Source: Clostridia bacterium (lineage in GTDB: Bacteria; Bacillota; Clostridia; UBA1381). Taken from it: a stretch of DNA of 64,000 nucleotides. Position 1 is the stretch's first letter; the number at the start of each line of letters is the position of its first letter. The stretch is from contig JAZQEC010000002.1 of the NCBI GenBank assembly GCA_045538755.1, positions 117,740 through 181,739 on the forward strand, written 5' to 3'. The notes under the pieces were generated by a model that was given only the letters and a program-made list of their open reading frames with translations, was not told the DNA's origin and did no database searches. Shown here piece by piece: positions 1 through 64,000 of the stretch. A program made the translations under genes and the position numbers.

Positions 1-7
1 GGCGAAT

Positions 8-1957
8 GTGGCGGCGATGGCAGCAGCTCTTGCCCCTTATTTAGCTATTGTTGCAGCAGTTGCGGCGGTTATTGCAATCGGTGTTCTGCTGTATAAGAAT
101 TGGGACGAGATAAAGGCAAAATGCATAGAGTTAGGGAAGAACTTAAAAGAAAAATTTACGCAGATAAAGGATAATGTTGTCAATAAGGTGACAGAGCTGA
201 AAGACAAGGCTGTGCGGAAATTCAACGAAGTAAAAACAAAAATTGTGGATATATGCAGCGGCGTTGTAAATTGGGTAAAATCAAACTGGAAGTCAATCTT
301 GACATTCTTTATCAATCCTTTTGCTGGTCTTTTTACTTACTTCTATCAAAATAGCTCAAAATTCCGTGAATTTGTTGATAATGCCATAAATGCAATAAAA
401 CAGTTGCCGTCTAAGGCTTGGACATGGCTACAAAATACAATAGCAAAAGTAACAACCTTTGCTTCTAACCTTGCAAACAAAGGAAAACAAGCAGGGGTAA
501 AGCTACTTAACAATGTTGTAAACGGGGTTAAGAGTTTACCGTCAAAAATGTCGAGTGTCGGAAAAGATGTTGTTCAGGGTATTTGGAAAGGTATCACGAA
601 CGCAAAAGACTGGCTCTTGAACAAAATAAAAGGCTTCACAAAAACCATAACGCAAGGAATTAAGGACTTTTTCGGCATAAAATCACCGTCCCGTGTGATG
701 CGTGACGAAGTCGGAAAAATGCTTGCAGAAGGTGTTGCGGAAGGTATTGAAAAAAATTCGGATGCAGCCGAACTTTCGGCCGAAGAAATGGGTAAAAAGA
801 TTGTCGATGCTGCACAAAAGCGGCTTGATGATTATAAAGTCTATAACGATTTGACACTCGCTGACGAGATGGCATATTGGGATAAGGTAAGACAACTTTG
901 TGCAGAGGGTACGGATGCAAGAATTAACGCCGATAAAAACTACCTAACGGCAAAGAAAAATCTTGATGCGGAAGTTTTGGCGGCTGAGGAAGAATTGCAA
1001 AACTCATTAAACGCCGTTTACGAGAAGATTGCAGCACGCAAAAAGGAAATTTTGAATTCGCTCGAACTGTTCGAGGACGATGACGAAAATTTGTTTGACG
1101 TAGGGTTGGGCTGGTATAGCGACATCAAGAATTTAGAAGAATACCTTGCAAATATCGAAGTACTTGAAGGACGAATAGGCGGCACAGATTTATTCGATGC
1201 AGTACGTGAACAGGGTTTAGATGCTTTCGGCTGGGTTAAACAGCTAACTGAAGCTTCCGACTCACAGCTACAAGGATATATTAATCTGTATGACAAGCGT
1301 TCTGAACTTGCTGGAAAACTTGCAGAGGATGACTTGAAAGACGAAACCTTGAAAGGCGTTGCAAAAGCTTACGAAACCTTTTATAACAAGTGTTCTGGGC
1401 TGGGTGTTTCCATTGTTGAAGATACAGCAGCTATGGAAACAAGTATGACAACATCGTTTACCTCAATATCAGAAATGGCAGTCGCAAAATCGACTGAAAT
1501 TGTGGGTACTGTGCAGACATTCCTTGCAGACTTAAAAGCAGCGTTTGAGAGCTTTGCACCAAAACTCAAAATGCCACATTTTACAATATCCGGCTCGCTT
1601 GACATTGAAAATGGTACTGTTCCGACTGTTGCGGTTGAATGGTATAAAAAGGCTGTGAACAGCCCGATGTTGTTAGATAATGCAACAATATTCGGTTATA
1701 ACAGAGCTACGGGCAATTTTATGGGCGGCGGCGAAGCCGGAAGCGAGGTTGTTGCTGGTGCTAATACCTTAATGGGAATGATTAAAAAAGCCGTTGCGGA
1801 AGAAAATAGCGGTCTTGTGGATATTCTTGCAAAGATTTTAAGTGCTATTGTCAGAATGGACAGCAATATGGGTATTCATTTGCGTGAAGCTCTTGAAGAT
1901 ATGGGGCTTGAAATCAACAACAGAGAATTTGTAAGACTTGTAAAGGCGGTGAATTAA
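8..1957 (+). CDS. Phage tail tape measure protein (5' end outside window)
   Basis: ORF open at the window edge. Hydrophobic Ala/Val-rich N-terminal stretch, then a long K/E/A-rich helical body. Followed directly by tail genes. Confidence 0.75.
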   Translation: MAAMAAALAPYLAIVAAVAAVIAIGVLLYKNWDEIKAKCIELGKNLKEKFTQIKDNVVNKVTELKDKAVRKFNEVKTKIVDICSGVVNWVKSNWKSILTFFINPFAGLFTYFYQNSSKFREFVDNAINAIKQLPSKAWTWLQNTIAKVTTFASNLANKGKQAGVKLLNNVVNGVKSLPSKMSSVGKDVVQGIWKGITNAKDWLLNKIKGFTKTITQGIKDFFGIKSPSRVMRDEVGKMLAEGVAEGIEKNSDAAELSAEEMGKKIVDAAQKRLDDYKVYNDLTLADEMAYWDKVRQLCAEGTDARINADKNYLTAKKNLDAEVLAAEEELQNSLNAVYEKIAARKKEILNSLELFEDDDENLFDVGLGWYSDIKNLEEYLANIEVLEGRIGGTDLFDAVREQGLDAFGWVKQLTEASDSQLQGYINLYDKRSELAGKLAEDDLKDETLKGVAKAYETFYNKCSGLGVSIVEDTAAMETSMTTSFTSISEMAVAKSTEIVGTVQTFLADLKAAFESFAPKLKMPHFTISGSLDIENGTVPTVAVEWYKKAVNSPMLLDNATIFGYNRATGNFMGGGEAGSEVVAGANTLMGMIKKAVAEENSGLVDILAKILSAIVRMDSNMGIHLREALEDMGLEINNREFVRLVKAVN

Positions 1958-1959
1958 AA

Positions 1960-2784
1960 ATGCTTGAAAAGTTAAGGTACATAAACCATATAAACGAAAC
2001 GCTTGATTTCGGCACAGATAAGCTGTTTGTAAATGAGAATGATTTGCGTGATTTTGAGTGGTCTGTAACGAGCATTAACGATAAAATTTCGGGCTTTAAA
2101 AAGGGGATTGTCACAAAGGCAATCCCCATTATTATTAAATGCAATTCAGTGTCAGAGGGTACAGAGATAAGAAACAAGCTCTTTGAGGTCTTTGAAAAGG
2201 ATGTAAGAGCAAAGAAACACGGCAAATTCATAATTGGCGATTATTATTTGAAATGCTTTGTTACGGGCAGCAAAAAAGCTGAATACCTTATAAGCAAATC
2301 ATATATGGAGCTTACATTGACCGTGCAGGCAGATTATCCCGAATGGATAAAGGAAACAACAACGGCTTTTCGTGGCAATTCCTCCGGCGGTGATGCTTAT
2401 CTTGATTATTCTTTTGACTATCCTTTTGACTACAAAAACGGGCTGGAAATCAAAAACATTAATAATACTGATTTTGTCGCTTCAAATTTCCGCATTGTCA
2501 TTTATGGAAAGGCTGAAAATCCGGCAATCTTTATCGGCGGACACGAATATTCCGTTGAAGTCGACATCGGGCAAGGGGAATTCCTGACGATTGACAGCAT
2601 TGAAAAAACCGTTATTTTAACAAGAAACAACGGCGAAAAAGTCAACTGCTTTAATTTAAGGAATAAAAACTCTTACATTTTTGAAAAGATACCGCCGGGA
2701 AACTCTTTTGTAACAACATCAACGGAAGGGCTTCTTTTTGATATAACACTCCTTGAAGAAAGGAGCGAGCCAAAGTGGACTTGA
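1960..2784 (+). CDS. Phage distal tail protein (Dit-like) by position
   Basis: 274-aa ORF starting 3 nt after the tape measure stop; the position is conserved in siphoviruses. Confidence 0.55.
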   Translation: MLEKLRYINHINETLDFGTDKLFVNENDLRDFEWSVTSINDKISGFKKGIVTKAIPIIIKCNSVSEGTEIRNKLFEVFEKDVRAKKHGKFIIGDYYLKCFVTGSKKAEYLISKSYMELTLTVQADYPEWIKETTTAFRGNSSGGDAYLDYSFDYPFDYKNGLEIKNINNTDFVASNFRIVIYGKAENPAIFIGGHEYSVEVDIGQGEFLTIDSIEKTVILTRNNGEKVNCFNLRNKNSYIFEKIPPGNSFVTTSTEGLLFDITLLEERSEPKWT

Positions 2785-3740
2785 TTTATACAAACGCAGC
2801 CCGTGAGGATTTAGGGGTTTTGCACGATTACACATTCGACCTTGCTTTCGGATCTGATGAGAACAATTTTGAATTGACTGTTGACAGCTATAATAATTGT
2901 TGTGTGACGGACGCTTTTGTCTACATAGAGGGTACAGAGTACGGCGGCATTGTGGACGGCTTGAAAGTTGTTACAAAGGATAATAAGCTGATATATTCCG
3001 GTAGAACTTGGCACGGAATACTTGAAAAGAAGGTGTTGAAACCGGACGAAGGCAGCGACTATTTGACTGTATCAGGGGAAGCAAACGAAGTGATTGCAGC
3101 CTTGCTTGAAAGAGTGGGGCTGTCTGAACTCTTTTCCGCTTCCTCTGATGATTCAGGGCTGACAATAAGCAATTATAATATGCATAGGTATGTAGATGCT
3201 TATACAGGCATTACACAAATGCTTGAAACTGTGTCGGGAAAACTGCACTTTGAATATCAAAGCGGAACAGTCACGCTGTCAGCATTGCCAGTTGTGGACT
3301 ACTCACAATGCGAGCAATTTAACAGCGACCAAGTGAAAATGGAAATCACAAAGCAATACAGAAATGTAAATCATCTTGTATGTTTAGGTGCAGGCGAATT
3401 GTCAGAACGGCAAATAGTACATCTTTATGCAGACGAAAAAGGGGACATAAGCGAAAACCAAACCTTTTTCGGGCTTGATGAAGTTGAGGAAACCTACGAT
3501 AACTCTAACACAGATTCTTTGGAAGAGTTGAAGGAAAAGGGAACTGAAAAACTTAAAGGTTATGCGAAAAGCGGGAAAATAAAACTGGACTTCGCCGCAG
3601 AACAGACGGTCTATGATGTCGGTGACATTGTCGGTGCAAAAGAAATAATCACAGGGGAATTTGTGAAAGAGAAAATCACAAAAAAGATTGTAACAATCAA
3701 TAAAGGACAAACAAACATTGAATATAAGGTAGGTGAATAG
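2775..3740 (+). CDS. Phage tail protein (Tal/Gp37-like position)
   Basis: 321-aa ORF overlapping the previous stop by 10 nt; follows Dit in the tail module. Confidence 0.5.
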   Translation: MDLIYTNAAREDLGVLHDYTFDLAFGSDENNFELTVDSYNNCCVTDAFVYIEGTEYGGIVDGLKVVTKDNKLIYSGRTWHGILEKKVLKPDEGSDYLTVSGEANEVIAALLERVGLSELFSASSDDSGLTISNYNMHRYVDAYTGITQMLETVSGKLHFEYQSGTVTLSALPVVDYSQCEQFNSDQVKMEITKQYRNVNHLVCLGAGELSERQIVHLYADEKGDISENQTFFGLDEVEETYDNSNTDSLEELKEKGTEKLKGYAKSGKIKLDFAAEQTVYDVGDIVGAKEIITGEFVKEKITKKIVTINKGQTNIEYKVGE

Positions 3741-4854
3741 TATGTCTTTACATTTAGTCACAGGCTACAAAGGGGAAGCACATATCAAGCCCGAAGACCA
3801 CGGGGCATATAATGCCGGGCTTTTTGGTACTGGCGAATATGTGTTAAGCTCCGGCAACAAGTTTGCTGCGTCAGTATTATCAAGCAATACCGTCCGAATC
3901 CTTGACGGTGATTTGATGATACAGGGCAGACACATTAATCTGAAAAAAGACACTTATGAGGACATAACAATCAATAACGGCACAATCGGAAAGAACAGAA
4001 ACGATTTGATTGTTATTAGGTACACGCTTGATGCAGCTTCAGGGGTAGAAAATGCAGAATTTGCGGTCATTCAGGGGGAAGCAACGAGCGGCACGGCTTC
4101 TGATCCTGAATACACAACGGGTGATATTCTTTCAGGCGGTTGCACGCTGCACGAAATGCCGTTGTATAGAATACCTTTGACAGAGCTGACCGTGGGAACG
4201 CCTGAGCCACTTTTTAAATTAGCTGGCACAATGGATAACGGTTTGCTGTTTAGAGGTTGGAATCCGATTACATCAAAGGCAGAAGATACGCCGCAAAAAT
4301 GGCGTGAATTAGGCACGGGCTTTTGGATGATTGATATTGCCGACATTATAACAGGGCAACCGTCACAATGGGGATTTTTATACAATACTGTTTGCCTTGA
4401 AGAAGTATCGCAAATATTTGTTGTTCAAGCGAGCGGCGGAACTTACCGCAGAAACGCAAACGGGCGTGGGTGGTATGGTGAAGATTGGAAAGAGGGAACA
4501 TGGCGGCTAATTTCTGATGAAGAAACTCGCCCCGTGGCATTCGGAGAATATTTGGGTACCGGGGACTACGGTCCAGAGCATCCCAATTCGCTCACGTTCA
4601 ATTTTGTGCCAAAATTTGTTTCTATTAAACCAACTTACGGCTATGAATATTGCCACGCCAACTTAGTAAATGGTCAATCGGCTTGCATTGTTGAAGGCGA
4701 TGGGTATTTTAATCATTTGTGTAAGATAAATATTGAATGGACAGGCAAAACTGTAAAATGGTGGTATCCATTTTCGGCAGACAACACAGGTGGATGTGCT
4801 TCTAGTATACAGTTGAATGCGGCGCATAGATATGTATATTTTGCAATCGGGTAA
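3733..4854 (+). CDS. Phage tail fibre / receptor-binding candidate
   Basis: 373-aa ORF overlapping the upstream stop. Gly/Thr/Trp-rich and last large structural gene before the lysis region. No motif recognised. Confidence 0.4.
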   Translation: MNSMSLHLVTGYKGEAHIKPEDHGAYNAGLFGTGEYVLSSGNKFAASVLSSNTVRILDGDLMIQGRHINLKKDTYEDITINNGTIGKNRNDLIVIRYTLDAASGVENAEFAVIQGEATSGTASDPEYTTGDILSGGCTLHEMPLYRIPLTELTVGTPEPLFKLAGTMDNGLLFRGWNPITSKAEDTPQKWRELGTGFWMIDIADIITGQPSQWGFLYNTVCLEEVSQIFVVQASGGTYRRNANGRGWYGEDWKEGTWRLISDEETRPVAFGEYLGTGDYGPEHPNSLTFNFVPKFVSIKPTYGYEYCHANLVNGQSACIVEGDGYFNHLCKINIEWTGKTVKWWYPFSADNTGGCASSIQLNAAHRYVYFAIG

Positions 4855-4866
4855 GGGGGTTAAAAT

Positions 4867-5157
4867 ATGAGAATTGTTGAAATTACAGCATTACCAAACG
4901 GCGGACACAGAAATCAAACAGGAACATTTAACAAAATCCCCGAAGGCTTTGCGGTTATTCCTGATGATATGGAAACACCTAATTTCCCCTTTGGCGAGAT
5001 AGCTGTTAAGAAAATCAACGGCGTTATGACTGTTACAGGGTGGACGGCAGGGAAAATTCCCGAAACGCCGGAAACGGCAAAACCGATTACAACAATCGAG
5101 CGGCTTGAAGCTCTTGAAGCAGCAATGCTTGAAATGGCGTTAGGGGGTGCGGAATAA
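4867..5157 (+). CDS. Hypothetical small phage protein
   Basis: 96-aa ORF with GGGGG RBS-like sequence upstream (4855-4859); co-directional in the phage module. Confidence 0.4.
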   Translation: MRIVEITALPNGGHRNQTGTFNKIPEGFAVIPDDMETPNFPFGEIAVKKINGVMTVTGWTAGKIPETPETAKPITTIERLEALEAAMLEMALGGAE

Positions 5158-5270
5158 TGGTAAAATTTTTAGCATTACAAATCAGACAGGGGAAAATCAC
5201 TCTTGAAGATGTCCCCACAAAATGGCGTGAAGCAGTTGAAAAAGAGCTGAACGGCAGCACCGAAGCATAG
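5157..5270 (+). CDS. Small phage protein (XkdX-like size and position)
   Basis: Hand-translated 37-aa ORF MVKFLALQIRQGKITLEDVPTKWREAVEKELNGSTEA. Its ATG overlaps the upstream TAA. Too short for the ORF track. Confidence 0.35.
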   Translation: MVKFLALQIRQGKITLEDVPTKWREAVEKELNGSTEA

Positions 5271-5287
5271 AAAGTCGGTGCGTAGCT

Positions 5288-5692
5288 ATGGTATTTGAAA
5301 AAATAATTGAATTTGTCACAAATCCGGGTGTTATTGTGGGTGCTATTACTCTTATAGAGGTCGCACCTATTAAAATTAACCCGTGGAAATGGCTTTTCAA
5401 GTGGATAGGTGATGCAATTAACGGGGATATGCGAAAAGACCTTTCAGAACTGAAGCGTGATTTTGAGGAAACAAAGGCACAGGATAAACGCTGGCGAATC
5501 CTTGAATTTGCGAGAAGCTGCCGAAACGGTGCAAAGCATACCCGTGAGGAATGGAAACACGCCATTTCAGAGCTTGCGGAATATGAACAGTACACAGAGG
5601 ACAAGCACATAACAAATGGCGTTATGGAAGAAGATGCGAAGTTTTTGCGTGCATTATACCAAGAAAGGCTTACAAAGAATGATTTTTTATAA
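5288..5692 (+). CDS. Hypothetical phage protein with N-terminal hydrophobic segment
   Basis: 134-aa ORF just upstream of the holin. Hydrophobic N-terminus (GVIVGAITLIEVAPI), then a charged helical region. Confidence 0.4.
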   Translation: MVFEKIIEFVTNPGVIVGAITLIEVAPIKINPWKWLFKWIGDAINGDMRKDLSELKRDFEETKAQDKRWRILEFARSCRNGAKHTREEWKHAISELAEYEQYTEDKHITNGVMEEDAKFLRALYQERLTKNDFL

Positions 5693-5705
5693 GGGGGACT
5701 GAAGT

Positions 5706-5909
5706 ATGAAAGACACACACAAGAAATGGATAAAAGCGGCAGGGGTGCGAGCTGTAAAGACAGTAGCACAGACCTTTGTTGCAACAATCGGAACGGCAAC
5801 CGTTTTAGGGGTTGTTGATTGGAAAACGGTTGTTTCTGCTTCTGTATTAGCAGGGGTTTTGTCAGTCGCTACAAGTGTTGCCGGGCTTCCTGAAGTAAAA
5901 GAAAACTAA
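5706..5909 (+). CDS. Phage holin
   Basis: 67 aa with two hydrophobic helices (VAQTFVATIGTATVLGVV and SASVLAGVLSVATSVAGL); immediately upstream of the endolysin; GGGGGA RBS-like sequence (5694-5699). Confidence 0.65.
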   Translation: MKDTHKKWIKAAGVRAVKTVAQTFVATIGTATVLGVVDWKTVVSASVLAGVLSVATSVAGLPEVKEN

Positions 5910-5967
5910 AAGGAAAGGGGCAAGAAATCGCCCTTTTTCTATTTCCTAAAAAAGAGAGGGGAAAATT

Positions 5968-6849
5968 ATGAGTAAATATGCAAGTGAGGTTATCAAAAGA
6001 GCTTCAGAGTGGTTAGGCAGAAAAGAAAGCAACGGAACACACCAGCCCATTATTGACACATACAACAGCTTTGAGCCGTTGGCGAGGGGCTACAAGGTGA
6101 AATATACCGACAGTTGGTGTGCGACCTTTGTTTCCGCTGTTGCAATATCGCTGGGCTATACCGACATTATACCGACAGAATGCAGCTGTCAGAATATGAT
6201 TGAGCTATTTAAAAAGGCTGGTATATGGGTAGAAAACGAAAACAGAACACCAACACCGGGCGAAATTATCTTCTATGATTGGGAGGATGACGGCAACGGC
6301 GATAATAAGGGCTGGTCTGACCATGTCGGAATTGTGGAAAAGGTATCAGGCGGAAAAATAACCGTTATTGAGGGGAATTATAGCAATGCTGTAAAACGCA
6401 GAACGCTTGCCGTGAATGGTTTATGCATTCGTGGCTATGGTGTGCCGAAATATAATGCAGAGAATACCACAGAAACGGCAAGACCGAACGCAGAAGCAAC
6501 GGAAACAGAAAAGACAACAAATTACACTACTGCGGACAAATACACGCTAAAAGCCTTTATAAAGGACATACAGGCAGCAACGGGGGCAAAGGTTGACGGC
6601 ATCGCCGGAGCTGAAACGCTGTCAAAAACAGTTACAGTATCGGCAAAGGTCAACCGCAAGCACGCAGTTGTGAAACCTATTCAAAAACGCCTTAACGCTT
6701 TGGGCTTTAATTGTGGCACGGCTGACGGCATCGCAGGGGCAAAATTCACGGCAGCGGTAAAGAAGTACCAAAGAGCGAATATTTGCGTTTCTGACGGTGA
6801 AATTACGGCACGAAATAGAACTTGGCGTAAGCTTTTAGGTATGGCGTAG
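5968..6849 (+). CDS. Endolysin: CHAP-type amidase/peptidase plus two peptidoglycan-binding repeats
   Basis: N-terminal DSWCATFVS (Cys) and SDHVGIV (His) CHAP-like motifs. C-terminal duplicated VDGIAG...T / ADGIAG...T repeats typical of PG_binding_1. Confidence 0.8.
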   Translation: MSKYASEVIKRASEWLGRKESNGTHQPIIDTYNSFEPLARGYKVKYTDSWCATFVSAVAISLGYTDIIPTECSCQNMIELFKKAGIWVENENRTPTPGEIIFYDWEDDGNGDNKGWSDHVGIVEKVSGGKITVIEGNYSNAVKRRTLAVNGLCIRGYGVPKYNAENTTETARPNAEATETEKTTNYTTADKYTLKAFIKDIQAATGAKVDGIAGAETLSKTVTVSAKVNRKHAVVKPIQKRLNALGFNCGTADGIAGAKFTAAVKKYQRANICVSDGEITARNRTWRKLLGMA

Positions 6850-7000
6850 GACAGGACGGAAAACGACTCACAACTCAATCCTGGGCATTTTAAAGGGTAT
6901 CAGTACAAAATTTTACTTGCTTGCAACTTGACTTGTAGTGTGTACTTAAATGGCTTATGATAACCCTTGTAATTAATGACATAGCCGGGATTTATGATTA

Positions 7001-7046
7001 AAAAAATAACTGATGCATTATGAATTTTGCATCAGTTATTTTTTTT
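7001..7046 (+). terminator. Rho-independent terminator after the lysis cassette
   Basis: aaaaaataactgatgca / tgcatcagttat stem followed by T8. Confidence 0.6.
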
Positions 7047-7182
7047 GCTCATTTTTCGTGGTAAGCAACAATAAGCCTGCAGTTATAATTATACAGCATT
7101 TTGCCATCATGGATAAACTGACTAACTTTCTGACAAACTTTTTTATTTAAAATTTGCTAAAAAAGGCTAAAAGTAGAACATA

Positions 7183-7235
7183 TTAAAATAAATAAGATGG
7201 CATAAATACTATGTATTTAAGTATTTATGCCATCT
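7183..7235 (-). terminator. Hairpin terminator downstream of the orphan tRNA-Leu 3' half
   Basis: 16-bp stem agatggcataaatact / agtatttatgccatct, followed by a T-rich tract on the minus strand. Confidence 0.45.
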
Positions 7236-7242
7236 TTAAATA

Positions 7243-7293
7243 TGGTGCGGATGACAGGACTTGAACCTGCACATCGTAGACACTAGATCCTAA
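7243..7293 (-). pseudogene. Orphan 3' half of a tRNA-Leu gene (CCA end to anticodon loop), left junction of the island
   Basis: 51 nt aligned to the first 51 nt of the intact tRNA at 29401-29451 with 8 differences. The match stops after gatcctAA. Acceptor 3' strand is CATCCGC. Confidence 0.8.
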
Positions 7294-7347
7294 TGCTTGA
7301 TACACCTCGGTGAAGAAATAAAATTCTTCATCGGAGGTGTATTTTTT

Positions 7348-8133
7348 ATGAAAATATATACTGAAAACTTTACTATTTTACTGAACAAACACATCACTAA
7401 TAAAGAAATTGATACATACGAGTTTCGAGTGATGTGCTACCTCTTAATGCTGTCAGATGATGAGGGTACTTGTTATCCGTCATATAAAACGATTGCAGAT
7501 AGAATTGGCATAAGCGAAACGAAAGCTAAGGATTCAATAAAGAAACTTATTGACCTTGGACTCATCAAGAAAGAGAAAAGAAAGAAGGCTGATGGCAGCG
7601 CAAGTTCTAATCTCTATGTGGTGTGTGAGAAAACTACCGTTAAGGTTGATGAGGTCGCAGAAGATACTACATCTTGTGTGCAAGACGACCTACCCGCTAG
7701 TGTACAAGAAGAACAAGGTTGTGTGTCAGACGGTTGCAATAAATACTCAAATATAAATAATAATTATTTTATTAATAACCATCTATCATCAATAGAGGAT
7801 GTGATGGACCAAGCGGAAACATATGAACTCGAAGGGTTATCAAAAAAGAATTATGAATCAGCACTTGAAATTATGTTTAATTCAGAGTCAATTTCAGTTG
7901 GCGGTGAAATCATTCCTCGTGAAATTGTTCGTAAGCGATTAGAAAATATCAGTTACGAGCATATCGTCTATGTCGATAATAACATGCCGAGAAAATTGAT
8001 TGACGGCAGAGTTGAAATTCAAGTCAGAAGTCCTATTCCCTATATCATAACTGCTCTATATAATTCATTGCGTTATACGAAAGATGAAATTGCAAGAATG
8101 GAATACGGAGATATGTATTTGAATTCGGAGTGA
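7348..8133 (+). CDS. Winged-helix DNA-binding protein (replication/initiator-like)
   Basis: YPSYKTIADRIGISETKAKDSIKKLIDLGLIKKEKR wHTH-like segment. GGAGG RBS 10 nt before the ATG at 7348, so the upstream part of the ORF is probably not translated. Confidence 0.45.
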   Translation: MKIYTENFTILLNKHITNKEIDTYEFRVMCYLLMLSDDEGTCYPSYKTIADRIGISETKAKDSIKKLIDLGLIKKEKRKKADGSASSNLYVVCEKTTVKVDEVAEDTTSCVQDDLPASVQEEQGCVSDGCNKYSNINNNYFINNHLSSIEDVMDQAETYELEGLSKKNYESALEIMFNSESISVGGEIIPREIVRKRLENISYEHIVYVDNNMPRKLIDGRVEIQVRSPIPYIITALYNSLRYTKDEIARMEYGDMYLNSE

Positions 8134-8534
8134 TACATCCGCAATCATAATCGCATAGATTGAGTTTGATTTTTGTGGTAAGGTAGTTACACCACCCTGA
8201 AAAGTTAATCTCTCGAACCGAAAAGATAAGCCCTATGTTAAGCCCTTAAAATCGATTTGAAAGAACAAACGAAGGTGCGAGAAATCACCTGACGGGGCGC
8301 CCCGAAACGGCGAGGTGTGGTGTTTTAAAAGAAGCAGGATAAAGCTTGGTGCGCTATTCGCCCCAAGCAGGCTTACATCGCCGTGCAAAGCCCGGCGGAG
8401 AGGTTCCCAAAGTGCATCTGCTGGTGATGGTTTGGTGCTGTAATGCGGATTTTCCGCACGGTTGAGCCTTGAAATTGGTGCATATACAGGTATTAATGGT
8501 ATTTAACGATATTTTGAGAAAGGTGAGTGTTATA

Positions 8535-9656
8535 ATGAGTAAAGTTGTATTTAAATCGCCGTATGTTTCCAGCGGCAAAGCTGTCGGCGGAGGTTATATA
8601 AACTATATGGCAAAGCGCGAGAGAGTTGACAAGAGCGTCAACACGAAAAAGGTTGAAATTAATCTGAATTATATTGCAACCAGACCTCGTGTTGAAAAGG
8701 TCGGAGAGCATGGCCTCTTCGGTAGTAAGGACGATATTAATCTGAACAAAGCAAGGAGTGAAATACTAAATCATCACGGAACTGTGTGGCTGTCTATCGT
8801 ATCTTTGAGACGAGAAGATGCAGACAGACTCAGGTTTAACAACGCAGATGCATGGAGAAATTTGATTCGGTCAAAGCAGTTTGAAATCGCAGAAGCGTAT
8901 AATATTCCGGTAAAGGATTTGGTTTGGTACGGAGCATATCACGATGAAGGTCACCACCCTCATATACATATGATTGTGTATAACAAGAACCCTGGAAGCG
9001 AATATCTCTCACGAAAAAGTTGTAATGACCTACGAGTAATGTTTACAAAAACTATTTTCAAAGACGAACTCAAACAACTCTACGATGAAAAACAAACGCT
9101 CCGAGATAAAATTATTGATGAAGTCAAGGAGAAAGTCAGTGGGTTTAAAGTTGACATTGGCGGAGCAAATGATGAATTTGCCCACGCCTTCAATGAGCTA
9201 AAATTTGTTCTCGATGGATACTCCGGCAAGAGGAATTATAAGTTCATTTCACATGAGCAAAAGGAAAAGGTCGATGCAGTTGTAAAAGTTGTCTGCAAGG
9301 ATGATAACCTGCAAGAGTTATATCGTCAGTGGTGTCTGCTGCAGCTTGCAAATCAAAGATACTATCGCAAGCATCCTGAAAAAAGTTTTGATGTCCTTGA
9401 GAAGAACAAAAACTTCGAAAAACGGTTGCAAAATGCTGTGCTTAAATCTGCATTAAAAGATAACCGACAAGGAAATATTTATACAAATAAAATTGATGCA
9501 TCCCCTATCTTCGGTGACATCATTTTCAGTCTCTGTAAAATGTTTGAGCAGTCAATACAGAAAGACATTGAGGAAGGCTTCACGAAATCAATTGTCGACT
9601 CCAAGGAAAGAGCAAAAGAATACAGACGTGATCATGGCATGGGAATGCATATGTAA
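8535..9656 (+). CDS. Mobilization relaxase (MobL/MOBP-like)
   Basis: Histidine-triad-like motif YHDEGHHPHIHMIVY. N-terminal YINYMAKRERV and YIATRPRVEK segments. AAAGGTGAG RBS before the ATG at 8535. Confidence 0.6.
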   Translation: MSKVVFKSPYVSSGKAVGGGYINYMAKRERVDKSVNTKKVEINLNYIATRPRVEKVGEHGLFGSKDDINLNKARSEILNHHGTVWLSIVSLRREDADRLRFNNADAWRNLIRSKQFEIAEAYNIPVKDLVWYGAYHDEGHHPHIHMIVYNKNPGSEYLSRKSCNDLRVMFTKTIFKDELKQLYDEKQTLRDKIIDEVKEKVSGFKVDIGGANDEFAHAFNELKFVLDGYSGKRNYKFISHEQKEKVDAVVKVVCKDDNLQELYRQWCLLQLANQRYYRKHPEKSFDVLEKNKNFEKRLQNAVLKSALKDNRQGNIYTNKIDASPIFGDIIFSLCKMFEQSIQKDIEEGFTKSIVDSKERAKEYRRDHGMGMHM

Positions 9657-9683
9657 ATCTATAAAAGGAAGGTGAATTTTATT

Positions 9684-10040
9684 ATGAAAAGAGAAAAGAT
9701 GACATTCAATGTGCCGCCTGCGGTACGAACTGAAATCAAAAATTATGTTAAACTACTGGGCTTCAAAAGCGAGAGTGATCTCTGCAACAAGGCTATCAAT
9801 GAGTACCTTACCAAGCTGCATTATGAAGCAAACAGTGACAACATAAATAAGATTTTGGTTCAGGCGGTGGACTGTACTATAGAGCATCATGTGGACAGAG
9901 TGTCGGACATGTTCTTCAAACTTGCTGTCAGCATCGAGAAACAAAATCTCATTGCCAGCGGTGAGTATGATGATTACTATGAAAGTTATATTGAAGAGGT
10001 CGCAATCGAAAATGTGCAGAAAAGACATGGAAGGTTGTAA
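9684..10040 (+). CDS. Small accessory protein, possible ribbon-helix-helix
   Basis: MTFNVPPAVRTEIKNYVKLLGFKSESDLCNKAINEYL resembles a beta-strand plus two helices of CopG/RHH proteins; lies directly after the relaxase. Confidence 0.35.
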   Translation: MKREKMTFNVPPAVRTEIKNYVKLLGFKSESDLCNKAINEYLTKLHYEANSDNINKILVQAVDCTIEHHVDRVSDMFFKLAVSIEKQNLIASGEYDDYYESYIEEVAIENVQKRHGRL

Positions 10041-10128
10041 AATCAGGTTGCACATATTTTATGTAAATAATTGAATTTTGTCGCAATATGTGTTAAAATG
10101 TAATCAAGAAGTTATCGGAGGTTTTATT

Positions 10129-11007
10129 ATGGATAATAACGATAAGATACAAATATTTGAAGATAAAAAAATCAGAACTGCATGGAATGAAGAAACTGAA
10201 GAATGGTACTTTTCTGTGGTGGATGTTATATCAGTACTAACTGATCAGGCAACCCCAAGAAGTGCAAGTACATATTGGGCTGTTCTTAAAAAACGTCTTA
10301 AAGATGAGGGTGCCGATGAACTGCTTACAAATTGTAAGCAGTTGAAAATGACTGCAGCAGATGGCAAAAAAAGAATGACCGATGTTGCTGATACTGAACA
10401 ATTGCTCCGCATCATTCAGTCCATTCCTTCTCCAAAGGCAGAACCATTCAAGCTGTGGCTTGCACAGGTTGGAAGGGAAAGAATTGAAGAAACGATTGAT
10501 CCCGAAATTGCTATTGACAGAGCGTTAGAGACCTATCTCAAAAATGGTTATGATGAAGATTGGATTCATCAACGTATACTTTCCATCAGAGTAAGAAATG
10601 AACTTACTGCTGAGTGGCAACAGCGTGGCGTTGAAAAAGGCAAAGAATATGCAATTCTTACTGATGAAATCACAAAGGCATGGTCAGGTATGACAACGAG
10701 AAAATATAAAAATCTCAAAGGTCTCACCAAAGAAAACTTGAGAGATAATATGAGTACAACAGAACTCATACTTAATATGCTTGCAGAAACATCAACCAAA
10801 GATATATCAGAGCAAGAAAAGCCCGATGGGTTTGCAGAGAGTATAAAGGTTGCTCAATCAGGCGGTGAGGTTGCTAAAATCGCAAGAGAAGCCTTGGAGA
10901 AAAGAACCGGAGTTTCTGCAATAACATCAAAAAATGCAACTGAACTTAATCAGGTAGTGACAGATTTAATTGAAGGAATTGCGGAAGATATTGATGATGA
11001 TAAATAG
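10129..11007 (+). CDS. Bro-N domain protein (antirepressor/DinD-like)
   Basis: IQIFEDKKIRTAWNEETEEWYFSVVDVISVLT is a typical Bro-N start; GGAGG RBS before the ATG at 10129. Confidence 0.6.
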   Translation: MDNNDKIQIFEDKKIRTAWNEETEEWYFSVVDVISVLTDQATPRSASTYWAVLKKRLKDEGADELLTNCKQLKMTAADGKKRMTDVADTEQLLRIIQSIPSPKAEPFKLWLAQVGRERIEETIDPEIAIDRALETYLKNGYDEDWIHQRILSIRVRNELTAEWQQRGVEKGKEYAILTDEITKAWSGMTTRKYKNLKGLTKENLRDNMSTTELILNMLAETSTKDISEQEKPDGFAESIKVAQSGGEVAKIAREALEKRTGVSAITSKNATELNQVVTDLIEGIAEDIDDDK

Positions 11008-11024
11008 GCTTAAGGGGATTTTTT

Positions 11025-12572
11025 ATGAGTGCAAATATAACTTTGGGGAAATCAAATTCCACTGTAATTAAAGGGTTTTTAAAAAAGGATGATGCAGAAT
11101 ACCCATTTTTATATACTAATGGAAAATTGGATGTATTTCCTCCTGACTCAAAATCGAAGACATCATTACAATCAGGTTTTTTTGAAGAAATTAATAAACC
11201 TTTCCAAAAGGGAAAAGTTATTCCTCAACTATTTATTGAAGGAGTTACATCTACAGGCCAGAAAATTATATTTGAAACATCAGAACATCATTCTAATAAT
11301 AATGGTTTTTTAACTTATAATATTGATTCAATATACTGCTATGATAAAACCAGTACAAAATACAAACCCAATAATACAGATGATAAAACAAGTATTTCAA
11401 AGCCTGAAGATATAAAATCAGATGCAGATAAAATTGTAAAAAGAATACATAATTGGGATATAGTAACTAATGAAATTGATGGAATGGTTATTTCGGGAGA
11501 ATCTATAGATTTATTTTTCAATCCAGGTTATGCTTTTCAACTTAATAACACATGGAATGAAAATGGTTCATTGGGAGCGTTGTCTATATCTGCTTTACCA
11601 CCTACTGAATATGATTGTGGCTCAATAGAATATGACGGAATAACACTTAATGTAAAGGTAAAAGCTGTTGCTACACAACATACATTTTCTGCGGAACCTT
11701 TTTCTAGTAAAAGTAGTATGATAATAAATTTTTCAAAACCAGTAAGTATTGCAATGGTAAAAGAAGTTAGATTGTCCATAGAACATGTATTGTCATTTCT
11801 CCAAAAAAGACAAAATATCGAATTAAATGAGACGGAGATCTTTTGCACAAATTGTGGATACAAAAGAATTTTCGGATCATTTGTTATTCAAAAAAATGCA
11901 ACTATCCAAGAAATTGATAATAAAAAGAAAAAAAGATTGATTGATTATACCATTATCAAAGATTGTTTTTCCAATCTAGTCTTATTGAGTTTGCAAAACA
12001 AATTGTATTACGAAAACATCCCGAAATGTACTGCTGACTGGAATGTTTACGGACCAGATAGAATCATTTTTAATTTTGCCGCTTTTGATCGTATTAGCGA
12101 ATTATATTATTCTGAGACGATGCGTTCTCAGGATTTTTATGATGTGAGATCTTTATTCTTTGAAATATCAAAAGAACTTCAAATAAAATTTGGAGGCAAA
12201 AAGAAAAAAGCAGCTAAAGAGATAGGAAAACGGATATTGGGATTGGAGAGTAGTTTACAAGATAGATTTGTTAAAATAATTAAAGAACACATTGGTTGTA
12301 TAGATGTGTTTATGGAACTAAACTATGGTAAAACATGGCGTACAAAAATACCATCGATTGGCTCCAGATTGAATACTATTCGCAATGATATTGCACATGG
12401 TCATATGGATTTGCATTACGATGATAATACGATATTAGATTTTGAAACTCTAGAGATATTATTATATGCAATTTGGTTAAGAAAGGCTGATCTTTGCGAT
12501 TATAACATAAAAATTGCAATTGAACAATTGTTTCATTTAGGGGTGCTTATAGAAGACAAAAACAACGAATAA
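11025..12572 (+). CDS. HEPN-motif protein, ApeA-like single-protein defence candidate
   Basis: C-terminal R-x4-H motif in SRLNTIRNDIAHGH. Large N-terminal domain of unknown function. Starts 17 nt after the Bro-N gene. Confidence 0.5.
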   Translation: MSANITLGKSNSTVIKGFLKKDDAEYPFLYTNGKLDVFPPDSKSKTSLQSGFFEEINKPFQKGKVIPQLFIEGVTSTGQKIIFETSEHHSNNNGFLTYNIDSIYCYDKTSTKYKPNNTDDKTSISKPEDIKSDADKIVKRIHNWDIVTNEIDGMVISGESIDLFFNPGYAFQLNNTWNENGSLGALSISALPPTEYDCGSIEYDGITLNVKVKAVATQHTFSAEPFSSKSSMIINFSKPVSIAMVKEVRLSIEHVLSFLQKRQNIELNETEIFCTNCGYKRIFGSFVIQKNATIQEIDNKKKKRLIDYTIIKDCFSNLVLLSLQNKLYYENIPKCTADWNVYGPDRIIFNFAAFDRISELYYSETMRSQDFYDVRSLFFEISKELQIKFGGKKKKAAKEIGKRILGLESSLQDRFVKIIKEHIGCIDVFMELNYGKTWRTKIPSIGSRLNTIRNDIAHGHMDLHYDDNTILDFETLEILLYAIWLRKADLCDYNIKIAIEQLFHLGVLIEDKNNE

Positions 12573-12701
12573 CTTATTACATTTAAAAGTCTGGATTAGT
12601 AGTTTTTAAACAAGAATAAGCCTATGTTTTAAAGCATGGGCTTTTTCTGTACACAAAATTTGGTCTTCATAAACCAAAGAAAAGAATTTTGAAAACCTTC
12701 G

Positions 12702-12730
12702 TGGACTTCCGCTCTCTTCTGTGGTATGCT
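12702..12730 (+). promoter_or_regulatory. Promoter-like element, copy A (TGGACT-17-TGgTATGCT)
   Basis: Part of a 36-nt block (12696-12731) that is 30/36 identical to 26345-26380. Followed by an RBS, a 17-codon ORF (12755-12808) and a hairpin. Confidence 0.35.
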
Positions 12731-12902
12731 TTGTCTCGCAGGAGGTGAAAAAATATGACAAGGCATACAAATGACTTAAGGCGATTGTTAATTCCTTTTA
12801 TGAATTAGCAATCGCCTTTTGAAATTAATACACTGAAACATTGACAACTCTTATATATTTTATCATTGGTGGTAAAATAAAATAAAAAGGAGTTGTTGAA
12901 AC

Positions 12903-13748
12903 ATGAATGAAATTACTAAACGCACTATTGAAGACTACAAGAATTATTTAATCGAGGAAGAAAAAAGTTCCGTCACCATAGAAAAATATATTCGTGACAT
13001 AAATGCATTCGTGCAGTGGTCGGACGGCAGAGCAATGACAAAGATACTTGTGCTTGAATACAAAAACATATTAGTACAGCAATATGCTCCTGCAAGTGTG
13101 AATTCGGTTTTATCTTCTCTCAACGGATACTTTAATTACATTGAAAGATACGATCTGAGGGTCAAGAACTTAAAAGTGCAAAGACAAATCTTCTGTCAGA
13201 GTGAAAAGGAACTGACCAAAGCAGAATACGAAAGACTTCTCAAAGCTGCAAAGAATAAAAAGAATGAGCGCCTCTACCTCATTATGCAAACGATATGTGC
13301 CACAGGAATCCGTGTGAGTGAACTGAAATACATCGATGTAAATTCTGTTATGACAGGTCAGGCTCAGGTTAGGTTGAAAGGCAAAATTCGAATAATAATA
13401 CTTCCAAAGGAACTGTGCCAACTACTGAAAAAATATATAAAGGAAAGGCATATCACATCAGGCAGTGTATTCGTAACGAGAAAAGGTCAACCTGTGGACA
13501 GGCACTCAATATGGAAATCGATGAAACAGTTGTGCGAGACCGCCGGAGTGTCAAAAGAAAAAGTGTTCCCACATAACCTCCGCCACCTGTTCGCACGAAC
13601 CTACTATTCGCTACAAAAAGATATCGTTCGCCTGGCGGATATACTTGGTCACTCAAGCGTAAATACTACCAGAATCTATACCATAGAAAATGGTTCTACC
13701 CACCGCAGGCAAATGCAAAGAATGGGACTTGTACGGATGCAAAATTAA
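12903..13748 (+). CDS. Tyrosine site-specific recombinase (XerC/XerD-like)
   Basis: ATGIRVSEL (Arg), HNLRHLFARTY (H-x-x-R) and LGHSSVNTTRIYT (His and Tyr) catalytic motifs; N-terminal SAM-like domain. Confidence 0.85.
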   Translation: MNEITKRTIEDYKNYLIEEEKSSVTIEKYIRDINAFVQWSDGRAMTKILVLEYKNILVQQYAPASVNSVLSSLNGYFNYIERYDLRVKNLKVQRQIFCQSEKELTKAEYERLLKAAKNKKNERLYLIMQTICATGIRVSELKYIDVNSVMTGQAQVRLKGKIRIIILPKELCQLLKKYIKERHITSGSVFVTRKGQPVDRHSIWKSMKQLCETAGVSKEKVFPHNLRHLFARTYYSLQKDIVRLADILGHSSVNTTRIYTIENGSTHRRQMQRMGLVRMQN

Positions 13749-13753
13749 AAAAC

Positions 13754-13773
13754 CACATAATCAGCATTATGTG
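13754..13773. repeat. Inverted repeat, left copy (cacataatcagcattatgtg)
   Basis: Perfect 20-bp reverse complement of 13984-14003. Each copy has 8-bp palindromic arms around an asymmetric 4-nt centre (cagc versus gctg). Begins 6 nt after the recombinase stop. Confidence 0.75.
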
Positions 13774-13799
13774 GCAAAATAATTAAAATATTTGAATAA

Positions 13800-13828
13800 A
13801 TTATACCACAAAAATACATAAAGGTCAA
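13800..13828 (-). promoter_or_regulatory. Near-consensus sigma-A promoter inside the IR-bounded segment, currently pointing away from the downstream genes
   Basis: Minus strand reads TTGACC, a 17-nt spacer, then TGgTATAAT (extended -10). Confidence 0.6.
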
Positions 13829-13983
13829 TGTTTCAGAGATAAATAGAACGAATTTATAAAATTTGCACACGGCAAATAGACCAATGAAAAAAATCGAACT
13901 CATTGGTCTGAGGCTCTTTTGAATTCGTGGTAACTGCAATCACCTGAGAGGGTGATTTTTTTGTTTCAGCCGTCTTAGTTACA

Positions 13984-14003
13984 CACATAATGCTGATTAT
14001 GTG
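13984..14003. repeat. Inverted repeat, right copy (cacataatgctgattatgtg)
   Basis: Perfect reverse complement of 13754-13773; lies 25 nt upstream of the ATG at 14028. Confidence 0.75.
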
Positions 14004-14027
14004 AGCTAATGGGAGTTGAGTAGAAAT

Positions 14028-14549
14028 ATGCCCGACATAGATAAAGAAAAATCTTGCTGCTTCTTCGGTCACAGAAAGATTACTGAAACAGAAGAATTAA
14101 AAAATAACCTATGCAGAATTATAGAAAATTTAATTGTAAATGAAAAAGTTGATACCTTCCTATTCGGGAGCAAAAGCGAATTTGACAGTTTGTGCCTTAA
14201 AACAGTAACCGAGTTGCGAGAAAAATATCCTCGCATCAAGCGGATATACGTCAGGTCAGCATTTCAACATATTCCCGACTGGTATGAGGATAGTCTGCTT
14301 AAACATTATGAAGGTACATACTTCCCTGAACATATGGAAAACGCAGGCAGAGCATCTTATGTGGAACGCAATCAGGAAATGATTAACCACAGTAAATTCT
14401 GCGTGGTTTATTACGATGAAAACTATCTTCCTCCAAGACGTAGAAACAGCAGACGGGATTTGTTTGACTACCAACCCAGAAGTGGCACAAAGCTTGCTTA
14501 TGAATATGCTGAAAGAAAAAACAGAAGTATTATTAATCTTTTGAGTTGA
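14028..14549 (+). CDS. SLOG-superfamily protein (DUF1273/YpsA-like)
   Basis: N-terminal CCFFGHRKI motif, then an alternating beta/alpha pattern and about 175 aa, typical of DUF1273. Confidence 0.5.
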   Translation: MPDIDKEKSCCFFGHRKITETEELKNNLCRIIENLIVNEKVDTFLFGSKSEFDSLCLKTVTELREKYPRIKRIYVRSAFQHIPDWYEDSLLKHYEGTYFPEHMENAGRASYVERNQEMINHSKFCVVYYDENYLPPRRRNSRRDLFDYQPRSGTKLAYEYAERKNRSIINLLS

Positions 14550-14638
14550 GACATTTTTGAAATATGTCTCTAAAGTTCTTGTATAATATACATTATGCAT
14601 AAAATTTGTCTAAATATAAAGAAAAATGGTGAAACACA

Positions 14639-14668
14639 TTGACAAATCTAACACCAATATGGTAAAAT
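14639..14668 (+). promoter_or_regulatory. Sigma-A-type promoter upstream of the XRE gene
   Basis: TTGACA, an 18-nt spacer, then TGgTAAAAT. Confidence 0.5.
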
Positions 14669-14723
14669 AATGTAAATTATGAATTCATTTAGTTGGTTAC
14701 TCTACGAAAAGAGGTTTGTAATA

Positions 14724-15269
14724 ATGGAAGAGATATCAAGATTTTTTCTAACTGAAGAAGAAAAGAATGAATTTATCGAAGCATTGACACCGGAATTAGC
14801 ACTGCTCCGGGCAAAAGCAGAAATATCACAAGAAGAAATAGCAAATTTAATAGGAGTTTCAAGACAAACGTATGGTTCGATAGAGAGAAAGGCGAGAAAA
14901 ATGTCATGGAATACTTACCTATCTCTTATTCTTTTTTATGATTATAATAAAAAAACGCACAAGATGATTCGAAACATCTCAGCTTTTCCGCATGAGTTAA
15001 TTAAACGTTTTAACGAAGGTGAAGAACCGGTTGACTTTGAGTTAAACATGTTATTTAAGGCGGATACAAAGAACATTATTGATTCGTTAGATGAACAGGC
15101 TATCTCCACACTAAAGACCATTTTAATGGTAGAATATTCTCGTTGTAATAATATTTCTGGTGAAGCGGTTGTTAAGTTCTTTGAGGGTGTTGATTTTACA
15201 AAGAGAGAAATTTCAGAAAAACAAGAAGATACAGCACAAGCATTAAAGAACATTAAAAGGAACAATTAG
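14724..15269 (+). CDS. XRE-family HTH transcriptional regulator
   Basis: ISQEEIANLIGVSRQTYGSIERKARKMSWNTYLSL HTH_3-type motif; AGAGG RBS before the ATG at 14724. Confidence 0.75.
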   Translation: MEEISRFFLTEEEKNEFIEALTPELALLRAKAEISQEEIANLIGVSRQTYGSIERKARKMSWNTYLSLILFYDYNKKTHKMIRNISAFPHELIKRFNEGEEPVDFELNMLFKADTKNIIDSLDEQAISTLKTILMVEYSRCNNISGEAVVKFFEGVDFTKREISEKQEDTAQALKNIKRNN

Positions 15270-15272
15270 AAT

Positions 15273-15950
15273 ATGAGCAAAGCTATTAAGAAAATTACAA
15301 ACCAATTTATAAAACAACATTCAATATCAGTTGTAAATTATTCTACTTTAAGAGACGTGGCAAAAAGAATTGGTTATACAATTATAGAATTCAATAACAT
15401 TTTTAATGATAAAGATGTTGAAACGGTTATACAGAATTTACGACTCAGTGAAGCGGTGTCTCAATCAAGAGGATTTACATATGTAAGTAAAGATTATCGC
15501 CTTATTTTTATAAATGAGGATTTAAGCGATGATGAAAAGACTTTGGTTCTCTCGCATGAACTTGGGCATATTGTTTGCGAACATTTTACAACCACTCCTA
15601 TCATAGGCAAGGATGTCAAAGAGGAATATGAAGCAAATGAATTTTCTCATTATTTATTAAATCAAAACTCTTTGCGTAATTTAAAACTTACGATTACAAA
15701 ACATAAAAAGAAAGTAGCAGTAGTTGCACTGTCTTTTGTTGCCATATTGGTTACGATTGTCACTGTTATCACTATTAATCAAGAACAATCGTATTACGAC
15801 AATTGTTATATCACATCGACAGGAAATAAATACCATAAAAAAGATTGTATTTTTGTCAAGGATAAAACAACTGTAAAACGGTTGACTAAAGAAGAATATG
15901 ATGCCGGCAAATATGAAGCGTGCGACATGTGCTTGCCTGACAAAGAATAA
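15273..15950 (+). CDS. ImmA/IrrE-family zinc metallopeptidase with a TM helix and a C-terminal His/Cys cluster
   Basis: HELGHIVCEH HEXXH motif. TM helix VAVVALSFVAILVTIVTVITI. C-terminal YHKKDC...CDMC. Starts 4 nt after the XRE stop, the classic ImmR/ImmA pairing. Confidence 0.7.
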   Translation: MSKAIKKITNQFIKQHSISVVNYSTLRDVAKRIGYTIIEFNNIFNDKDVETVIQNLRLSEAVSQSRGFTYVSKDYRLIFINEDLSDDEKTLVLSHELGHIVCEHFTTTPIIGKDVKEEYEANEFSHYLLNQNSLRNLKLTITKHKKKVAVVALSFVAILVTIVTVITINQEQSYYDNCYITSTGNKYHKKDCIFVKDKTTVKRLTKEEYDAGKYEACDMCLPDKE

Positions 15951-15982
15951 ACATCTGCATTATGAGGAGAAAGGAAATTATT

Positions 15983-16852
15983 ATGGATAACGAAAAGAAA
16001 GTTATGTCTGCAACAGAAAACATAGAAAGCTCGGAGAATGTAGTTTTAGAAACACCAAATGCAACAGAAGAATCATGTTCCGTTGAATCAAATAGTGAAG
16101 AAAGAAGATGCCCAAACTGTGAAGCACTGATTATTGAAGAGAAATCTTTCTGCACGGAATGTGGTACTTCACTAAAAAGTGCCTGCGCAAAGTGTGGTAC
16201 AGAGTTGCAACCTGGACAACTTTTCTGTCCAGAATGCGGTAACCAAATAACTGAAAGCAACTGCGATGGGAATATAGCACAATATAATAAAGAAATTGCT
16301 GATAAGCAGAGAAAGAAAGGTAAACACAAAAAACTTAAAATCGTTCTAAGTGTAATTTTAGCAGTTTTGGTCGTAGTCGGTGGTTATTTTGGTTATATCT
16401 ATCATTTGAGACAACAAGTTTTAGGATATGCAATAGAAACAGAAAAATATATTGAAGCTATAAATGATACCAAAAGCGATCTCTCGGCTGCTAACGAAGC
16501 CTGGAATATAGTAAACAACGGTGGTTCTTGGCTTTACTATGGAACATTAAAATCTTATGCTAGATCGATGTTTTCAACTAACATTTCAAATGCAAAAACT
16601 GCAAATTCAAAAATAGTAGACCTCTATAATGATATAAAAGAATTTGAAATGGATGATTCATATGTTGATGATATAAAAGCAAAAGCACAAGAAGTGCAAG
16701 ATGTTTATTTGAGCGTGTATGATTCTGTAATTGTCAACGAAAGCGGCTATAGCAGTTCGAGTCTTTCAAATTTATCTACTAAGATTTCAGAACTCCAAAA
16801 AATTGTAGAAAATGTTAAAGATGCGTATGGTAACGCAAATGTGAAAAAATAA
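15983..16852 (+). CDS. Double zinc-ribbon / single-pass TM protein with helical extracytoplasmic domain
   Basis: CPNC-x10-FCTECG and CAKCG-x9-FCPECG, Lys-rich stop-transfer KQRKKGKHKK, TM helix IVLSVILAVLVVVGGYFGYIY. Confidence 0.6.
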   Translation: MDNEKKVMSATENIESSENVVLETPNATEESCSVESNSEERRCPNCEALIIEEKSFCTECGTSLKSACAKCGTELQPGQLFCPECGNQITESNCDGNIAQYNKEIADKQRKKGKHKKLKIVLSVILAVLVVVGGYFGYIYHLRQQVLGYAIETEKYIEAINDTKSDLSAANEAWNIVNNGGSWLYYGTLKSYARSMFSTNISNAKTANSKIVDLYNDIKEFEMDDSYVDDIKAKAQEVQDVYLSVYDSVIVNESGYSSSSLSNLSTKISELQKIVENVKDAYGNANVKK

Positions 16853-16887
16853 ACCGCATAGCGGTATATAGAAAGGAACTTTATATT

Positions 16888-17574
16888 ATGGAAAACGAAA
16901 ACAAAGTTATGCAGGAAGCAACAGTAACCGAAGCGGTTGAAAACGAAGCAAAGCAGCCTACAACAGAAAACAGATGCCCAAATTGTCAGGCTCTGCTTGG
17001 TGAAGGTCAAACCTTCTGTCCCGAGTGTGGAACTCCGCTTAAAAAACTTTGTCAGAAATGTGGTGCAGAACTGCAGAATGGACAGGTGTTTTGCGCAAAG
17101 TGTGGTCAAAAGACGGATGGAACCGTTGTGTTGGATGCTAGCCAAGCCATCAATCAGTTTAATACAAATATGGTAGCTCAACAAAAGAAAAACAAACTTA
17201 TTCCAGTTATTATTGGCGGAGTTTGCGTAGCTATTGCCATTCTACTTTTTGCTAGCGGAACAATCGGCGGTGGAGTGAATTTTGAAAAGAAATTTGCAGA
17301 TATAGCAGATGAATCATGGTGTGACATAGCATCTGATGGAAGTTATATGAAGTTAGATACAAATCCATATGATATTGAGGATAGCTTTGAAAGAGATGCA
17401 TGGAATGCAATTGAAGATACCAATGCAGAATTAGGCTTTTCAGAAGCGTTATTTAGTAAAATGGGTGAAACGCGGTCTATGGATGGAAGACAGTCAGACG
17501 AAAACGATAAATATAAAGTGACTTGGACATATCACCCGGATAAAGGTCTTGAAGTTATGTATGAGAAGAAATAA
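16888..17574 (+). CDS. Double zinc-ribbon / single-pass TM protein (paralog of the previous gene in its N-terminal module)
   Basis: CPNC-x10-FCPECG and CQKCG-x9-FCAKCG; TM helix LIPVIIGGVCVAIAILLFA. The N-terminus MENENKVMQ parallels MDNEKKVMS. Confidence 0.6.
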   Translation: MENENKVMQEATVTEAVENEAKQPTTENRCPNCQALLGEGQTFCPECGTPLKKLCQKCGAELQNGQVFCAKCGQKTDGTVVLDASQAINQFNTNMVAQQKKNKLIPVIIGGVCVAIAILLFASGTIGGGVNFEKKFADIADESWCDIASDGSYMKLDTNPYDIEDSFERDAWNAIEDTNAELGFSEALFSKMGETRSMDGRQSDENDKYKVTWTYHPDKGLEVMYEKK

Positions 17575-17608
17575 ATAACAACAAAAAATTTGACAAGGAG
17601 AATATATC

Positions 17609-18214
17609 ATGGGAAAATTAAATGTAATTATTGTTGACGCAACAGGAAACAAGGAGCAAAAGGTTGGATTACCTGATGATGTAAAAATCGGTATCATTAT
17701 GGTTAAGCTTGTTGAAAAAATCAAATTGCCTTCAACAGGTCCTGATGGTAATCCTATCAGCTATAAATTCATACATAAAGTTTCCGGAAGACAGCTTTTG
17801 GAAACACAGACTTTAGCAGATGCTCATATCAAAGATGGAGATGTATTAAGGCTTCAACCCGAAATTACTGCAGGCGCAGTTTGCACAAAGTGCGGTAAAA
17901 CTATGCAAGATGGAGTTGCTTTTTGCACAGATTGCGGACAGCCGATGAATATTGTACAGCAACCAAATTTTGTTCAACCCAATTATGGAGTATATCAGGT
18001 TAACACAATCAACAAATCTACCCCTGTTAAGGTGTTGGGAATTATTTCGTCGGTAATACATTTTTTGGCGACATTTATATTTTTAATGGTAGCTTTCGAT
18101 TGTTATGATTTTGAATATGCAGCACCATATCTTATGTTTGCGTTTTTCTTTTGTGCCCAGGGGTTTTTAACTTTAGCAATGACTATTTATATGTCAAACA
18201 GAATTAAAAAGTAA
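17609..18214 (+). CDS. Ubiquitin-like beta-grasp domain fused to a zinc ribbon and two TM helices (tethered Ubl precursor)
   Basis: Residues 1-89 have a beta-grasp-like pattern ending GDVLRLQPEITAG (compare ubiquitin LVLRLRGG). Then CTKCG-x9-FCTDCG and two hydrophobic helices. Confidence 0.6.
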   Translation: MGKLNVIIVDATGNKEQKVGLPDDVKIGIIMVKLVEKIKLPSTGPDGNPISYKFIHKVSGRQLLETQTLADAHIKDGDVLRLQPEITAGAVCTKCGKTMQDGVAFCTDCGQPMNIVQQPNFVQPNYGVYQVNTINKSTPVKVLGIISSVIHFLATFIFLMVAFDCYDFEYAAPYLMFAFFFCAQGFLTLAMTIYMSNRIKK

Positions 18215-18224
18215 GGTGAATATT

Positions 18225-19412
18225 ATGTCGACGGAATTAGAATTAAATAAAGAGGATTTTGAAGAAACCAGATATTCACGATTAGAACTTATTCCCTGGT
18301 GGAATCAAGAACTTCTACACAATTCAACAGTAATGGTTGTAGGTGCCGGTGCCATCGGCAATGAACTTATCAAAAACCTTGCCTTGCTTGGTGTGGGCAA
18401 AATCGTTATTGTTGATATGGATAAGATTGAGCAAACAAACCTTACTCGTTCTATTCTTTATAGAATGAAAGATGTTGGCAAATATAAATCCCAGGCCGCA
18501 GCAGAAGCTGCTATGGAGATTAATCCTGATGTTAAAGCAATATGCCTCAATCAGAATATTGTTACAGATATTGGTCTTGGTGTATTTCGCAGTATGGATA
18601 TTGTTCTCGGTGGTCTTGATAACCGTGAAGCAAGACTTGCAATTAACCAGTCATGTTATAAGGTAAACAAGCCCTGGATTGATGGTGCTATTGAGGTTTT
18701 AAACGGTTTTGCTAGAGTGTTTGTTCCGCCCGGTCCGTGTTATGAATGCACAATGACCGAAACAGACTGGAAACTCATCAATAAACGTAAATCCTGTGCA
18801 CTTTTAACGCATGATGAGATGTTAGAAGGCAAAACGCCTACTACACCTACTTCATCATCAATTATTGCAGGTGTTCAGGTTCAAGAAATGCTGAAGATTT
18901 TGCACAATGACAGAAATCTTCCTACGCTTGCCGGCAAAGGGTATGTGTTCAATGGACTTACCCATGATTCTTTTGTCGTAGAGTACCAGCTTAAAGATGA
19001 TTGTATGAGCCATGATTTGTATGACAATATAAGGGAAATGGATTGGTCTGCTCGTGAAGTGTCTGTAAAAGATGTTTTAAATCAGGCAGCAAAAGACCTT
19101 GGTGATGGTGCAATCATTGAATTTGATCGTGATATTGCTACAACTGCAACCTGTGTTTGTGGAGATACAAAAGACATTTTCAATACTGTGAACCGTCTTC
19201 GTGGCAAAGATATTGTTTGCGAAAAATGTGGTAAATCTATGCAATTTGAAACTATACACACAATTAATGGTGAAGAAGATTTTCTTGATAAAAAATTATA
19301 TGAAATCGGTATACCTTTGTATCATATCATTGCAGTGAGGAAAGGTATGAAATATGTTTATTATGAATTATCAAAAGATAAAAACGAAGTGTTAGGAGGT
19401 CTGTTTGAATGA
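18225..19412 (+). CDS. E1-like adenylating enzyme (ThiF/MoeB/UBA family)
   Basis: VMVVGAGAIGNE Gly-loop, DxD at IVDMDKIEQTNLTRS, GGLDNREAR, and two Cys pairs (CYEC, and CVCG...CEKCG). Its stop overlaps the E2 start (ATGA). Confidence 0.8.
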   Translation: MSTELELNKEDFEETRYSRLELIPWWNQELLHNSTVMVVGAGAIGNELIKNLALLGVGKIVIVDMDKIEQTNLTRSILYRMKDVGKYKSQAAAEAAMEINPDVKAICLNQNIVTDIGLGVFRSMDIVLGGLDNREARLAINQSCYKVNKPWIDGAIEVLNGFARVFVPPGPCYECTMTETDWKLINKRKSCALLTHDEMLEGKTPTTPTSSSIIAGVQVQEMLKILHNDRNLPTLAGKGYVFNGLTHDSFVVEYQLKDDCMSHDLYDNIREMDWSAREVSVKDVLNQAAKDLGDGAIIEFDRDIATTATCVCGDTKDIFNTVNRLRGKDIVCEKCGKSMQFETIHTINGEEDFLDKKLYEIGIPLYHIIAVRKGMKYVYYELSKDKNEVLGGLFE

Positions 19413-21334
19413 ATGCAAGAATGAGGAGAATTGCCTCCGACTATGAACAGATTAAGAAGAATTTTTCGAATCATAAGAATATTGTAGTAGAACCAATTGG
19501 TGAAGAACCTGCCGAAAAGTACAGAGTTACATATTATGTAAATGGTATATACCTTTTAGAAGACGGCAGGATCGAAACTCTTGGTAAACACATCGTAATT
19601 ATTACATTACATGCTGAATATCCGAGATATAAGCCGATATGTACTATTGCTACACCTATCTGGCATCCTAATTTTAGAGATGGACAGATTTGTATAGGTG
19701 ATATCTGGGGAGCTGGAGAATCACTCTGCGATATTATTGTAAACATCGGTGATATGATTCAATATAAATCCTGGAACTCCTTTAGTCCTCTTTCTGCTGA
19801 TGCTGCCGAGTGGGCTATTGCAAACAAACACCTATTCCCTGTTGGTAATGTTAATTTGTGGACCGGCGAGGAAGAAGACGGCACAGTAAAAAAAGAGTTT
19901 GATATTGATCTTTTTGATGAAGATGAAGAAACATCATCAACTGAAACTATTCCGGAAGTGGTAGAATCCGCTCCTGTACAGGAAGAAATGCCGGTTGTTT
20001 CAGCAGAAACAACTGTTGAACAAGTTCCTGTAGCTACTGCTATATTGGAAAATGAAGATGAGAATGACTTTGAAATTACTGCTGAAGAATTAGAAGGAAT
20101 TGAATTTGTTCCGACTGCAGTAAGAATGCAAGGCAGCCAATATGGAGCAACTGCAAAAGGTGGCAAAGTTAACTTTAAAACTGTATTAGTCAAAGGCTTA
20201 TTATGGGCTTTAATAGGCGCATTTATTGGCTTTGGTGTTTCAGAAGTTTCTGATGGTTTAACTGGTAATGCCTCCGTTGCAAGAATGTTAGGACATCCTG
20301 AAATTGCTGAATATTATGAATATACAGAGCAAGCAAATGATGTTTTAGCCCCTGTAGATGCAGCATTTGAAAAATACTGCAAAGAACAAGGAATAGATCC
20401 TGAATCAGAAAACGCTTTAACAAATTGGTTGACGAACAATACTTCTAAGTATTCAAGTACTGTCGAAAAATATTTGGAATACAATGAAAAAGCCGAAAAT
20501 GCATTGTATGAAGCCTATGAAAATGATTTTAATTCTAACGAAGACAAACTTGGCGAAGCGATGGAAGGAATATCAAGAACTCATACTGCATTGTGGTCCG
20601 CATTAATCGCTTTATTCATCGGTCTTTTCCTTGGTCTTGGAGAAGGCATATACTATGGTTCAAAGGAAAATGCAATTAAATATGCTTTAATTGGTGCCGG
20701 TATATCAATAGTTGTTGGTGCTGTAAGCGGATATCTTGCACAGTGGATGTATGCTTCGATGTTGACCGATTATTCGTCTGACTTTACCAAAGCTCTCGTA
20801 AGAGGTTTGGGTTGGGCAATAATGGGTATTGGTATAGGCTTATCCGTAGGTCTTATCAAATCTGAACAAAAGAGAATAATTTTCTGTTCTCTCGGTGGTG
20901 TTATTGGTGCATTTATAGGAGGATTCCTATTTAACTATGTATGTGATATCATTCCAAATGACATTGTTGCACGCGGATTTGCAATAGTTATTATGGGCCT
21001 TTTGATCGGTGTTGGCGTAGGTGTACTTGAACAGTTTGCAAAAGCTGCTTGGCTCAAAGTTATAAGAGGTGAATTTGAAGGTAAAGAATATCTTGTATTT
21101 GAAGGTACAACAAGTATTGGTAATAGTGGAAAGAACACTATTGTATTGTTCAAAGATAAACTTGTTGCACCAAATCATTGCGATATTGTTCAAGAAGGTA
21201 GCAAATATGTCCTGGTAGATAAAGGCTCACCAATGGGTACTGTTGTTAATGGTATGCGTGTGACTCGCCATGTTTTAAAACAGGGTGATGCAGTTGCTAT
21301 CGGTAACTCTGTACTAGTATTTAACACGAAATAA
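19409..21334 (+). CDS. UBC-type E2 fused to about six Gly-rich TM helices and a C-terminal FHA domain
   Basis: YPRYKPICTIATPIWHPNFRDGQICIGDIW (H86-P87-N88, Cys95). Hydrophobic GxxxG-rich segments between about residues 258 and 545. C-terminal IGNSGKNTIVL...VVNGMRV...GDAVAIGNSVLVF is FHA-like. Confidence 0.75.
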   Translation: MNARMRRIASDYEQIKKNFSNHKNIVVEPIGEEPAEKYRVTYYVNGIYLLEDGRIETLGKHIVIITLHAEYPRYKPICTIATPIWHPNFRDGQICIGDIWGAGESLCDIIVNIGDMIQYKSWNSFSPLSADAAEWAIANKHLFPVGNVNLWTGEEEDGTVKKEFDIDLFDEDEETSSTETIPEVVESAPVQEEMPVVSAETTVEQVPVATAILENEDENDFEITAEELEGIEFVPTAVRMQGSQYGATAKGGKVNFKTVLVKGLLWALIGAFIGFGVSEVSDGLTGNASVARMLGHPEIAEYYEYTEQANDVLAPVDAAFEKYCKEQGIDPESENALTNWLTNNTSKYSSTVEKYLEYNEKAENALYEAYENDFNSNEDKLGEAMEGISRTHTALWSALIALFIGLFLGLGEGIYYGSKENAIKYALIGAGISIVVGAVSGYLAQWMYASMLTDYSSDFTKALVRGLGWAIMGIGIGLSVGLIKSEQKRIIFCSLGGVIGAFIGGFLFNYVCDIIPNDIVARGFAIVIMGLLIGVGVGVLEQFAKAAWLKVIRGEFEGKEYLVFEGTTSIGNSGKNTIVLFKDKLVAPNHCDIVQEGSKYVLVDKGSPMGTVVNGMRVTRHVLKQGDAVAIGNSVLVFNTK

Positions 21335-21345
21335 TATAGAAGGAG

Positions 21346-22200
21346 ATGAGTGGTATGAAATATAGAATTATCAGCATAGCGATTGTGTTCATACTGCTTA
21401 TCTCTTTTTCTGCATATGCAATTAACTTTACACCTGAAGAGACATATAATTCGGTGGTTGTTGTATATACAGATACAGGGGTTGGCAGTGGTTTTTCTAT
21501 TAAAGAAAATATAATAATAACAAACGCACATGTTGTGGGATACAGTAAAAAAGTTGCAGTTAATTTATACGATGGAACGACAATTAAAGGCAACGTTATA
21601 AAAACTGATATTGAAAAAGATTTGGCGTTGATTGAGGTTGATAAAACAATTACACCATTAAGTATAAATTCAAACAATTTAAGTATAGGTCAGGAAGTAT
21701 ATGCAATAGGCGCACCAAAAGATATGCCTTACACCATGACCAAAGGAATCATATCAGCACTTGACAGAAAACTTGGACAAAACACCTACATACAAATAGA
21801 TGCATCTGTAAATTCCGGAAACAGTGGCGGTCCGCTTGTTGATGACAATGGAAATGTGATTGGAATCATTACTCTAAAAGCATCTGATGCGGAAGGAATT
21901 GGCTTTGCAATTAACACAAAAGATATCAATAATTTTATTGAAGGTGTAGAAGTCCCTGAGCAACAAGTTTCTTCTGAAACCGAAAATGGAGAAAAAGATA
22001 TATTGCCAAACGAAAATAATGCTGAAACAAATGAAATGCAAAAGACTCTTATGGCAGAAAACGATGGATTAAAAATAGCACTGTGTATGTCTGTTATTTT
22101 TAATATTATATTAGGATTGTTATACCTTCACATATTGTTTAAAAAACGTTCCAAGAAAGAAAAAGACGAGTTTGATTTTGAAATTGAAATTGAGGAGTAG
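21346..22200 (+). CDS. Trypsin-like (S1/HtrA-type) serine protease, exported, with C-terminal TM anchor
   Basis: Signal-like MKYRIISIAIVFILLISFSAYA. Triad motifs TNAHVV, DLALIEV and GNSGGPLV. C-terminal helix LKIALCMSVIFNIILGLLYLHILF. The start may be the ATG at 21355. Confidence 0.8.
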   Translation: MSGMKYRIISIAIVFILLISFSAYAINFTPEETYNSVVVVYTDTGVGSGFSIKENIIITNAHVVGYSKKVAVNLYDGTTIKGNVIKTDIEKDLALIEVDKTITPLSINSNNLSIGQEVYAIGAPKDMPYTMTKGIISALDRKLGQNTYIQIDASVNSGNSGGPLVDDNGNVIGIITLKASDAEGIGFAINTKDINNFIEGVEVPEQQVSSETENGEKDILPNENNAETNEMQKTLMAENDGLKIALCMSVIFNIILGLLYLHILFKKRSKKEKDEFDFEIEIEE

Positions 22201-22205
22201 CGATT

Positions 22206-23177
22206 ATGAAGAAGAAAAAAACTAAGGCAAGGGTTTCTCATAAAAATATTACACCCGATTTGCCACAAAATATAGTTCCTGTAGGAGAAAGAGTTTTTGA
22301 TGATAAAAACATTTATATTCATCAAAAAGTTTATGCACAAATACATAAATTTGCTGCCAATAAAACAGAAAATGAGCATGGTGGAATCTTGGTTGGCAGA
22401 ATTCTAAATGAAATGGGTAAAGAAAATACAATTATAGAAGGCTTTATTGAAGCGAAATACAATGCAGCTACGCCTACTACTTTAACATTCACCCACGAAA
22501 CATGGGATTATTTCCATTCTGAAATGGATAGAAAGTATAAGGATAAAAAAATTGTGGGATGGATTCATACTCATCCTAATTTTGGAATATTCTTGTCTGA
22601 AAATGACCGATTTATACAACAAAATTTCTTCACTGATGCTAATCAGGTAGCCTATGTAGTCGATCCAATTCAAAATGATGAAGGCTTCTTCTTTTGGGTG
22701 AATGAAAAATTAGAACGTTGCCCTGGTTTTTACTTGTTTGATAAAAACGGAGTTAAAATAAAACAAAAGGCATGGTCAACTGATCCGGATGAACTTAATG
22801 AAGATGTAATTGTAAAACATAGTAAGATACATCCTATTCTTACAATTGCACTTGTTCTTGTTATACTTGTAAATCTTTTTGTGATAATGCAACAATCTAG
22901 GAGAATAGACACGCTTGAAAGGCAGGTTGAGGATCAGGAATTGGTACTTCGGTATGGTGTTCTTGGCATTTATGGTAATCCTGAAATATCGGATGTTGCT
23001 GATAATATAAGACAGCAAATAGAAGCACAGGAAAAATCTAAAAAACAAGCGATTCAGGATGCTATGAAACAACAAAAAGAACAACAAGCGACAGAGGCGA
23101 ACGAACAAGAACAAAAAGAAGAAAAAAATACTGAAGAAAATGAAACAAACACAGAGAATAACGGAGGTACAGAATAA
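22206..23177 (+). CDS. JAB/MPN (JAMM) metallopeptidase with TM helix and E/Q/K-rich tail
   Basis: ENEHGGILVG (Glu) and HTHPNFGIFLSEND (H-x-H-x7-S-x2-D); TM helix IHPILTIALVLVILVNLFVIM. Confidence 0.8.
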   Translation: MKKKKTKARVSHKNITPDLPQNIVPVGERVFDDKNIYIHQKVYAQIHKFAANKTENEHGGILVGRILNEMGKENTIIEGFIEAKYNAATPTTLTFTHETWDYFHSEMDRKYKDKKIVGWIHTHPNFGIFLSENDRFIQQNFFTDANQVAYVVDPIQNDEGFFFWVNEKLERCPGFYLFDKNGVKIKQKAWSTDPDELNEDVIVKHSKIHPILTIALVLVILVNLFVIMQQSRRIDTLERQVEDQELVLRYGVLGIYGNPEISDVADNIRQQIEAQEKSKKQAIQDAMKQQKEQQATEANEQEQKEEKNTEENETNTENNGGTE

Positions 23178-24022
23178 TGGATTTTATAGGTAAAATTTGT
23201 CCCTATTGCAAAACTGAATTTAAAGAAGGCGATGATGTCGTTGTATGTAGCGTTTGCGAAATGCCACATCACAAAGAATGTTGGATAGAAAATAAAGCAT
23301 GTACTACATTTGGATGCACAGGCACAATTGTTGGTGCAGAGCAATATGCAGAAGCTGTAGATAATAAGACATTCTGTTCTAAATGTGGAGCGCCTTTAAG
23401 TGAAGGGCAAAAATTCTGTGCTTCATGCGGAACACCAGCAGGAGCAACAGGTGAACCACATTTTCAGGTTGCTGGAGCATATGCGGCAAACCAAAGTTAT
23501 CAGCAAAATACATATACTGCGCCTCAGCCACAGTACACACCTCAATATTCTGCTCCGCAGTATAATGCTGGTTATAATCCTTATGGTCAACAACAGGTCG
23601 ATCAGGATTTATATACATTTATACAGTCTAATCAGCCATTCTATATATCAAAGTTCCAAAAAATGCAGATGAGTAACAGTAAAACATCATGGAATTGGTG
23701 TAGCTTTTTATTCAGTGCATATTGGTTGGCATATAGAAAAATGTATGGTATAGCAGCGGCATATGCCGGAATCTCCTTCGTATTAGGGTTGATTCCTGGT
23801 CTTGGTTCTATTTTAGGATTAGCAATGTCTATCTGTGCTGGTATATTTGGAAATCATTTTTATAAACAATATATAGACGGAGAATTACAGGTAGCTAAGA
23901 GTATGGATGCGATGAATAAAACCGCCTATATAGCCAAGAAAGGTGGAACAAGCGCAGGTGCAGTTTGGGTTGTTATAGGAATAATGACTGTTCTTGGAAT
24001 GATAATAGGCAGTAGCATGTAA
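23177..24022 (+). CDS. Prok-RING-like C4HC3 finger + zinc ribbon + Q/Y/P-rich linker + DUF2628-like TM domain (E3 candidate)
   Basis: C8-x2-C11-x12-C24-x2-C27-x4-H32-x2-C35-x6-C42-x4-C47 in ICPYCKTEFKEGDDVVVCSVCEMPHHKECWIENKACTTFGC. Then FCSKCG-x9-FCASCG, and WNWCSFLFSAYWLAYRKMY. Confidence 0.6.
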   Translation: MDFIGKICPYCKTEFKEGDDVVVCSVCEMPHHKECWIENKACTTFGCTGTIVGAEQYAEAVDNKTFCSKCGAPLSEGQKFCASCGTPAGATGEPHFQVAGAYAANQSYQQNTYTAPQPQYTPQYSAPQYNAGYNPYGQQQVDQDLYTFIQSNQPFYISKFQKMQMSNSKTSWNWCSFLFSAYWLAYRKMYGIAAAYAGISFVLGLIPGLGSILGLAMSICAGIFGNHFYKQYIDGELQVAKSMDAMNKTAYIAKKGGTSAGAVWVVIGIMTVLGMIIGSSM

Positions 24023-24033
24023 GGAGGCTTATT

Positions 24034-24996
24034 ATGGATGATACAAATATTGAAATTTTAGAAACCGAAAGTGTTGTTATCGAAAGTTCAGTAGTTGCAT
24101 TACCTATGAATTTTGTGTCTGTAGGAACTGTGGAACACGATAGTGTTCAGGTTTATATCAAACAAGATGTTTATAAACGAATAGAGAAATTCGCTAAAGA
24201 AGAAATGTCAAAAGAAGTTGGAAGTATTTTAATTGGCGACTATGTGGATGAAAAAGACAGAAAAACTATAATAATTTCAAATTACATTGAAGCAAAATAT
24301 ACCGATGCTTCTGCCTCTACTCTTACCTTTACACATGAAACATGGGATTATGTATATAGAGAAAAGGATAAAAAATATCCGGACAAAAAAATAGTTGGCT
24401 GGCAACACACTCACCCGGGATATGGAATTTTCCTATCAAATTATGATATTTTCATACAGGAAAATTTCTTTAACCTTCCTTGGCAGATTGCATATGTTGT
24501 AGATCCTATTGCAGATACAAGAGGATTTTTTGAGTGGAAAAATGATAAAGTTGCCAAAATGTCAGGCTTTTATGTTTATGATGAAATTGGCAGAGAAATA
24601 AAAATTTCAGAAAAAGCCAAGCCTGTTAAAAAACATTTTTCCATTACAACTATTATTTTGTCGTTCTTGCTACTTGTTTCGCTATTGGTTTCAGTTTCGT
24701 TTGGGATTGAGAAAAACAATGTTATGGATAGGCTCAACGAAGCACTTGCAACGATAAGCCAGCAATCCAACATTCAAATGGATGAAACACCAACGGTAGT
24801 AGAACAAGAACTGCCCGAAGATGTTGAAGCATTTAAGGTGTATGTAGTACAGGAAGGTGATTATCTAGAAAGTATATGCGAGCAATATGGTTTAGATTAC
24901 ATGAGCAATATACAGAAGATAATGAGAATCAATAGCATAACAGATGTAAATAAAATCTATGTAGGTCAAAAATTGTACTTGCCTATAAACGAATAA
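24034..24996 (+). CDS. JAB/MPN (JAMM) metallopeptidase with TM helix and C-terminal LysM
   Basis: SKEVGSILIG and HTHPGYGIFLSNYD JAMM motif. TM helix ITTIILSFLLLVSLLVSVSFGI. LysM: YVVQEGDYLESICEQYG...INSITDVNKIYVGQKLYLP. Confidence 0.8.
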   Translation: MDDTNIEILETESVVIESSVVALPMNFVSVGTVEHDSVQVYIKQDVYKRIEKFAKEEMSKEVGSILIGDYVDEKDRKTIIISNYIEAKYTDASASTLTFTHETWDYVYREKDKKYPDKKIVGWQHTHPGYGIFLSNYDIFIQENFFNLPWQIAYVVDPIADTRGFFEWKNDKVAKMSGFYVYDEIGREIKISEKAKPVKKHFSITTIILSFLLLVSLLVSVSFGIEKNNVMDRLNEALATISQQSNIQMDETPTVVEQELPEDVEAFKVYVVQEGDYLESICEQYGLDYMSNIQKIMRINSITDVNKIYVGQKLYLPINE

Positions 24997-25008
24997 AGAG
25001 GTGTTTTT

Positions 25009-26283
25009 ATGATAATATGCTCTCGTTGTAAAACAGAAAATGAAGACGATGTGAAATTTTGTAGAGAATGCGGAAACGATTTGATAACAAATGTTGATGC
25101 ACCGGCGAATGAGGATCTAAAAAGCTTGGCAGACTCATTAAATGAACAAGCAGTACATACAGAAAAACAACCATTTAATCTTAATAAAGCTATTTCTGAA
25201 GTGCCAAAAAAACTTTGGAGCGGAATAAAGAAATCTATATTTTTTAGAAAAAAGAAAAATACAATTATCACCTGTTCTTCTCTAGTAGTCATGATATTGT
25301 TGATAATTGGAGTTTTAAATAGCGGTTATATTGCGTTTACCATGGCATACAACATGGGTAAATACGATGCAGCAAAAAATATTCAAGGATGGTCGTTTAA
25401 TAGTAATGGTGTGAAATCTAATATAGAGAAATTTGTCATAAATAAAACTGAATCTTACTATGCTGATTTCTCTTCCGAGAAGATAACGTATGAGGAAGCT
25501 AATGAAAAGTTTGATATTGCGGAGGATTTCAGCAGCAACAAGGATGCAAAAAATAAGGCTGATAAATTACAAACTTCAAGAACATCTTATACAAAAGCAG
25601 AAGAATACGAGAAGAACGGCGATACCTTTAGTGCTGTATTGGAATATCTTAAAGTAATCGAAGAAGATAAAAACTATAATACAGCAAAAGAAAAAATAGA
25701 AAAGAATAAGCCAACTGTAAAACAACAAGCTATTTCACAAATGGATAACTGTGTTGCAGTAAATGATTTTAATACTGGTTTAAAAATTGTATCCGATATG
25801 GAAAAGATATTCTCTAACGATGCTGATATTAATAATTATAAAAAGGATTTTGAAGCACGTAAAGAAGCACATAGAATTCAGGAATTAAAAGATAATCAAA
25901 AAGTCAAAGTTACAAGCGTAAGATCATTTAACGATGGTTATTATATTGTTTTTAGAAAAGCCCAAGCAATATTGAAAAATTGCAGCAATAATGTTTTAAA
26001 AGAAGCAACAATTGTGTTCTTGTTGTTCGATAGTAACGGATATCCTGTAGATGCAGATTATTCGATGTACTCAGAAAGTGGAGTAGACAATAGTGAACGA
26101 TGTGGTACGGGAAGCATGAATCTACAACCTGGTGAATCTTGGGGGTACGGCAAGGCGATGGATATTCCGGATAATGCAACGCAAGTTAAAGCCTGTGTAA
26201 AATCTGCTGAATTTTATGATGGCGGTACATGGACGAATCCGTATTACGAACATTGGCTTAAAACTGAAAAAGACAGATATTAA
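25009..26283 (+). CDS. Zinc-ribbon / single-pass TM protein with large extracytoplasmic domain
   Basis: CSRCK-x9-FCRECG at the N-terminus, FFRKKKNT stop-transfer, TM helix SSLVVMILLIIGVLNSGYIAF, about 320-aa external region. Confidence 0.6.
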   Translation: MIICSRCKTENEDDVKFCRECGNDLITNVDAPANEDLKSLADSLNEQAVHTEKQPFNLNKAISEVPKKLWSGIKKSIFFRKKKNTIITCSSLVVMILLIIGVLNSGYIAFTMAYNMGKYDAAKNIQGWSFNSNGVKSNIEKFVINKTESYYADFSSEKITYEEANEKFDIAEDFSSNKDAKNKADKLQTSRTSYTKAEEYEKNGDTFSAVLEYLKVIEEDKNYNTAKEKIEKNKPTVKQQAISQMDNCVAVNDFNTGLKIVSDMEKIFSNDADINNYKKDFEARKEAHRIQELKDNQKVKVTSVRSFNDGYYIVFRKAQAILKNCSNNVLKEATIVFLLFDSNGYPVDADYSMYSESGVDNSERCGTGSMNLQPGESWGYGKAMDIPDNATQVKACVKSAEFYDGGTWTNPYYEHWLKTEKDRY

Positions 26284-26290
26284 TTGATTT

Positions 26291-26331
26291 AAAGAGATAT
26301 AGCAGCATTTGGTTGTTATATCTCTTTTTTC
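26291..26331 (+). terminator. Rho-independent terminator closing the Ubl operon
   Basis: aaagagatata / tatatctcttt stem followed by a T-run. Confidence 0.65.
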
Positions 26332-26350
26332 GTTCAAAAAAATTCCTTCG

Positions 26351-26379
26351 TAGACTTATGCCATCTTCTGTGGTATGTT
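26351..26379 (+). promoter_or_regulatory. Promoter-like element, copy B (TAGACT-17-TGgTATGTT)
   Basis: The 36-nt block 26345-26380 is 30/36 identical to 12696-12731. Confidence 0.35.
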
Positions 26380-26424
26380 TGTGTTGCTAGATAAGGTAAA
26401 TACAAAAATCAGGAGATGAATATT

Positions 26425-26979
26425 ATGAAGAAAAAAGTATTATGTACGGCATTGGCGGTAATGATGCTGATGACAACCACGGCATCGGCAACTGCAAAAC
26501 CTTGGTGGCTCAGTAAATACCGAGTGACCTTCGACAATGAACTTGGAATCGTAGGAAATGTGACCTTAACCTTCGCATCGGACGGCGGAAACTTTATCAG
26601 ACCAAAAACCAAACGATACGGCGAGAGCATCAGCTTGGAGAGTTATATACCAACAAAATACGGATATACATTCAAGGGATGGTTCACTGATCCCCGAACA
26701 AAGCAAAATCAGGTAACAACATTCAAATTTACAAAGCCTGATGTTCTTTATGCGAAATGGGAAAAGAATCCGGAAGAACCCATAAATCCAAATGATGAAA
26801 TTATGGCAAAAGATACCTGCTACCTCACCGATGAGGAAACCAAAATAAGAAATGAAATCATAGAGGGAAAAAATAAAGCCTACATAGATGGATTTGGATA
26901 TGTGGCACCATCCAAAACAAAGACCATCATCGTAGACTCGGATGGTGATATAAATAAAATGGTCGGAACAATGGAATAA
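26425..26979 (+). CDS. Secreted protein with a Listeria-Bacteroides (Flg_new) repeat
   Basis: Signal peptide MKKKVLCTALAVMMLMTTTASATA; YGYTFKGWFTDPRTKQNQV...VLYAKW repeat signature. Confidence 0.6.
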   Translation: MKKKVLCTALAVMMLMTTTASATAKPWWLSKYRVTFDNELGIVGNVTLTFASDGGNFIRPKTKRYGESISLESYIPTKYGYTFKGWFTDPRTKQNQVTTFKFTKPDVLYAKWEKNPEEPINPNDEIMAKDTCYLTDEETKIRNEIIEGKNKAYIDGFGYVAPSKTKTIIVDSDGDINKMVGTME

Positions 26980-27128
26980 AATCAAATTTAAATGCAAATG
27001 TAACGGCAATAAAAGCCCGTTACAGAGCAAATCTACTGCAGGTAGGGTAACTTACCCCACCTGCACTTTTTATGCAAAGGAAAAGGCATTACATAAAGCG
27101 GTGTGCAGTATGTAATGCCTAATTTAGT

Positions 27129-27836
27129 TTAGATGGATTCAAGAAAGTTTTGGAACTTGTCTGGTGAAATTTCAGCTTTTTTATATTTCATACGATATTC
27201 CATAAGCATTTTGAGTTTAATGTGCAGTTCATTTTTTTGTTTTTCATCAGCACACTTCTTATGCTTGTAGTAGGTTGCCTGATATACTTTATCATATAAT
27301 AAAAGAAGATTGTCTGCTTGTTTGGTTTCTTTTGAGCGCTTCTTTGCTCCGTACTGCCTGCAGGCTTCGTTATCGCAATATTCCATAGTAGGATTATCCG
27401 CAAGGAAGAATTTTGAGCAACTTCCGCATTTTACGATAGGCATATTATTTGTCAGGGCATACATCATTTCCAAACGAAGAAAATCAAAAAAATCACTCAA
27501 ATAATACATATCAATGAATTGTATTGTTCCATCGTCATCGATGTTGCCTATGGTCTTAGTTACAGAGAATTTTGTTTTGCTTAATTTAAATTCCTCATCG
27601 CACAATAAATAACCCTCTATCCTTTTCTTCTTATCCTTGCTTGAAAAACAACGCTCAAGCATTTTAGTTGCTTCATCCTTTACTTTTTTCATATCAAGAT
27701 CTGGAAAGATTGTTTTTAGGTGTGTAGGAGCATCATTGGAAAGAACGCAAGCCGCTCCACCAATTGGTACAACATACGAGCCTTTTTCTGTAATGATTTT
27801 TTCTTCTCCATGACCAAATATAACTTCAAAATTCAT
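27129..27836 (-). CDS. Hypothetical protein with a Cys cluster (CGSC...CDNEAC)
   Basis: 235-aa ORF on the opposite strand with a hairpin terminator at 27084-27120; no enzymatic motif recognised. Confidence 0.5.
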   Translation of the reverse strand: MNFEVIFGHGEEKIITEKGSYVVPIGGAACVLSNDAPTHLKTIFPDLDMKKVKDEATKMLERCFSSKDKKKRIEGYLLCDEEFKLSKTKFSVTKTIGNIDDDGTIQFIDMYYLSDFFDFLRLEMMYALTNNMPIVKCGSCSKFFLADNPTMEYCDNEACRQYGAKKRSKETKQADNLLLLYDKVYQATYYKHKKCADEKQKNELHIKLKMLMEYRMKYKKAEISPDKFQNFLESI

Positions 27837-28173
27837 TTTTTATTCCTCACAATATTACAATATAGTTACAAAATCAAAAATACTTGACAAGATAATTTTA
27901 ATATGTTAGAATATCTTTACAAGATAATTGACGAACATATAATCCTGTAATTAGTATACCACAGAAAAGGATTGTTCGTCAAGAGTTTTGTGTATTTCTT
28001 TTGGAAGGAGAGGTTAAAATGTGGAATCAAAAATAAACAGTATTCAATTTTGCATTTACTTATTATCTTAAATTTAAATAGTTAACTTTCGAACCATCAT
28101 ATAGAAATCATCAGTAGGAGTATTTACAGAATTGATATATCAAAAGCCAAATCTATAAGAAAGGAGCAGCAGA

Positions 28174-28332
28174 ATGGCAAGAACAGAAAGGGAGTTGCCC
28201 ATAAACAATATATCTTATCAATTTGTGGGAACTGAAGAAGATTTGATTAAATTTTTGAAGGCAATTACCTTTGAGTATTTGACAGCAAATTATCCTGACA
28301 CAGAGGATGAAATGCACAAAGTAAGTGCATAA
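28174..28332 (+). CDS. Small hypothetical protein (52 aa)
   Basis: Hand-translated MARTERELPINNISYQFVGTEEDLIKFLKAITFEYLTANYPDTEDEMHKVSA. AAAGGAG RBS 6 nt upstream. TTGACA-17-TAGAAT promoter at 27884-27912. Confidence 0.4.
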   Translation: MARTERELPINNISYQFVGTEEDLIKFLKAITFEYLTANYPDTEDEMHKVSA

Positions 28333-28413
28333 CTTTGGTTAGGTATTGCGGCTGGATATATCAAAATGTTTGTGGTAATGTTGTCTTCAGAAAAAATCTG
28401 GAGGTGATATTAA

Positions 28414-29213
28414 GTGAGAGGATTTGCATATGGTCGTCTATCAAGAGACGAAGACAGCGAACAGGAATCCCTGAAAAATCAGGAAGATTTGGTCGTTGGA
28501 TTTATGAAGAAAGGGAACCATATAGTTATCGAAATAGGAATGGATGATAACTATACAGGAATGGATTTTGACAGACCGGGAATTAAGCGAATGTTTGAAC
28601 TGGCAAGAAACGGCGAGATTGATGCAGTATTCGTGAAAGACTTAACTGCACATCTCATAGAATTCGAGAGGAAATGCTTGACAAGATAGTACAAGCCGAG
28701 CTTGAAGGAATACGATTAGTATTCGATGACCTATGGGAGAATGTAGAGGCTGATGTCAAGAAATGGGCAGCAGGAAAATCTACAACAGAGAAAAGGCTCG
28801 AAAATCTTAAGCAAAGCATTTCGGATACAGAGCTTGAAATCCAGAAAATCCTTATGGAAAGGATTGAGGATAAACAGAATGCTGATATGTATGACAAGAT
28901 GATTGAGACAAGGCGAAATGACATTGAGAACTTTAAAAAGGAAGTTTATGAGATAGAAAACCTTGATAAAACAATCAAGGATAGAAAATCTACTCTCAAA
29001 CATTCCATAGAGTTACTCGATGATATCATAGCCGAAAACAACATCAGTAATGCAAACCTGCACCTGATGTTTGACAAAATCATCATTGAAGAAACGGGCG
29101 AAGGATTAAATCTTGACCTGAGATTAAAATCCCCGTTTATCAGCAAAGCAAAAGAGTCATTACTCAAGAAATATATGATAGTAGATAACCAAGTTTTACA
29201 GGAAGGAGCGTGA
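28414..29213 (+). pseudogene. Large serine recombinase remnant (internal deletion plus frame change)
   Basis: The N-terminal 77 aa look like a resolvase domain (FAYGRLSRDEDS nucleophile Ser; IDAVFVKDL), then read out of frame to a stop. ORF 28674-29213 in another frame is the coiled-coil C-terminal part. The recombinase and zinc-ribbon domains are missing. Confidence 0.65.
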
Positions 29214-29400
29214 GAATATGACAAGAAGAAATGATATGAAATCAATAATTATTGAGATGGCAGACAAGCTGTATCGTGAAGATACTAGCAGAAAAATCAA
29301 GCCGAGCAAAAAAGCGAACAAAAAATAATTGTTCGCATAGCGATACATAAACACCTGAAACAACAAAACACTTATAGGGAAATCCTATAAGTGTTTTGGG

Positions 29401-29485
29401 TGGTGCGGCTGAAGGGACTTGAACCCCCACGTCATTGACACTAGATCCTAAGTCTAGCGCGTCTGCCAATTCCGCCACAGCCGCA
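29401..29485 (-). tRNA. tRNA-Leu (anticodon UAG), CCA encoded, carried inside the island
   Basis: The reverse complement folds as a class II tRNA. Acceptor GCGGCTG/CAGCCGC, D arm GGCGGAATTGGCAGACGC, anticodon stem-loop CTAGA-CTTAGGA-TCTAG, long variable arm, T arm GGGGG-TTCAAGT-CCCTT, then ACCA. Confidence 0.9.
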
Positions 29486-29612
29486 TATTAAGTTTTACCT
29501 CTTAATTTTTACACGGTAGAGGTTACCCGAGGAGGAGCAAAAACGCTTAATCCTCATCTATGAAAACGGAAAAACCGTAATCAACAATTCTTTCACCGAG
29601 GTGGATGAAGCA

Positions 29613-29648
29613 AAGTCTAGCGCGTCTGCCAATTCCGCCACATCCGCA
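29613..29648 (-). pseudogene. Orphan 5' half of tRNA-Leu (acceptor, D arm, 5' anticodon stem), right junction of the island
   Basis: Differs at 1 of 36 positions from 29450-29485. Acceptor 5' strand GCGGATG pairs with CATCCGC of the left half at 7243-7293. Confidence 0.8.
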
Positions 29649-29764
29649 TTGATGCACCCCTTAAGGCACTCGTCTATTATAACAATTAAAGTGCAGTTTG
29701 TCAAGAGTTTTTCCGAAAATTTATATATTGTACTTGTATATTTTCAAAAATCATTTAAAATATT

Positions 29765-29938
29765 TTATTCAAATCTATTATTTTTAGGATTATATTCATA
29801 TCCAATTCCCAAAAGCTTTTTGCGGAGTTCATCTTCGTTTTCCGAAAGGTCATCGCATAGCTCGGAAAGCGATGAATAGAAGTCTCTTAATTTAGTGTTT
29901 ACAACACTTAAAAGTATTACTGGGTCTTTAGGAAGCAT
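29765..29938 (-). CDS. DUF4250-like small protein
   Basis: Hand-translated 57 aa MLPKDPVILLSVVNTKLRDFYSSLSELCDDLSENEDELRKKLLGIGYEYNPKNNRFE; starts 3 nt after the transporter stop. Confidence 0.6.
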   Translation of the reverse strand: MLPKDPVILLSVVNTKLRDFYSSLSELCDDLSENEDELRKKLLGIGYEYNPKNNRFE

Positions 29939-29940
29939 TT

Positions 29941-30822
29941 TTATTCTCCTTTTTTCTTGAGCTGTGAAATTATTATTCCGGCAAAAATCAAAATACAGCC
30001 GATATATCCTCGCATGGTAAATGTTTCATTTAAGAATAATGCACCGCCGACAGCACTGAACACACACTCTGTTGAAAGAATAATTGCCGCATAGTTAGGG
30101 TCTGCATCCTTTTGACCGACAACTTGACAGGTATATGCAACGCCTGTTGACATAAGTCCTGTATAAAGAATAGGAAAGGCGGTAAGAACAATGCCGCTCC
30201 AGGTTATGTTTTCGGTAAAGAGTGCAAAAAGAATATTTAGAAGACCACATACAGCAAATTGCATACTTGAAAATGTAATTGGGTTGATGCCGGAAACGTT
30301 TTTATCTACAACAAGAATATGTATTGTCCAGAAAAATGCACCGATTAAAACTACGACATCGCCCGCCTCGACAGTATCAAATCCTTCACCTGCACTTAAA
30401 AGGAAGAGTCCGGCTACGGCTAAAAGAGCCGCAAGCCATGTTTTAAAGCCTGTTTTGTTTCTCCATATAATCCATCCGAAAATTGGTACTAAAACTGTGT
30501 AAAGGCAAGTAATAAAACCGCTTTTTCCTGCATTGTGGTTCATACTGATTCCCTGTTGCTGGAGCGCTGATGCGACAAAAAGCGCCGTGCCTGCAAAAAG
30601 CGAAGCGGTAAGTGTTTTTTTTAATTTTTCTTTATCGGGCTTTTCTCGCTCAAAAAGTAAAATTACGGGAATGAGCGACAGAGAACCTATTAAAAATCTT
30701 ATACCGTTAAATGTGAAATTACCTATCACTTTGTTATCAACAGCAACTTGCGCAACAAACGCAAAACCCCATATAATTGCGGCTGTTAACATTATAAAAG
30801 TTGATTTTAGCTGTTTGCTCAT
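29941..30822 (-). CDS. DMT-superfamily (EamA-like) transporter
   Basis: 293 aa with about ten hydrophobic helices in two repeated halves. Confidence 0.75.
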   Translation of the reverse strand: MSKQLKSTFIMLTAAIIWGFAFVAQVAVDNKVIGNFTFNGIRFLIGSLSLIPVILLFEREKPDKEKLKKTLTASLFAGTALFVASALQQQGISMNHNAGKSGFITCLYTVLVPIFGWIIWRNKTGFKTWLAALLAVAGLFLLSAGEGFDTVEAGDVVVLIGAFFWTIHILVVDKNVSGINPITFSSMQFAVCGLLNILFALFTENITWSGIVLTAFPILYTGLMSTGVAYTCQVVGQKDADPNYAAIILSTECVFSAVGGALFLNETFTMRGYIGCILIFAGIIISQLKKKGE

Positions 30823-31029
30823 TTTTTATTATCTCCATATATTTTTAAATCATTATTTTTTATGTATAAATACACACTTCTGTCATTATAACACAAATTC
30901 TCCCAGATTTCCACCTTTTAGGCGGATTTTTGGACAAAAAACCTAACAAAAAAAGAATACATTTTATTTGTTCTTTTATAAATATTCACAAAAATGCATA
31001 AATATTTAAAAAGAGCACTAATTATTCGC

Positions 31030-31058
31030 TTGACAAATGCGGAATAATATGCAATAAT
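31030..31058 (+). promoter_or_regulatory. Sigma-A promoter of the arg operon
   Basis: TTGACA, a 17-nt spacer, then TGcAATAAT. Confidence 0.5.
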
Positions 31059-31103
31059 GGTATTTGTGGCAAATTGTATATTTATACATTGAGAGGTATT
31101 TTT

Positions 31104-32036
31104 ATGAAGAAAGTGTTTGTGGACGGAAGTGCCGGAACAACGGGTCTTAGAATTTTCGAGCGTTTAAGCAAAAGAGACGATATTGAATTGATTAAAATAA
31201 GTGAAGAAAACAGGAAAGATATAAGATACAGAAAAGAAGCTATCGAAAGTGCTGATGCGGCATTTTTGTGTTTGCCTGACGATGCAGCAAGAGAAATTGT
31301 CGCAGCAGTTGAAAGTGACAAGGTGAAAATTCTTGATACATCAACCGCACACAGAACCGATAAGGATTGGGCTTATGGCTTTGCAGAGCTTTCGTCAGAT
31401 TTTAAGGAAAAGATTAAATCTATGCAAAAAATTGCAGTCCCTGGCTGCCACGCAAGCGGTTTTGTATCTGTTGTATATCCGCTGGTTAGCGTAGGAATTT
31501 TGCCTAAGGATTATCCGCTCGTATGTTATTCGGTTACAGGTTATTCCGGCGGTGGTAAGAAGATGATTGCGGAATATGAAAATGAAGAAAGAGATAATGA
31601 GCTTTCTTCGCCACGTCAGTATGCACTTACTCAAAATCACAAGCATTTGAAGGAAATTAAAGAGATATGCTCACTTTCTAATAATCCGATTTTTGCGCCG
31701 ATTGTGGCTGATTTTTACAGCGGTATGGTGGTATCTGTTCCGCTTTTTGCAAGTATGCTAAAAGGAAATCCAACTGCCCTCAATATACATAAAATTTTCG
31801 AGCAGCACTATAAAGGACAAAAGGTTGTAAAAGTTATGCCTTTTGGAAAAGAAGGATTTTTGGGAAGTAATAATTTATCAGGTAAAGACTCTCTTGAAAT
31901 TGAGGTCACGGGAAATGACGAACGCATACTTATTGCTGCAAGATTTGATAATCTCGGAAAAGGCTCGTCGGGAGCGGCTATACAGTGCATGAACTTGGCT
32001 CTTGGATTTGAAGAAACAAAAGGACTTGATTTATAA
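31104..32036 (+). CDS. argC: N-acetyl-gamma-glutamyl-phosphate reductase
   Basis: MKKVFVDGSAGTTGLRI NAD-binding start and PGCHASG active-site Cys region; first gene of the argCJBDF cluster. Confidence 0.85.
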   Translation: MKKVFVDGSAGTTGLRIFERLSKRDDIELIKISEENRKDIRYRKEAIESADAAFLCLPDDAAREIVAAVESDKVKILDTSTAHRTDKDWAYGFAELSSDFKEKIKSMQKIAVPGCHASGFVSVVYPLVSVGILPKDYPLVCYSVTGYSGGGKKMIAEYENEERDNELSSPRQYALTQNHKHLKEIKEICSLSNNPIFAPIVADFYSGMVVSVPLFASMLKGNPTALNIHKIFEQHYKGQKVVKVMPFGKEGFLGSNNLSGKDSLEIEVTGNDERILIAARFDNLGKGSSGAAIQCMNLALGFEETKGLDL

Positions 32037-32060
32037 TACGTAGGAAGGATTGAATTTACT

Positions 32061-33275
32061 ATGAAAAAAATAAGCGGAGGAGTTTGTGCCGCAAAGGGAT
32101 TTTCGGCGGCTGGAATTCACGCAGGAATACGCAAAAATAAAACAAAGCTTGACCTTGCACTAATCGTAAGTGAAACACCGTGTACAGCGGCAGGCTGTTA
32201 CACACAAAACCTTGTTAAAGGTGCACCGATTTGTGTGACCAAAAATAATATTGAAGACGGCGTGGCACAGGCGATTGTCTGCAACAGCGGAAATGCAAAT
32301 ACCTGCAATGCAGACGGTATTGAAGTTGCGGAGAGGATGTGCCGTATAGTTGCGGATAATACTGATATAAAGGCAGAAGATGTTGTAGTCGCATCAACAG
32401 GCGTAATCGGACTTCCTCTTGACACAACACCAATTAAAAATGCAATGCCTGAGCTTGTAAGCATTTTAAAGACTGACGGAAGCCAGCAGGCGGCAAATGC
32501 AATTATGACTACCGATACAGTTCCAAAAGAAATTGCATTTGAATTTACTGTGGGCGGAAAGTCATGCCATATCGGCGGAATTGCAAAAGGCTCAGGTATG
32601 ATTCATCCCAATATGGCTACAATGCTTGTATTTATTACAACCGATGTAAATATTTCGTCGCAAATGCTTAATAAAGCACTCTCCAGCGACGTCAAGGATA
32701 CATTTAATATGATAAGCATTGACGGCGACACATCAACTAATGATATGGTGGTAGTGCTTGCAAACAAGCAGGCAGAAAACGCAGAAATTGACAGCGAAGG
32801 CGAAGATTTTGATGCATTTTGCGCAGCTTTAAACGCCGTTACAAAAGACCTTTGCCGCAGAATTGCAAAGGACGGCGAAGGTGCTACAAAGCTTTTACAA
32901 TGCCATGTTACAGGCGCAATTACAGAGCGTGATGCAAAAACGGTTGCTAAAAGTGTAATTACTTCATCACTTTTTAAGGCGGCGATGTTCGGTGCCGATG
33001 CTAACTGGGGAAGAATACTTTGTGCAGTCGGCTATTCAGGTGCAAATCTTGACATTACAAAGATTGATGTTTCACTATCTTCTAAGGCTGGTACAATTTT
33101 GGTTTGCAAAAACGGAAGTGGAGTGGAGTTTTCAGAAGAGATTGCAAAAACTATTTTGGTAGAAGACGAAATAGGAATTGAAATTGTGCTTGGCGACGGA
33201 GATTTTGAAGCAACTGCATGGGGCTGTGACCTAACTTATGACTATGTAAAAATTAATGGCGATTACCGTACTTGA
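32061..33275 (+). CDS. argJ: Bifunctional ornithine acetyltransferase / N-acetylglutamate synthase
   Basis: HPNMATMLVFITTD autoprocessing-site motif, 404 aa, arg operon context. Confidence 0.9.
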   Translation: MKKISGGVCAAKGFSAAGIHAGIRKNKTKLDLALIVSETPCTAAGCYTQNLVKGAPICVTKNNIEDGVAQAIVCNSGNANTCNADGIEVAERMCRIVADNTDIKAEDVVVASTGVIGLPLDTTPIKNAMPELVSILKTDGSQQAANAIMTTDTVPKEIAFEFTVGGKSCHIGGIAKGSGMIHPNMATMLVFITTDVNISSQMLNKALSSDVKDTFNMISIDGDTSTNDMVVVLANKQAENAEIDSEGEDFDAFCAALNAVTKDLCRRIAKDGEGATKLLQCHVTGAITERDAKTVAKSVITSSLFKAAMFGADANWGRILCAVGYSGANLDITKIDVSLSSKAGTILVCKNGSGVEFSEEIAKTILVEDEIGIEIVLGDGDFEATAWGCDLTYDYVKINGDYRT

Positions 33276-33297
33276 TTGATGAAAGGATTTTGGGAAA

Positions 33298-34149
33298 ATG
33301 AATATTGAAAATAAAGATCGCGCTAAAATTCTGATTGAAGCACTTCCGTATATACAAAAGTACAATGATAAGATTATTGTTATCAAATACGGCGGAAATG
33401 CCATGATTAACGAAGAACTTAAAAATGCCGTTATGGGCGATATTGTGCTTTTGTCACTGATTGGTGTTAAAGTGGTGCTTATTCATGGCGGTGGCCCTGA
33501 AATTACAGGAATGCTCAATAAAATCGGAAAGAAAACAGAGTTCATTGACGGACTTCGTGTTACCGACCGTGAAACAGTTGATGTGTGCCAAATGGTTTTA
33601 TCAGGCAAGATTAACAAAGGTCTCGTAAACCTTATTCAGAATATGGGCGGAAAAGCTATGGGACTTTGCGGCTGTGACGGTCATATTATAAAGGCTGAAA
33701 AGCTTGACGACAAGCTTGGCTATGTCGGCAAAATTACAGAGGTAAATATCCAGCCTGTTTTAGACGTTCTTGATAAGGGATATATCCCTGTCATCTCAAC
33801 AATCGGCTGTGATGATGAAAATAATATTTACAATATCAATGCAGATACTGCAGCATCAAAGATTGCAGGAATGCTTAAGGCTGAGTGTCTTATCTCTATG
33901 ACAGATATCAGAGGCCTTCTCCGTGATAAGGACGATGAAAATTCACTTATTCCTGTTGTTCAGGTGAGTGAAGCTCCACAGCTTATGAGTGAGGGAATTA
34001 TTTCCGGAGGAATGATTCCAAAGGTGGATTGCTGTACAGAAGCGGTGCGTCAGGGAGTGAACAAGGTATTTATGATTGACGGACGTGTACCGCATTCAAT
34101 TTTATTAGAAGTTTTAACAGATGAAGGTATCGGGACGATGTTCGTTTAA
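33298..34149 (+). CDS. argB: Acetylglutamate kinase
   Basis: VIKYGGNAM and LIHGGGPEI motifs. Confidence 0.9.
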   Translation: MNIENKDRAKILIEALPYIQKYNDKIIVIKYGGNAMINEELKNAVMGDIVLLSLIGVKVVLIHGGGPEITGMLNKIGKKTEFIDGLRVTDRETVDVCQMVLSGKINKGLVNLIQNMGGKAMGLCGCDGHIIKAEKLDDKLGYVGKITEVNIQPVLDVLDKGYIPVISTIGCDDENNIYNINADTAASKIAGMLKAECLISMTDIRGLLRDKDDENSLIPVVQVSEAPQLMSEGIISGGMIPKVDCCTEAVRQGVNKVFMIDGRVPHSILLEVLTDEGIGTMFV

Positions 34150-34169
34150 TTGGCGAAAGGATTGATTTG

Positions 34170-35327
34170 ATGAATACAAAAGAGCTTGACAAAGAATATG
34201 TCGCAGGCACTTATGCAAGGTTTGATGTAGCGATTAAAAGTGGCAAAGGCAGTACGCTTTATGATGAGGACGGTAAGGAATATGTTGACTTTGGAAGCGG
34301 TATCGCTGTAAATGCGTTTGGTATATGTGATGATGAATGGAAGCAGGCAATAATATCACAGCTTGACAAAATTCAGCATACCTCAAATCTCTACTATAAT
34401 GAAAACGGCGCCCAACTGGCTGAATTGCTTTGCACAAAAACAGGAATGAGAAAGGTGTTCTTTTCAAATTCAGGAGCAGAGGCAAACGAATGTGCAATAA
34501 AGGTTGCAAGAAAATACGGAACCGACCAAAATCCTGAAAAGAATGTTATAATTACTCTTGAAAACAGCTTTCACGGAAGAACAATAACTACTCTTTCTGC
34601 AACAGGACAAGAGGTTTTTCATAAAAACTTCACTCCGTTTACCGAAGGATTTATACACGTGCCTGTAAATGATGTTTCAGCGCTTTATAATGCGATTTCT
34701 GACAAGGTTGCCGCAATTATGATTGAAACGGTGCAGGGTGAAGGCGGCGTAAATGTTCTTGAAAAGGAATTTTTAGCTGCGATTGAAGAAATCACAACGA
34801 AAAATGATATTCTTTTAATCGTAGACGAAGTACAGACAGGAAACGGCAGATGCGGAGCAATGTATTCTTATATGAAGCTCGGAATTACTCCTGATATTGT
34901 CTCAACTGCAAAAGGATTAGCAGGCGGACTCCCAATGGGTGCAACACTGCTTGGCGATAAAGTGGAAAATACACTTACTGCCGGAACACACGGCTCGACA
35001 TTTGGTGCAAACCCTGTTTGTGCGGCAGCGGCAATTAGTGTTGTTTCAAGACTGGACGACGAATTTTTAAAGGCTGTAAGCCAAAAAGGCGACTACATAA
35101 AATCAGAGCTTGAAAAAATAAACGGCGTTAAGTCTGTAAGCGGTATGGGACTTATGATAGGCGTTGAAGTAGAAAAAACAGCGTCGGACGTAGTGAAAAA
35201 ATGTATCGAAAAAGGACTTTTGGTGCTTACTGCAAAAACGAAGGTACGTCTTTTGCCGGCACTTAATATAACAAAGGAAGAAATTGACAAGGGAATTGCA
35301 ATTTTGAAGGAGGTAATTGAAGAATGA
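34170..35327 (+). CDS. argD: Acetylornithine aminotransferase
   Basis: SNSGAEANE, DEVQTGNGRCG and STAKGLAGG (PLP Lys) class-III aminotransferase motifs. Confidence 0.85.
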   Translation: MNTKELDKEYVAGTYARFDVAIKSGKGSTLYDEDGKEYVDFGSGIAVNAFGICDDEWKQAIISQLDKIQHTSNLYYNENGAQLAELLCTKTGMRKVFFSNSGAEANECAIKVARKYGTDQNPEKNVIITLENSFHGRTITTLSATGQEVFHKNFTPFTEGFIHVPVNDVSALYNAISDKVAAIMIETVQGEGGVNVLEKEFLAAIEEITTKNDILLIVDEVQTGNGRCGAMYSYMKLGITPDIVSTAKGLAGGLPMGATLLGDKVENTLTAGTHGSTFGANPVCAAAAISVVSRLDDEFLKAVSQKGDYIKSELEKINGVKSVSGMGLMIGVEVEKTASDVVKKCIEKGLLVLTAKTKVRLLPALNITKEEIDKGIAILKEVIEE

Positions 35328-36229
35328 AGCATTTACTGAAATTATCAGATCTTACAAGTGAAGAGATTGTTGAAATTTTAAATCTTGCAGATCAACTTAA
35401 ATACGAAAAGAAAAACGGAATTGAACATAAGCATCTAAAAGGAAAGTCGCTTGGTATGATTTTTGAAAAGTCGTCTACAAGAACCCGTGTTTCTTTTGAA
35501 GTGGGAATGTATGAGCTGGGAGGAAATCCGATGTTCTTAAGCTCAAACGACCTGCAAATCGGAAGAGGCGAGCCTGTGGAGGATACAGCAAGAGTTTTAT
35601 CACGTTTTGTTGATGGAATTATGATAAGAACTTTTGCACAAGAGGAAGTTGAAGCACTTGCAAAATACGGCAGTATTCCGATTATTAACGGACTTACTGA
35701 CTATGCACATCCGTGTCAGGTGCTTGCGGACCTTTTAACAATCCGTGAGCATAAGGGTAAACTTGCAGGGTTAAAGCTCTGCTTTGTCGGAGACGGAAAT
35801 AATATGGCAAACTCGCTTATCGTCGGCTGTATCAAGAGCGGTATGAGTGTTGCAATCGCTTGTCCTGATACTAATAAGCCGGATAGTGATATTATGGCTT
35901 GGGCAGCAGAAAACGGTGATTTTGTATGCACTTCGGATATTAAGGCTGCAATTTCAGGTGCAGATGTTGTTTATACTGACGTTTGGGCATCTATGGGTCA
36001 GGAAGCTGAAGCTGAACAGCGCAAGAAAATTTTTGCGGGATATCAGGTTAATGAAGAAAATATGGCTCTTGCAAATGACGGTGCAATGGTGCTTCATTGT
36101 CTGCCTGCGCACAGAGGCGAAGAAATAACAGCTGAAACATTTGAAAAGCACGCCGATGAAATTTTTGATGAGGCAGAAAACCGTCTGCACGCACAAAAAG
36201 CAGTGCTTGTTATGCTAATGAAGGATTGA
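35324..36229 (+). CDS. argF: Ornithine carbamoyltransferase
   Basis: SSTRTRVSFE carbamoyl-phosphate motif and HCLPAHRGEE. Confidence 0.9.
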   Translation: MKHLLKLSDLTSEEIVEILNLADQLKYEKKNGIEHKHLKGKSLGMIFEKSSTRTRVSFEVGMYELGGNPMFLSSNDLQIGRGEPVEDTARVLSRFVDGIMIRTFAQEEVEALAKYGSIPIINGLTDYAHPCQVLADLLTIREHKGKLAGLKLCFVGDGNNMANSLIVGCIKSGMSVAIACPDTNKPDSDIMAWAAENGDFVCTSDIKAAISGADVVYTDVWASMGQEAEAEQRKKIFAGYQVNEENMALANDGAMVLHCLPAHRGEEITAETFEKHADEIFDEAENRLHAQKAVLVMLMKD

Positions 36230-36233
36230 TAAA

Positions 36234-37106
36234 ATGATAGATATTAAAGTAACAGACGTGCGTGAAACTCCCGGAGACAGTGCATTTTTAATTGATGACG
36301 GAAAAACTGCGATTATGTATGATTCGGGCTTTGCATTCACAGGCTATGCAGTTGCCGATAAAATAAAAAATATTCTTGGTGATAGAAGTCTCGATTATAT
36401 TTTTCTCACGCATTCGCATTATGACCATGCGCTGGGCTCTGTATATGCGCTTAAATACTGGCCAAAGGCAAAAGTTGTTGCAGGCGAATATGCAGCAAAG
36501 ATTTTTGAAAAAGCGTCGGCAAAAAGCTTGATGCGGGATTTGGACAAAAAGTTTGCTGCCAAATGCGGAGTAGACGAATACGAAGATTTGATTGATGATT
36601 TAAGAGTGGACATCGCCGCAAAAGAGGGTGACGTTATCTGTGCCGGAGATATGAAATTTACTGTAATAAATCTACCGGGACATACCCGTTGCTCAATAGG
36701 GTTTTATATGAAGGAAAATAAGCTTTTGTTAAGCTCAGAAACTATTGGCGTTTTTGATGGTGATAAAACTGTATTGCCGTCATATCTTGTGGGTTATCAG
36801 ATGGCACTTGATTCAATCTCAAAGGTGGAAAAGCTTGACATTGAGAATATACTTATTCCGCACTATGGAATTTTGGATAAGGAAAAAACATCGGAATATT
36901 TGAAGGCTGCAAGAAAGAGTGCTGAAGACGCAGCTATGGAAATTGTGGATGTTCTTAAATCAGGCGGAACAAAAGAGGAAGCTATCAAGCTTTTTAAGGA
37001 TAAGTATTTTAACGAAAATGTAAAAAAAATCTATCCTATTGACGCAATGAATTTAAACACTGAGATTATGGTTAATCTCATAGAAAGAGAACTCGTATGT
37101 GGGTAA
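36234..37106 (+). CDS. MBL-fold metallo-hydrolase
   Basis: LTHSHYDHALG (HxHxDH) motif. Confidence 0.75.
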   Translation: MIDIKVTDVRETPGDSAFLIDDGKTAIMYDSGFAFTGYAVADKIKNILGDRSLDYIFLTHSHYDHALGSVYALKYWPKAKVVAGEYAAKIFEKASAKSLMRDLDKKFAAKCGVDEYEDLIDDLRVDIAAKEGDVICAGDMKFTVINLPGHTRCSIGFYMKENKLLLSSETIGVFDGDKTVLPSYLVGYQMALDSISKVEKLDIENILIPHYGILDKEKTSEYLKAARKSAEDAAMEIVDVLKSGGTKEEAIKLFKDKYFNENVKKIYPIDAMNLNTEIMVNLIERELVCG

Positions 37107-37110
37107 AATG

Positions 37111-37146
37111 CAGGAAATCGGACAACTTTGCCTGATTTCCTTTTTA
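37111..37146 (+). terminator. Rho-independent terminator
   Basis: aggaaatc / gatttcct stem followed by T5. Confidence 0.5.
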
Positions 37147-37259
37147 TGTAATAAAAAGTCCCTAATTGAAAATAATACAAATAAAGACATTTGTTAGCAA
37201 ATTGTTGTTGAAAAATGTGCAGAATAATAGTATAATAAACGGGAACGGAGGCGATAACT

Positions 37260-38381
37260 TTGAAAAGTAGAGAAATGCAGCAAATCAAGGGACATGATAA
37301 TGTTTTGTTCATAGTAACATTGATTACTGCTATTATCGGGATAATTATTATATACAGCGCAACTCTGTCGATGAATACATATTCGAATGTAATTGTGCAG
37401 ACTGGCTCTTTTGTTATAGGAATTGCACTAATGCTGATTATAAGTAAAATTGATTATCAGTTTTTTGGGCATATATCTGTGCCAATATATGCGGTCTGCA
37501 TTTTGCTTTTAGGAGCTGTTTTGGTTATTGGCTCAACAGGTAACTGGGGTGCAAGAAGCTGGATAAGGTTTGGACCTATTGGAATTCAGCCTTCAGAAAT
37601 TTGTAAAATAGGATTTACCATTACATTTGCACGGCATTTATCGCTTGTTAAAGAACGGATAAATAAATTAGGCACTCTGCTATTTTTGTTTGCACATTTG
37701 GCTGTGATTCTTATACTGATTATGCTTCAGCCAGATGCAGGAAGTGCAATGGTTTTCTGCTTTATGTTCGCAACTATGGTATTTACGGCAGGGCTATCAT
37801 TTAAATATATCATTCCTGCAATTATCGGAATTGCAGCATCAACACCACTTGTATATCTCTTTCTTTTAAGTGATTACCAAAAGCACAGAATACAAGTATT
37901 TTTCAATCCTGAAATGGACAAGCTTGGGAGCGGGTACAATGTAATTCAATCAAAGATTGCAGTTGGCTCAGGTCAGCTTTTCGGAAAGGGATATTTAAAA
38001 GGTACGCAAAACCAGATGGGTTTTTTGCCGACAAAACACACTGACTTTATTTTCAGCGTGATTTCAGAGGAATTTGGATTTATAGGCGCGGTTTTGGTGA
38101 TACTTCTTTTGTTTTTAATTATTGCAAGATGCATTAAAGCGGCGCAGGACGCAAACGATTTGTTTGGAAAATATATCTGCGTCGGAATTGCTTCAATGCT
38201 AATATTCCACACCTTTGAAAATGCAGGAATGTGTATCGGACTTATGCCTGTTACAGGGATTCCGCTTCCGTTTATAAGCTACGGCGGAACCTCACTTATG
38301 ACTAATATGATTGCAATCGGGATTGTTCTTTCGGTAACAAGGCATTCTCGAGGAACAAAAATAGCATTTGGGGAACGATGA
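37260..38381 (+). CDS. FtsW/RodA/SpoVE-family peptidoglycan polymerase
   Basis: QPSEICKI, LQPDAGSA and PLPFISYGGTS SEDS-family motifs. The start may be the ATG at 37275. Confidence 0.85.
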   Translation: MKSREMQQIKGHDNVLFIVTLITAIIGIIIIYSATLSMNTYSNVIVQTGSFVIGIALMLIISKIDYQFFGHISVPIYAVCILLLGAVLVIGSTGNWGARSWIRFGPIGIQPSEICKIGFTITFARHLSLVKERINKLGTLLFLFAHLAVILILIMLQPDAGSAMVFCFMFATMVFTAGLSFKYIIPAIIGIAASTPLVYLFLLSDYQKHRIQVFFNPEMDKLGSGYNVIQSKIAVGSGQLFGKGYLKGTQNQMGFLPTKHTDFIFSVISEEFGFIGAVLVILLLFLIIARCIKAAQDANDLFGKYICVGIASMLIFHTFENAGMCIGLMPVTGIPLPFISYGGTSLMTNMIAIGIVLSVTRHSRGTKIAFGER

Positions 38382-38384
38382 TGA

Positions 38385-38419
38385 AAAAAGCAGAACGAGT
38401 AAACTCGCTCTGCTTTTTA
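38385..38419. terminator. Bidirectional hairpin terminator between convergent genes
   Basis: aaaaagcagaacgagt / actcgctctgcttttt. Confidence 0.6.
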
Positions 38420-38432
38420 GTTGTTTTGATTT

Positions 38433-39509
38433 TTATAACCAACCCTGCTCTTTCTGATACTGAACAATCAATTTTGCATTATAATCTTCAATCTCGTTAA
38501 GGGTCATATCTGCTGAAGGATTTGGTGTGTACCAAGCTTGTGACTCGAAATATTTCTTCAGTGTAGGATTTGTAAACACACGTCCTTTTCTCGCATAAAT
38601 TTCATTTCTCAAGAGGTCTAAGTCATATTTTGAAAGACCTGTTATATCAGCTGCTGTCAAACGCTGTGTATCGCTTGGGAATAGAATTTTATTTTGTGTT
38701 ATTGCTCTTGGAGTTGGAGTCGGCTTTGGCGTTGGTGTGGGTGTTGGTTTTGGGGTAGGTGTTGGAGTCGGAGTTGGTTTTGGAGTCGGCTCAACGGTCG
38801 GCTCAACGGTCGGCTCGATTGTTGGTTCAACGGTCGGTTCAACGGTTGGCTCAACGGTTGGCTCAACAGTTGGTTCGATTGTTGGCTCTGTTATGCCGCT
38901 TGTCATAATATCTTTTGTTTGATTATAAGTGGAAATTGCACTTACACCAAAGTAAATAACTGCACATACACATACGGCTACTATTGCTATGCCGATAGGT
39001 TTCTTGTGAGAAGGCGAGCTTTTTTCGGTGCTCTGATTTCTCTTTTCAATATGCTTTGCATTCTTTTCAGCAGCCTTTTTCTCTTTTTCAGCAATATCAG
39101 CTAATCTCTGTCTCTCTTTTTCGAGGATTTTTTCTTCTATGGCAGCCGCGGCCTTTTGCGCGTCTGCTTCCTTTTCGGCGAGCTTATCGGCTTTTTCCTG
39201 TTCCTTTTTTGCTAAAAGTTCTGTTTTAGCTGTTTCGCGTGCCAATCTATCAGCTTCTTTTTGCTCCTGTTTTTCGCTGGCTAACCGCTCTTTTTCAGCA
39301 AGTTTATCAGCTTTTGCCTGAGCCTTTGCTTTTTCTTCTGCAATTCTGTTGTACTCAAGACGCATTTTTTTCTCTTTTTCACGGATTTCCTTTGCAGAAA
39401 GATGACGCTTCTCTTCCTGTTCCATTACACGCAAAAGGACCGGTGCTCCGCATTTAGGACAGCGTTTATGTTCGGTTGTTACTTCTGCGCCACATTTTCT
39501 ACACTTCAT
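38433..39509 (-). CDS. Zinc-ribbon / coiled-coil / TM / Pro-Thr-repeat protein with C-terminal YARHG domain
   Basis: MKCRKCG-x11-CPKCG, K/E/A coiled coil, TM helix IGIAIVAVCVCAVIYFGV, (EPTV)n(PTPK)n repeats, NEIYARKGRVF YARHG signature. Confidence 0.75.
   Translation of the reverse strand: MKCRKCGAEVTTEHKRCPKCGAPVLLRVMEQEEKRHLSAKEIREKEKKMRLEYNRIAEEKAKAQAKADKLAEKERLASEKQEQKEADRLARETAKTELLAKKEQEKADKLAEKEADAQKAAAAIEEKILEKERQRLADIAEKEKKAAEKNAKHIEKRNQSTEKSSPSHKKPIGIAIVAVCVCAVIYFGVSAISTYNQTKDIMTSGITEPTIEPTVEPTVEPTVEPTVEPTIEPTVEPTVEPTPKPTPTPTPTPKPTPTPTPKPTPTPRAITQNKILFPSDTQRLTAADITGLSKYDLDLLRNEIYARKGRVFTNPTLKKYFESQAWYTPNPSADMTLNEIEDYNAKLIVQYQKEQGWL
38709..38890. repeat. Tandem 12-nt-unit coding repeat (EPTV/EPTI, then PTPTPK)
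   Basis: Repeated ggttggctcaac / ggtcggctcaac units visible in the sequence. Confidence 0.8.
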
Positions 39510-39778
39510 TTTTCACTGCTCCTTTGTAGTTCTTATGGTATTTTCTCAAATATATTATAGCAGATTTTTTTTTCGTGGACAGAGAATTTATGCATTTGTT
39601 AGGGAATTGTAACTAAAATACAATTTTGCCGTAATGTAGCAGACGTTTTTGCAGAAATAGCATAGAATAAAAAATGGATTTTATGAAATTTTGACAAAAT
39701 AGCATAAAAGAGGCATTTACATTTTAAAATGAATGTGATATAATTATAGTATCGCATATTAGCGAGGGGGTGACCTTT

Positions 39779-40264
39779 GTGTTTGAAATCGGGGACAAGA
39801 TTCTTTATCCTATGCATGGCGCAGGGATAATCGAAAGAATAGAAGAACAGACTGTGCTTGGAAAGAAACAGTCATATTTTATTGTGAAAATGCAACCCGA
39901 GGGAATGAAGGTTATGATTCCAACAGAAAATTGTGAGGAAATAGGTGTCAGATGCATTATTTCAAAAGATGAAGGCATGAAGGTTTTAGAACAGTTCAGA
40001 AAGGAACCTCTTGTCTGCGATGATAACTGGAATAGACGTCACCGTGAAAATATGGCAAAAATAAAGTCAGGCGATATTTTAAAGGTTATGTCTGTTGTAA
40101 AAAACCTAATGTTCCGTGAAAGAATTAAGGGACTTTCAACAAGCGAAAGAAAGATGCTCAGTGTGTCTCGACAAATTCTTGTAAGCGAGCTTGTTTTATG
40201 CGGTGTTGCCGACAAGTGTGATGTAGAAAGCATTATGGCGGACACTATTGAAGAAATGATATAA
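39779..40264 (+). CDS. CarD/CdnL-family transcription factor
   Basis: FEIGDKILYPMHGAGIIERIEEQTVLGKKQSYFIVKM RNAP-interacting domain signature; GAGGGGG RBS before the GTG at 39779. Confidence 0.8.
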   Translation: MFEIGDKILYPMHGAGIIERIEEQTVLGKKQSYFIVKMQPEGMKVMIPTENCEEIGVRCIISKDEGMKVLEQFRKEPLVCDDNWNRRHRENMAKIKSGDILKVMSVVKNLMFRERIKGLSTSERKMLSVSRQILVSELVLCGVADKCDVESIMADTIEEMI

Positions 40265-40325
40265 AGGATTGCTTGTGTACGGCTTTAAAGCCTTTGTCGG
40301 GCAGTCCTTTTTTAAGGAGAATGGT

Positions 40326-40988
40326 ATGAAAATTACGGCTGTTATTGTTGCCGCAGGTCGTGGCACTAGGATGGGTGCAGATAAAAATAAAGTTTTTTTG
40401 GAGCTGTCAGGAAAAACTATCCTTGAAAATACCGTAGAGGTTTTTGAAAACTGCAGCGCAATAAATGAAATAGTGGTGGTAACTAACGATATTGAGGAGT
40501 GTAAACAGCTTTTAAGCGGCTTTTTGAAGGTAAAAAATATCGTAGAAGGCGGAAGCACACGTCAGGAGTCAGTAAAAAACGGACTTTTAAGTGCAGATTG
40601 TGACATAGTTGTCATACATGACGGTGCAAGAGCATTAATAAGAGAACAGGAAATTTTGGCGGCAATATCGCAGACTAAAAAATACGGTGCGGCGGCAGTT
40701 GGCGTTAAATGTAAGGACACCCTGAAAAAAGCCGATAAAAACGGATTTATTACAGGCACAGTGGACCGAGAATTTATCTATAATATTCAAACACCGCAGG
40801 TTTTTAAATTTAAAGAAATTAAAAGAATGCATAATTTGGCAGACAATAATTCCTTTACTGATGACTGCGCTTTGGCAGAAAGTTTTGGCGTTAGGATTAA
40901 GATTGTGGACGGAAGCTATGACAACATAAAGATTACCACGCCTGAGGATTTGCAGGTTGCTGAAAAGATACTCGAAAAAAGGAGATAG
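40326..40988 (+). CDS. ispD: 2-C-methyl-D-erythritol 4-phosphate cytidylyltransferase
   Basis: AVIVAAGRGTRMG motif; AAGGAG RBS; followed by ispF. Confidence 0.85.
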   Translation: MKITAVIVAAGRGTRMGADKNKVFLELSGKTILENTVEVFENCSAINEIVVVTNDIEECKQLLSGFLKVKNIVEGGSTRQESVKNGLLSADCDIVVIHDGARALIREQEILAAISQTKKYGAAAVGVKCKDTLKKADKNGFITGTVDREFIYNIQTPQVFKFKEIKRMHNLADNNSFTDDCALAESFGVRIKIVDGSYDNIKITTPEDLQVAEKILEKRR

Positions 40989-40991
40989 ATT

Positions 40992-41459
40992 ATGAGAATA
41001 GGACAGGGTTTTGATGTACACGCATTTGAAAAGGGACGAGAGCTATTTTTATGCGGAGAAAAGGTTGAGTATGAGCTTGGTCTTTTGGGACATTCTGATG
41101 CAGATGTGGCACTTCATGCGCTTTGTGATGCACTTTTGGGTGCAGCGGCTTTAGGTGACATAGGAAGGCATTTTCCTGATACCGACCCTAAATACAAAGG
41201 CATTTCAAGCATTATTCTTCTAAAGCACGTTTGCGAACTGGTAAGAGAAAAAGGTTTTGAATTTGAAAATGTCGATATTACTATCGTTGCTCAAAAGCCT
41301 AAACTGATGAACTATATTCCAAAAATGTGCAAAAATGTGGCAAAAGCAATGGAAATAGATGAGGACAGAGTGAATGTAAAGGCAACAACGACAGAGCATC
41401 TTGGTTTTGAAGGAAGAGGCGAAGGCATTTCATCAACAGCTGTTGTACTTTTAAAATAA
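40992..41459 (+). CDS. ispF: 2-C-methyl-D-erythritol 2,4-cyclodiphosphate synthase
   Basis: [12 protein letters not shown] and GHSDADV motifs. Confidence 0.9.
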
Positions 41460-41469
41460 GCAATTCTCA

Positions 41470-41497
41470 AAAGAAGGCAGTAGCCTTCTTTTTTTTA
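41470..41497 (+). terminator. Rho-independent terminator after ispF
   Basis: aagaaggc / gccttctt stem followed by T8. Confidence 0.6.
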
Positions 41498-41549
41498 TGT
41501 TCTATTTTTATGTAAACGTAAATATGATAAAGGGAAAGAGGTGGACAAA

Positions 41550-42419
41550 ATGTTAACTTTGGCAAAAGAAGAATTTATATCAGGACAGGAAGTCCTTTCG
41601 GCAATTCCAGAAAGAATAAGAGCAAACCTTTTGAAAATGCCATTGGACAAGGTTATGGAAGTGCGTTTAAGATGTGGTGTGCCTCTGTCTTTGGTATGCA
41701 CAGACGGGATATTTTATGTAACGCATCGTGGTGCTGTTACGGTAAACTATAAGGAAGGTATTTGTGTAAATACAGGGGATATACGCAGAGGAATGGAGCT
41801 TATAACACGATCATCAGTTTATGCATTTGAAAATGAAATCCGAAACGGATATATAACTTTGCCGGGAGGGCATAGAGTTGGTATCAGCGGAGACGCCGTT
41901 TTTGAGGACGGCAAAATTTCGCATATAAAGACAGTTCAATCGTTAAATTACCGCTTTGCGCGTGAAATTATAGGTGCGGCAAATTCTGTGATGGAAAGAA
42001 TTTTTGACGGAAAATCTGTTAAAAATACTTTGATAGTTTCGCCGCCGATGTGCGGAAAAACGACGATGCTCCGTGATATTGCAAGACAGCTCTCGGAAAA
42101 CGGTAAAAAGGTATCAATTGTGGACGAGCGCAGCGAAATTGCAGCAATTTCATTTGGAATATCGCCATATCGCCTTGGCGCAAACTGCGATGTACTCTCT
42201 GGAGTAAATAAGGCAGAGGGTATGCTGGTTATGCTTCGATCTATGTCGCCTGATGTCATTATCACTGACGAAATCGGTGATGAAAAAGATTTTGCCGCAA
42301 TTCGTGAAATTAAAAAGCGTGGCGTAAAAGTAATAACAAGCCTGCACGGTGATGATGCTGAAGTTGATGGCTTTGAAAATATTATCAGGCTTGGAGGCAT
42401 AGGAAAATGCTTAAACTGA
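41550..42419 (+). CDS. spoIIIAA: Stage III sporulation protein AA (ATPase)
   Basis: Walker A SPPMCGKTT and Walker B VIITDEIG; heads an eight-gene spoIIIA-like array. Confidence 0.85.
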   Translation: MLTLAKEEFISGQEVLSAIPERIRANLLKMPLDKVMEVRLRCGVPLSLVCTDGIFYVTHRGAVTVNYKEGICVNTGDIRRGMELITRSSVYAFENEIRNGYITLPGGHRVGISGDAVFEDGKISHIKTVQSLNYRFAREIIGAANSVMERIFDGKSVKNTLIVSPPMCGKTTMLRDIARQLSENGKKVSIVDERSEIAAISFGISPYRLGANCDVLSGVNKAEGMLVMLRSMSPDVIITDEIGDEKDFAAIREIKKRGVKVITSLHGDDAEVDGFENIIRLGGIGKCLN

Positions 42420-42898
42420 CAGGTGCTGTAATTATACTGATTGCAACTACTATATGGGGGTTTTTGGAATCAGATAAATTAAAAAAAAGATATGCAGGAA
42501 TTAAAAAAATAATTTCAGGGCTTGTACTTTTGGAAAACGAAGTCTCTTATGGTAAAAGGGACATAAAAACTGCGCTTATGTCAATCGGCGAAATTCAGGA
42601 TATTGAATTGTTTAAAAATGCCGCCATATATACTGAAAGTTCTGGTATTAAAAAAGGATTTTGCAGAGCACTTGAAAAAGAAAAATGCATATTGGGGACA
42701 GATAAAGAAACGCTGCGAATTCTTGCGGAAAACTTGGGAATGACAGATTCGAATGCGCAAATAAACAGTATAAGACATACAAAATGCCTGCTTGAATCGG
42801 CGGAAGAGTCGGCTGCTTGCGAATATGAAAAATCAGGCAAGCTATATAAAAGTGCAGGATTATTGGGTGGGTTTGCGGCAGTAATTCTTTTGCTTTAG
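42407..42898 (+). CDS. spoIIIAB: Stage III sporulation protein AB
   Basis: 163 aa with an N-terminal TM helix; position after spoIIIAA with overlapping start. Confidence 0.7.
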   Translation: MLKLTGAVIILIATTIWGFLESDKLKKRYAGIKKIISGLVLLENEVSYGKRDIKTALMSIGEIQDIELFKNAAIYTESSGIKKGFCRALEKEKCILGTDKETLRILAENLGMTDSNAQINSIRHTKCLLESAEESAACEYEKSGKLYKSAGLLGGFAAVILLL

Positions 42899-42910
42899 CG
42901 GAGGTAAAAA

Positions 42911-43105
42911 ATGAATGTTGATTTGATATTTCGTATAGCCGGAGTGGGAATTGTTGTAGCAGTTTTAAATCAACTGCTCATACGTTCGGGTAGAGAAGAA
43001 CAGGCACTTTTAACAACAATAGCAGGACTGGTAGCGGTTCTTTATGTACTTACAAAAGAAATTGGGAACTTGTTTGATACAATCAAGCAAATATTTGGCT
43101 TATAG
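42911..43105 (+). CDS. spoIIIAC: Stage III sporulation protein AC
   Basis: 64-aa two-TM protein, IFRIAGVGIVVAVLNQLL...; conserved order. Confidence 0.8.
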   Translation: MNVDLIFRIAGVGIVVAVLNQLLIRSGREEQALLTTIAGLVAVLYVLTKEIGNLFDTIKQIFGL

Positions 43106-43107
43106 AT

Positions 43108-43500
43108 ATGGAACTCACAAAAATTATTGGCATTGGGATAATCGGTGCATTTCTATCAGTAACGGTCAGAACATATCGCCCTGAACTTGGAATAGGTATT
43201 GCTGCTGCGACAGGTCTTGTGATTTTTTCTATGATTGTCCCTGAAGTTAGCAGCGTAATTTCCGATTTGCTTTCTTTGTGTGAAAACACAGGAGTAAATG
43301 TGGAATATTTTAAGGCAATCATAAAAATAATTGGTATTGCTTATATAACACAGTATGCAGGCGAGCTGACAAAAGATGCAGGCGAAAGAGCTATTGCGAA
43401 AAAGCTTGAATTTGCAGGAAAGGTAAGTGTTCTGGTTTTAATGATGCCGATTGTGAAAAATTTGCTCAATACTATAATAAGTACACTTATGAGCTTTTAA
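43108..43500 (+). CDS. spoIIIAD: Stage III sporulation protein AD
   Basis: 130-aa multi-TM protein; conserved order. Confidence 0.8.
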   Translation: MELTKIIGIGIIGAFLSVTVRTYRPELGIGIAAATGLVIFSMIVPEVSSVISDLLSLCENTGVNVEYFKAIIKIIGIAYITQYAGELTKDAGERAIAKKLEFAGKVSVLVLMMPIVKNLLNTIISTLMSF

Positions 43501-43512
43501 AAGGGACACAAA

Positions 43513-44574
43513 ATGAAAAGACTGTTTATTTTTCTGATTTTATTTATATTTTGTATGCCGGTGCACGCAGAAGAAATCACAATTTCGGGCGAAAATTTTT
43601 ATAATGAAACGGCGCAGAACATAGTAAGCGGAGAGCTTGATCTAAATCCGATAACAATTATTAATAATTTCCTTAAAAGTGTTTTTGATGAAATCACAAG
43701 GACAAAAACGCTGCTCAAATCAATCCTTTTAATTGCGGCTGCGGCAGGCCTTTTAAGAATTTTATCCGACTCTTTTGGAGAAGGTGAAGCAAGTAGTGCT
43801 GCGACCTTTGCCTGTCTTGTACTTATGACGGGTTCTGCTGTCAAAATATTTGCAGAGGTTATAGGATATGGAGTTGAAGTAATTCATACGATGTGCGATT
43901 TTATAACAAAATTCGAGCCTGTATTCATAGGTCTTTTGGCAACTGCAGGAGCTGTAACGCAGGCTGCAGCTTTTCAGCCGGTACTTATGGCAAGTGTTTA
44001 CATATTAAGTCTTATTGTTGATAAATGTATTCTGCCGATGACTTATTTTTCGGCAGTTTTAGGGATTGTAAATAATATTGGAAACAGATTAGAAGTGGGG
44101 ACACTAAATAAACTTTTGCAGTCAACAGCAAAGTGGTTTTTGACAGGTGTACTTACGCTTTTTTCGACAATTTCAGCACTTTACGGCTTTGGAACTTCAG
44201 CAATGAACACGGTGACTTTAAAGAGTATTAAGTTCGCTGTGGGAAGCTTTGTTCCGGTTGTGGGCGGGATTTTGTCGGACACTATCGACACGGTTTTATC
44301 GGGTACCAATCTTTTAAAAAATGCGGTAGGAACGGCAGGAATGATAACTTTAATTACAATGGCATCAGTGCCTATAATAAAAATATGGATAATGATGATG
44401 CTTTTAAAAATTACAGCGGCTGTTATTGAGCCGTTTTCTGATAAACGAATTACAGGAATTCTTTTGTCTGTCGCAGAGTCGGTAAGTATTGTGTTTTCAA
44501 TGGTCATTACTTCAGTTATGCTTTTTGTTATTTCGATAGGTATTATTTTGGTTTCAACAGGAGTGAAATTATGA
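43513..44574 (+). CDS. spoIIIAE: Stage III sporulation protein AE
   Basis: 353 aa with a signal sequence plus a polytopic membrane domain; conserved order. Confidence 0.8.
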   Translation: MKRLFIFLILFIFCMPVHAEEITISGENFYNETAQNIVSGELDLNPITIINNFLKSVFDEITRTKTLLKSILLIAAAAGLLRILSDSFGEGEASSAATFACLVLMTGSAVKIFAEVIGYGVEVIHTMCDFITKFEPVFIGLLATAGAVTQAAAFQPVLMASVYILSLIVDKCILPMTYFSAVLGIVNNIGNRLEVGTLNKLLQSTAKWFLTGVLTLFSTISALYGFGTSAMNTVTLKSIKFAVGSFVPVVGGILSDTIDTVLSGTNLLKNAVGTAGMITLITMASVPIIKIWIMMMLLKITAAVIEPFSDKRITGILLSVAESVSIVFSMVITSVMLFVISIGIILVSTGVKL

Positions 44575-45008
44575 AAGGGTATATAATTACGGTTGCTGTG
44601 GTTGCAGTCTCGGCAGCTTTAACAGATATAATCGCACCTAAGGAATGGAGTAAATATATCAAGGTAATCATAGGATTTTTGGTTTTGTCAGTTATTGTTG
44701 CGCCTATTGCAAAGTTTAAAAAAATCAACATTCCATCTTCTTTGGATACATATAATGTGAGTGATGAGCCGCTAAAGGATAAGGTTTCTAAAACACTTGG
44801 AAATAATATTGAAAAGGATATTGAGGAGCGAATTTTGGATGAATTCGGCATAGAAGTAGAGGCAAAAGTGAAAATAGAAACAGATGAAAAGCATAACATA
44901 AAGGGTGTTAATGCAATCGAAATAAAAACTCGCAAAAATCCCACGGGAATGATTGACAGGTTAAGGAATATTTATGGGTGTGAACAAATTGAAATTAGAC
45001 TTAAATGA
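44571..45008 (+). CDS. spoIIIAF: Stage III sporulation protein AF
   Basis: 145 aa with two N-terminal TM helices; conserved order. Confidence 0.65.
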   Translation: MKGYIITVAVVAVSAALTDIIAPKEWSKYIKVIIGFLVLSVIVAPIAKFKKINIPSSLDTYNVSDEPLKDKVSKTLGNNIEKDIEERILDEFGIEVEAKVKIETDEKHNIKGVNAIEIKTRKNPTGMIDRLRNIYGCEQIEIRLK

Positions 45009-45489
45009 AATTTTTAAAAAATATGCGAATAATAAGAGCCTGTATATAATAATTATAATTGGGATTATTTTTATGCTGATGCCGCAGGGCGGACAAAGGC
45101 AGAAAGATGATGAAAAAACGCAAAACTATAACAGCTATTCCGATGAAGTGCGGCTTCAGGAAATTCTGTCAAAAATAGACGGCGTGGGCGAGGTTTCAGT
45201 TATGATAACCTATTACGGCACTACCAGCTATGATGTGGCATTTGAAAAACGTGCAAGCGGCTCGATTTCGGACGAAGAAACTACTAAAAGTGAAGAAAAT
45301 TCAGTTATAACTGCAAACGGACAGCCGCTTGTAAAAGGCGAGGTGTATCCAAAAGCGAAAGGCGTGGTTATAATTGCGGAAGGAGCCAGAAATGCGTCGG
45401 TTAAAAAGGCAATAACTGATGCTGCGACGGCTGCACTTGAGGTAAGCAGTCATAGGGTTTGTGTTTTAGAAGGAAAGGAAAGGAAATAA
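44974..45489 (+). CDS. spoIIIAG: Stage III sporulation protein AG
   Basis: TM helix, then GVGEVSVMITY...GVVIIAEGA ring-building-motif-like region. Confidence 0.7.
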   Translation: MGVNKLKLDLNEIFKKYANNKSLYIIIIIGIIFMLMPQGGQRQKDDEKTQNYNSYSDEVRLQEILSKIDGVGEVSVMITYYGTTSYDVAFEKRASGSISDEETTKSEENSVITANGQPLVKGEVYPKAKGVVIIAEGARNASVKKAITDAATAALEVSSHRVCVLEGKERK

Positions 45490-45493
45490 GTTT

Positions 45494-46072
45494 ATGATGG
45501 TATTGAAAAAAAAGGAAGTTGTTGCGGGGGCATTAGTGGTTTTGATAGGGGTAGCAGGCTATTTGAACTGGTCATATCAGGATACTGTGCGTGTGACAGA
45601 TGGTGAAAGTTATTTGGAAGAAGTGAAAAAGCTTGGCGAGGCGGAATTTGTAAATTCGGAAAAGGACGATGTTGATGACACAGAAGCGCCTGAAGAAAAG
45701 GCTGAAGAAACAGTTGCACCAACAGCGGAGTATTTTACCGAAGCAAAGCTCTCAAAAGACAACTCACGTTCAAAAGCCCTTGAAATTTTAAATCAGACAG
45801 CGGTTAACGAAAGCTTTGACAGCGAGGTAAGAAAACAAGCGCAGAATAAAATTATTTCAATCGCAGATTCCACTGAAAAGGAAGCAATAATTGAAAATGT
45901 TGCAAAGGCAAAAGGATATAAAGATATTTCCGTGTATATTGATGGCGAAAGTGTGGAAATAATAGTTAAAAAGAGCAACTTTTCAAGTGAAGACGTAAAG
46001 ACAATTAAAGAGATTGTTACCTCTGAACTTGATACCTCCGCTAAGAATATTAAAATTATTGAAGCAAAATAG
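45494..46072 (+). CDS. spoIIIAH: Stage III sporulation protein AH
   Basis: N-terminal TM helix, acidic linker, C-terminal YscJ/FliF-like region; last gene of the array. Confidence 0.6.
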   Translation: MMVLKKKEVVAGALVVLIGVAGYLNWSYQDTVRVTDGESYLEEVKKLGEAEFVNSEKDDVDDTEAPEEKAEETVAPTAEYFTEAKLSKDNSRSKALEILNQTAVNESFDSEVRKQAQNKIISIADSTEKEAIIENVAKAKGYKDISVYIDGESVEIIVKKSNFSSEDVKTIKEIVTSELDTSAKNIKIIEAK

Positions 46073-46165
46073 TTGAATTTTTGTTCGGTATTTGATATAA
46101 TTAGCTAAAGAAGAAAGAAAACTCTTTGTTTTCGGGTTTGCTTTTATGGAAAGGAATGAAGAAAC

Positions 46166-46651
46166 ATGGATGAAAATAAGAATATAATTGAAGAAATTAC
46201 TTTAGAAGAAGATACAGGAAAAGTTAATATTTCGGATGAAGTTGTTGCTACTATTGCGGGAATTGCAGCTACCGAGATTAAAGGTGTAGCAGGAATGTCC
46301 GGAAATGCTCTGGATGTGATTTCTCAAAAGCTTGGTGCTAAAAAAAGCTCTCAAAGAGGTGTTAAAGTTTCCGTTACTCCTGACGGTGCAGTGATTGACC
46401 TTTATATTGTTGTGGATTTTGGCGTAAGAATTCCTGAACTTGCGTGGGAGGTTCAGGAAAATGTTAAAAACAGCGTTGAGTCTATGACTGGGATTGATGT
46501 TATAAAAGTAAATGTCCGCATAGAAGGAGTAAGCTTCGAAAAGGAAAAAGAGAAAAAACCGAAGCAGAAGGAAGAATCAATAGAAGAAATTCCCGAAAAC
46601 AGTGATGAAATTGTAAGCGAGGTCATTCTTGTAGAAGATGATGAAGAATAA
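46166..46651 (+). CDS. Asp23/Gls24-family envelope stress protein
   Basis: ISDEVVATIAGIAATEIKGVAGM and YIVVDFGVRIPE signatures. Confidence 0.8.
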   Translation: MDENKNIIEEITLEEDTGKVNISDEVVATIAGIAATEIKGVAGMSGNALDVISQKLGAKKSSQRGVKVSVTPDGAVIDLYIVVDFGVRIPELAWEVQENVKNSVESMTGIDVIKVNVRIEGVSFEKEKEKKPKQKEESIEEIPENSDEIVSEVILVEDDEE

Positions 46652-46652
46652 T

Positions 46653-46682
46653 AAAAAATCAGCTTTTTAAAGCTGATTTTTT
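46653..46682. terminator. Hairpin terminator (Asp23 side)
   Basis: aaaaaatcagctt / aagctgatttttt. Confidence 0.6.
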
Positions 46683-46687
46683 GATGG

Positions 46688-46719
46688 AAAATGCAAAGCG
46701 ATTGTTCGCTTTGCATTTT
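46688..46719. terminator. Hairpin terminator (clpC side)
   Basis: aaaatgcaaagcg / cgctttgcatttt. Confidence 0.6.
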
Positions 46720-46720
46720 G

Positions 46721-49162
46721 TTAAATCGTAATGAATTCGCCGTCCTTTGCGTCGACAGTTACATTTTTAGAAAGAGAACCGTCAATGATTTTTTCTGACA
46801 GCATATCTTCAATTTTTGATTGTATAGCACGCCTTAAAGGTCTTGCGCCGTAAACTGGGTCAAAGCCTGCACGTGCAATTTCAGCTACTGCTTCTTCGGT
46901 AAATTCTGCAGTAATATCATTTGCTAAAAGACGTTCTTTAAGACCTTTTAGCATAATCTTTGCAATCGCTTTTATGTCGTCTTCTTTCAATCTGTCAAAT
47001 ACAATTATCTCGTCAATTCTGTTTAAAAACTCGGGTTTAAATGCATCCTTGACTTTTCCCATAACCTTTTCCTTGATAGCCGCCGAATCATTTTGGCTGT
47101 CTTTGCTATCCTGTGTGCCAAAGCCCATTTTTGAACCGCCTGTATTAAGAATATCCTTTGCGCCGAGATTTGAAGTCATTATTATAACAGTATTCCTAAA
47201 GTCAACACGTCTGCCTTGGGCATCAGTTAGTATTCCGTCATCTAAAATCTGAAGCATAATATTAAAAATATCCGGATGCGCCTTTTCGATTTCATCAAAG
47301 AGAATTACCGAGTATGGCTGTCTCCTGATTTTTTCGGTTAGCTGGCCGCCTTCGTCATAACCAACATATCCCGGAGGTGAGCCTACAAATTTTGAAACTG
47401 AATGCTTTTCCATATATTCCGACATATCAACTCTTATTATAGCGTCTTCGGAGCCGAATATTGCATCTGCAAGCGCTTTTGAAAGCTCGGTTTTGCCGAC
47501 GCCTGTCGGTCCTAAGAACAGGAAGGAGCCTGTTGGTCTTTTAGGATCTTTAAGGCCTGCTCTGCCACGACGGATTGCGCGTGATACTGCATTTACGGCT
47601 TCATTCTGACCTATAACTCTCTTATGAAGAAGTTGTTCAAGGTTTTTGAGTTTTTCGCTTTCTTCTTCGGCAACCTTTTGAGCAGGTATGTGAGTCCATT
47701 CGGCAATTATGTCTGCAATATCGCTGTCTGTGATAACAAGGTCATTGGACTTACTCTGGTCTTTCCATTTGGTCTTGCCCTTTTCAAGCTCTGCCTCAAT
47801 GGCTTTTTCTCGGTCACGAAGCTCTGCCGCTTTTTCAAAATTCTGGGAAATTATAGCCTCTTGTTTTTCTTTTTTGATTTCTTCTGCCTCTTTTTCCAAT
47901 GTTTTTACATTGTCGGGAGCTGTCAGGGCGCTGAGTCTCTTTTTACTTGCCGCTTCGTCCATTAAATCAATCGCTTTGTCTGGCAGAAATCTGTCGGTTA
48001 TATATCGCTCTGAAAGCTTTGCGGCGGCAATAAGAGCTGTATCGTCAATTTTTACGCTGTGGTGTGCTTCATACTTATCACGAAGACCTTTTAGTATTTC
48101 TATTGTCTCACTAACTGTTGGCTCGCCTACTGTTACAGGCTGGAAACGTCGCTCTAGGGCCGCATCTTTTTCAATATACTTTCTGTATTCATTGAGTGTT
48201 GTTGCACCAATTAATTGAAGTTCGCCTCTGGCTAAGGATGGTTTTAAAATGTTTGATGCGTCTATCGCACCTTCTGCCGAGCCTGCTCCTACAATCGTGT
48301 GGATTTCGTCAATAAAAAGTATTACATTGCCTGCGGCTTTTACTTCCTCAATAGCTTTTTTTAACCTGTCTTCAAATTCGCCTCGGTATTTTGCACCGGC
48401 AACCATTGACGATAAATCCATTGTGACAAGCCTTTTGTTTTTCAATAGCTCCGGAACGTCGCCTTCTGCAATTTTTTGTGCAAGACCTTCTGCGACGGCA
48501 GTTTTGCCGACTCCCGGCTCTCCGATGAGACATGGGTTGTTTTTTGTACGTCTTGAAAGTATCTGGGTAACTCTTGCAATTTCCTCATCTCTGCCAATTA
48601 CAGGATCGAATTTCTTTTCCTCGGCAAGTTTTGTGAGGTCTCTGCCAAACTGGTCGAGAGTTGGAGTTTTTGTGTTTGAATTTGATGTACGACCACGTCT
48701 TTGCGGCTGTTTATTCTCTGAATAGCTTTGTTCGGTCGATGAAATAATATCAGTGTAGATTGCGTTAAAATCAATCCCGCTTGATGAAAGTACATTTGCG
48801 CCTATTCCGTCTCCGTCTTTTATAATCCCTATTAAAATGTGCTCGGTACCAATGTAGTGGTGCCCCATATTTCGCGCTTCCATGGCGGCAATTTCGAGAA
48901 TTCTTTTGCTTCTTGGAGTAAGTGCAAGCTCAACATTTTTATTAAGCGGCGCATTTGTTCCCATAAGCTCCTTTATTCGCTCAATAAGAACATCTTTTTT
49001 TGCGCCGGCATTTTCAAGAATTTTTGCACCAACACCGCTTCCTTCCATTATTATTCCCAAAAGAAGATGCTCGCTGCCTATATATCCATGACCGAGATCA
49101 CATGCTGCGTCATGGGCTTTGTTTATAGCAACCCTTGCTTTTTCTGTAAAATTTGAAAACAT
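46721..49162 (-). CDS. clpC: ATP-dependent Clp protease ATP-binding subunit ClpC
   Basis: Duplicated Clp_N repeats, two AAA+ modules (GEPGVGKT and GPTGVGKT), UVR-like linker. AAGGAGG RBS before the ATG at 49162. Confidence 0.9.
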   Translation of the reverse strand: MFSNFTEKARVAINKAHDAACDLGHGYIGSEHLLLGIIMEGSGVGAKILENAGAKKDVLIERIKELMGTNAPLNKNVELALTPRSKRILEIAAMEARNMGHHYIGTEHILIGIIKDGDGIGANVLSSSGIDFNAIYTDIISSTEQSYSENKQPQRRGRTSNSNTKTPTLDQFGRDLTKLAEEKKFDPVIGRDEEIARVTQILSRRTKNNPCLIGEPGVGKTAVAEGLAQKIAEGDVPELLKNKRLVTMDLSSMVAGAKYRGEFEDRLKKAIEEVKAAGNVILFIDEIHTIVGAGSAEGAIDASNILKPSLARGELQLIGATTLNEYRKYIEKDAALERRFQPVTVGEPTVSETIEILKGLRDKYEAHHSVKIDDTALIAAAKLSERYITDRFLPDKAIDLMDEAASKKRLSALTAPDNVKTLEKEAEEIKKEKQEAIISQNFEKAAELRDREKAIEAELEKGKTKWKDQSKSNDLVITDSDIADIIAEWTHIPAQKVAEEESEKLKNLEQLLHKRVIGQNEAVNAVSRAIRRGRAGLKDPKRPTGSFLFLGPTGVGKTELSKALADAIFGSEDAIIRVDMSEYMEKHSVSKFVGSPPGYVGYDEGGQLTEKIRRQPYSVILFDEIEKAHPDIFNIMLQILDDGILTDAQGRRVDFRNTVIIMTSNLGAKDILNTGGSKMGFGTQDSKDSQNDSAAIKEKVMGKVKDAFKPEFLNRIDEIIVFDRLKEDDIKAIAKIMLKGLKERLLANDITAEFTEEAVAEIARAGFDPVYGARPLRRAIQSKIEDMLSEKIIDGSLSKNVTVDAKDGEFITI

Positions 49163-49185
49163 AATTACTGCCTCCTTTAAGATCA

Positions 49186-50187
49186 CTATATATTTTCACG
49201 TAAATGCTGTGCTCTTTTTTTGTCTCGCGCCTCAGGCGTGAGATTTTCGTCTGCTGAAATAAGTGCAGGTTCGGTTTCTACCATAAGCTGCATTGACGGC
49301 GATTTTTCCTTAATATCTATTATACCCAGGTTTTTCCCTAAAATTACATCTGATAAGAGAGCTTTTGCTTCGGATGAAGAAACAGAACGTGCAAATTTGA
49401 GCGTTCCGTAAGATCTCCAGAGTTTATCAGCTAAAGTATCGCTTGATTTAATCTTTTCTCTTGCTTCTTTTTCGTGATTTTCGATTTGACCTGCGATATT
49501 TTCCAATTTTCCAATAATTTCATCTTCGCTTATTCCGAGTGTAACCTGATTTGAAATCTGATAAAGGTTACCGTAAGCCTTTGACCCTTCGCCATAAAGT
49601 CCGCGAACTGTAAGCCCTAAAGCTGATGCGGAAGAAATGATTTTGTTTATGTTGTTGGTAAGGGTGAGTGCCGGAAGATGCATCATAACCGATGCACGCA
49701 TCCCTGTTCCTGTATTTGTCGGGCAGGCTGTTAGGAAACCAAATTCTTCGGAAAATGCGTAATTTATGCTTTCTTCAATCACATCGTCTACCTTGTTAGC
49801 AAGTTCCCAAGCTTCTTTTAGCTTAAAGCCACCAAAAATTATCTGAAGTCGTAGATGGTCTTCTTCCATAAGCATTATACTCATTGTTTCGTCTGAGTTT
49901 ACAAGAACAGAACCATAATCAGTTTTTGCCATTTCAAAGCTAATTAAATGCTTTTCGGCAAGTCTGCTTTTTTCGCCTTGCGATAAATCCTTCATTTGAA
50001 GAAATGTGAAATCTTTAGAAAGAGTGGAGTTTGAATTTAAAATAGCATTTTTTAGTTCCTCGGTTACTTTTTCCTTTCCTTCTGCATTTAGCATTATAGG
50101 AAATGGATATTTGTCAAGATTTCGTGCAAGACGAATACGTGTGCTGACCATTATATCATTATCATTTTTCGCTTTATACCAAATCAT
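49186..50187 (-). CDS. mcsB: Protein arginine kinase McsB
   Basis: ATP:guanido phosphotransferase motifs (RIRLARN, CPTNTGTGMRAS); lies between mcsA and clpC. Confidence 0.9.
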   Translation of the reverse strand: MIWYKAKNDNDIMVSTRIRLARNLDKYPFPIMLNAEGKEKVTEELKNAILNSNSTLSKDFTFLQMKDLSQGEKSRLAEKHLISFEMAKTDYGSVLVNSDETMSIMLMEEDHLRLQIIFGGFKLKEAWELANKVDDVIEESINYAFSEEFGFLTACPTNTGTGMRASVMMHLPALTLTNNINKIISSASALGLTVRGLYGEGSKAYGNLYQISNQVTLGISEDEIIGKLENIAGQIENHEKEAREKIKSSDTLADKLWRSYGTLKFARSVSSSEAKALLSDVILGKNLGIIDIKEKSPSMQLMVETEPALISADENLTPEARDKKRAQHLRENI

Positions 50188-50190
50188 CGC

Positions 50191-50538
50191 TTATCCCTCC
50201 AGTTCTTTTATACTCTTGTGAAGTTTTGCCGCAAGTTCATAGTTTTCTTCTGAAACTGCCTTTGAAAGCTGCGTTTTAAGGTCTGCGAGTTTACGCTTTT
50301 TTGAAAGTGCGGCTGACTGTTTGGACGGGATTTTGCCTGTATGAGTGCTGCTTTTTTGCATTTGCACTAGTGTTGTGCGTACAGGTGTGGAAAATGCAGT
50401 ATAGCACTGGCTACAGCCTAGTCTGCCTGTTTTTTGAAAATCGTAATAGCTTCTGCCGCAGTTGGGGCAGCGTCTGTCGTCGCGGTAAACCGGAAAAACG
50501 TCGAAGCTGTCAAAAAAATCTGAAAATAAATCGTACAT
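50191..50538 (-). CDS. mcsA: McsA (protein arginine kinase activator; zinc-finger/UVR protein)
   Basis: CPNCG...CSQC Cys pairs and a C-terminal UVR-like ENYELAAKL motif. Start taken at the ATG for MYDLFS. Confidence 0.8.
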   Translation of the reverse strand: MYDLFSDFFDSFDVFPVYRDDRRCPNCGRSYYDFQKTGRLGCSQCYTAFSTPVRTTLVQMQKSSTHTGKIPSKQSAALSKKRKLADLKTQLSKAVSEENYELAAKLHKSIKELEG

Positions 50539-50555
50539 AGTAAATTCCTTCTTTC

Positions 50556-50990
50556 TTAAAGTTGGCATAATGCATTTTTTAATATGTTTGCACGCAGTAT
50601 ATCGCGCTGCGGATTGGGAAGAATTATTGAATTGTCTGATATGGCGGCAAGCAATATCTTAGCTGACTGCTTGGAAAGCTCACCGTTTTCATAAAGGTGG
50701 GTAATGGCAGACTTTGCAGTAGGCATATCACAGCTTTTGCCGATTGCGGAAATGATGTCGCCTGCTGTTCCCAGGCTGACCCTTCTTATTTTAATATATC
50801 CGCCTCCGCCACGTCTTGATTCAACCAAATATCCTTTTTCAGGCCTAAAACGTGTAGAAATTACATAATTTATCTGCGACGGCACACAGCCGAAGATGTC
50901 TGCAAGCTCATTTCGTCCAAATTCCGCATAATCTGCCTCATCCTTCATAAGCTCTATTATAAAGGCTTCTATTTTATCGCTAATTCCCAC
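50556..50990 (-). CDS. ctsR: Class III stress gene repressor CtsR
   Basis: ISDKIEAFI...RGGGGYIKI signature; GTG start with GGAG RBS; heads the ctsR-mcsA-mcsB-clpC operon. Confidence 0.9.
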   Translation of the reverse strand: MGISDKIEAFIIELMKDEADYAEFGRNELADIFGCVPSQINYVISTRFRPEKGYLVESRRGGGGYIKIRRVSLGTAGDIISAIGKSCDMPTAKSAITHLYENGELSKQSAKILLAAISDNSIILPNPQRDILRANILKNALCQL

Positions 50991-51013
50991 TTTATCATCT
51001 CCTCATATCTGAC

Positions 51014-51030
51014 TTTGACTTTCTTTGACC
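51014..51030 (-). promoter_or_regulatory. CtsR operator (heptad direct repeat)
   Basis: Minus strand reads GGTCAAAGAAAGTCAAA, matching the A/GGTCAAA-NAN-A/GGTCAAA consensus, just downstream of the promoter. Confidence 0.85.
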
Positions 51031-51042
51031 TTTGTTGATTTT

Positions 51043-51070
51043 ATTATATCACTTATTTTGCTTTTGTCAA
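51043..51070 (-). promoter_or_regulatory. Sigma-A promoter of the ctsR operon
   Basis: Minus strand TTGACA, a 16-nt spacer, then TATAAT. Confidence 0.65.
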
Positions 51071-51113
51071 TGAAAAAATATGGTATATTTTATGAACATT
51101 TTGTGAACAGCTA

Positions 51114-52508
51114 TTGTCAATATCAGAAAAATGGAGTATAATTTTTATATCGAAAGGACTGATAGTTATAATTCCGGTAGAAAAAAATCACGAATATACA
51201 GTTAAAATAGAAGCGCTTTCGTCTGAAGGAAGTGGAATTGCGAGGGTAAAAGGCTACACTCTTTTTGTGCCGCAGACGGTAACGGGCGATGCTGTTAAGG
51301 TGCTTGTTTTAAAAACAAAATCTTCGTACGGTTATGCAAAAGTGTTGGAAGTTATTGAGCCGTCAACCGAAAGGGTAGTGCCGCCTTGCGAGCATTTTGC
51401 AAAATGCGGCGGATGTCAGCTTATGGCGCTTAATTATGATGCGCAGCTTGAGTTTAAAAGGCAGACGGTAAAAGATGCGCTTTTGCGTATAGGCGGCATT
51501 GATGCTCAAGTTGATATAATAGGTATGGATAAGCCTGAAAGATATAGAAATAAAATGGTATTTCCGATTGATAAAAACGGCGATTGGGGATTTTATCGTG
51601 AGCGAAGCCATGATGTTATTGCTCTTTCTGACTGTCTTTTAGGTAGCAAAATTAATAAAGAAATAATGAATACGATTTCTGGGTTTATTAAAAAATACAA
51701 TATTTCGGTGTATGATGAAATTTCGCATAAAGGAATTATGCGGCGTGTATTTATAAGGAACTCTAAAAACGAAATTATGGTTGTTGTTTCAGCGAATGCA
51801 GATAAAATTCCACACGAGGCAGAGCTTATCGAAGCTTTGACGACGCTTTCTAAAGAAATTACAGGCATAATTTTGAATGTAAATAAAAAACGCACCAACC
51901 TTGTGCTTGGTGATAGAAACATAACTCTTTGGGGAAAGGATACATTGTCTAACACCCTTTGCGGACTTTCGTATGAGATTTCGCCACACAGTTTTTTTCA
52001 GGTCAACTCTGTCCAGACTGAAAAGCTGTATGATACAGCTATTAATTTTGCCGACATTTCATCCTGTGATACTGTTATGGATATATACTGCGGAATAGGT
52101 ACGATTTCGCTTACGGCGGCAAAAAAAGCAAAGGCGGTTATAGGTGTTGAGATTGTACCGCAGGCAATTTGGAATGCAAAAGAAAATGCAAAAAGAAACT
52201 GTATTGATAATGTGGAATTTTACTGTTCGGCTGCAGAGGATATTGTGCCGGAGCTTATTAAAAGCGGAAATTTGCCTGATGTTGTAATTCTTGATCCGCC
52301 AAGAAAAGGAAGCGATGAAAAAACACTTTCTGCAATCGTGTCGGCAAAACCGGAGAGGGTTGTGTATGTATCCTGCAATCCGGCAACTCTTGCACGAGAT
52401 GCGAAATTTTTGACGGAGAATGGATACAACCTGCAAAAGGCAGCGGCTGTTGATATGTTCCCACATACAACGCACATTGAAACTGTTGTTCTTTTGTCCC
52501 AAAAATAA
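51114..52508 (+). CDS. rlmD: 23S rRNA (uracil-5-)-methyltransferase RlmD/RumA family (start uncertain)
   Basis: N-terminal TRAM-like domain, Fe-S Cys cluster (CEHFAKCGGCQ), DPPRKG and SCNPATLARD motifs. The TTG at 51114 coincides with a TTGTCA-17-TATAAT promoter, so the true start is probably a non-canonical codon near 51160-51175. Confidence 0.8.
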   Translation: MSISEKWSIIFISKGLIVIIPVEKNHEYTVKIEALSSEGSGIARVKGYTLFVPQTVTGDAVKVLVLKTKSSYGYAKVLEVIEPSTERVVPPCEHFAKCGGCQLMALNYDAQLEFKRQTVKDALLRIGGIDAQVDIIGMDKPERYRNKMVFPIDKNGDWGFYRERSHDVIALSDCLLGSKINKEIMNTISGFIKKYNISVYDEISHKGIMRRVFIRNSKNEIMVVVSANADKIPHEAELIEALTTLSKEITGIILNVNKKRTNLVLGDRNITLWGKDTLSNTLCGLSYEISPHSFFQVNSVQTEKLYDTAINFADISSCDTVMDIYCGIGTISLTAAKKAKAVIGVEIVPQAIWNAKENAKRNCIDNVEFYCSAAEDIVPELIKSGNLPDVVILDPPRKGSDEKTLSAIVSAKPERVVYVSCNPATLARDAKFLTENGYNLQKAAAVDMFPHTTHIETVVLLSQK

Positions 52509-52527
52509 AAATACGCAAGGAGGATAT

Positions 52528-53232
52528 ATGATTAAGGCAGAAAAGTTAAAAGGTATTTCTTTGTCCGGAAATCAGCTTAAAGTCATTGCTGCGCTGGCTA
52601 TGACTATTGACCACATAGGTGTGCAAATTTTTACAGATATTTCTCTTTTGAGGATAATCGGCAGACTTGCATTCCCGATTTTTGCATATATGATTGCAGA
52701 AGGCTGTTTATACACAAAGAATCGCAAAAAGTATATTCTTACAATGGCACTTTTGGCAATAGGGTGTCAGGTTGTGGGATATATTTTTTCAAAAACTCTG
52801 TATCAGTGCATTTTAGTGACCTTTTCTTTATCAATCCTTTTGATTTATGCATATAGTGGAGCTGTAAAAAAAGGCACTGCAAAAAGCTATGCAGTTTTAC
52901 TGCTTGCACTTTTAGGCACATTTTTTTTGACCGAAGTTCTGCCACAAGTTTTAAAACATACGGATTATGCAGTGGATTATGGGTTTTGGGGTGTAATGCT
53001 TCCGCTGTTTGCGTATATTGGTGCAGATAAAAAACAAAAACTTTTCTATTTTGCAGCAGGCGTGCTTTTGGTTGCGGCAAGTTTTGGCGGGCTTCAGTGG
53101 TTTTCGCTTATTACAATACCGATTCTGGCACTTTATAGCGGAAAAAGAGGTAAGATTAAAATGAAAAAATTTTTCTATATTTACTATCCGGTGCATTTAG
53201 CTGCGATTTATTTAATAAGCTATATTATATAA
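52528..53232 (+). CDS. TraX-family membrane protein
   Basis: LSGNQLKVIAALAMTIDHIG start and a polytopic membrane profile; AAGGAGG RBS. Confidence 0.7.
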   Translation: MIKAEKLKGISLSGNQLKVIAALAMTIDHIGVQIFTDISLLRIIGRLAFPIFAYMIAEGCLYTKNRKKYILTMALLAIGCQVVGYIFSKTLYQCILVTFSLSILLIYAYSGAVKKGTAKSYAVLLLALLGTFFLTEVLPQVLKHTDYAVDYGFWGVMLPLFAYIGADKKQKLFYFAAGVLLVAASFGGLQWFSLITIPILALYSGKRGKIKMKKFFYIYYPVHLAAIYLISYII

Positions 53233-53251
53233 AGTTTTTTTGGAGGAATAT

Positions 53252-53779
53252 ATGAAAACAATAGTAATTTATAAAACAAAGTACGGCTCTACAAAAAATT
53301 ATGCCGAATGGATTGCAGAAGAACTTGGATGCGAGGCTATTGATGCCAAAGCCGTTAGTATTGATATGTTAAAAGATTATGATACCATAGTATATGGAGG
53401 CGGGCTTTACGGCGAGGTGATTAACGGCGTGAGTCTCATCACCAAAAATATTGACAAACTTCGGGGCAAAAAAATAGCTGTTTATACAACAGGAATAACA
53501 CCGCTTTCCTGCCGTGATTATTACGATGCTTATGTCATTAAGAAAAACTTTAAGTCGGGTGTTCCGGAAAATATCAAAATTTTTAACTTTCTTGGGAAAA
53601 TGGTAGTTGATGAGCTTTCTTTGGTACATAAAACGGCAATTAAAACACTGAAAAAGATTATGTCTTCAAAGGAAAATCCGAGTGATATGGAAAAACTTCT
53701 GGTTGAGCTTTGTGATGCTGACGGAGATTTTTCGGACAGAAACGAAATTAAAGAGCTTGTAAGCTATGCAAGAAATTAA
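53252..53779 (+). CDS. Flavodoxin-domain protein
   Basis: MKTIVIYKTKYGSTKNYAEWIA flavodoxin-like start. Confidence 0.65.
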   Translation: MKTIVIYKTKYGSTKNYAEWIAEELGCEAIDAKAVSIDMLKDYDTIVYGGGLYGEVINGVSLITKNIDKLRGKKIAVYTTGITPLSCRDYYDAYVIKKNFKSGVPENIKIFNFLGKMVVDELSLVHKTAIKTLKKIMSSKENPSDMEKLLVELCDADGDFSDRNEIKELVSYARN

Positions 53780-53780
53780 T

Positions 53781-53806
53781 AAAACCCACCTTTTAAGGTG
53801 GGTTTT
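53781..53806. terminator. Bidirectional hairpin terminator
   Basis: aaaacccacc / ggtgggtttt. Confidence 0.65.
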
Positions 53807-53815
53807 AAAGTAAAA

Positions 53816-55246
53816 TTATTCTTTTCCGTCCCAGCAATATGTGCAGAGCTTGCATTTATCAAGTCCGATTGCTTCGATAATGCCGTCTAAAGTCTGGAAT
53901 TCAAGGGAAGCGAAGTTCAGTTTTTCGCAAATTGCTTTTCTGAGGTTTTTGCCACGTTCGGTAGATGAGTTGCTGTATTCATCAAGATGTTTAAGACCTT
54001 CTTCGCCTTCAATTTCCATAATTGTTTTTCTTGTAATAAGCTCCATCGGATCTGTCGCACGTGAGAAGTTTAAATACTTACAGCTATACATAATCGGTGG
54101 ACAAGCAGAGCGCATATGAACTGATTTAGCACCGTTGTCGTAAAGAAAATCGACTGTTTCTTTAAGCTGAGTTCCACGTACAATTGAGTCATCTACGAAC
54201 AAAAGATTCTTGTTTTCAATCAAGTCGTGAACAGGAATTTGCTTCATTTTGGCGATTTTATTTCTGTCGTCCTGGTGAGTAGGTGTGAAGCTTCTTGCCC
54301 AGGTAGGTGTATATTTTATGAACGGACGTGCAAAGGACGCACTGCTTTTGTTTGCATATCCTATTGCGTGCGGAGTCCCTGAATCCGGTACACCGCAAAC
54401 ATAATCAATACCTTCGGCATTTTTTGATTTTTTATCATTTTCTGCCATTATTTCGCCGTTTTTGCAACGCATAACCTCGACATTTATGCCTTCATAGGTT
54501 GAAGTGGGGTAGCCGTAGTATGACCACAAAAACGAACATATACGCATCTCTTTTCCGGGAGGTGAGAGCTGTTTGATTTCATCTGCTGTGATTTCTACAA
54601 TTTCTGCAGGGCCAAGCTCTTTTTCAATTTCATAGCCCAGCTTTTGAGCAGCAAAGGATTCAAATGTAACACAGTAGCCGTCTTCCGATTTTCCAATCAT
54701 AACAGGAATTCTTCCAAGTTTGTCACGGGCCGCAATCAGCTTCCCGTCGCCCTTTAAAATAAGTATTGAGGCAGTTCCTTCAATGGAGTCTTGTGCGAAC
54801 TTAATGCCTTCAGCAAAATCGCTTTTTTGATTTATAAGTGCGGCGATTAAGTCGGTTGAATTTACTGCACCGCCTGTCATTGCATCGAATTGCCCATTTG
54901 ATGCTTCAAGATATTCGTTAATGAGCTTATCTGCGTTATTTATTATTCCGATAGTGCATATTGCGTATGCGCCAAGTTTCGAGCGGATGAGTTTTGGCTG
55001 CGGGTCATAATCGCTTATGCAGCCTATTGCAGAAGTCCCTGTCATTTCATCAAAAACATGGTCAAACTTGGTACGAAACGGAGAGTTCTGAATATTATGA
55101 ATTTCTCTTTGAAGTCCTATTTCTTTGTCATAAGCTGCCATTCCGCCACGTCTTGTTCCTAAATGCGAATGGTAGTCTGTTCCAAAAAATACGTCGGAAA
55201 TCACGTTTCGCTTACTAATTGCGCCAAAAAAGCCTCCCATAGTCAT
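53816..55246 (-). CDS. Amidophosphoribosyltransferase-like protein lacking the N-terminal catalytic Cys
   Basis: PRPP-binding LLFVDDSIVRGTQL and CPPIMYSCKY motifs of PurF. The N-terminus is MTMGGFFGAIS where PurF has CG(V/I)xG. Confidence 0.65.
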   Translation of the reverse strand: MTMGGFFGAISKRNVISDVFFGTDYHSHLGTRRGGMAAYDKEIGLQREIHNIQNSPFRTKFDHVFDEMTGTSAIGCISDYDPQPKLIRSKLGAYAICTIGIINNADKLINEYLEASNGQFDAMTGGAVNSTDLIAALINQKSDFAEGIKFAQDSIEGTASILILKGDGKLIAARDKLGRIPVMIGKSEDGYCVTFESFAAQKLGYEIEKELGPAEIVEITADEIKQLSPPGKEMRICSFLWSYYGYPTSTYEGINVEVMRCKNGEIMAENDKKSKNAEGIDYVCGVPDSGTPHAIGYANKSSASFARPFIKYTPTWARSFTPTHQDDRNKIAKMKQIPVHDLIENKNLLFVDDSIVRGTQLKETVDFLYDNGAKSVHMRSACPPIMYSCKYLNFSRATDPMELITRKTIMEIEGEEGLKHLDEYSNSSTERGKNLRKAICEKLNFASLEFQTLDGIIEAIGLDKCKLCTYCWDGKE

Positions 55247-55381
55247 TACCTCCGGAGTGTAAAGTATGTTTTTATTTTACCATATTTAAAAAAACAGGTC
55301 AATAAAAAAGCGTACAAATTGTCATTTTGTAGGAAAAAATTCATAGAAAATGAGTGATGTATTGTTTAATCTTGCTTTTAA

Positions 55382-55413
55382 AGCAAAACAGACCGCATCT
55401 ATTTTGCGGTCTG
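55382..55413 (-). terminator. Rho-independent terminator after pyk
   Basis: cagaccgc / gcggtctg stem followed by a T-run on the minus strand. Confidence 0.6.
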
Positions 55414-55420
55414 CGCATTT

Positions 55421-56833
55421 TTATACTGTTTCTACCTTTATAATATTGGTATTTCCTGATTTGCCTTCAGCTTTTCCGCCTGTCATAACAATACTGTCTC
55501 CTTCTTTTAATGAAAGAACCTCTTTCGCTTTTTGAAGAGCGTGATAGAACAGCACATCGGTTGAGTCAAATCTCTCGCTAAGCACAGGAGTCACTCCCCA
55601 GGAAAGTGAAAGCTTATACCATACCTTTTTATTTATTGCCATTCCGACTATATCAACAGGCGCTCTAAAGCGTGAAACCATTCGCACAGTCATTCCTGAA
55701 ATTGAGCTTACGACAATCGCTTTTGCTCCAATGTCTATTGCCATTCCGCATGTTGCGTGCGAAATTGCGTCAAGCTGATTTTTTATCTTAAAGTCAGCTC
55801 TATGAAAACGCTTTTTGTAATGGATGTGTTCTTCTGTTTCCTCTACAATTCTTGCCATTGTACGAACTGTTTCAACAGGGTATTTGCCCGCTGCGGATTC
55901 ACCAGAAAGCATTACAACGCTTGTTCCGTCATATACGGCATTTGCTACGTCTGAGATTTCCGCTCTTGTCGGACGTGGATTGTGAATCATAGATTCTAGC
56001 ATTTCGGTTGCGGTTATGACACGTTTTCCAAGCATTCTGCACTTGGTAATAAGATATTTCTGGATTGACGGAAGCTCGGCAAAAGGTACTTCAACACCAA
56101 GGTCGCCTCGGGCAATCATTATTCCGTCACATTCTTCGCATATCTCTTCTATATTGTCAATGCCCATACGGTTTTCGATTTTTGCGATAAGTCCGATATC
56201 TTTTCCGCCGCTTTCGTTAAGAAAGTCACGCATTGACTGAATGTCGGCACGGGTTGAAACAAAGGATGCTGCTACATAATCCACATCGTTTTTTATGCCG
56301 AACAATAGGTCATCTTTATCCTGACTGCTTAAAAATACCTGATTTAAAACCTTGTTCGGAAAGCTCATACTTTTTCGGTTTGAAATTTCGCCGCCAACAA
56401 GCACGGTACAAATGACATCTGTTTCGGTTTTTTCACGTACTTCGAATATTACAAGACCATTGTTTACCTGAACCTTGTCTCCAATCTGTAAATCGTTAAC
56501 AAGTCCTGAATAATTAACAGAAACTCGGGTTTGGTCGCCTTCGATATCCTCGGTGGTAAAGCTGAAAGTGTCGCCTTCGTTTACAATAACTTTCTCTGTT
56601 TTGAACGTTTTTATACGGTATTCAGGGCCCTTGGTGTCAAGCATAATAGCTATTGGAAGATTGAGTTTTTCACGAACTCTTTTTATCATATCAATTTTTT
56701 CCTGATGCTCAGCGTGGGTCCCGTGTGAAAAGTTGAGTCTTGCGACATTAAGGCCTGCCTTGCACATTTCAGTAAAAACCGCCTCATCACTGCTCGCAGG
56801 GCCTATGGTGCATATTATTTTTGTTTTTCTCAT
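55421..56833 (-). CDS. pyk: Pyruvate kinase
   Basis: MRKTKIICTIGPAS, MIARGDLGVE and other PK motifs; 470 aa. Confidence 0.9.
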   Translation of the reverse strand: MRKTKIICTIGPASSDEAVFTEMCKAGLNVARLNFSHGTHAEHQEKIDMIKRVREKLNLPIAIMLDTKGPEYRIKTFKTEKVIVNEGDTFSFTTEDIEGDQTRVSVNYSGLVNDLQIGDKVQVNNGLVIFEVREKTETDVICTVLVGGEISNRKSMSFPNKVLNQVFLSSQDKDDLLFGIKNDVDYVAASFVSTRADIQSMRDFLNESGGKDIGLIAKIENRMGIDNIEEICEECDGIMIARGDLGVEVPFAELPSIQKYLITKCRMLGKRVITATEMLESMIHNPRPTRAEISDVANAVYDGTSVVMLSGESAAGKYPVETVRTMARIVEETEEHIHYKKRFHRADFKIKNQLDAISHATCGMAIDIGAKAIVVSSISGMTVRMVSRFRAPVDIVGMAINKKVWYKLSLSWGVTPVLSERFDSTDVLFYHALQKAKEVLSLKEGDSIVMTGGKAEGKSGNTNIIKVETV

Positions 56834-57100
56834 ACACTGGTACCTTCTCTCAAAGTTTAATTATCATTACATTTTATTATACCATATTTTTGCATAAATG
56901 TAAATATGATATGCACAATTAACATAAAGAATCCGCATAGAAATTCACTGTAATTGTAAGAATTATTGAGTATTCTTTTATAATGCTAGCATAAATATAA
57001 TAATCATAACAAAGAACAGTATAGGTCTTTAAAGTTGCTTGACATTTATACAAATTAGCTGTATAATGAGGCAACAAATTATTAAAAGGAGTGCATAGAA

Positions 57101-57769
57101 GTGACTGAAGTTATAACACAGCAGGTTGTATTTTTTGTACGGCTGTTGATTGCGTGCATATGTGGCGGTATGATTGGCTATGAAAGAACTAACAGAGGAA
57201 AAGGAGCAGGAATCAGAACACATATTATTGTTGCACTTGCATCAGCACTTATGATGCTTGTTTCAAAATACGGATTTGGTGATATGGCCGCAGGCGGCGG
57301 AGACGGCTCACGTATTGCAGCGCAGGTAGTAAGCGGAGTTGGTTTTCTGGGTGCGGGTATGATATATTTTAACGGAAGGCATTCGGTTAAAGGACTTACT
57401 ACTGCAGCAGGAATTTGGGCAACGTCAGGTGTTGGGCTTGCTATCGGAGCGGGACTTTATCTGATGGGTATTTTGACATCGGTATTGATTGTTGCAATGC
57501 AGATTATTATGCACAAGAATTTCAAAATGCTGCAACTACCAAATGAAGAAACTTTAAATGCGGTACTTACGGATGAAAAGGAATCGCTTGAATATCTGCA
57601 CTATATACTTGCGCAGTATGAAATTGTTATTACAAAGTTCAGCTTTACAAGAAGAGACAACTATGAGGTAGAAGTTGAAATGCAAGTTAATGTGCCGCCT
57701 GCTACCAATTATAATGAGTTAATTGAAACATTCCAGCAAAGCAAGTACTTTAAAGCCATAAGCATCTAA
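57101..57769 (+). CDS. MgtC/SapB-family membrane protein
   Basis: RLLIACICGGMIGYERTNRGKGAGIRTH signature. Confidence 0.8.
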   Translation: MTEVITQQVVFFVRLLIACICGGMIGYERTNRGKGAGIRTHIIVALASALMMLVSKYGFGDMAAGGGDGSRIAAQVVSGVGFLGAGMIYFNGRHSVKGLTTAAGIWATSGVGLAIGAGLYLMGILTSVLIVAMQIIMHKNFKMLQLPNEETLNAVLTDEKESLEYLHYILAQYEIVITKFSFTRRDNYEVEVEMQVNVPPATNYNELIETFQQSKYFKAISI

Positions 57770-57827
57770 AGAGTACAATGATTTAGAATAAAAGCAAAGA
57801 GCATATCATATGATATGCTCTTTGCTT

Positions 57828-59375
57828 TTATTCGTCGCTTAAAGATACTTTTGCTGATACAAGGACTTTCTCTTCATAACAAGTGAAGCAAGAGTCTACA
57901 AGTTGTTTATCAGGTGCTTTTGTAAACGCACTGACAATCGGAACGATTATAAATCCTGCCAGCATTGCGATAACCCCGCAGTTAATAGGTGACTGTAAAA
58001 GTGTCGGGAAAGAAGGCCTTATAAGCATATTCAAAATCATAATTCCTGAACCAAAGATGAAGTTTGCCCATACAGCCGCTTTAGTTGCACGTTTCCAGTA
58101 AAGTCCAAACATAAACGGAGCAAGGAACGCACCTGCCAAAGCTCCCCATGAAATACCCATCATATCTGCGATGGCGCTAAGCTTATCTTTATTAAGTGCT
58201 ATAAATGCTGAAATTGCAATAAATAAAACTATCAGCACTCTCATAATAAGAACCTGCTTCTTTTCTGTCATATTTTTAATAACATTGTCCTTCAAAAGGT
58301 CAAGTGTGAGGGTTGAGCTTGACGCAAGAACAAGTGATGAAAGTGTGGACATCGAAGCTGAAAGCACTAAAATTATAACTATTGCGATAAGTACATCAGG
58401 AAGATTAGAAAGCATCGTTGGAATGATTGCGTCAAATCCGCCTTCAATAGCACCGTTTGGAAGGAATGTAAGCTTGTCGGTAAAGAGCCTTCCGAAGCCA
58501 CCGAGGAAATAACATCCGCCCGCAACGATTACTGCAAATATCGTTGAAATGATTGTGCCTTTATTGATGTCTTTTTCGCTCTTTATGGCATAGAACTTTT
58601 GCACCATCTGCGGAAGTCCCCAAGTACCTAAGGATGTGAGGATAACTACAAACGCAAGCCCTAACGGGTCAGGTCCAAAGAAAGAGTTGAACGCACCAGG
58701 CGCTGCACCTTCCATTTCAACTGCAGCAAGACCGTTTAATGAGCCCACAAACCCGCCGTTTTGTGAAAGCACTGCCGCAATAACTGCAACAATACCGATT
58801 ATCATAATTATGCCCTGTATAAAGTCGTTAATGGCTGTTGCCATATACCCGCCGGCAATAACGTAAATTCCTGTTAAAACTGCCATTATTACAACGCATA
58901 CAGAGTAGCTTACACCAGGAAATGCCATTTCAAAAAGACGTGAAAGCCCGTTGTAAAGTGAAGCTGTGTAAGGAATAAGGAACACAAACACTAAAGCAGA
59001 AGCTGCAATTTTTAGAGACGGAGCTGAAAATCTTTTTCCAAAGAACTCCGGCATTGTAGCACTGTTTAAATGGTGTGACATAAGGCGTGTGCGTCTTCCA
59101 AGAACCAGCCAGGCAAGAAGTGAGCCGATAACTGCGTTTCCTATGCCTATCCAGGTAGAAGCAATGCCGAACTTCCAGCCGAACTGACCTGCGTAGCCTA
59201 CAAAAATTACGGCAGAAAAGTATGATGTTCCGTAAGCAAATGCCGTTAGCCAAGGACCGACCGAGCGACCACCTAAAACAAAGCCGTTTACATCTGTGGA
59301 GTTCTTACGGCAGTAGATGCCGACACCAACCATTACACCAAAAAATACAACCAACATAATAAGTTTGAGAATCAT
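57828..59375 (-). CDS. Sodium:solute symporter (SSS) family transporter
   Basis: 515 aa with about 13 TM helices and an SSS-like GGRS/GPW N-terminal region. Confidence 0.75.
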   Translation of the reverse strand: MILKLIMLVVFFGVMVGVGIYCRKNSTDVNGFVLGGRSVGPWLTAFAYGTSYFSAVIFVGYAGQFGWKFGIASTWIGIGNAVIGSLLAWLVLGRRTRLMSHHLNSATMPEFFGKRFSAPSLKIAASALVFVFLIPYTASLYNGLSRLFEMAFPGVSYSVCVVIMAVLTGIYVIAGGYMATAINDFIQGIIMIIGIVAVIAAVLSQNGGFVGSLNGLAAVEMEGAAPGAFNSFFGPDPLGLAFVVILTSLGTWGLPQMVQKFYAIKSEKDINKGTIISTIFAVIVAGGCYFLGGFGRLFTDKLTFLPNGAIEGGFDAIIPTMLSNLPDVLIAIVIILVLSASMSTLSSLVLASSSTLTLDLLKDNVIKNMTEKKQVLIMRVLIVLFIAISAFIALNKDKLSAIADMMGISWGALAGAFLAPFMFGLYWKRATKAAVWANFIFGSGIMILNMLIRPSFPTLLQSPINCGVIAMLAGFIIVPIVSAFTKAPDKQLVDSCFTCYEEKVLVSAKVSLSDE

Positions 59376-59414
59376 AATAAATACCTCCTAAAAAGTTATT
59401 TTTTCTGGAGAACA

Positions 59415-59700
59415 AAATAAAAAAATCCCGTCCTCACCTTATAAGCTGAGGACGAGATGTTATAATCCCGTGTTACCACCTCATTTTACCGCTACTTCAC
59501 AGCATCGGCCTCATTGGGTACTCGAATAAACGGTGATACCCTTACGCTTTAACGGGCGAACCCGTCGCAGCCTACTTAGATTAAAAATCTGTTTGGTGCG
59601 AAGCTCCGAGAATGTATTCACAGATACCGCCGCCACTGCCTTGCACCAACCGACAGCTCTCTTTGGTCAGCTGTATATCGCTACTTGTTTCTCATCATTG
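59415..59700 (-). promoter_or_regulatory. T-box leader (tRNA-sensing riboswitch), probable Tyr (UAC) specifier
   Basis: Minus strand shows AGTA and GAA-TAC-A specifier-loop elements, an AGAGAG box, a GGTGCAA distal loop, the T-box sequence AATGAGGTGGTAACACGGG, and the terminator TCGTCCTCAGC...GTGAGGACGGGATTTTTTT. Confidence 0.75.
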
Positions 59701-59730
59701 CCTTTATTATGTATGGTTTTGTTGTTTTAC

Positions 59731-59759
59731 ATTTTAGCACCGTTTTTTTTATTTGTCAA
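59731..59759 (-). promoter_or_regulatory. Sigma-A promoter of the T-box leader
   Basis: Minus strand TTGACA, a 17-nt spacer, then TAAAAT. Confidence 0.6.
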
Positions 59760-59912
59760 CAGTTTTTTGGAAAAATTTCGTTTTTTAAACATTATGTAGT
59801 ACAGAACGCAATATAGACGGTATATTGACATTAAATTTAAAATATGCTACAATTAATTTGATGATTTATATGAAGATAAAGAGCCTGAACGAGGCTTTTT
59901 TGGAGGAAAAAA

Positions 59913-60365
59913 GTGAAAGATACCATCAAAAAATTTGTATCTGTTTTTTTTGATAAAACCTTTTTAAAATTTATTTTTATAGGCATAATCAATACCGTAG
60001 TTGGCACAACTATAATGTTTGTTTTTTATAACATATTTAATTTTTCCTACTGGATATCGACTGCCTCTAACTACTTTCTTACAAGTATATTGAGCTTCTT
60101 TTTGAATAAGTACTTTACTTTTTCAAATCAAAAATCGTCTTTTATGCAGGTTGTAAGATTTGCAATTAATATATCTGTGTGCTACTTCCTTGCATACGGA
60201 ATTGCAAAACAGCTTGCACTTTATATTTTTGAGTTTGCAGGCGAAAAACTGCAAAATAATATTGCGATGATTATAGGTATGGGTCTATTTACCATTTTAA
60301 ACTATATAGGACAGAGATTTTTCTGCTTTAAAGATACACCAAAAGGAGAAAAAAGTGATGAATAA
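59913..60365 (+). CDS. GtrA-family membrane protein
   Basis: 150 aa with four TM helices; FLKFIFIGIINTVVGTTIMFVFYN start is typical of GtrA-like proteins. Confidence 0.7.
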   Translation: MKDTIKKFVSVFFDKTFLKFIFIGIINTVVGTTIMFVFYNIFNFSYWISTASNYFLTSILSFFLNKYFTFSNQKSSFMQVVRFAINISVCYFLAYGIAKQLALYIFEFAGEKLQNNIAMIIGMGLFTILNYIGQRFFCFKDTPKGEKSDE

Positions 60366-61998
60366 ACTGTTTGATAAATTTAAGCTTAATTCAAAAAATT
60401 ACTATTTGTACACAGGACTTTTTATATTCATTTTTTTGTGCTTGAGGTATGTCTGTTGCGGCTTTGAGTATTATCATCAGCTTGATGACTATATTCAGTA
60501 TTACAACTATGCAAGTTCCTCTGACTACATACAGCTAATTTTGCAGCAGGGACTTTTAAATTCGCGGCCTCTTGCAGGTATAACCGACCTTTATGTGTGG
60601 GCTAAATTTTTTGACTGTATGATTGTTGCCGTCTTTATCATCTCGGCAATGTATGCAGCTTCTGCAGTACTGTTTTTGAAAGTGTTAAAAAAACACTTTA
60701 ACCTGAGCATAATGTTTACTGTTTTTTACGCACTTATGCCGTTTTTCTATGAAGGTGCATATTGGGTTTCTGCATCGTCAAGAATTGTAGTCGGCCTTTT
60801 CTTTGTTGCATTGGCGGCGTATCAGCTTGAGCAATTTATGAAAGCAAAAAAGGCTGTTAATGTTATTGCTTTCGCTTTTTTCCAGTTACTTGCGTTCTGC
60901 TTTTATGAACAGATTCTTATTTTGTCGGCTGTACTTACATTTTTACAGACGTTGCTCAATTTTAAGGAAAACAAAAAGGGTCTTTTGCTTAATTTGATTA
61001 CGATTTTAAACGGAATTATTTATTTTTCAGTAACTACATATTCAAAAAGGTTCGGAACTTCAGCACTTGGAAACCGTATGAAAATAGTCTGGCCGGAAAG
61101 GGGACCGTATTATATCGAGTACTTAAAAAATGTGGCGGAACAGGTTAAAACTGCCTTTGTTACAGCACCTATGGCTATATGCACAAATGGTTTTGTAAAA
61201 GGACTTGACATAATTTTAAAGGGCGGCTGGTGGATGCTGATTCCTATTATAGTTATATTTGTGAGGCTCTATAAAAACGGCGGCCAAGCAGAAAACAAAA
61301 ACAGGAAAACAATAGCAGCAATTTTCTGCAGCCTGTGCTTAATAATTGCTCCTATATCAATATTCTTTGCTCTTGAAAACAGCTATTTCAGTATGCGAAA
61401 TATTCTTCCGTCTTTTGTCGGAGCAGCGATTTTGCTTGATTTAATTTTTGTGGCTGTTGCTAAAAGAAGTATTATTGTAAAATATGCCCTGCCTGTAATC
61501 TTGGTTGCGGGATTCTTTGTATCGTCGCTTGGTGAAACATATGACTATAAGAGAATTAATGAGTTTGACCATAAAATCGGACAGGAAATTGCTCTTATTC
61601 AAAAGCCGGGCAGCACTAACGGAAAAACGGCATTTTTGATTAAAGCTGAAGATAAGCCGCAATCCACTTATAAATTCCATGAGCATGGCATAGGTGTTAT
61701 AGAAAGTAACTGGGCACTTCATGGCTTGTTGGTGTACTTAATTAACGGAGAGCCTGCGGGTGACACTGTACCGATTGAAATTAATAATGACATATATCAC
61801 GAAAGATGGGAACAGTCCCTTAAAACGATGAGCAGCTTTGATACCGTATATCTTTGGGATGCAAAAAATGAAAAATTTGAAAAGCTTAAAAAGAAAAATA
61901 TTTCTGAAGGGGCTTGCGAGTTGGCTTTTGAAAGCGGTGAGCTATTTGCAACAACGGAAGAAATTGATGGTATTGGATATGTATATTTAAACAAGTAA
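60355..61998 (+). CDS. Polytopic membrane protein, possible GT-C-type glycosyltransferase
   Basis: 547 aa with at least ten TM helices followed by a soluble C-terminal domain; translationally coupled to the GtrA gene. No catalytic motif verified. Confidence 0.4.
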   Translation: MMNKLFDKFKLNSKNYYLYTGLFIFIFLCLRYVCCGFEYYHQLDDYIQYYNYASSSDYIQLILQQGLLNSRPLAGITDLYVWAKFFDCMIVAVFIISAMYAASAVLFLKVLKKHFNLSIMFTVFYALMPFFYEGAYWVSASSRIVVGLFFVALAAYQLEQFMKAKKAVNVIAFAFFQLLAFCFYEQILILSAVLTFLQTLLNFKENKKGLLLNLITILNGIIYFSVTTYSKRFGTSALGNRMKIVWPERGPYYIEYLKNVAEQVKTAFVTAPMAICTNGFVKGLDIILKGGWWMLIPIIVIFVRLYKNGGQAENKNRKTIAAIFCSLCLIIAPISIFFALENSYFSMRNILPSFVGAAILLDLIFVAVAKRSIIVKYALPVILVAGFFVSSLGETYDYKRINEFDHKIGQEIALIQKPGSTNGKTAFLIKAEDKPQSTYKFHEHGIGVIESNWALHGLLVYLINGEPAGDTVPIEINNDIYHERWEQSLKTMSSFDTVYLWDAKNEKFEKLKKKNISEGACELAFESGELFATTEEIDGIGYVYLNK

Positions 61999-62004
61999 AG
62001 GAGA

Positions 62005-63897
62005 ATGGTTATGAAAAAAATATTATCAGCTGTACTTGCTCTTATTATGATGCATTTTTCAGTAAATGTATATGCGACATCTTTTGATGAAGCGCAAAAC
62101 AATATTTGGAAAGCATATATTGCAGCTTTTGATTATGAAAAGGCAGGTGACTATGATCTGGCTCTTAATGAGTATAACAGATTTATAAATTATGCAACGT
62201 ATCTTCAGGAAAATGCCGGACAAAGCCATTGGGAAAATATAAAAGGACTGGGTGCGATTGCAAATCATCTTAGTATGAAGCCAGAGCTCTATGTTGAGTC
62301 GACAAACCCTGCTGATGCAAAATACTTTGGTGCAAAATACGAACCGCAGTTTGGCGCATTTTACGGAAAATGTGATACATTCGACAAGGAAAATGAAACT
62401 GCATTTCTTCTTTATGTAAGATTTGGAACAGAAACAATCGGTGGATTTTCCTATATGATTCCTGAGAATGAAGATATTTATCTTGAAATTGCGTGGAATA
62501 CACCAAATCAAAATAAGGCGGAGCTTGACCTTATAAACAGCGGTGCGATGGACGAGTATATAGTTTCAAACCTGCAATATGTATCAACATTAAAACAGAA
62601 GGTGCTTTTGAGATTCGGCGCAGAGGTAAACTGCTGGATGCTTCCATCAGACGAAACAGAACTCGCTGCATTTATAGAAAGTTATAAAGCCGCTTTCAGA
62701 CGTATTGCAGACTTTGCAAGGCAGTATGCTCCAAATGCGGCTATGGTTTATTCGCCAAATGATATCTCTAACTGGTATGTAACTGCAGAGGACTTTTATC
62801 CTGGAGACGAATATGTTGACTGGGTAGGTTTGTCTATGTATTCAAATCTTAACGACAGTGCAAAATTTGAAAGGGCAAACACGTACGATGCGTACTACTG
62901 TCTTGGATATTATGATAACCCGATTGTAAAAATTAAAAATATCGTAGATGCTTTCGGTGACAGAAAGCCTATACTTATAAGCGAATGCGGATTTGCTTAC
63001 GGCGGTGACGGTCTGCAGACCGAGGCTCATGCAATAAAGCAACTTAAAAACTTCTATTCGTATGTTACAATGGTATATCCGCAGGTTAAGGGTGTTATGT
63101 TCTTTAATGCGAACTTCGAAAAGCAGTTCAGTCTGGAACATTCACCAAACCTTATGGCAGCCTACAAGGAAACAACAAAATCCAACATAAGTTTTAATGC
63201 GTTAAGGACAGGTAATAAAAAGGGATATACAAGATTCTCAACCTTAAATGAAAGAATTACAACTTTAAACCTCCACTTATATGCTCAATTCCCTTCAGAA
63301 AACGAAACAAGTGTCGGATATGCACTTGACGGCACGGGTATTCCGCATAAAGGAACATATCCGTACTCGGCTTATATAGATGTTTCACAGCTTTCGATTG
63401 GCAGACACGTTCTTAATGTTGCTGTTTCAAACGGTACGTACTATACTTCAAAAGAATATGTATTCTATGTAGGTCCTGATAATTATGTCGGTCAGACAGA
63501 GGCAGCGCTTAGTCAGCCGGCAAATGATAAAATTACGGTTGCACTTAACGGACTACCGATAGAATTTCCTCAAGATCCGATAATTTATGAAGGAAGAACA
63601 CTTGTTCCGCTTCGTAAAATTTTCGAAAGCTTAGGTGCTAAGGTTGATTGGATTGCCGAAACAAAAACTATTGTTTCTAAAAAAGGAAATAAGCAAATCA
63701 CTATGCAGATTGATAATAACCAAATGCAAATTGACGATGATGTGACTGATGGAGTCAGCCCAAGAACGGAAATACTTGATGTTCCGGCAATGCTTATAAA
63801 CGGAAATACTCTTGTACCTGTACGTGCAATAAGCAACGGCTATGACTGTGGCGTCGGCTGGAATGGCGATACAAGGACAGTTATAATAACTCAATAA
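62005..63897 (+). CDS. Secreted glycoside-hydrolase-like protein (GH26-like TIM barrel) with C-terminal copper-amine-oxidase-N-like domain
   Basis: Signal peptide. RFGAEVNCW and ILISECGFAY segments resemble the GH26 acid/base and nucleophile regions. C-terminal LVPLRKIFESLGAKVDW...LVPVRAISNGY repeats. Confidence 0.5.
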   Translation: MVMKKILSAVLALIMMHFSVNVYATSFDEAQNNIWKAYIAAFDYEKAGDYDLALNEYNRFINYATYLQENAGQSHWENIKGLGAIANHLSMKPELYVESTNPADAKYFGAKYEPQFGAFYGKCDTFDKENETAFLLYVRFGTETIGGFSYMIPENEDIYLEIAWNTPNQNKAELDLINSGAMDEYIVSNLQYVSTLKQKVLLRFGAEVNCWMLPSDETELAAFIESYKAAFRRIADFARQYAPNAAMVYSPNDISNWYVTAEDFYPGDEYVDWVGLSMYSNLNDSAKFERANTYDAYYCLGYYDNPIVKIKNIVDAFGDRKPILISECGFAYGGDGLQTEAHAIKQLKNFYSYVTMVYPQVKGVMFFNANFEKQFSLEHSPNLMAAYKETTKSNISFNALRTGNKKGYTRFSTLNERITTLNLHLYAQFPSENETSVGYALDGTGIPHKGTYPYSAYIDVSQLSIGRHVLNVAVSNGTYYTSKEYVFYVGPDNYVGQTEAALSQPANDKITVALNGLPIEFPQDPIIYEGRTLVPLRKIFESLGAKVDWIAETKTIVSKKGNKQITMQIDNNQMQIDDDVTDGVSPRTEILDVPAMLINGNTLVPVRAISNGYDCGVGWNGDTRTVIITQ

Positions 63898-63946
63898 ATG
63901 ATTAAACGACTGCGATAAAATACATTTTTTGCGGTCGTTATACAAT

Positions 63947-63976
63947 AAAACGCACCCTCAAATCAGGGTGCGTTTT
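63947..63976 (+). terminator. Rho-independent terminator
   Basis: aaaacgcaccc / gggtgcgtttt. Confidence 0.6.
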
Positions 63977-64000
63977 GGCTATTATTTGGTTACATATTTG

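Follow-up and report, generated by a model that had tools for sequence, protein, structure and literature searches.

A probable precursor of a ubiquitin-like modifier in a membrane-associated Clostridial operon

The 64-kb window analysed here, a stretch of 64,000 nucleotides from a Clostridia bacterium, holds a gene in which a domain resembling ubiquitin continues directly into a zinc ribbon and two membrane-spanning helices. A conjugatable ubiquitin-like protein (Ubl) needs a free C-terminal glycine, and the locus raises the question of whether this product is a precursor, trimmed after about Gly89, or a membrane protein that works uncut. Bacterial ubiquitination-type pathways worked out so far are type II CBASS, Bil and Bub, and the Clostridial Ubl family looks like a further pathway beside these three.

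In the present work we combine domain searches, structure prediction and a comparison of related loci, by which the domain architecture, the fold, the AG boundary, the Gly-ending orthologues, the catalytic motifs, the predicted topology and the synteny were established directly. On this basis we consider it probable that the gene encodes the precursor of the Ubl modifier of a membrane-associated, eukaryote-like system (Ubl, E1, E2, RING E3 and two JAMM peptidases) carried on a mobile element in a Clostridial host.

Architecture and fold of the precursor

The open reading frame at 17609-18214 of the forward strand starts with ATG, has a ribosome-binding site (AAGGAGA) 6-12 nt 5' of the gene start and encodes a 201-residue product of 22.2 kDa. 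An identical protein is recorded in NCBI, ENA and Logan assemblies, and no name for it or for the neighbouring operon proteins was found in the sequence databases searched. A promoter-like match at 17590-17618 was rejected, since it scores no better than chance and extends over the start codon. In the protein a ubiquitin-fold domain (residues 1-89) is followed by a C4 zinc ribbon (C92-C109), and a linker joins the ribbon to two TM helices; these parts map as follows:

17609..17875, +, ubiquitin-like beta-grasp domain, residues 1-89, C-terminal LRLQPEITAG (Pfam YukD, AF2, Foldseek, identity, codon changes)
17873..17878, +, predicted scissile bond Gly89/Ala90, codons GGC GCA (invariant AG, orthologue ends, analogy with BilC)
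17882..17935, +, C4 zinc ribbon, C92, C95, C106 and C109 (Pfam Zn_Ribbon_1, invariant Cys)
17936..18016, +, linker, residues 110-136, weakly conserved (pLDDT, alignment A1)
18017..18208, +, TM hairpin anchor, helices 137-164 and 172-200 (AF2, hydropathy, charge counts)

Residues 12-82 match the Pfam family YukD (PF08817; E=5.6e-12, 46.7 bits against a cutoff of 27), a ubiquitin-like beta-grasp family. The AF2 model, of moderate confidence (mean pLDDT 72, with 67-84 over the Ubl blocks), places strands at residues 3-9 and 16-22, a helix at 27-38 and strands at 49-56 and 79-86, which is the beta-beta-alpha-beta-beta order of the beta-grasp, and the helix is the IGIIMVKLVEKI stretch, exactly where the initial annotation had put it. 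Since the Ubl domain, used as a sequence query against the PDB, found a marginal match to the Caldiarchaeum ubiquitin, CsUb (E=0.93), and nothing else, a comparison of structures was needed. Searched against the PDB with Foldseek, the model was matched to ubiquitin variants, the Caldiarchaeum ubiquitin 6fj7, bacterial BilA, NEDD8 and SUMO, each with a probability of 1.00; target-normalised TM scores were 0.72-0.85 against ubiquitin, CsUb, NEDD8 and SUMO (0.77 for 6fj7, at 27% identity). The Pfam match and the fold together place the first 89 residues in the ubiquitin-like beta-grasp superfamily, as the initial annotation had supposed when it proposed that a predicted structure be compared with ubiquitin.

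The tail begins with the zinc ribbon (Zn_Ribbon_1, residues 92-112, E=1.4e-6), of the form C92-x2-C95 ... C106-x2-C109, whose four cysteines are the only tail residues invariant in alignment A1. The ribbon had been read earlier as CTKCG-x9-FCTDCG, correctly except that the spacer is 8 residues and not 9, a trivial miscount. The linker varies in length and sequence across A1 and its residues 115-131 have pLDDT values below 50. Two hydrophobic helices, likewise proposed earlier, were found both by AF2 (137-164 and 172-200) and by a hydropathy scan (145-163 and 175-193). The surrounding charges, +2 before TM1, 0/-3 in the loop and +3 after TM2, predict a short acidic loop outside and a basic C-terminus, NRIKK, inside; the topology of this protein and of the other operon proteins was derived from hydropathy and charge counts, with no dedicated predictor.

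The Gly89 boundary and the genes around it

Related loci, 80 in all, were found by a genome scan with query peptide patterns and are biased toward close relatives. In every one of them the motif LRLQPEITAG is present, and the A88-G89 pair is conserved in 28/28 sequences of A1 and in 80/80 loci; this is the small-residue pair at the domain boundary that an alignment of homologues had been proposed to look for. The motif is kept in relatives of just 50-60% identity, many of which stop at the Gly. Residues 1-90 are almost invariant in A1 and conservation collapses past residue 90, so that the boundary suggested at about Gly89 is where the domain ends exactly. Tails end at the Gly itself in 12 of the 80 loci, extend it by 1-10 variable residues in 50 and are long membrane tails in 17 (12 of the zinc-ribbon and TM type and 5 others), frequencies that are not population estimates because the query-pattern scan favours close relatives. 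The residue following the Gly varies: A in 32 loci, G in 19, and R, V, K, N, C, S or T elsewhere.

Median identity across the 80 loci is 89% for the Ubl domain, 68% for the E1, 64% for the JABs and 36% for the tail, making the Ubl domain the most conserved product of the operon. Over its 89 codons a median of 43.5 carry a synonymous change only, against 10 with an amino-acid change, and the modifier is nearly as strictly conserved as ubiquitin. Read at the level of sequence, the invariant AG, the Gly-ending orthologues and the short variable tails form the signature of a processed Ubl precursor, and cleavage of the anchor after Gly89 appears strongly supported.

The Ubl gene sits in a conserved 12-gene unit and is the sole Ubl gene there; no second one was found in the 64-kb window. 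The remaining genes of the unit are:

14679..15950, +, XRE-type HTH (14679-15269) and membrane-anchored M78/ImmA-like metallopeptidase (15273-15950) (Pfam)
15962..17574, +, two paralogous Zn-ribbon membrane proteins (15962-16852 and 16888-17574) (Pfam DZR, Zn_Ribbon_1)
18216..19412, +, E1, ThiF/Uba1-like adenylating enzyme, 398 aa (Pfam ThiF, 7.5e-55)
19409..21334, +, E2 with UBC fold, HPN...Cys95, about six TM helices and C-terminal FHA (Pfam UQ_con 61-143, FHA 568-632; TM scan)
21346..22200, +, trypsin-like serine protease with N-terminal signal/anchor and C-terminal TM (Pfam Trypsin_2, 1.3e-29; topology)
22206..23177, +, JAB1, JAMM peptidase (predicted cytoplasmic) with one TM (Pfam JAB, 2e-9)
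23177..24022, +, Prok-RING_1 E3-like protein with Zn ribbon and DUF2628 TM region (Pfam Prok-RING_1, 2.5e-14)
24034..24996, +, JAB2, JAMM peptidase (predicted cytoplasmic) with TM and extracytoplasmic LysM (Pfam JAB, 6.2e-10; LysM 270-317, 7.4e-10)
25009..26283, +, membrane protein with Zn ribbon, TM and DUF5780, the last gene of the unit (Pfam)

The best promoter match of the unit lies at 14639-14668, and a terminator scan found a strong terminator-like hairpin at 26291-26327, after the DUF5780 gene. The HTH and M78/ImmA-like proteins, likely a regulator pair heading the operon, have weak PADLOC matches to capH/capP and occur as a pair in about 24/80 loci. Each of the two paralogues that come next is predicted to have a double Zn ribbon in the cytoplasm, a single TM and, on the outside, a domain that varies, and proteins of this Zn-ribbon membrane class lie directly upstream of the Ubl gene in most of the 80 loci.

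The E1 follows the Ubl gene directly in 79/80 loci. Its best PDB relatives are the active adenylation domain of eukaryotic Uba1 (1.7e-30), GxGxxG is present, and Cys194 and the Cys pairs 175/178 and 335/338 are invariant (41/41). The E2, found in 75/80 loci, retains HPN-x-C in 74/77 orthologues, and PDB UBC matches align across its HPN-Cys region. RING-class matches occur in 66/80 loci. The trypsin-like protease gene is present in 60/80, its catalytic domain being predicted to lie outside the cell membrane. JAB1 carries its HTHPNFGIFLSEND motif at residue 121 and has as best PDB relative the Caldiarchaeum Rpn11-like 6fjv (1.7e-8); JAB2 carries HTHPGYGIFLSNYD at residue 125 and a charge of +4 ahead of its TM, and its LysM fits an outside C-terminus. 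The JAMM motifs of the two JABs are intact in 52/54 and 55/56 sequences. At least one JAB is found in 52/52 loci with at least 7.5 kb of downstream sequence, and two in 40/52.

The Ubl, Zn ribbon, E2, FHA and JAB domains are all predicted to be cytoplasmic. The initial annotation had described an operon with two cytoplasm-facing JABs and had named these as the obvious processing enzymes, a view that agrees with the Pfam domains, the predicted topology, the intact JAMM motifs, the Rpn11 relative and the presence of a JAB in every locus with adequate sequence; JAB1 and JAB2 are the best candidates for both processing and deconjugation. The locus thus combines what a conjugatable Ubl precursor calls for: an invariant Gly at the end of the domain, Gly-ending orthologues beside variable extensions, and E1, E2 and DUB with intact catalytic residues.

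Comparison with characterised systems

Prokaryotic operons of eukaryote-like ubiquitin components with a RING E3 were reportedly described bioinformatically in 2011 by Burroughs, Iyer and Aravind. The Pfam entry Prok-RING_1, which goes back to that paper, reportedly notes the association with Ub, E1, E2 and JAB and the TM helices of bacterial versions, and because of this entry the operon class has probably been described already at the bioinformatic level. Secondary sources also mention bacterial operons of this sort that are mobile and combine an E2 and a JAB, in some cases with an E3. In the full texts searched, no paper was found that describes, by experiment or otherwise, a YukD-like Ubl together with E1/E2/RING/JAB in Firmicutes, and none reported a cleavage or conjugation experiment on this Ubl family.

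The closest parallel is the operon of the aigarchaeon Caldiarchaeum subterraneum, which follows the same five-component logic of pro-ubiquitin, E1-like, E2-like, small RING and Rpn11-like JAMM proteins (PMC5654768; PMC6043591); the Clostridial genes likewise encode, in co-linear order, a Ubl, an E1, a UBC-type E2 that has its catalytic Cys, a protein of the RING family and an Rpn11-like JAMM. CsRpn11 trims the CsUb precursor by a cut following GG, without which E1 fails to activate the protein (Hennell James 2017, PMC5654768; Fuchs 2018, PMC6043591); CsRpn11 also cleaves a linear Ub-sfGFP fusion (PMC5654768; PMC6043591). Among solved structures CsRpn11 is the nearest relative of JAB1, CsUb ranks with the top structural matches of the Ubl, and both E2s have a catalytic Cys and are of the thioester type. 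However, the extension of CsUb consists of 9 soluble residues that follow GG, whereas here 112 residues with a zinc ribbon and TM hairpin follow AG. The Clostridial E2, RING protein and both JABs are, in addition, membrane proteins, the E2 carrying an FHA domain; there is an extra outside trypsin-like protease, a LysM domain and several Zn-ribbon membrane proteins; and the host is bacterial, with the operon on a mobile element.

In Bil (BilABCD, antiphage) the JAB BilC cuts BilA at G97|A98 to leave an AG end (Chambers et al., PMC10557695), which is the trimming after a conserved Gly, AG|A, that is predicted here, and BilC too cleaves a Ubl-GFP fusion. Unlike the Clostridial system, Bil is without RING or membrane anchoring; its tails are at most 9 residues long (PMC10557695), and its E1, BilD, is a multidomain IAD-AAD-CYS protein where ours is a 398-aa protein with a single adenylation domain. 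The E1 has a weak PADLOC match to BilD (3e-8) over the adenylation core. No PADLOC model matches the Ubl, the E2 or the RING protein, the one E2 match, to the unrelated JetC, being insignificant (E=0.045); no NCBIfam model matches the Ubl, JAB1 or M78. Membership in Bil, for which a multidomain E1 and a CEHH-type E2 are characteristic, was rejected in view of the lack of a multidomain E1, the weak BilD match and the absence of a Bil-family match for the Ubl or E2.

In Bub (6E/DUF6527) the Ubl is translated at the N-terminus of a fusion with another component of the system and set free by the JAB of its operon, as proposed here, with BubCD cutting the Ubl-E2 fusion BubAB (Ye et al., PMC11601596). 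The Bub partner is an enzyme, in contrast to the membrane anchor of the present protein, and Bub uses oxyester intermediates with E1 and E2 that lack a catalytic Cys. Membership in Bub was rejected in view of the E2 HPN-Cys (74/77) and the invariant E1 Cys194, and no match to DUF6527/BubE, the serine protease of Bub, occurs among the operon proteins scanned against Pfam. YukD/EsaB of type VIIb secretion provides the best Pfam match and shares the beta-grasp, but it is reportedly unconjugated and belongs to ESX/T7SS operons, whereas the present domain lies among E1/E2/RING/JAB genes, ends in an invariant Gly and has ubiquitin-type structural neighbours. Pfam scans of the operon neighbours gave no T7SS domains, and assignment to the YukD/EsaB functional family was rejected as no ESX/type VII cluster was seen in the window or the 80 loci.

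JAB-processed prokaryotic Ubl precursors are already known; here a probable one lies inside a membrane-bound Clostridial system. That system has the most eukaryote-like parts list (Uba1-like E1, HPN-Cys E2, RING and Rpn11-like JAMM), is entirely membrane-bound and has been spread by mobile elements across gut and rumen Clostridia. Megablast of the operon against plasmids returned no match, and a scan of viral contigs found no relatives of the Ubl domain.

Proposed processing, its alternatives and the tail

The C-terminal helical hairpin would insert the precursor in the membrane with the Ubl domain and zinc ribbon facing the cytoplasm, where one or both of the membrane-anchored, cytoplasm-facing JABs would cut Gly89-Ala90. 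Such a cut most likely frees a conjugatable 89-residue Ubl of 9.6 kDa that ends in ...EITAG, and would leave behind a zinc-ribbon membrane protein of 12.6 kDa. The adjacent E1 could then adenylate the free Gly89 carboxylate, the E2-FHA protein embedded in the membrane would take over the Ubl as a thioester on its Cys95 and, with the TM RING protein, ligate it to targets at the membrane, and the same JABs would undo the modification. We infer the cleavage, the identity of the cutting enzyme and all later steps. The G89|A90 bond lies two residues ahead of the folded zinc ribbon, and it is assumed, by analogy, that a JAB can reach it there.

The initial annotation went further and saw a Ubl stored on the membrane and released on demand. 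The tether would keep the Ubl inactive until damage to the envelope, attack by phage or a similar signal triggered the JAB cut; the supply of Ubl would be the switch, and sensing might fall to the LysM, to the protease outside the membrane or to the variable outside domains. In favour of this reading, every component is anchored in the membrane, some of them with sensor-like domains on the outside, the 11/11 long-tail loci with enough sequence have two JABs, and at the head of the operon stands an HTH/ImmA-like pair, a type known to induce defence operons under stress; nevertheless, we think this unlikely. Because 62/80 loci lack the anchor (12 end at Gly and 50 carry 1-10 aa) yet possess the same machinery, tethering cannot be the general control point; moreover, two JABs are the norm whatever the tail type (40/52). 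Sequence does not separate regulated from constitutive cleavage and gives no sign of regulated maturation. Release on demand thus finds no support, and to call the design unusual was an overstatement, given that JAB trimming of extended or fused prokaryotic Ubls has already been shown for CsUb, BilA and BubAB.

Two further readings dispense with the JAB cut and strike us as very unlikely. If the precursor stayed uncut, the Ubl might be a non-covalent, membrane-anchored docking or assembly module like YukD/EsaB in type VII secretion, an idea in keeping with the Pfam match, with the reported lack of YukD conjugation and with the membrane-fused YukD-like domains of actinobacteria. It leaves the invariant terminal AG and the Gly-ending orthologues unexplained, however: type VII genes are not nearby, a conserved E1/E2/RING/JAB set adjoins the Ubl, which is the only one available to the E1 in the window, and the best structural matches are ubiquitin, CsUb and BilA. 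Cleavage at Gly89 by another protease, namely the M78/ImmA-like metallopeptidase, the trypsin-like protease or a host enzyme, carries a similarly low probability. The first two are encoded in the Ubl operon, with the catalytic domain of M78 predicted on the cytoplasmic side, but where upstream sequence suffices M78 is missing from 27 of 35 short-tail and 5 of 11 long-tail loci and was discarded for its absence from most loci, while the trypsin-like domain, absent from several tail-bearing loci, is predicted to be on the wrong side of the membrane and was discarded on that ground. Reported JAB peptidase activity is, furthermore, confined to Ubl tails, and every characterised prokaryotic system uses a JAB. 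Finally, the fusion could be spurious, with the Ubl joined to a downstream zinc-ribbon membrane gene through loss of a stop codon or misassembly, as most relatives stop within 0-10 codons of the Gly. With the fusion shared by 13 species-representative genomes and, across independent metagenomes, by at least 120 clusters of proteins, four invariant Cys, a tail hydrophobic throughout and the exact protein in NCBI, ENA and Logan assemblies, this reading has a negligible probability and is effectively refuted by recurrence in independent assemblies.

Returning to the precursor reading, the tail is of the same Zn-ribbon membrane-protein class as the products of neighbouring genes. The Ubl-tail architecture occurs in at least 120 independent 90%-identity clusters and in the 13 species-representative genomes, and the ribbon type occurs 7 times in the operon, in the Ubl tail and as six copies in neighbouring proteins, those of the 15962-17574 paralogues resembling the tail ribbon. 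The tail is a fusion with the operon's own class of zinc-ribbon membrane protein, a parallel to the Ubl-E2 fusion of Bub, and not a core feature, and since most family members are without an anchor the tether is a lineage-specific add-on, which probably serves co-production and co-localisation. In eukaryotes, UBA52 (Ub-L40) and RPS27A (Ub-S27a) similarly have ubiquitin N-terminal to a small zinc-binding protein, which has a function of its own once a DUB has cut it free, and give 1:1 co-production. Those tails are soluble and ribosomal and their DUBs are cysteine proteases, in contrast to the membrane tail and candidate JAB here, and the likeness is one of analogy; fusion of a ubiquitin-type modifier to a zinc-binding partner has arisen in bacteria as in eukaryotes.

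It is also conceivable, though rather unlikely, that the same cytoplasmic ribbon, present on five operon membrane proteins, is the handle of the natural substrates, these being the operon's own fast-evolving, receptor-like membrane proteins, and that the precursor is an encoded linear 'ubiquitinated substrate'. Were this true, the system would be a bacterial switch of membrane-receptor ubiquitination and deubiquitination, comparable to ERAD or eukaryotic receptor ubiquitination, in which the JAB cut would be coupled to envelope signals via the candidate sensors named above (LysM, outside protease, variable outside domains); the ubiquitin-like hyperconservation of the Ubl would reflect many interaction partners. 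Elsewhere in the family, an alternative tail, of the YGGDAY type, also forms the C-terminal end of separate genes that lie immediately upstream of genes for short Ubls.

The ubiquitin-like precursor and its Gly89 boundary

The open reading frame at 17609-18214 (+) has an ATG start preceded by an AAGGAGA ribosome-binding site; of its 201 residues, 12-82 match the YukD ubiquitin-like family (Pfam; E=5.6e-12, 46.7 bits, cutoff 27) and 92-112 match Zn_Ribbon_1 (Pfam; E=1.4e-6). In an AlphaFold2 model with 28 homologues as input (mean pLDDT 72), the strands and helix of the ubiquitin-like (Ubl) domain come in beta-grasp order (strands 3-9 and 16-22, helix 27-38, strands 49-56 and 79-86) and are succeeded by the ribbon, a low-confidence linker (115-131) and a pair of long helices at 137-164 and 172-200. 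Foldseek comparison with the PDB matched the model, each time at probability 1.00, to ubiquitin variants, Caldiarchaeum subterraneum ubiquitin (6fj7; 27% identity, target-normalised TM 0.77), BilA (a bacterial Ubl, 8tyx), NEDD8 and SUMO. The initial annotation, which had described a Ubl domain, a zinc ribbon and two TM helices and had called for a structural comparison with ubiquitin, YukD and ThiS, is accurate in architecture and fold; the ribbon is present with a spacer of 8 residues rather than the 9 claimed.

An alignment of 28 homologues is near-invariant over residues 1-90, up to LRLQPEITAG-A, beyond which the four ribbon cysteines are the only conserved positions and the membrane parts are of at least two unrelated types. 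A genome scan, with one genome per species, returned 99 relatives, and the 80 loci kept span Oscillospiraceae, Lachnospiraceae, Acutalibacteraceae, Christensenellaceae, Clostridium, Tissierella, Pelotomaculum and Synergistaceae; in tblastn, the majority of matches end at residue 89-91. When the Ubl reading frame was extracted from each locus, LRLQPEITAG was found in 80/80, and the small-residue pair proposed for the domain boundary is its AG.

Tail classes behind LRLQPEITAG in the 80 loci (the scan used query-derived peptide patterns, which favour close relatives, and the frequencies are not population estimates)
Stop codon right behind Gly: 12/80
1-10 unrelated residues (A, AM, GVK, GNYGK, KQDG and others): 50/80
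Window-like zinc ribbon and TM: 12/80
Different TM and large outside domain: 5/80
Ubl reading frame interrupted by contig end: 1/80

A domain-only, filter-free search of 1.84 billion representatives gave 625 matches, in which LRLQPEITAG is retained by relatives of just 50-60% identity; many of these stop at Gly, and zinc-ribbon tails of other kinds occur in a few. This pattern reads as that of a modifier which would need a free C-terminal Gly and whose extensions would be thrown away. Comparative support for the earlier proposal that cleavage after about Gly89 would be needed is good, with 12 loci ending at Gly and 50 adding 1-10 residues.

Within the same loci, the median identity to the window's proteins is 89% for the Ubl domain, 83% for the FHA, 79% for the E2 domain, 68% for the E1, 64% for the JABs, 38% each for the trypsin-like protease and the RING protein, and 36% for the Ubl tail. 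The DNA of the Ubl domain (17609-17875) has a median identity of 74.5% across loci and, of its 89 codons, a median of 43.5 show synonymous-only change and 10 an amino-acid change (a ratio of about 4:1). The domain is under strong purifying selection, in a way that recalls ubiquitin. It is the only Ubl gene in the 64-kb window.

The operon and the candidate cutting enzymes

The Ubl gene is the fifth of 12 closely packed genes bounded by the best promoter match (14639-14668) and a terminator with a 16-bp stem (26291-26327).

Genes of the unit
14679-15269, +, XRE HTH
15273-15950, +, M78/ImmA-like peptidase, membrane-anchored, Cys-rich outside C-terminus
15962-16852 and 16888-17574, +, two membrane proteins with double Zn ribbon
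17609-18214, +, Ubl precursor
18216-19412, +, E1, ThiF-type
19409-21334, +, E2: UBC-type, about six TM helices, C-terminal FHA
21346-22200, +, trypsin-like protease
22206-23177, +, JAB1: JAB and TM
23177-24022, +, Prok-RING_1, Zn ribbon and DUF2628 membrane protein
24034-24996, +, JAB2: JAB, TM and LysM
25009-26283, +, Zn ribbon, TM and DUF5780

The order Ubl, E1, E2-FHA, (trypsin), JAB, RING, JAB is conserved and, with many contigs truncated, the E1 is present in 79 of the 80 loci, E2-FHA in 75, RING in 66, trypsin in 60, JAB2 in 56 and JAB1 in 53. The E1 has GxGxxG, with Cys194 and the Cys pairs 175/178 and 335/338 invariant, and its nearest solved relative is the active adenylation domain of eukaryotic Uba1 (1.7e-30), ahead of ThiF/MoeB. 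The E2, whose closest solved relatives are eukaryotic UBC enzymes, has HPN-x6-Cys95 (kept in 74/77 orthologues), and both JABs have HxH-x7-S-x2-D (52/54 and 55/56); among solved structures JAB1 is nearest to the Caldiarchaeum Rpn11-like peptidase, then to proteasomal Rpn11. The E2-FHA is a single protein of 641 residues, one large loop of which (about 278-392) lies outside, and the fusion is kept in 75/80 loci. FHA domains bind phospho-Thr, and the conserved fusion hints at phosphorylation-dependent control or target selection.

Hydropathy and positive-inside counts place the Ubl domain, the ribbon and the C-terminal end of the precursor in the cytoplasm, with its short acidic loop on the outer side. 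Also predicted inside are the JAB, E2 and FHA domains and all Zn ribbons of the accessory proteins, whose variable domains lie outside; the LysM of JAB2, a peptidoglycan-binding domain, is predicted outside, as expected for LysM. By this predicted topology the JABs share the compartment of the putative scissile bond, whereas the trypsin-like domain (N-terminal signal/anchor, C-terminal TM, highly charged cytoplasmic tail) falls on the other side of the membrane and was rejected as the processing enzyme. The M78 peptidase is predicted cytoplasmic, yet among loci with sufficient sequence upstream 27 of 35 short-tail and 5 of 11 long-tail ones lack it, and it was likewise rejected. At least one JAB occurs in 52/52 loci with at least 7.5 kb of sequence downstream and, with motifs intact and domains predicted inside, the two JABs stand as the cytoplasm-facing candidates first proposed. 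The trypsin-like protease (21346-22200) and the LysM at the outer end of JAB2 are envelope-facing modules; Fuchs et al. 2018 (PMC6043591) named 'bacterial lysM-associated JAMM sequences' but excluded them from analysis.

Origin of the tail and a putative mechanism

The ribbon type CxxCG-x6-8-FCxxCG has seven copies in the operon, each in the N-terminal, cytoplasmic part of a membrane protein, spread over five such proteins including the Ubl tail (15962-17574, 17882-17935, 23177-24022 and 25009-26283); outside the membrane these proteins vary, with domains 33-52% identical from locus to locus, and they could be substrates, adaptors or sensors. Another common tail type (ribbon, TM, YGGDAYTGIQNAAAQTANN, TM) is also the C-terminal part of stand-alone genes immediately upstream of short Ubl genes (loci L060, 9197-9985; L054, 9070-9936; and L063-L065). 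Because the same ribbon recurs in the operon and stand-alone versions exist, the long tails are fusions of the Ubl to Zn-ribbon membrane proteins of the class that the operon itself encodes, rather than new kinds of pro-peptide. Such Ubl-tail fusions form at least 120 protein clusters, 72 of window-like or other types and 48 of the YGGDAY type. In L013, L054 and L063-L065 the Ubl is fused instead to a single TM, a lipoprotein-like Cys and an outside domain of 200-300 residues, lacking the ribbon-hairpin anchor, which is probably an independent fusion event; cleavage there would leave a different membrane protein.

The most likely mechanism, which we hold with fair though incomplete assurance, is that a JAB cuts the precursor at G89|A90, freeing a 9.6 kDa Ubl that would be activated by the E1, carried on E2 Cys95 and ligated at the membrane with the RING protein, the JABs also deconjugating it. 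We infer the cleavage, the enzyme responsible and the conjugation; architecture, fold, boundary, motifs, synteny and predicted topology come from this analysis. Every step has a direct precedent in another system. CsRpn11 trims nine residues behind the GG of pro-CsUb, the uncut form being refractory to E1, and likewise cuts Ub-sfGFP (PMC5654768, PMC6043591); BilC cleaves the G97-A98 bond of BilA, so that the product ends in AG (PMC10557695), and BubCD liberates the Ubl from a Ubl-E2 fusion (PMC11601596). Precursor processing is, on these comparisons, well supported. The initial annotation went further, seeing in the tether a membrane store released on demand; this is a possible refinement for which we found no support, and 62/80 relatives have the same machinery but no anchor, which argues against it.

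Related systems and genomic setting

In its proposed working the unit resembles, and by its parts list it belongs to, the eukaryote-like prokaryotic Ub operons of the Caldiarchaeum type. Membership of Bil was rejected, since the E1 differs in architecture and neither Ubl nor E2 has a Bil-family PADLOC match; that of Bub, since E1 and E2 have catalytic cysteines and the operon proteins scanned against Pfam gave no DUF6527 match; and a YukD function, since no type VII secretion genes surround the Ubl gene or the related loci. According to secondary sources, Burroughs et al. 2011 noted bacterial mobile operons with an E2, sometimes an E3, and a JAB. Our literature search found no experimental work on this Ubl/E1/E2/RING/JAB family, though the 2011 bioinformatic work may describe the operon or fusion, and neither NCBIfam nor PADLOC has a curated model for the Ubl. 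JAB-processed prokaryotic Ubl precursors are already known; the membrane-anchor fusion appears to be a new form of them, and its host is a membrane-bound ubiquitination system, experimentally unexplored and strikingly like that of eukaryotes.

The unit is carried as cargo by an integrated mobile element, which also encodes a protein of 515 aa that matches HEPN weakly (within 5968-13748); the arginine-biosynthesis genes from about 31 kb mark the chromosome side.

Features of the element and its flank
5968-6849, CHAP/peptidoglycan-binding hydrolase
7297-8133, replication-type HTH (HTH_36/DnaD-like)
8469-9656, MobL relaxase
10078-11007, Bro-N protein
12903-13748, tyrosine recombinase
31074-33275, argC (argC-like) and argJ, chromosomal

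The HTH/ImmA-like pair at the operon head (14679-15950) has weak capH and capP matches (PADLOC), and its limited presence, in only about 24-26 of the 80 loci, indicates an exchangeable regulatory module. In defence operons, Bub among them, pairs of this kind induce expression under stress; a conflict, defence or envelope-stress role for the unit is a reasonable guess. Between recombinase and operon lies a YpsA/SLOG-family protein (177 aa, 14016-14549); SLOG domains are frequently nucleotide-sensing components of conflict systems.

No relatives were found on plasmids (megablast of the operon) or on viral contigs (scan with the Ubl domain). Near-identical operons (L008, L010, L074, L078 and L079) occur on contigs classified as Phascolarctobacterium, Escherichia coli (a metagenome bin), Muribaculaceae and Synergistaceae, reflecting either mis-binning or horizontal transfer beyond Clostridia. 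An identical Ubl tail is common to L008, L010 and L011.

Follow-up and report, generated by a model that had tools for sequence, protein, structure and literature searches.

The open reading frame at positions 19409-21334 of the window, by which we mean the whole 64-kb stretch of DNA analyzed here, probably encodes the membrane-anchored E2 of a complete ubiquitin-like (Ubl) conjugation system borne on a mobile element, with an FHA domain that acts as a phospho-independent docking module. Its product consists of an N-terminal UBC-type E2 domain, an acidic disordered linker, six glycine-rich transmembrane (TM) helices and a C-terminal FHA domain, and on sequence grounds we regard it as a membrane-tethered E2 joined to an FHA domain stripped of its phosphate-binding residues. 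The original prediction was accurate in every checkable detail of the reading frame, including its length of 641 residues, its ATG start and the motif-bearing sequence at residues 68-100, HAEYPRYKPICTIATPIWHPNFRDGQICIGDIW. It had also failed to recognize the fusion from any described bacterial system. No experimental work on the E2-6TM-FHA operon was found in the literature searched, but the operon class was reportedly predicted in 2011 (see below), and the fusion is widespread and conserved, not an orphan. A survey of domain architecture across genomes, as had been proposed, found it in no fewer than 795 protein clusters, and at least 91 species genomes, nearly all of them Clostridia, carry full-length homologues; recurrence on this scale shows that the architecture is not a product of chance.

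Table 1. Coordinates of the E2-6TM-FHA reading frame, its parts and its neighbors within the window
Feature	Position	Strand	Basis
XRE-type HTH	14679-15269	+	Pfam HTH_31/HTH_3
M78/ImmA-IrrE-like metallopeptidase with TM helix	15273-15950	+	Pfam Peptidase_M78
Two zinc-ribbon + TM + extracytoplasmic-domain proteins, variable accessory	first: 15962-16852; second: 16888-17574	+	Pfam DZR/Zn_Ribbon_1, TM segments
Ubl precursor: YukD-like beta-grasp + zinc ribbon + two TM helices	17609-18214	+	Pfam YukD 5.6e-12, Zn_Ribbon_1
YukD-like beta-grasp of Ubl, aa 1-89, ending ITAG	17609-17875	+	
E1, ThiF-type adenylating enzyme, 398 aa	18216-19412	+	Pfam ThiF 7.5e-55
E2-6TM-FHA protein, 641 aa	19409-21334	+	ATG start; Pfam UQ_con + FHA
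UBC (E2) catalytic domain, aa 1-150	19409-19858	+	Pfam UQ_con, PDB phmmer, AF2/Foldseek
HPN motif, His86-Pro87-Asn88	19664-19672	+	conservation; alignment with clam E2-C, UbcH7
Cys95 codon, predicted thioester cysteine	19691-19693	+	conservation; aligned to active-site Cys of E2-C, UBE2L3
Acidic disordered linker, aa 151-255	19859-20173	+	composition; pLDDT 24-44
EFDIDL acidic motif in linker, aa 163-168	19895-19912	+	
NDFEITAEEL acidic motif in linker, aa 219-228	DFEITA at 20066-20083	+	
TM helix 1, aa 256-281	20174-20251	+	hydropathy; AF2 helix 256-280
Predicted extracytoplasmic helical loop, aa 282-390, hypervariable	20252-20578	+	AF2; 25% identity
TM helices 2-6, aa 391-545, glycine-zipper rich	20579-21043	+	hydropathy, AF2, invariant glycines
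FHA domain, aa 546-641, without canonical Arg/Ser/Asn phosphothreonine contacts	21044-21331	+	Pfam FHA 3.1e-12
Trypsin/HtrA-like serine protease	21346-22200	+	Pfam Trypsin_2 1.3e-29
JAB/MPN metalloprotease 1, one TM helix	22206-23177	+	Pfam JAB 2e-9
Prok-RING_1 (C4HC3) + zinc ribbon + DUF2628 TM protein, predicted E3	23177-24022	+	Pfam Prok-RING_1 2.5e-14
JAB/MPN metalloprotease 2 + TM + extracellular LysM	24034-24996	+	Pfam JAB 6.2e-10, LysM 7.4e-10
Zinc ribbon + TM + DUF5780 accessory protein	25009-26283	+	Pfam; only 5 related loci

The E2 domain and its membrane anchor

Profile, sequence and structure comparisons support the proposed identity of the N-terminal domain as a UBC-fold E2 with an HPN motif and a predicted catalytic cysteine. 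The Pfam UQ_con model (PF00179) matches residues 61-143 with 27.5 bits, a borderline pass against its gathering score of 27, and close relatives of the protein score 31-45 bits. A phmmer search of the PDB with the domain returned only E2s, with 2e2c the best match at 6.8e-6 and 194 sequences at E ≤ 1. The histidine, proline and asparagine of the HPN motif are present in 78, 79 and 78 of 79 homologues, respectively, Cys95 is matched by cysteine in 78, and the spacing between the two fits an HPN followed by the catalytic cysteine 7-8 residues on. The two AF2 models used in this work are of modest confidence (pLDDT 62-66); that of the UBC domain (pLDDT 65.7, pTM 0.61) shows the UBC order of secondary structure, H-E-E-E-E-loop-H-H, and its best 50 Foldseek matches, each with probability 1.0, are without exception E2 enzymes, with TM-scores of 0.42-0.55, mostly 0.48-0.55. 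The domain thus shares with eukaryotic E2s the fold, the YP..P and HPN motifs and a cysteine at the canonical spacing, whereas the region after the cysteine is shortened (ICIGDIW, as against ICLDIL...W).

The acidic linker and the roughly six glycine-rich hydrophobic segments described in the original prediction are equally evident. Residues 150-262 hold 29 aspartates and glutamates against 7 lysines and arginines. Hydropathy places six segments at about 259-281, 391-413, 422-445, 462-484, 489-510 and 517-540, and AF2 builds six long helices at these segments with pLDDT 72-88, those of TM 2-6 spanning residues 378-416, 419-451, 458-481, 487-514 and 518-554. An alignment of 31 sequences contains 22 invariant glycines within the six helices. 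With six crossings, the UBC domain and the FHA domain would each lie in the cytoplasm, exposing the loop of about 110 residues between the first and second helices outside the cell, where two helices are modeled (residues 297-327 and 336-373, pLDDT ~80-88). Nothing in the PDB matched the structure of this loop or of the TM module. Between loci, the UBC domain has a median pairwise identity of 83%, the FHA domain of 82% and the loop of 25%.

Membrane-anchored E2s of eukaryotes, such as Ubc6/UBE2J, pair with TM RING-CH E3s of the Doa10/MARCH type. The protein described here is likewise tethered to the membrane and accompanied by a TM protein with a C4HC3 RING; it differs in being bacterial, in carrying six TM helices and an FHA domain where the eukaryotic enzymes have one tail anchor, and in its partner Ubl, which is YukD-like and ends in Ala-Gly.

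The operon and a route to conjugation

The genes for the YukD-like Ubl, E1, E2, trypsin-like protease, JAB, TM-RING and JAB-LysM proteins follow one another in this order, which is kept across about 80 loci. Among the loci scored, E1 was present in 42/42, Ubl in 41/42, JAB2 in 45/51, JAB1 and RING each in 43/51, and the protease in 39/51; at most loci, zinc-ribbon or RING TM genes stand 5′ of the Ubl gene. The E1 stop codon overlaps the E2 start. The closest PDB sequences to the E1 are the eukaryotic UBA1, UBA7, SAE2 and UBA6, and it has a GxGxxG region, an invariant Cys194 in the motif RKSCALLT, and zinc-type cysteine clusters at 175/178 and 313/315/335/338. The protease begins with a signal anchor and has near its C-terminus a TM helix and a cytoplasmic tail reading DFEIEIEE; its His62, Asp92 and Ser160 are invariant. 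Both JABs keep an invariant HxH...S..D motif, and the first is predicted from sequence to process and deconjugate the Ubl. The eight metal ligands of the RING are invariant across 57 homologues, and the nucleotide-binding and cysteine residues of E1, the HPN and Cys95 of E2 and both JAB metal sites are likewise maintained in sets of 51-79 homologues.

The Ubl itself is the most constant component, with a median pairwise identity across loci of 90%, compared with 64% for the E2, ~47% for the JABs and 33% for the RING. Residues 81-89 read RLQPEITAG in every one of the 70 real Ubl homologues found at related loci, so that the mature C-terminus would be Ala-Gly, not Gly-Gly, and what follows varies: 15 proteins end exactly at Gly89, most have 1-6 further residues, and about 16 have long tails. 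A constant glycine, with variable extensions beyond it that must be removed, only makes sense as C-terminal activation. The pattern resembles that of ubiquitin precursors and suggests genuine conjugation.

We infer the following course of events. A JAB peptidase would cut the Ubl precursor after Gly89, here removing the zinc-ribbon and TM tail, and the soluble E1 would adenylate Gly89 and bind the Ubl through a thioester at Cys194. The Ubl could then move to Cys95 of the cytoplasmic UBC domain, with the HPN motif providing the oxyanion-hole asparagine, and the membrane RING would guide it onto lysines of proteins located at the membrane's inner face. The JABs may later reverse the modification. 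The operon encodes neither an AAA+ unfoldase nor a proteasome.

The FHA domain and alternative readings

The C-terminal domain has the profile support that the FHA assignment called for. Pfam FHA (PF00498) matches residues 568-632 with 47.2 bits against a gathering score of 20.7, and Yop-YscD_cpl (PF16697) matches residues 550-639 with 47.8 bits and an E-value of 1.7e-12, the lowest that any Pfam model gives for the C-terminal region. A phmmer search of the PDB found GarA (1.1e-9) and OdhI (2.9e-6), and Foldseek matched the FHA domains of GarA, OdhI and Rv0020c, with a poorly modeled query (pLDDT 30-64). Alignment to GarA and the first FHA domain of Rad53 bears out the by-eye reading of the ligand positions as GN, APNH and MGT: the canonical arginine, serine and asparagine are replaced by Asn572, Ala587 and Met609, and Gly571, His590 and the pair Asn614-Gly615 are retained. 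Among 79 homologues the arginine position is asparagine in 74 and arginine in only 1, the serine position is glycine in 46, alanine in 24 and serine in 7, and the asparagine position is methionine in 65. Since all three residues are replaced family-wide, the domain is a member of the FHA fold but not a canonical phosphothreonine reader. Its ligand-binding loops are nearly invariant, and conservation equal to that of the UBC domain points to a conserved ligand. The domain may therefore dock a conserved partner inside the system.

Candidate partners include the Ubl itself and acidic motifs of the form DFxIxI. In the core complex of type VIIb secretion, YukD binds the FHA domains of YukB/EssC non-covalently, as shown structurally, and these domains serve as protein-protein interaction modules for YukD and the pseudokinase YukC (Sci Adv 2025, PMC12637312). 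Both machines thus place a YukD-family beta-grasp protein and FHA domains in one membrane assembly; the secretion system, however, lacks E1, E2, RING and JAB, and the FHA domain described here is nearest in sequence to the GarA/OdhI type, with no EssC among its 18 PDB matches at E ≤ 0.01. The DFxIxI motif occurs in 56/64 protease tails, 28/58 JAB2 N-termini, 11/83 E2 linkers and 0/853 background ORFs, and a looser DFx[ILV] in the linkers of 74/77 E2 homologues. The nearest E2 relatives without an FHA domain also have relaxed acidic motifs in their tails (9/149, against 2.25 expected), which weakens a pairing of motif and FHA domain and favors the Ubl or the E1 as motif receptor.

It is unlikely that the FHA domain still reads phosphothreonine, with a Hanks kinase elsewhere on the chromosome, for example a PASTA-type envelope kinase, phosphorylating substrates or components and so recruiting the E2 to phosphorylated proteins and coupling phosphorylation to Ubl tagging. 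The fold, the retained glycine, histidine and Asn-Gly pair, and the few homologues that keep the serine would fit such a reader, and P0179, which fuses a relative of the E2 clade to an FHA domain and an active-looking Ser/Thr kinase, shows that such a link between E2, FHA domain and kinase occurs within the superfamily. Yet in a multiple alignment with Rad53 and GarA, P0179 keeps all three contacts (GR/SRRH/SxN), so their loss is specific to the E2-6TM-FHA clade. As originally stated, no kinase lies nearby: searches with phmmer and a kinase domain and with the pattern HRDxKxxN found none in the window, and Hanks kinases are absent from 79 of 80 related loci, the single exception being on the opposite strand. 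Family-wide loss of the phosphothreonine contacts together with this absence makes phospho-independent binding, raised as a possibility in the original prediction, the better-supported reading.

The precedent of type VIIb secretion also bears on whether conjugation takes place at all. YukD is not known to be conjugated there and stabilizes FHA domains non-covalently (PMC12637312), and in the present operon every component but E1 has a TM segment, so one may picture the YukD-like protein as an assembly factor of a membrane complex with the E1- and E2-like proteins as scaffolds. The invariant active-site and metal residues of E1, E2, RING and JAB, and a Ubl that always presents Gly89 ahead of removable tails, make this highly improbable; moreover, the FtsK-like EssC/YukB ATPase, WXG100 proteins and the YukC pseudokinase are absent from the Pfam matches of the operon genes and do not recur in the related loci. 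We also think it decidedly unlikely that the glycine-zipper bundle is an effector, a pore or membrane lesion switched by Ubl auto-modification under the control of the E2 and FHA domains, with an outcome of the abortive-infection type. TM effectors are common in defense systems, and the invariant glycines in GxxxG-type runs over six helices, the lack of a PDB match for the TM module and a setting of mobile element and defense island are compatible with one. GxxxG packing is, however, just as typical of ordinary helix bundles, and many other TM proteins of the operon could be substrates or effectors. A membrane-anchored E2 with a docking FHA domain remains our preferred reading.

Related systems and biological setting

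Burroughs, Iyer and Aravind reportedly predicted in 2011, by computation, an operon class combining a YukD-like Ubl with E1, HPN-type E2, TM-RING and JAB proteins. This tri-ligase class reportedly has the same YukD-family Ubl, eukaryote-like E1, HPN-type E2, TM Prok-RING_1 and JAB as the present operon, in which Pfam detects all five in consecutive genes on the same strand and the Ubl has an exposable C-terminal glycine (ITAG89). A later study (eLife 2020, PMC7159879) refers to the 2011 class and describes related complete Ubl-conjugation operons with RING-type E3s and Ubl-E2 fusions, which P0134, found here, resembles.

With Bil (BilABCD), type II CBASS Cap2/Cap3 and Bub, the operon shares an E1, an E2-type enzyme, a Ubl or target C-terminus, a JAB or other peptidase, all in one operon, and a mobile or defense context. 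It differs from them in its RING E3, its serine protease, its FHA domain and the anchoring of almost all its parts in the membrane, in an E2 without a PADLOC match, and in lacking a BilA-type Ubl and a CD-NTase. PADLOC gave weak matches of the E1 and JABs to CBASS E1-E2, BilD and JAB models. Assignment to Bil was rejected, as PADLOC matched neither E2 nor Ubl and the E1 matched BilD only weakly (3e-8), below CBASS E1-E2. Assignment to type II CBASS was also rejected, as E1 and E2 are separate genes and no CD-NTase is found among the operon proteins; the sole "Cyclase" match is the DUF5780 protein (15.6 bits, E 0.0018). Bub uses oxyester chemistry on serine (PMC11601596), whereas cysteine is conserved in the E2 described here. 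The FHA-like domains of type III secretion YscD/PrgH proteins (PF16697) likewise belong to TM proteins, lie in the cytoplasm next to the membrane and lack the phosphothreonine triad, but the present domain fits the generic FHA model with an equal score and belongs to no secretion system.

The components of the Caldiarchaeum subterraneum cascade are soluble, its Ubl is of the ubiquitin type, and it is not known to include an FHA domain or serine protease. Like the present operon it combines Ubl, E1, E2, RING E3 and a JAB-type protease, and its E1/E2/small-RING cascade has been reconstituted in vitro (Nat Commun 2017, PMC5654768), indicating that prokaryotic cascades of this kind can be active.

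Around the operon, the window holds a MobL relaxase, a tyrosine recombinase, prophage tail and lysin genes, an HTH/M78 pair and a Bro-N protein that matches PADLOC PDC-S13. The HTH/M78 pair is found upstream of the operon at 15-17 of the 42 loci with enough flank and is likely a pair of regulators; HTH/metallopeptidase pairs are documented regulators of defense operons (bioRxiv 10.1101/2022.04.27.489752). Since the E2-6TM-FHA protein has no PADLOC match and its family was not found in the phage and plasmid collections searched, it is the genomic context that makes a role in defense or conflict plausible. Judged by the genes, many gut Clostridia have on mobile DNA a putative tagging system comprising tag, E1, E2, RING E3, two deubiquitinases and a protease, and its likeliest role would be in conflict and defense or in signaling linked to the cell envelope.

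An E2 fused to a membrane bundle and an FHA domain

The third gene of a tightly packed, same-strand operon very probably encodes an authentic E2 of the UBC type, joined to a transmembrane bundle and a degenerate FHA domain, in the setting of a conjugation operon. Translation of the + strand from an ATG start gives 641 aa, and residues 68-100 read exactly as in the original prediction, including His86-Pro87-Asn88 and Cys95. Pfam-A places UQ_con at residues 61-143 (27.5 bits against a gathering score of 27), and a phmmer search with the UBC domain against all PDB chains returned E2 enzymes only (194 sequences at E <= 1, led by clam E2-C at 6.8e-6), with HPN and Cys95 aligned to the HPN and active-site Cys of these enzymes. 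An AlphaFold2 model of residues 1-165, of moderate confidence (pLDDT 65.7, pTM 0.61), has the element order of a UBC domain: helix, four strands, HPN loop, short Cys-bearing strand, and two helices. In a Foldseek search of the PDB its top 50 matches consist of E2s alone (probability 1.0, TM-score mostly 0.48-0.55), among them Ubc13, UBE2G2, Ubc9, UbcH5 and UbcH7. Over 79 homologues, P87 is present in every sequence, H86, N88 and C95 are each present in 78, and about 40 residues around HPN/Cys95 are almost invariant. The UBC fold foreseen for the N-terminal domain is thus borne out by PDB and Pfam matches, modelled topology, structural neighbours and conservation alike.

The acidic linker that had been noticed between the soluble domains contains 29 acidic and 7 basic residues. 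The roughly six Gly-rich hydrophobic segments described with it resolve by hydropathy into exactly six (~259-281, 391-413, 422-445, 462-484, 489-510 and 517-540), with abundant GxxxG-type spacings and 22 invariant glycines in a 31-sequence alignment, and a full-length AlphaFold2 model concurs on six transmembrane helices. Model confidence is highest over the transmembrane helices and the loop (block pLDDT 72-88), and with the full-length model Foldseek found no credible structural match in the PDB for this module. With six helices, an even number, the UBC and FHA domains share one side of the membrane, and this must be the cytoplasm, since the E1 is a soluble, ATP-dependent enzyme; the placement of Lys and Arg residues agrees weakly with that orientation. 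Between the first two helices, residues 282-390 are predicted to form an extracytoplasmic helical module that is hypervariable: its median pairwise identity is 25%, the lowest in the protein, compared with 63% for helices 2-6 and 63-83% for the rest of the E2. It may be a part exposed at the surface that is used in sensing or is contested.

Profile searches support the C-terminal FHA assignment, with Pfam-A matches to FHA at residues 568-632 (47.2 bits against a gathering score of 20.7) and to the FHA-like Yop-YscD_cpl at 550-639 (47.8 bits), and an alignment to GarA at 1.1e-9. When residues are equated through this pairwise alignment and a multiple alignment with Rad53 FHA1, the canonical Gly (Gly571), the His of SxxH (His590) and the later Asn-Gly (Asn614-Gly615) are kept, and the canonical Arg, the Ser of SxxH and the Asn of SxNG are replaced by Asn572, Ala587 and Met609, as the original prediction had read them by eye. 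These replacements are family-wide: among 79 homologues the Arg position holds Asn in 74 and Arg in one, the Ser position is mostly Gly (46) or Ala (24), with Ser kept in 7, and the canonical Asn position holds Met in 65. The loops of the usual peptide-binding face are otherwise near-invariant over the same 79 homologues (TSIGN, FKDKLV, PxHC, GTxVNG), and the domain is as conserved as the UBC domain (median pairwise identity 82% versus 83%). GR, SRRH and SxN are all retained in P0179, a more distantly related protein in which the E2 is joined to an FHA domain and a Ser/Thr kinase. The earlier remark that no kinase lies nearby also holds, since neither phmmer with the P0179 kinase domain nor an HRDxKxxN pattern detected a Hanks kinase in the 64-kb window, and among 80 related loci only a single one encodes such a kinase, and does so on the other strand. 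From the loss of phosphothreonine contacts across the family, the near-invariant loops and the UBC-level conservation, we conclude that the domain is a real FHA fold whose canonical face remains under selection and is no longer built to hold phosphate. On balance, we favour the view that it acts phospho-independently on a partner internal to the system.

The operon, its ubiquitin-like tag and the spread of the family

Every operon component except the E1 carries a transmembrane segment, and two further zinc-ribbon/transmembrane proteins and an XRE-HTH/M78 (ImmA-like) pair lie upstream. Catalytic and metal-binding residues, judged over 51-71 homologues, are invariant: Cys194 of the E1 in RKSCALLT and its Cys clusters at 175/178 and 313/315/335/338, HxH..S..D in both JAB proteins (predicted deubiquitinases), eight RING ligands in C4HC3 order, and His62, Asp92 and Ser160 of the protease. 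The M78 protein has a transmembrane helix at aa ~148-166 and a C-terminal Cys/His-rich segment, unlike soluble ImmA, IrrE and CapP.

Features of the window
Feature	Position (nt)	Strand	Remark
Four co-directional genes	8-4854		2775-3740 matches tail protein Sipho_Gp37; other three without Pfam or PADLOC match
CHAP + PG_binding lysin	5968-6849
DnaD-like HTH gene	7297-8133
MobL relaxase	8469-9656
Bro-N protein	10078-11007		PADLOC phage-defence candidate PDC-S13, 4.7e-133
515-aa protein	11025-12572		Adjoins Bro-N; no Pfam or PADLOC match; may be its partner
Tyrosine recombinase	12903-13748
SLOG protein	14016-14549
M78/ImmA-like metallopeptidase	15273-15950
YukD-like Ubl + zinc ribbon + 2 TM helices	17609-18214	+	201 aa; Pfam, TM segments
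ThiF-type E1	18216-19412	+	Stop overlaps E2 start
E2	19409-21334	+
Strict motif EFDIDL in E2 linker	19895-19912		E2 residues 163-168
DFEITA of variant NDFEITAEEL in E2	20066-20083		Variant spans E2 residues 219-228
Hypervariable E2 loop	20252-20578		E2 residues 282-390
Trypsin/HtrA-like protease, signal anchor + C-terminal TM	21346-22200	+
Strict motif at end of protease cytoplasmic tail	22174-22191
JAB + TM (JAB1)	22206-23177	+
Prok-RING_1 + zinc ribbon + DUF2628 TM	23177-24022	+
JAB + TM + LysM (JAB2)	24034-24996	+
Zinc ribbon + TM + DUF5780	25009-26283	+
Zinc-ribbon protein with C-terminal YARHG	38433-39509	-	Outside operon, among housekeeping genes

Conservation is unequal along the operon, with a median identity of 90% for the Ubl, the operon maximum, 72% for the E1, 64% for the E2, about 47% for the JABs, 42% for the protease and 33% for the RING protein. 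The Ubl core (aa 1-89) is ~90% identical over ~70 species, and residues 81-89 read RLQPEITAG in every real homologue. What follows is variable: 15 sequences end exactly at Gly89, most continue for 1-6 unrelated residues, and some 16, including the Ubl described here with its zinc ribbon and two transmembrane helices, have long zinc-ribbon or membrane-anchored tails. Ubiquitin precursors show this same pattern, and the fusion to a zinc ribbon is reminiscent of eukaryotic ubiquitin-ribosomal-protein fusions. Only if a peptidase frees Gly89 for adenylation can a constant Gly89 before variable tails be understood, and both JABs are obvious candidates for this step. The tight conservation of the Ubl and the form of its C-terminus both speak for a system that conjugates. 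A sulfur-carrier pathway of the ThiS/MoaD type was considered for the Ubl and E1 and rejected, because an E2, a RING protein and two JABs accompany them and the nearest solved sequences to the E1 are eukaryotic UBA1, UBA7, SAE2 and UBA6 (1.7e-30 to ~1e-22), which precede ThiF, MccB and MoeB.

The E2-6TM-FHA system is real, widespread and mechanistically distinctive. A search with the E2 protein yielded 795 clusters at E <= 0.001, and among the 120 best of these nearly every one is full length (620-676 aa in most cases), with UQ_con and FHA together in all but one truncated entry. A scan of one genome per species found relatives in 91 species; of the 80 loci kept from it, nearly all cover the full protein, at 52-87% identity. 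Carriers are almost all gut or rumen Clostridia (Oscillospiraceae, Acutalibacteraceae, Lachnospiraceae and Christensenellaceae), cultured ones including Massiliimalia massiliensis, Clostridium weizhouense and Lachnospiraceae MC2017; outside Clostridia, a single Roseiflexaceae and a single Synergistaceae MAG have an E2 relative. Gene order is fixed across related loci. Where flanks suffice, the E1 (42/42) and Ubl (41/42) lie upstream, with HTH and ImmA genes in 17/42 and 15/42 loci, and JAB2 (45/51), JAB1 (43/51), RING (43/51) and protease (39/51) genes lie downstream; variable zinc-ribbon or RING transmembrane genes are usually 5′ of the Ubl. Two loci depart in detail: in L057, two E2-TM-FHA paralogues of 582 and 572 aa stand in tandem and no E1 match lies between Ubl and E2, and in L078 a further E2-like ORF, of 797 aa, follows the operon on the other strand.

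The UBC domain alone, in an exhaustive HMMER search, defines a superfamily of 1129 clusters at 50% identity, 593 of them below 1e-10. HPN is present in nearly all of the 150 clusters listed from these 1129, the sole exceptions among them being three short fragments. The 6TM-FHA architecture is one tight clade inside this superfamily, whose other members are stand-alone E2s or fusions with Ubl-like, Cys-rich, TPR, zinc-ribbon or FHA-kinase modules. Examples, all of the same HPN-type bacterial E2 clade, are P0179 (E2, Cys-rich region, canonical FHA and Ser/Thr kinase), P0154 (E2 and FHA without transmembrane segments, the Arg being lost here too), P0134 (Ubl-like N-terminus and E2) and P0141 (E2, 31 CxxC repeats and a transmembrane segment).

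A shared acidic motif and its candidate receptors

A short acidic motif, new in this analysis, links several components of the system. In its strict form, [DE]F[DET][ILV][DET][ILVF], typically DFEIEI or DFDIDI, it ends the cytoplasmic tail of 56/64 proteases, opens the extreme N-terminus of 28/58 JAB2 proteins (for example in loci L010, L011, L033 and L076), and occurs in 11/83 E2 linkers and 4/88 RING proteins; among other ORFs of at least 150 aa in the same loci, the count is 0/853. The E2 studied here has the strict motif in its linker and, further along, a near-invariant variant whose DFx[ILV] core is found in 74/77 E2 homologues. The distribution suggests that DFxIxI is probably a system-specific docking motif for a shared receptor.

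The receptor may be the FHA domain, by analogy with the pT-x-x-I/L preference of some FHA domains, which D-x-x-I resembles, and in view of the invariant lysines in its loops; candidate peptides for FHA(546-641) would then be KDEFDFEIEIEE, NDFEITAEELEGIEF and the JAB2 N-terminus. We do not claim the FHA domain as receptor, because a relaxed form of the motif is likewise present in tails of the nearest E2s without this domain (9/149, versus 2.25 expected from shuffling). The Ubl may serve instead, given the resemblance of the motif to SUMO-interacting motifs that add a beta-strand. Direct binding of FHA and Ubl is an alternative with a precedent, since in the cryo-EM structure of the T7SSb core the FHA domains of YukB hold YukD through non-covalent contacts (PMC12637312).

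A reading that joins these elements can be put forward, one that we consider unlikely as a whole. The FHA domain would have been repurposed from a phosphothreonine reader to a reader of the unphosphorylated, system-specific D-F-x-I-x-I, with Asp at the phosphothreonine position, Ile at +3, and the complementary charge supplied by the invariant loop residues K575, K582 and K584. With the motif or the Ubl as the point of contact, the E2 would bring the protease tail, JAB2 and its own linker together in a membrane machine, a bacterial counterpart of ERAD/MARCH-type membrane ubiquitination, in which the hypervariable outer loop and the variable zinc-ribbon/transmembrane partners would sense envelope events such as phage attack.

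Genomic setting, kinship and significance

The operon sits in a mosaic of mobile DNA. The tail-protein match, the lysin and the MobL relaxase identify the left part of the window (8-9656) as prophage and mobilisable-element DNA; downstream of the operon come a DUF6076 gene and then arginine-synthesis and FtsW housekeeping genes. The YARHG protein farther downstream shares the N-terminal zinc-ribbon design of the operon's accessory proteins. Pairs of an HTH protein and a metallopeptidase, of the CapH/CapP type, turn CBASS on and are also found with other defence operons, some of them ubiquitin-related (bioRxiv 10.1101/2022.04.27.489752). Three features would fit a role in conflict or defence, or in envelope sensing: the setting in mobile DNA, the hypervariable surface loop with the fast-evolving RING and zinc-ribbon partners, and the LysM and extracytoplasmic protease domains. 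We tentatively regard defence or conflict as a serious possibility. An origin on phages or plasmids was set aside: tblastn found no E2-family match in the phage collection, the full-length family is absent from the plasmid collection, which gave only remote single-domain matches, and a scan of IMG/VR yielded one remote E2.

Functionally, the operon is most like the eukaryotic membrane ubiquitination module, with its tethered E2, transmembrane C4HC3 RING E3 and JAB deubiquitinases. Burroughs et al. reportedly predicted, in 2011, a prokaryotic class of YukD-Ubl/E1/E2/RING/JAB operons, and the component list found here matches that class. A later paper from the same group describes related complete Ubl systems with RING E3s (PMC7159879). 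The operon is not assigned to Bil, CBASS or Bub, because no PADLOC model matches its E2, Ubl or RING protein, and the Pfam content of the operon, together with the gene content of related loci, excludes a T7SS identity. A literature search found no experimental study of the E2-TM-FHA system.

With CBASS Cap2, Bil and Bub, work on bacterial Ubl conjugation has lately grown into an active field; to our knowledge, the characterised systems are all soluble and all without a RING E3. The present family is set apart by its possession of all four eukaryotic roles (E1, HPN/Cys E2, RING E3 and JAB deubiquitinases), by a Ubl almost as tightly conserved as ubiquitin and produced as tailed or fused precursors, by the placement of the whole apparatus in the membrane, and by being common in gut and rumen Clostridia, where mobile elements carry it. 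It would open three questions to testing: the workings of RING-dependent ubiquitination before eukaryotes, the task of an E2 tethered to a bacterial membrane, and the function of an FHA domain that does not recognise phosphate. Immediate experimental handles are the conserved motif DFxIxI and the exact site of processing at Gly89. Should the family prove to act in defence or in envelope sensing, a new mechanistic class would be added.

Follow-up and report, generated by a model that had tools for sequence, protein, structure and literature searches.

A Prok-RING_1 finger protein as a candidate membrane E3 in a conserved ubiquitin-like conjugation operon of Clostridia

The window, that is the whole stretch of 64,000 nucleotides of Clostridia DNA analyzed here, encodes a protein of 281 residues whose N-terminal finger is, on sequence grounds, a member of the catalogued family Prok-RING_1, "prokaryotic RING finger family 1". 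We consider it somewhat probable that this protein acts as a membrane-anchored RING-type component, either an E3 or an E2 adaptor, of a membrane-embedded ubiquitin-like (Ubl) conjugation system of Clostridia, and, as far as the sequence goes, "candidate" E3 is the right word for it. From the N to the C terminus, the translation and the Pfam matches place a Prok-RING_1 finger, a zinc ribbon, a low-complexity linker, and a DUF2628 membrane module. The gene and its parts are located as follows.

23163-23167, plus strand: Shine-Dalgarno-like GGAGG, 9 nt 5' of the RING-gene ATG (sequence reading).
23177-24022, plus strand: RING gene, 281 aa, start ATG, stop codon 24020-24022 (ORF list, sequence, Pfam).
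23177-23329, plus strand: C4HC3 finger, residues 1-51 (Pfam, invariant columns, AF2 model, Foldseek).
23366-23437, plus strand: separate single zinc ribbon, residues 64-87, C67-x2-C70-x10-C81-x2-C84.
23447-23602, plus strand: Q/Y/A/P-rich low-complexity linker, residues 91-142 (composition, pLDDT, alignment).
23603-24019, plus strand: DUF2628-type membrane module, residues 143-281 (Pfam, pLDDT, hydropathy).

The finger carries eight candidate metal ligands with the spacing C8-x2-C11-x12-C24-x2-C27-x4-H32-x2-C35-x6-C42-x4-C47, and W36 directly follows C35. This C4HC3 pattern, put forward in the original prediction, is borne out by the translation and by an alignment of 40 homologues reaching down to about 40% overall identity, in which all the ligands are invariant. 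Since the ligand positions do not vary among these homologues, the predicted pattern is not a chance arrangement of cysteines. The invariant columns comprise K6, C8, P9, C11, C24, C27, M29, P30, H31, H32, K33, C35, and W36 and likewise N39, C42, T44, F45, G46, C47, and G49, the TFGC motif being among them. H31, a second histidine absent from the earlier description, is as invariant as H32.

A search against prokaryotic RING profiles, which had been suggested as a check, was positive: Pfam Prok-RING_1 (PF14446) matches residues 3-45 of the whole protein with an E-value of 2.5e-14 and 53.4 bits, well above the gathering cutoff of 29.1, and the isolated finger scores 56.2 bits (E 3.2e-15). The family is matched by all 31 fingers tested (best E 9.4e-17). 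The match forms one continuous stretch and includes seven of the eight candidate ligands (C8 to C42), C47 lying just beyond it. Nine Pfam families were reported for the finger at E-values up to 10, and RINGv, the RING-CH model for MARCH-type C4HC3 fingers, was not among them.

Prokaryotic RING domains have been described as having the C4HC3 order with a longer spacing between the last two ligands (PMC11354881), and the finger fits both features, with a lengthened last pair (C42-x4-C47) and all ligands invariant. Bacterial Prok-RING versions bear transmembrane helices (PMC4029887); here, two hydrophobic segments (residues 188-226 and 256-281) are predicted as confident helices. Some prokaryotic RING fingers are unrelated to ubiquitin, according to a paper citing Burroughs et al. 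2011. Compared with Prok-RING_1 as catalogued, the window protein has in common the HMM match, the C4HC3 order, the long last pair, the transmembrane region, and the Ubl, E1, E2, and JAB neighbors; there is no essential difference, and the extras here are the separate zinc ribbon, the Q/Y-rich linker, and the DUF2628 module.

These three additional regions, all anticipated in the original prediction, were recovered by Pfam, composition, and pLDDT. The ribbon matches Zn_ribbon_3 and Zn_Ribbon_1 (residues 66-87), both above the Pfam cutoff, and its four cysteines are invariant in the 40 homologues. The linker contains 11 Q, 8 Y, 7 A, and 6 P with zero K or R in residues 91-142; its length differs between homologues and AlphaFold predicts it to be disordered, with pLDDT below 50 for residues 91-137. 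The membrane module matches DUF2628 (PF10947) over residues 158-206 with 29.9 bits (gathering cutoff 23) and is predicted by AlphaFold to be helical with pLDDT above 90. It is made up of an amphipathic helix, an aromatic WNWCSFLFSAYWLAYRKMY segment, a hydrophobic hairpin (188-226), and a C-terminal transmembrane segment (256-281), and residues W172, N173, W174, W183, R187, K188, and M189 are invariant in the alignment.

The homologue search found the matching architecture in 346 homologous clusters, corresponding to hundreds of Clostridia proteins, some of which already bear the NCBI name "RING finger protein". The finger as such is carried by 5,406 representative proteins. Neither PADLOC nor NCBIfam includes a model for the RING protein or for its system. 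In phage and plasmid collections only remote relatives of the RING gene were found (20-29% identity), with no sign that it is phage- or plasmid-borne.

The RING gene lies within a compact operon, spanning about 14679-26283, that encodes Ubl conjugation and deconjugation components.

17609-18214, plus strand: YukD-like Ubl (residues 1-89, ending in LRLQPEITAG) fused to a zinc ribbon and a TM anchor (YukD E 5.6e-12).
18216-19412, plus strand: ThiF-type E1 (Pfam ThiF E 7.5e-55).
19409-21334, plus strand: UBC-type E2 (HPN 86-88, Cys95) with multiple TM segments and a C-terminal FHA domain (UQ_con, FHA).
21346-22200, plus strand: trypsin-like serine protease that has a signal/anchor at the N terminus and a TM segment at the C terminus (Trypsin_2 E 1.3e-29).
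22206-23177, plus strand: JAB/MPN peptidase (JAB1) with a TM segment and a charged tail (JAB, Prok-JAB); its stop overlaps the RING start.
24034-24996, plus strand: second JAB/MPN peptidase with a TM segment and LysM (Pfam JAB, LysM).

The neighboring Ubl, E1, E2, and two JAB genes named in the original prediction are all present, and so is the overlap of the RING start codon with the JAB1 stop: the TAA (23175-23177) and the ATG (23177-23179) have one base in common (TAATG, 23175-23179). The linkage is strongly conserved. Among 58 related loci having at least 6 kb of DNA upstream of the RING gene, 55 have E1, 54 have E2, and 53 have Ubl on that side; the JAB1-type peptidase is present in 51 and the trypsin-like protease in 48. 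On the downstream side, 61 of 67 loci have a JAB gene. Clostridium saccharoperbutylacetonicum and metagenome contigs show the identical gene order. When the E2 is aligned to E2 structures from eukaryotes, the HPN motif and the catalytic Cys are in register, and the E2 core is nearly invariant across 61 loci. The C-terminal motif of the Ubl (...LRLQPEITAG) is invariant across 57 loci; the ORF ends at the motif Gly in seven genomes and elsewhere continues after it into variable tails or fusions. An invariant Gly end, at which the ORF either stops or is followed by variable tails, is a hallmark of a conjugated, peptidase-processed Ubl. A link to type VII secretion, hinted at by YukD and FHA, was considered and rejected: neither an FtsK/EssC-type ATPase nor a WXG100 protein turned up when the operon proteins were scanned with Pfam.

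The AlphaFold model of the finger (residues 1-56, pLDDT 80.9) is composed of a β-hairpin (20-23/30-32) and a helix (33-38). The hairpin turn holds C24 and C27 and the start of the helix holds H32 and C35, which suggests a treble-clef cross-brace layout. PHD, ZZ, and RING domains make up almost all of the nearest PDB folds, with Foldseek E-values of 0.2-1 that are not significant, TM-scores of 0.55-0.65, and an rmsd of 2.2-3 Å over about 50 residues. The top 50 structural matches are nearly all binuclear fingers, mostly of the cross-brace type (PHD, ZZ, RING), and cover about 50 of the 56 residues. The full-length and the finger-only models gave the same PHD, ZZ, and RING neighbors (best E 0.19). 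When the finger sequence and profile were searched against all PDB chains, no significant match was obtained, the best being the Pygo2 PHD finger (E 0.06), and the family is without a solved structure among these chains. The models support, rather than prove, the assignment of the finger to the PHD/ZZ/RING fold class.

Within this class, the finger might instead be a PHD/ZZ-like module that binds a peptide, an N terminus, or Ubl; the protein would then serve as a membrane scaffold or receptor for the substrate or the (pro-)Ubl, with the E2 acting without an E3. We regard this as unlikely, if still a substantial contender. The structural neighbors include the RING domains of RNF13, RNF24, EL5, and Arkadia and also the ZZ domains of p62, HERC2, and BIG, which are binders of N-terminal peptides, and ZZ and PHD domains score at least as well as RING in Foldseek. 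PHD (PF00628) is the closest second family, matched below threshold by all 31 fingers (best E 3.5e-5; zf-RING_2 is matched by 23 of them), but the window finger reaches only 18.5 bits against a PHD cutoff of 24. In the homologue alignment C47 is followed by a conserved T48-G49-T50 and the linchpin Arg/Lys is missing, which fits a PHD/ZZ module; the linchpin is not universal among active RINGs. Two further positions argue for a RING: position 10 is always Y or F and W36 is invariant, and the two are roughly equivalent to E2-contact sites of RING E3s, the register to canonical RINGs being approximate. Other membrane proteins carry two to four tandem copies of the same finger, an arrangement unusual for E2-binding RINGs, and the characterized Bil and CBASS systems have been described as sets of Ubl, E1, E2, and DUB with no E3 named, whereas the tight operon linkage to a canonical UBC E2 speaks for a RING-type partner of that E2.

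It is rather improbable that the RING protein is chiefly a target or acceptor of Ubl, or a structural membrane subunit, with no ligase role. Five of the operon proteins have a cytosolic zinc-ribbon plus TM layout in common, the finger lysines K6 and K33 are invariant, and auto-modification is common among RING proteins, all of which would suit such a role, itself compatible with E3 function too. The conservation nevertheless goes beyond the lysines: the whole finger surface is near-invariant in homologues of about 40% identity, suggesting a conserved interaction partner, and Pfam describes Prok-RING_1 as a RING finger family. Very improbable, finally, is a pair of sequential, independent zinc ribbons or knuckles with a superficial likeness to RING, an outcome the original prediction had raised: weak zinc-ribbon Pfam matches on finger residues 2-12 and 6-29 and the non-significant Foldseek E-values (0.2-1) point that way, but the model is a hairpin plus helix with C24/C27 in the turn, H32/C35 at the helix start, and PHD, ZZ, and RING neighbors, nearly all of the top 50 fold matches are binuclear and most of them cross-brace, and the Prok-RING_1 match is a single stretch over seven ligands.

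A functional precedent for a RING-type E2 partner is srfp of Candidatus Caldiarchaeum subterraneum, an operon-encoded small RING whose demonstrated E3 activity depends on I30 and W58 and also requires the linchpin R69 (PMC5654768). As in the window, Ubl, E1, UBC E2, and JAB/Rpn11-type peptidase genes lie beside the srfp gene, and the Ubl needs C-terminal processing in both operons. I30, a hydrophobic residue flanked by ligands one and two, is roughly comparable to Y10, and the Trp W58, close to the central helix, to W36. In contrast, srfp, which is soluble, belongs to the RING-H2 type (C3H2C3) and has the linchpin R69, while the window protein is C4HC3 with no basic residue after the last ligand; the latter is also an integral membrane protein with a YukD-like modifier and is known from sequence, whereas the modifier of the srfp system is ubiquitin-like.

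Eukaryotic membrane RING ligases (the PA-TM-RING protein RNF13, RING-CH/MARCH) expose to the cytosol a small cross-brace finger of the binuclear kind, as is predicted here. With these ligases and with PHD and ZZ domains there is no significant sequence or Foldseek E-value, and the window finger differs from them by its position N-terminal to the membrane domain and by the x4 spacing of its last ligand pair. Among bacterial systems, Bil (BilABCD), type II CBASS (Cap2/Cap3), and Bub encode an E1, an E2, and a JAB-type peptidase in one operon, as here, and Bil and Bub also encode a Ubl; such systems are often found on mobile or defense islands. They have been described without a named RING E3, whereas the window operon has a RING gene, and they further differ from this operon, in which all components are anchored in the membrane, the E2 ends in an FHA domain, and LysM and a trypsin-like protease occur in addition. 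In PADLOC, the E1 and JAB proteins gave weak matches to Bil/CBASS-type components that reflect generic similarity only, the operon proteins fell short of the component models for Bil and type II CBASS, and there were zero matches for the RING, Ubl, and E2 proteins.

For a RING-type component of this operon, zinc binding, E2 contact, ligase stimulation, target, and biological role are predicted as follows. A JAB peptidase would cut the YukD-like pro-Ubl behind Gly89, the last residue of ...LRLQPEITAG, and in the window the same cut would free the Ubl from its zinc-ribbon/TM anchor. The ThiF E1 would then adenylate the Ubl and hand it over to the UBC E2 in the membrane, at Cys95. The cytosolic C4HC3 finger, presumed to be folded around zinc, may dock on the E2~Ubl thioester with Y10 and W36 at the putative E2-contact positions, and may thereby promote or direct Ubl transfer onto a lysine in a target near the membrane. 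The RING protein would be kept within the same membrane complex by its DUF2628 helices and perhaps by the zinc ribbon as well, and the JAB peptidases would undo the Ubl mark. Since a mobile element carries the operon, the role of the system is probably in conflict, defense, or envelope surveillance.

The novelty implied by the original prediction was too high, because the family is catalogued with the same predicted role. Pfam and NCBI annotation already contain the family, the name, and the predicted role, to which the sequence observation adds nothing new. Burroughs, Iyer, and Aravind reportedly predicted the Prok-RING_1 family and its link to the ubiquitin system in 2011, and such fingers are said to have been predicted as E3s in that work.

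More tentatively, the protein could be the ligase of a complete, all-membrane-anchored E1/E2/RING E3/DUB machine that travels on mobile elements in gut Clostridia. The machine would activate a pro-Ubl tethered to the membrane and tag envelope-proximal or invading proteins upon outside signals sensed through the LysM, protease, and DUF5780 ectodomains. If true, the protein would count as the first demonstrable integral-membrane RING E3 of bacteria and as a prokaryotic counterpart of the ERAD/MARCH-type ligases. RING-containing bacterial operons have been called uncharacterized (PMC10557695); in the papers of 2023-2024 on bacterial ubiquitination they are still so, and E3 work by a bacterial RING is yet to be demonstrated. 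Given its compactness, its strong conservation, its complete tethering to the membrane, and the clear processed Gly terminus of its Ubl, the operon would make a reasonable test system for RING-assisted Ubl transfer in bacteria and for its targets.

The RING gene occupies window positions 23177..24022 (+) and comprises 281 codons, with an ATG start whose first base is also the last base of the TAA that ends the upstream JAB gene (TAATG, 23175-23179), as the original prediction had noticed; a GGAGG is located 9 nt 5' of this ATG. The translation carries exactly the eight predicted metal ligands, C8-x2-C11-x12-C24-x2-C27-x4-H32-x2-C35-x6-C42-x4-C47, with W36 directly after C35 and an extra His, H31, beside H32. 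They lie in an N-terminal finger (residues 1-51), which matches Prok-RING_1 (PF14446) over residues 3-45 with an E-value of 2.5e-14 and a score of 53.4 bits against a curated cutoff of 29.1, a positive outcome of the profile search proposed along with the prediction. A second metal site, C67-x2-C70-x10-C81-x2-C84, forms a separate zinc ribbon (residues 64-87), of which residues 66-87 score above the curated cutoffs of Zn_ribbon_3 and Zn_Ribbon_1. The linker (residues 91-142) contains 11 Gln, 8 Tyr, 7 Ala and 6 Pro and is devoid of Lys and Arg, while the C-terminal third is hydrophobic, includes WNWCSFLFSAYWLAYRKMY, and matches DUF2628 at residues 158-206 (29.9 bits, curated cutoff 23). The ribbon, the Q/Y/P-rich linker and the DUF2628-like membrane module are all as predicted. 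PADLOC and NCBIfam hold no model for this protein.

On its own, the finger reaches 56.2 bits against Prok-RING_1, which is also matched by 31 of 31 homologous fingers tested. The next-best Pfam families are all sub-threshold: PHD in 31/31 fingers (best E-value 3.5e-5), zf-RING_2 in 23/31 and zf-RING_16 in 15/31; RINGv is not among the matches of these 31 fingers. A search of ~5.8 billion proteins returned 346 clusters (E <= 1e-3), almost all of which share the three-domain architecture; the named members are Clostridia, including Clostridium saccharoperbutylacetonicum, and several clusters bear the NCBI label 'RING finger protein'. An alignment of 40 homologues, with identity down to about 40%, shows invariance of K6, C8, P9, C11, C24, C27, M29, P30, H31, H32, K33, C35, W36, N39, C42, T44, F45, G46, C47 and G49, of the four ribbon cysteines and of the membrane module's WNW...W...RKM motif, while the linker length varies freely. 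Both residues of the H31-H32 doublet (window 23267-23272) are invariant, and only one is required as the fifth zinc ligand. With a finger-only profile, 5,406 representative clusters were found at E <= 1e-3 among 1.84 billion proteins, indicating that the family of Prok-RING_1-type fingers is large.

The gene belongs to a tight co-directional set, in which it is counted as the eighth member and stands tenth among the 12 genes listed here.

Genes of the operon region (window coordinates, strand, product)
14679-15269, +, HTH regulator
15273-15950, +, M78/IrrE-like peptidase
15962-16852, +, double zinc ribbon and TM protein
16888-17574, +, double zinc ribbon and TM protein
17609-18214, +, YukD-like Ubl with zinc ribbon and TM
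18216-19412, +, ThiF E1
19409-21334, +, UBC E2 with TM region and FHA
21346-22200, +, trypsin-like protease with TM anchors
22206-23177, +, JAB with TM
23177-24022, +, RING gene
24034-24996, +, JAB with TM and LysM
25009-26283, +, zinc ribbon, TM and DUF5780

The E2 (641 aa) joins a UBC domain to an acidic linker, a multi-TM region and, at its C terminus, an FHA domain that hints at phospho-threonine control. Its UBC domain aligns to eukaryotic E2 structures (2e2c, E-value 6.4e-6; UBE2L3; UBE2N), and the HPN motif and the catalytic Cys fall in register. Five operon proteins (15962-16852, 16888-17574, 17609-18214, 23177-24022 and 25009-26283) have in common a cytosolic zinc-ribbon and TM layout with differing outer domains. 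In one related locus, L002, the first zinc ribbon of two upstream proteins (2047-3369 and 3385-4404) is replaced by a full Prok-RING_1 finger, so that some operons encode three RING proteins.

With one genome scanned per species, 76 related loci were recovered, the closest 96% identical and nearly all from Clostridia or other Bacillota (Oscillospiraceae, Acutalibacteraceae, Lachnospiraceae, Clostridium, Massiliimalia). The operon proteins of the window were used as tblastn queries against 79 loci. In the 58 loci whose sequence reaches 6 kb or more upstream of the RING gene, the genes found there on the same strand are the E2 (54 loci), the E1 (55), the Ubl (53), the protease (48) and a JAB (51); of the 67 loci that extend 1.5 kb or more downstream, 61 have a JAB on that side. 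Roughly 20 loci have an HTH/M78 pair, at times with an integrase, upstream of the gene set. The E2 core hardly varies over 61 loci (YPRYKP, HPN at 86-88, and ICIGDIWGAGE with Cys95), and the YukD-like Ubl ends in a strictly invariant LRLQPEITAG (Gly89) in 57 loci of the set L001-L079. The Ubl ORF terminates at this Gly in 7 genomes, runs 1-13 unconserved residues beyond it in most, and continues into a fused zinc ribbon and TM anchor in the window and some 13 further loci. Judged from sequence, this last form would be a membrane-tethered pro-Ubl needing JAB cleavage, and the C-terminal pattern as a whole is the signature of a modifier that a peptidase trims to bare its terminal Gly for subsequent activation. 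This speaks for a functional conjugation system encoded by the operon and, hence, for a ubiquitin-type role of the RING protein.

The Prok-RING_1 family originates from Burroughs, Iyer and Aravind (2011), who reportedly predicted prokaryotic RING E3s acting with E1, E2, JAB and Ubl proteins, and are said to have proposed that such systems conjugate YukD-like Ubls. The protein agrees with the family on each testable point: its HMM score exceeds the cutoff, it shares the C4HC3 order in which the last two ligands are spaced further apart (PMC11354881), it has transmembrane helices (PMC4029887), and it lies in a Ubl/E1/E2/JAB neighbourhood. Its novelty is low, given a catalogued family, a literature-predicted role and an existing database annotation. 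Citing papers attribute the prediction of bacterial RING-type E3s to the 2011 work and describe the operons that contain them as still uncharacterised (PMC10557695); one of them states that not every prokaryotic RING finger is ubiquitin-related (PMC4029887). Unlike Bil, type II CBASS and Bub, the window system possesses a RING, anchors all its components in the membrane, has an FHA domain on its E2, and adds a protease and LysM.

AlphaFold2 with the full alignment gave an overall pLDDT of 78.9 (finger 81-92, linker <50, membrane module >90). The finger modelled alone (pLDDT 80.9) has strands 20-23 and 30-32 and a helix 33-38, with C24/C27 in the hairpin turn, H32/C35 at the helix start, C8/C11 in the preceding knuckle and C42/C47 as the trailing pair. 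As modelled, the layout is that of a treble-clef cross-brace, with sites 1+2+5+6 and 3+4+7+8, rather than of two sequential ribbons. Its Foldseek neighbours in the PDB are almost all binuclear fingers: PHD (MLL3 PHD6, Pygo), ZZ (p62, HERC2, BIG; TM 0.55-0.65, rmsd 2.2-3.0 Å over about 50 of 56 residues) and RING (RNF13, RNF24, EL5, Arkadia, RING1B). The E-values of 0.2-1, unsurprising in a domain this small, support the cross-brace fold without proving it. Sequence searches of PDB chains with the finger returned nothing significant; hence, no member of the family has a solved structure.

The best-supported reading, which we favour by a modest degree, is that of a membrane-anchored RING-type E3 or E2 adaptor; the Prok-RING_1 match and the Ubl/E1/E2/JAB neighbourhood support the original proposal of a candidate E3. 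A JAB peptidase would trim the pro-Ubl at Gly89, the E1 would activate it, and the membrane-bound E2 would carry it on Cys95; the cytosolic finger may then dock on E2~Ubl and promote or direct transfer to a nearby lysine, with DUF2628 keeping the protein in the complex. By analogy, srfp, a RING protein encoded in an archaeal operon, is a proven E3 whose activity requires a hydrophobic I30 between the first two ligands, W58 and the linchpin R69 (PMC5654768). Here, the invariant Y/F10 and W36 lie at places roughly comparable to I30 and W58, whereas a Thr follows the last ligand in place of the linchpin Arg, so that one canonical RING feature is missing. This absence, together with the structural neighbours, the lean of sequence similarity toward PHD and the relatives with tandem fingers, speaks for a PHD/ZZ-like binding or scaffold module, a possible but clearly less probable role. 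In three such relatives from other bacteria (P0121, P0122 and P0125), 2-4 fingers stand in tandem ahead of the TM helices, which is unusual for E2-binding RINGs. That the protein is mainly an acceptor or structural subunit is improbable. Two independent ribbons, the outcome that was to count against the prediction, are very improbable, as the AlphaFold2 finger topology fits the treble-clef cross-brace.

The operon sits in a mobile element, the flanks of which were examined at window 8469-15950 and 27129-29484.

Flanking features (window coordinates, strand where assigned)
8469-9656, MobL relaxase
10078-11007, Bro-N
11025-12572, +, 515-aa ORF between the Bro-N gene and the integrase, with no Pfam match at E <= 0.001
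12903-13748, tyrosine integrase
14016-14549, YspA SLOG
14679-15950, +, HTH and M78/IrrE pair (ImmR/ImmA-like regulators), 5' of the operon
27129-27836, -, DUF6076
28414-28689, truncated resolvase, N-terminal fragment
29401-29484, -, tRNA-Leu

Phage and plasmid collections yielded remote relatives only. Several operon proteins bear ectodomains (LysM, protease, DUF5780), and from these, the mobile element and the ImmR/ImmA-like pair, a role in conflict, defence or envelope surveillance can reasonably be inferred. The operon would make a good test case for E3 activity of a bacterial RING finger.
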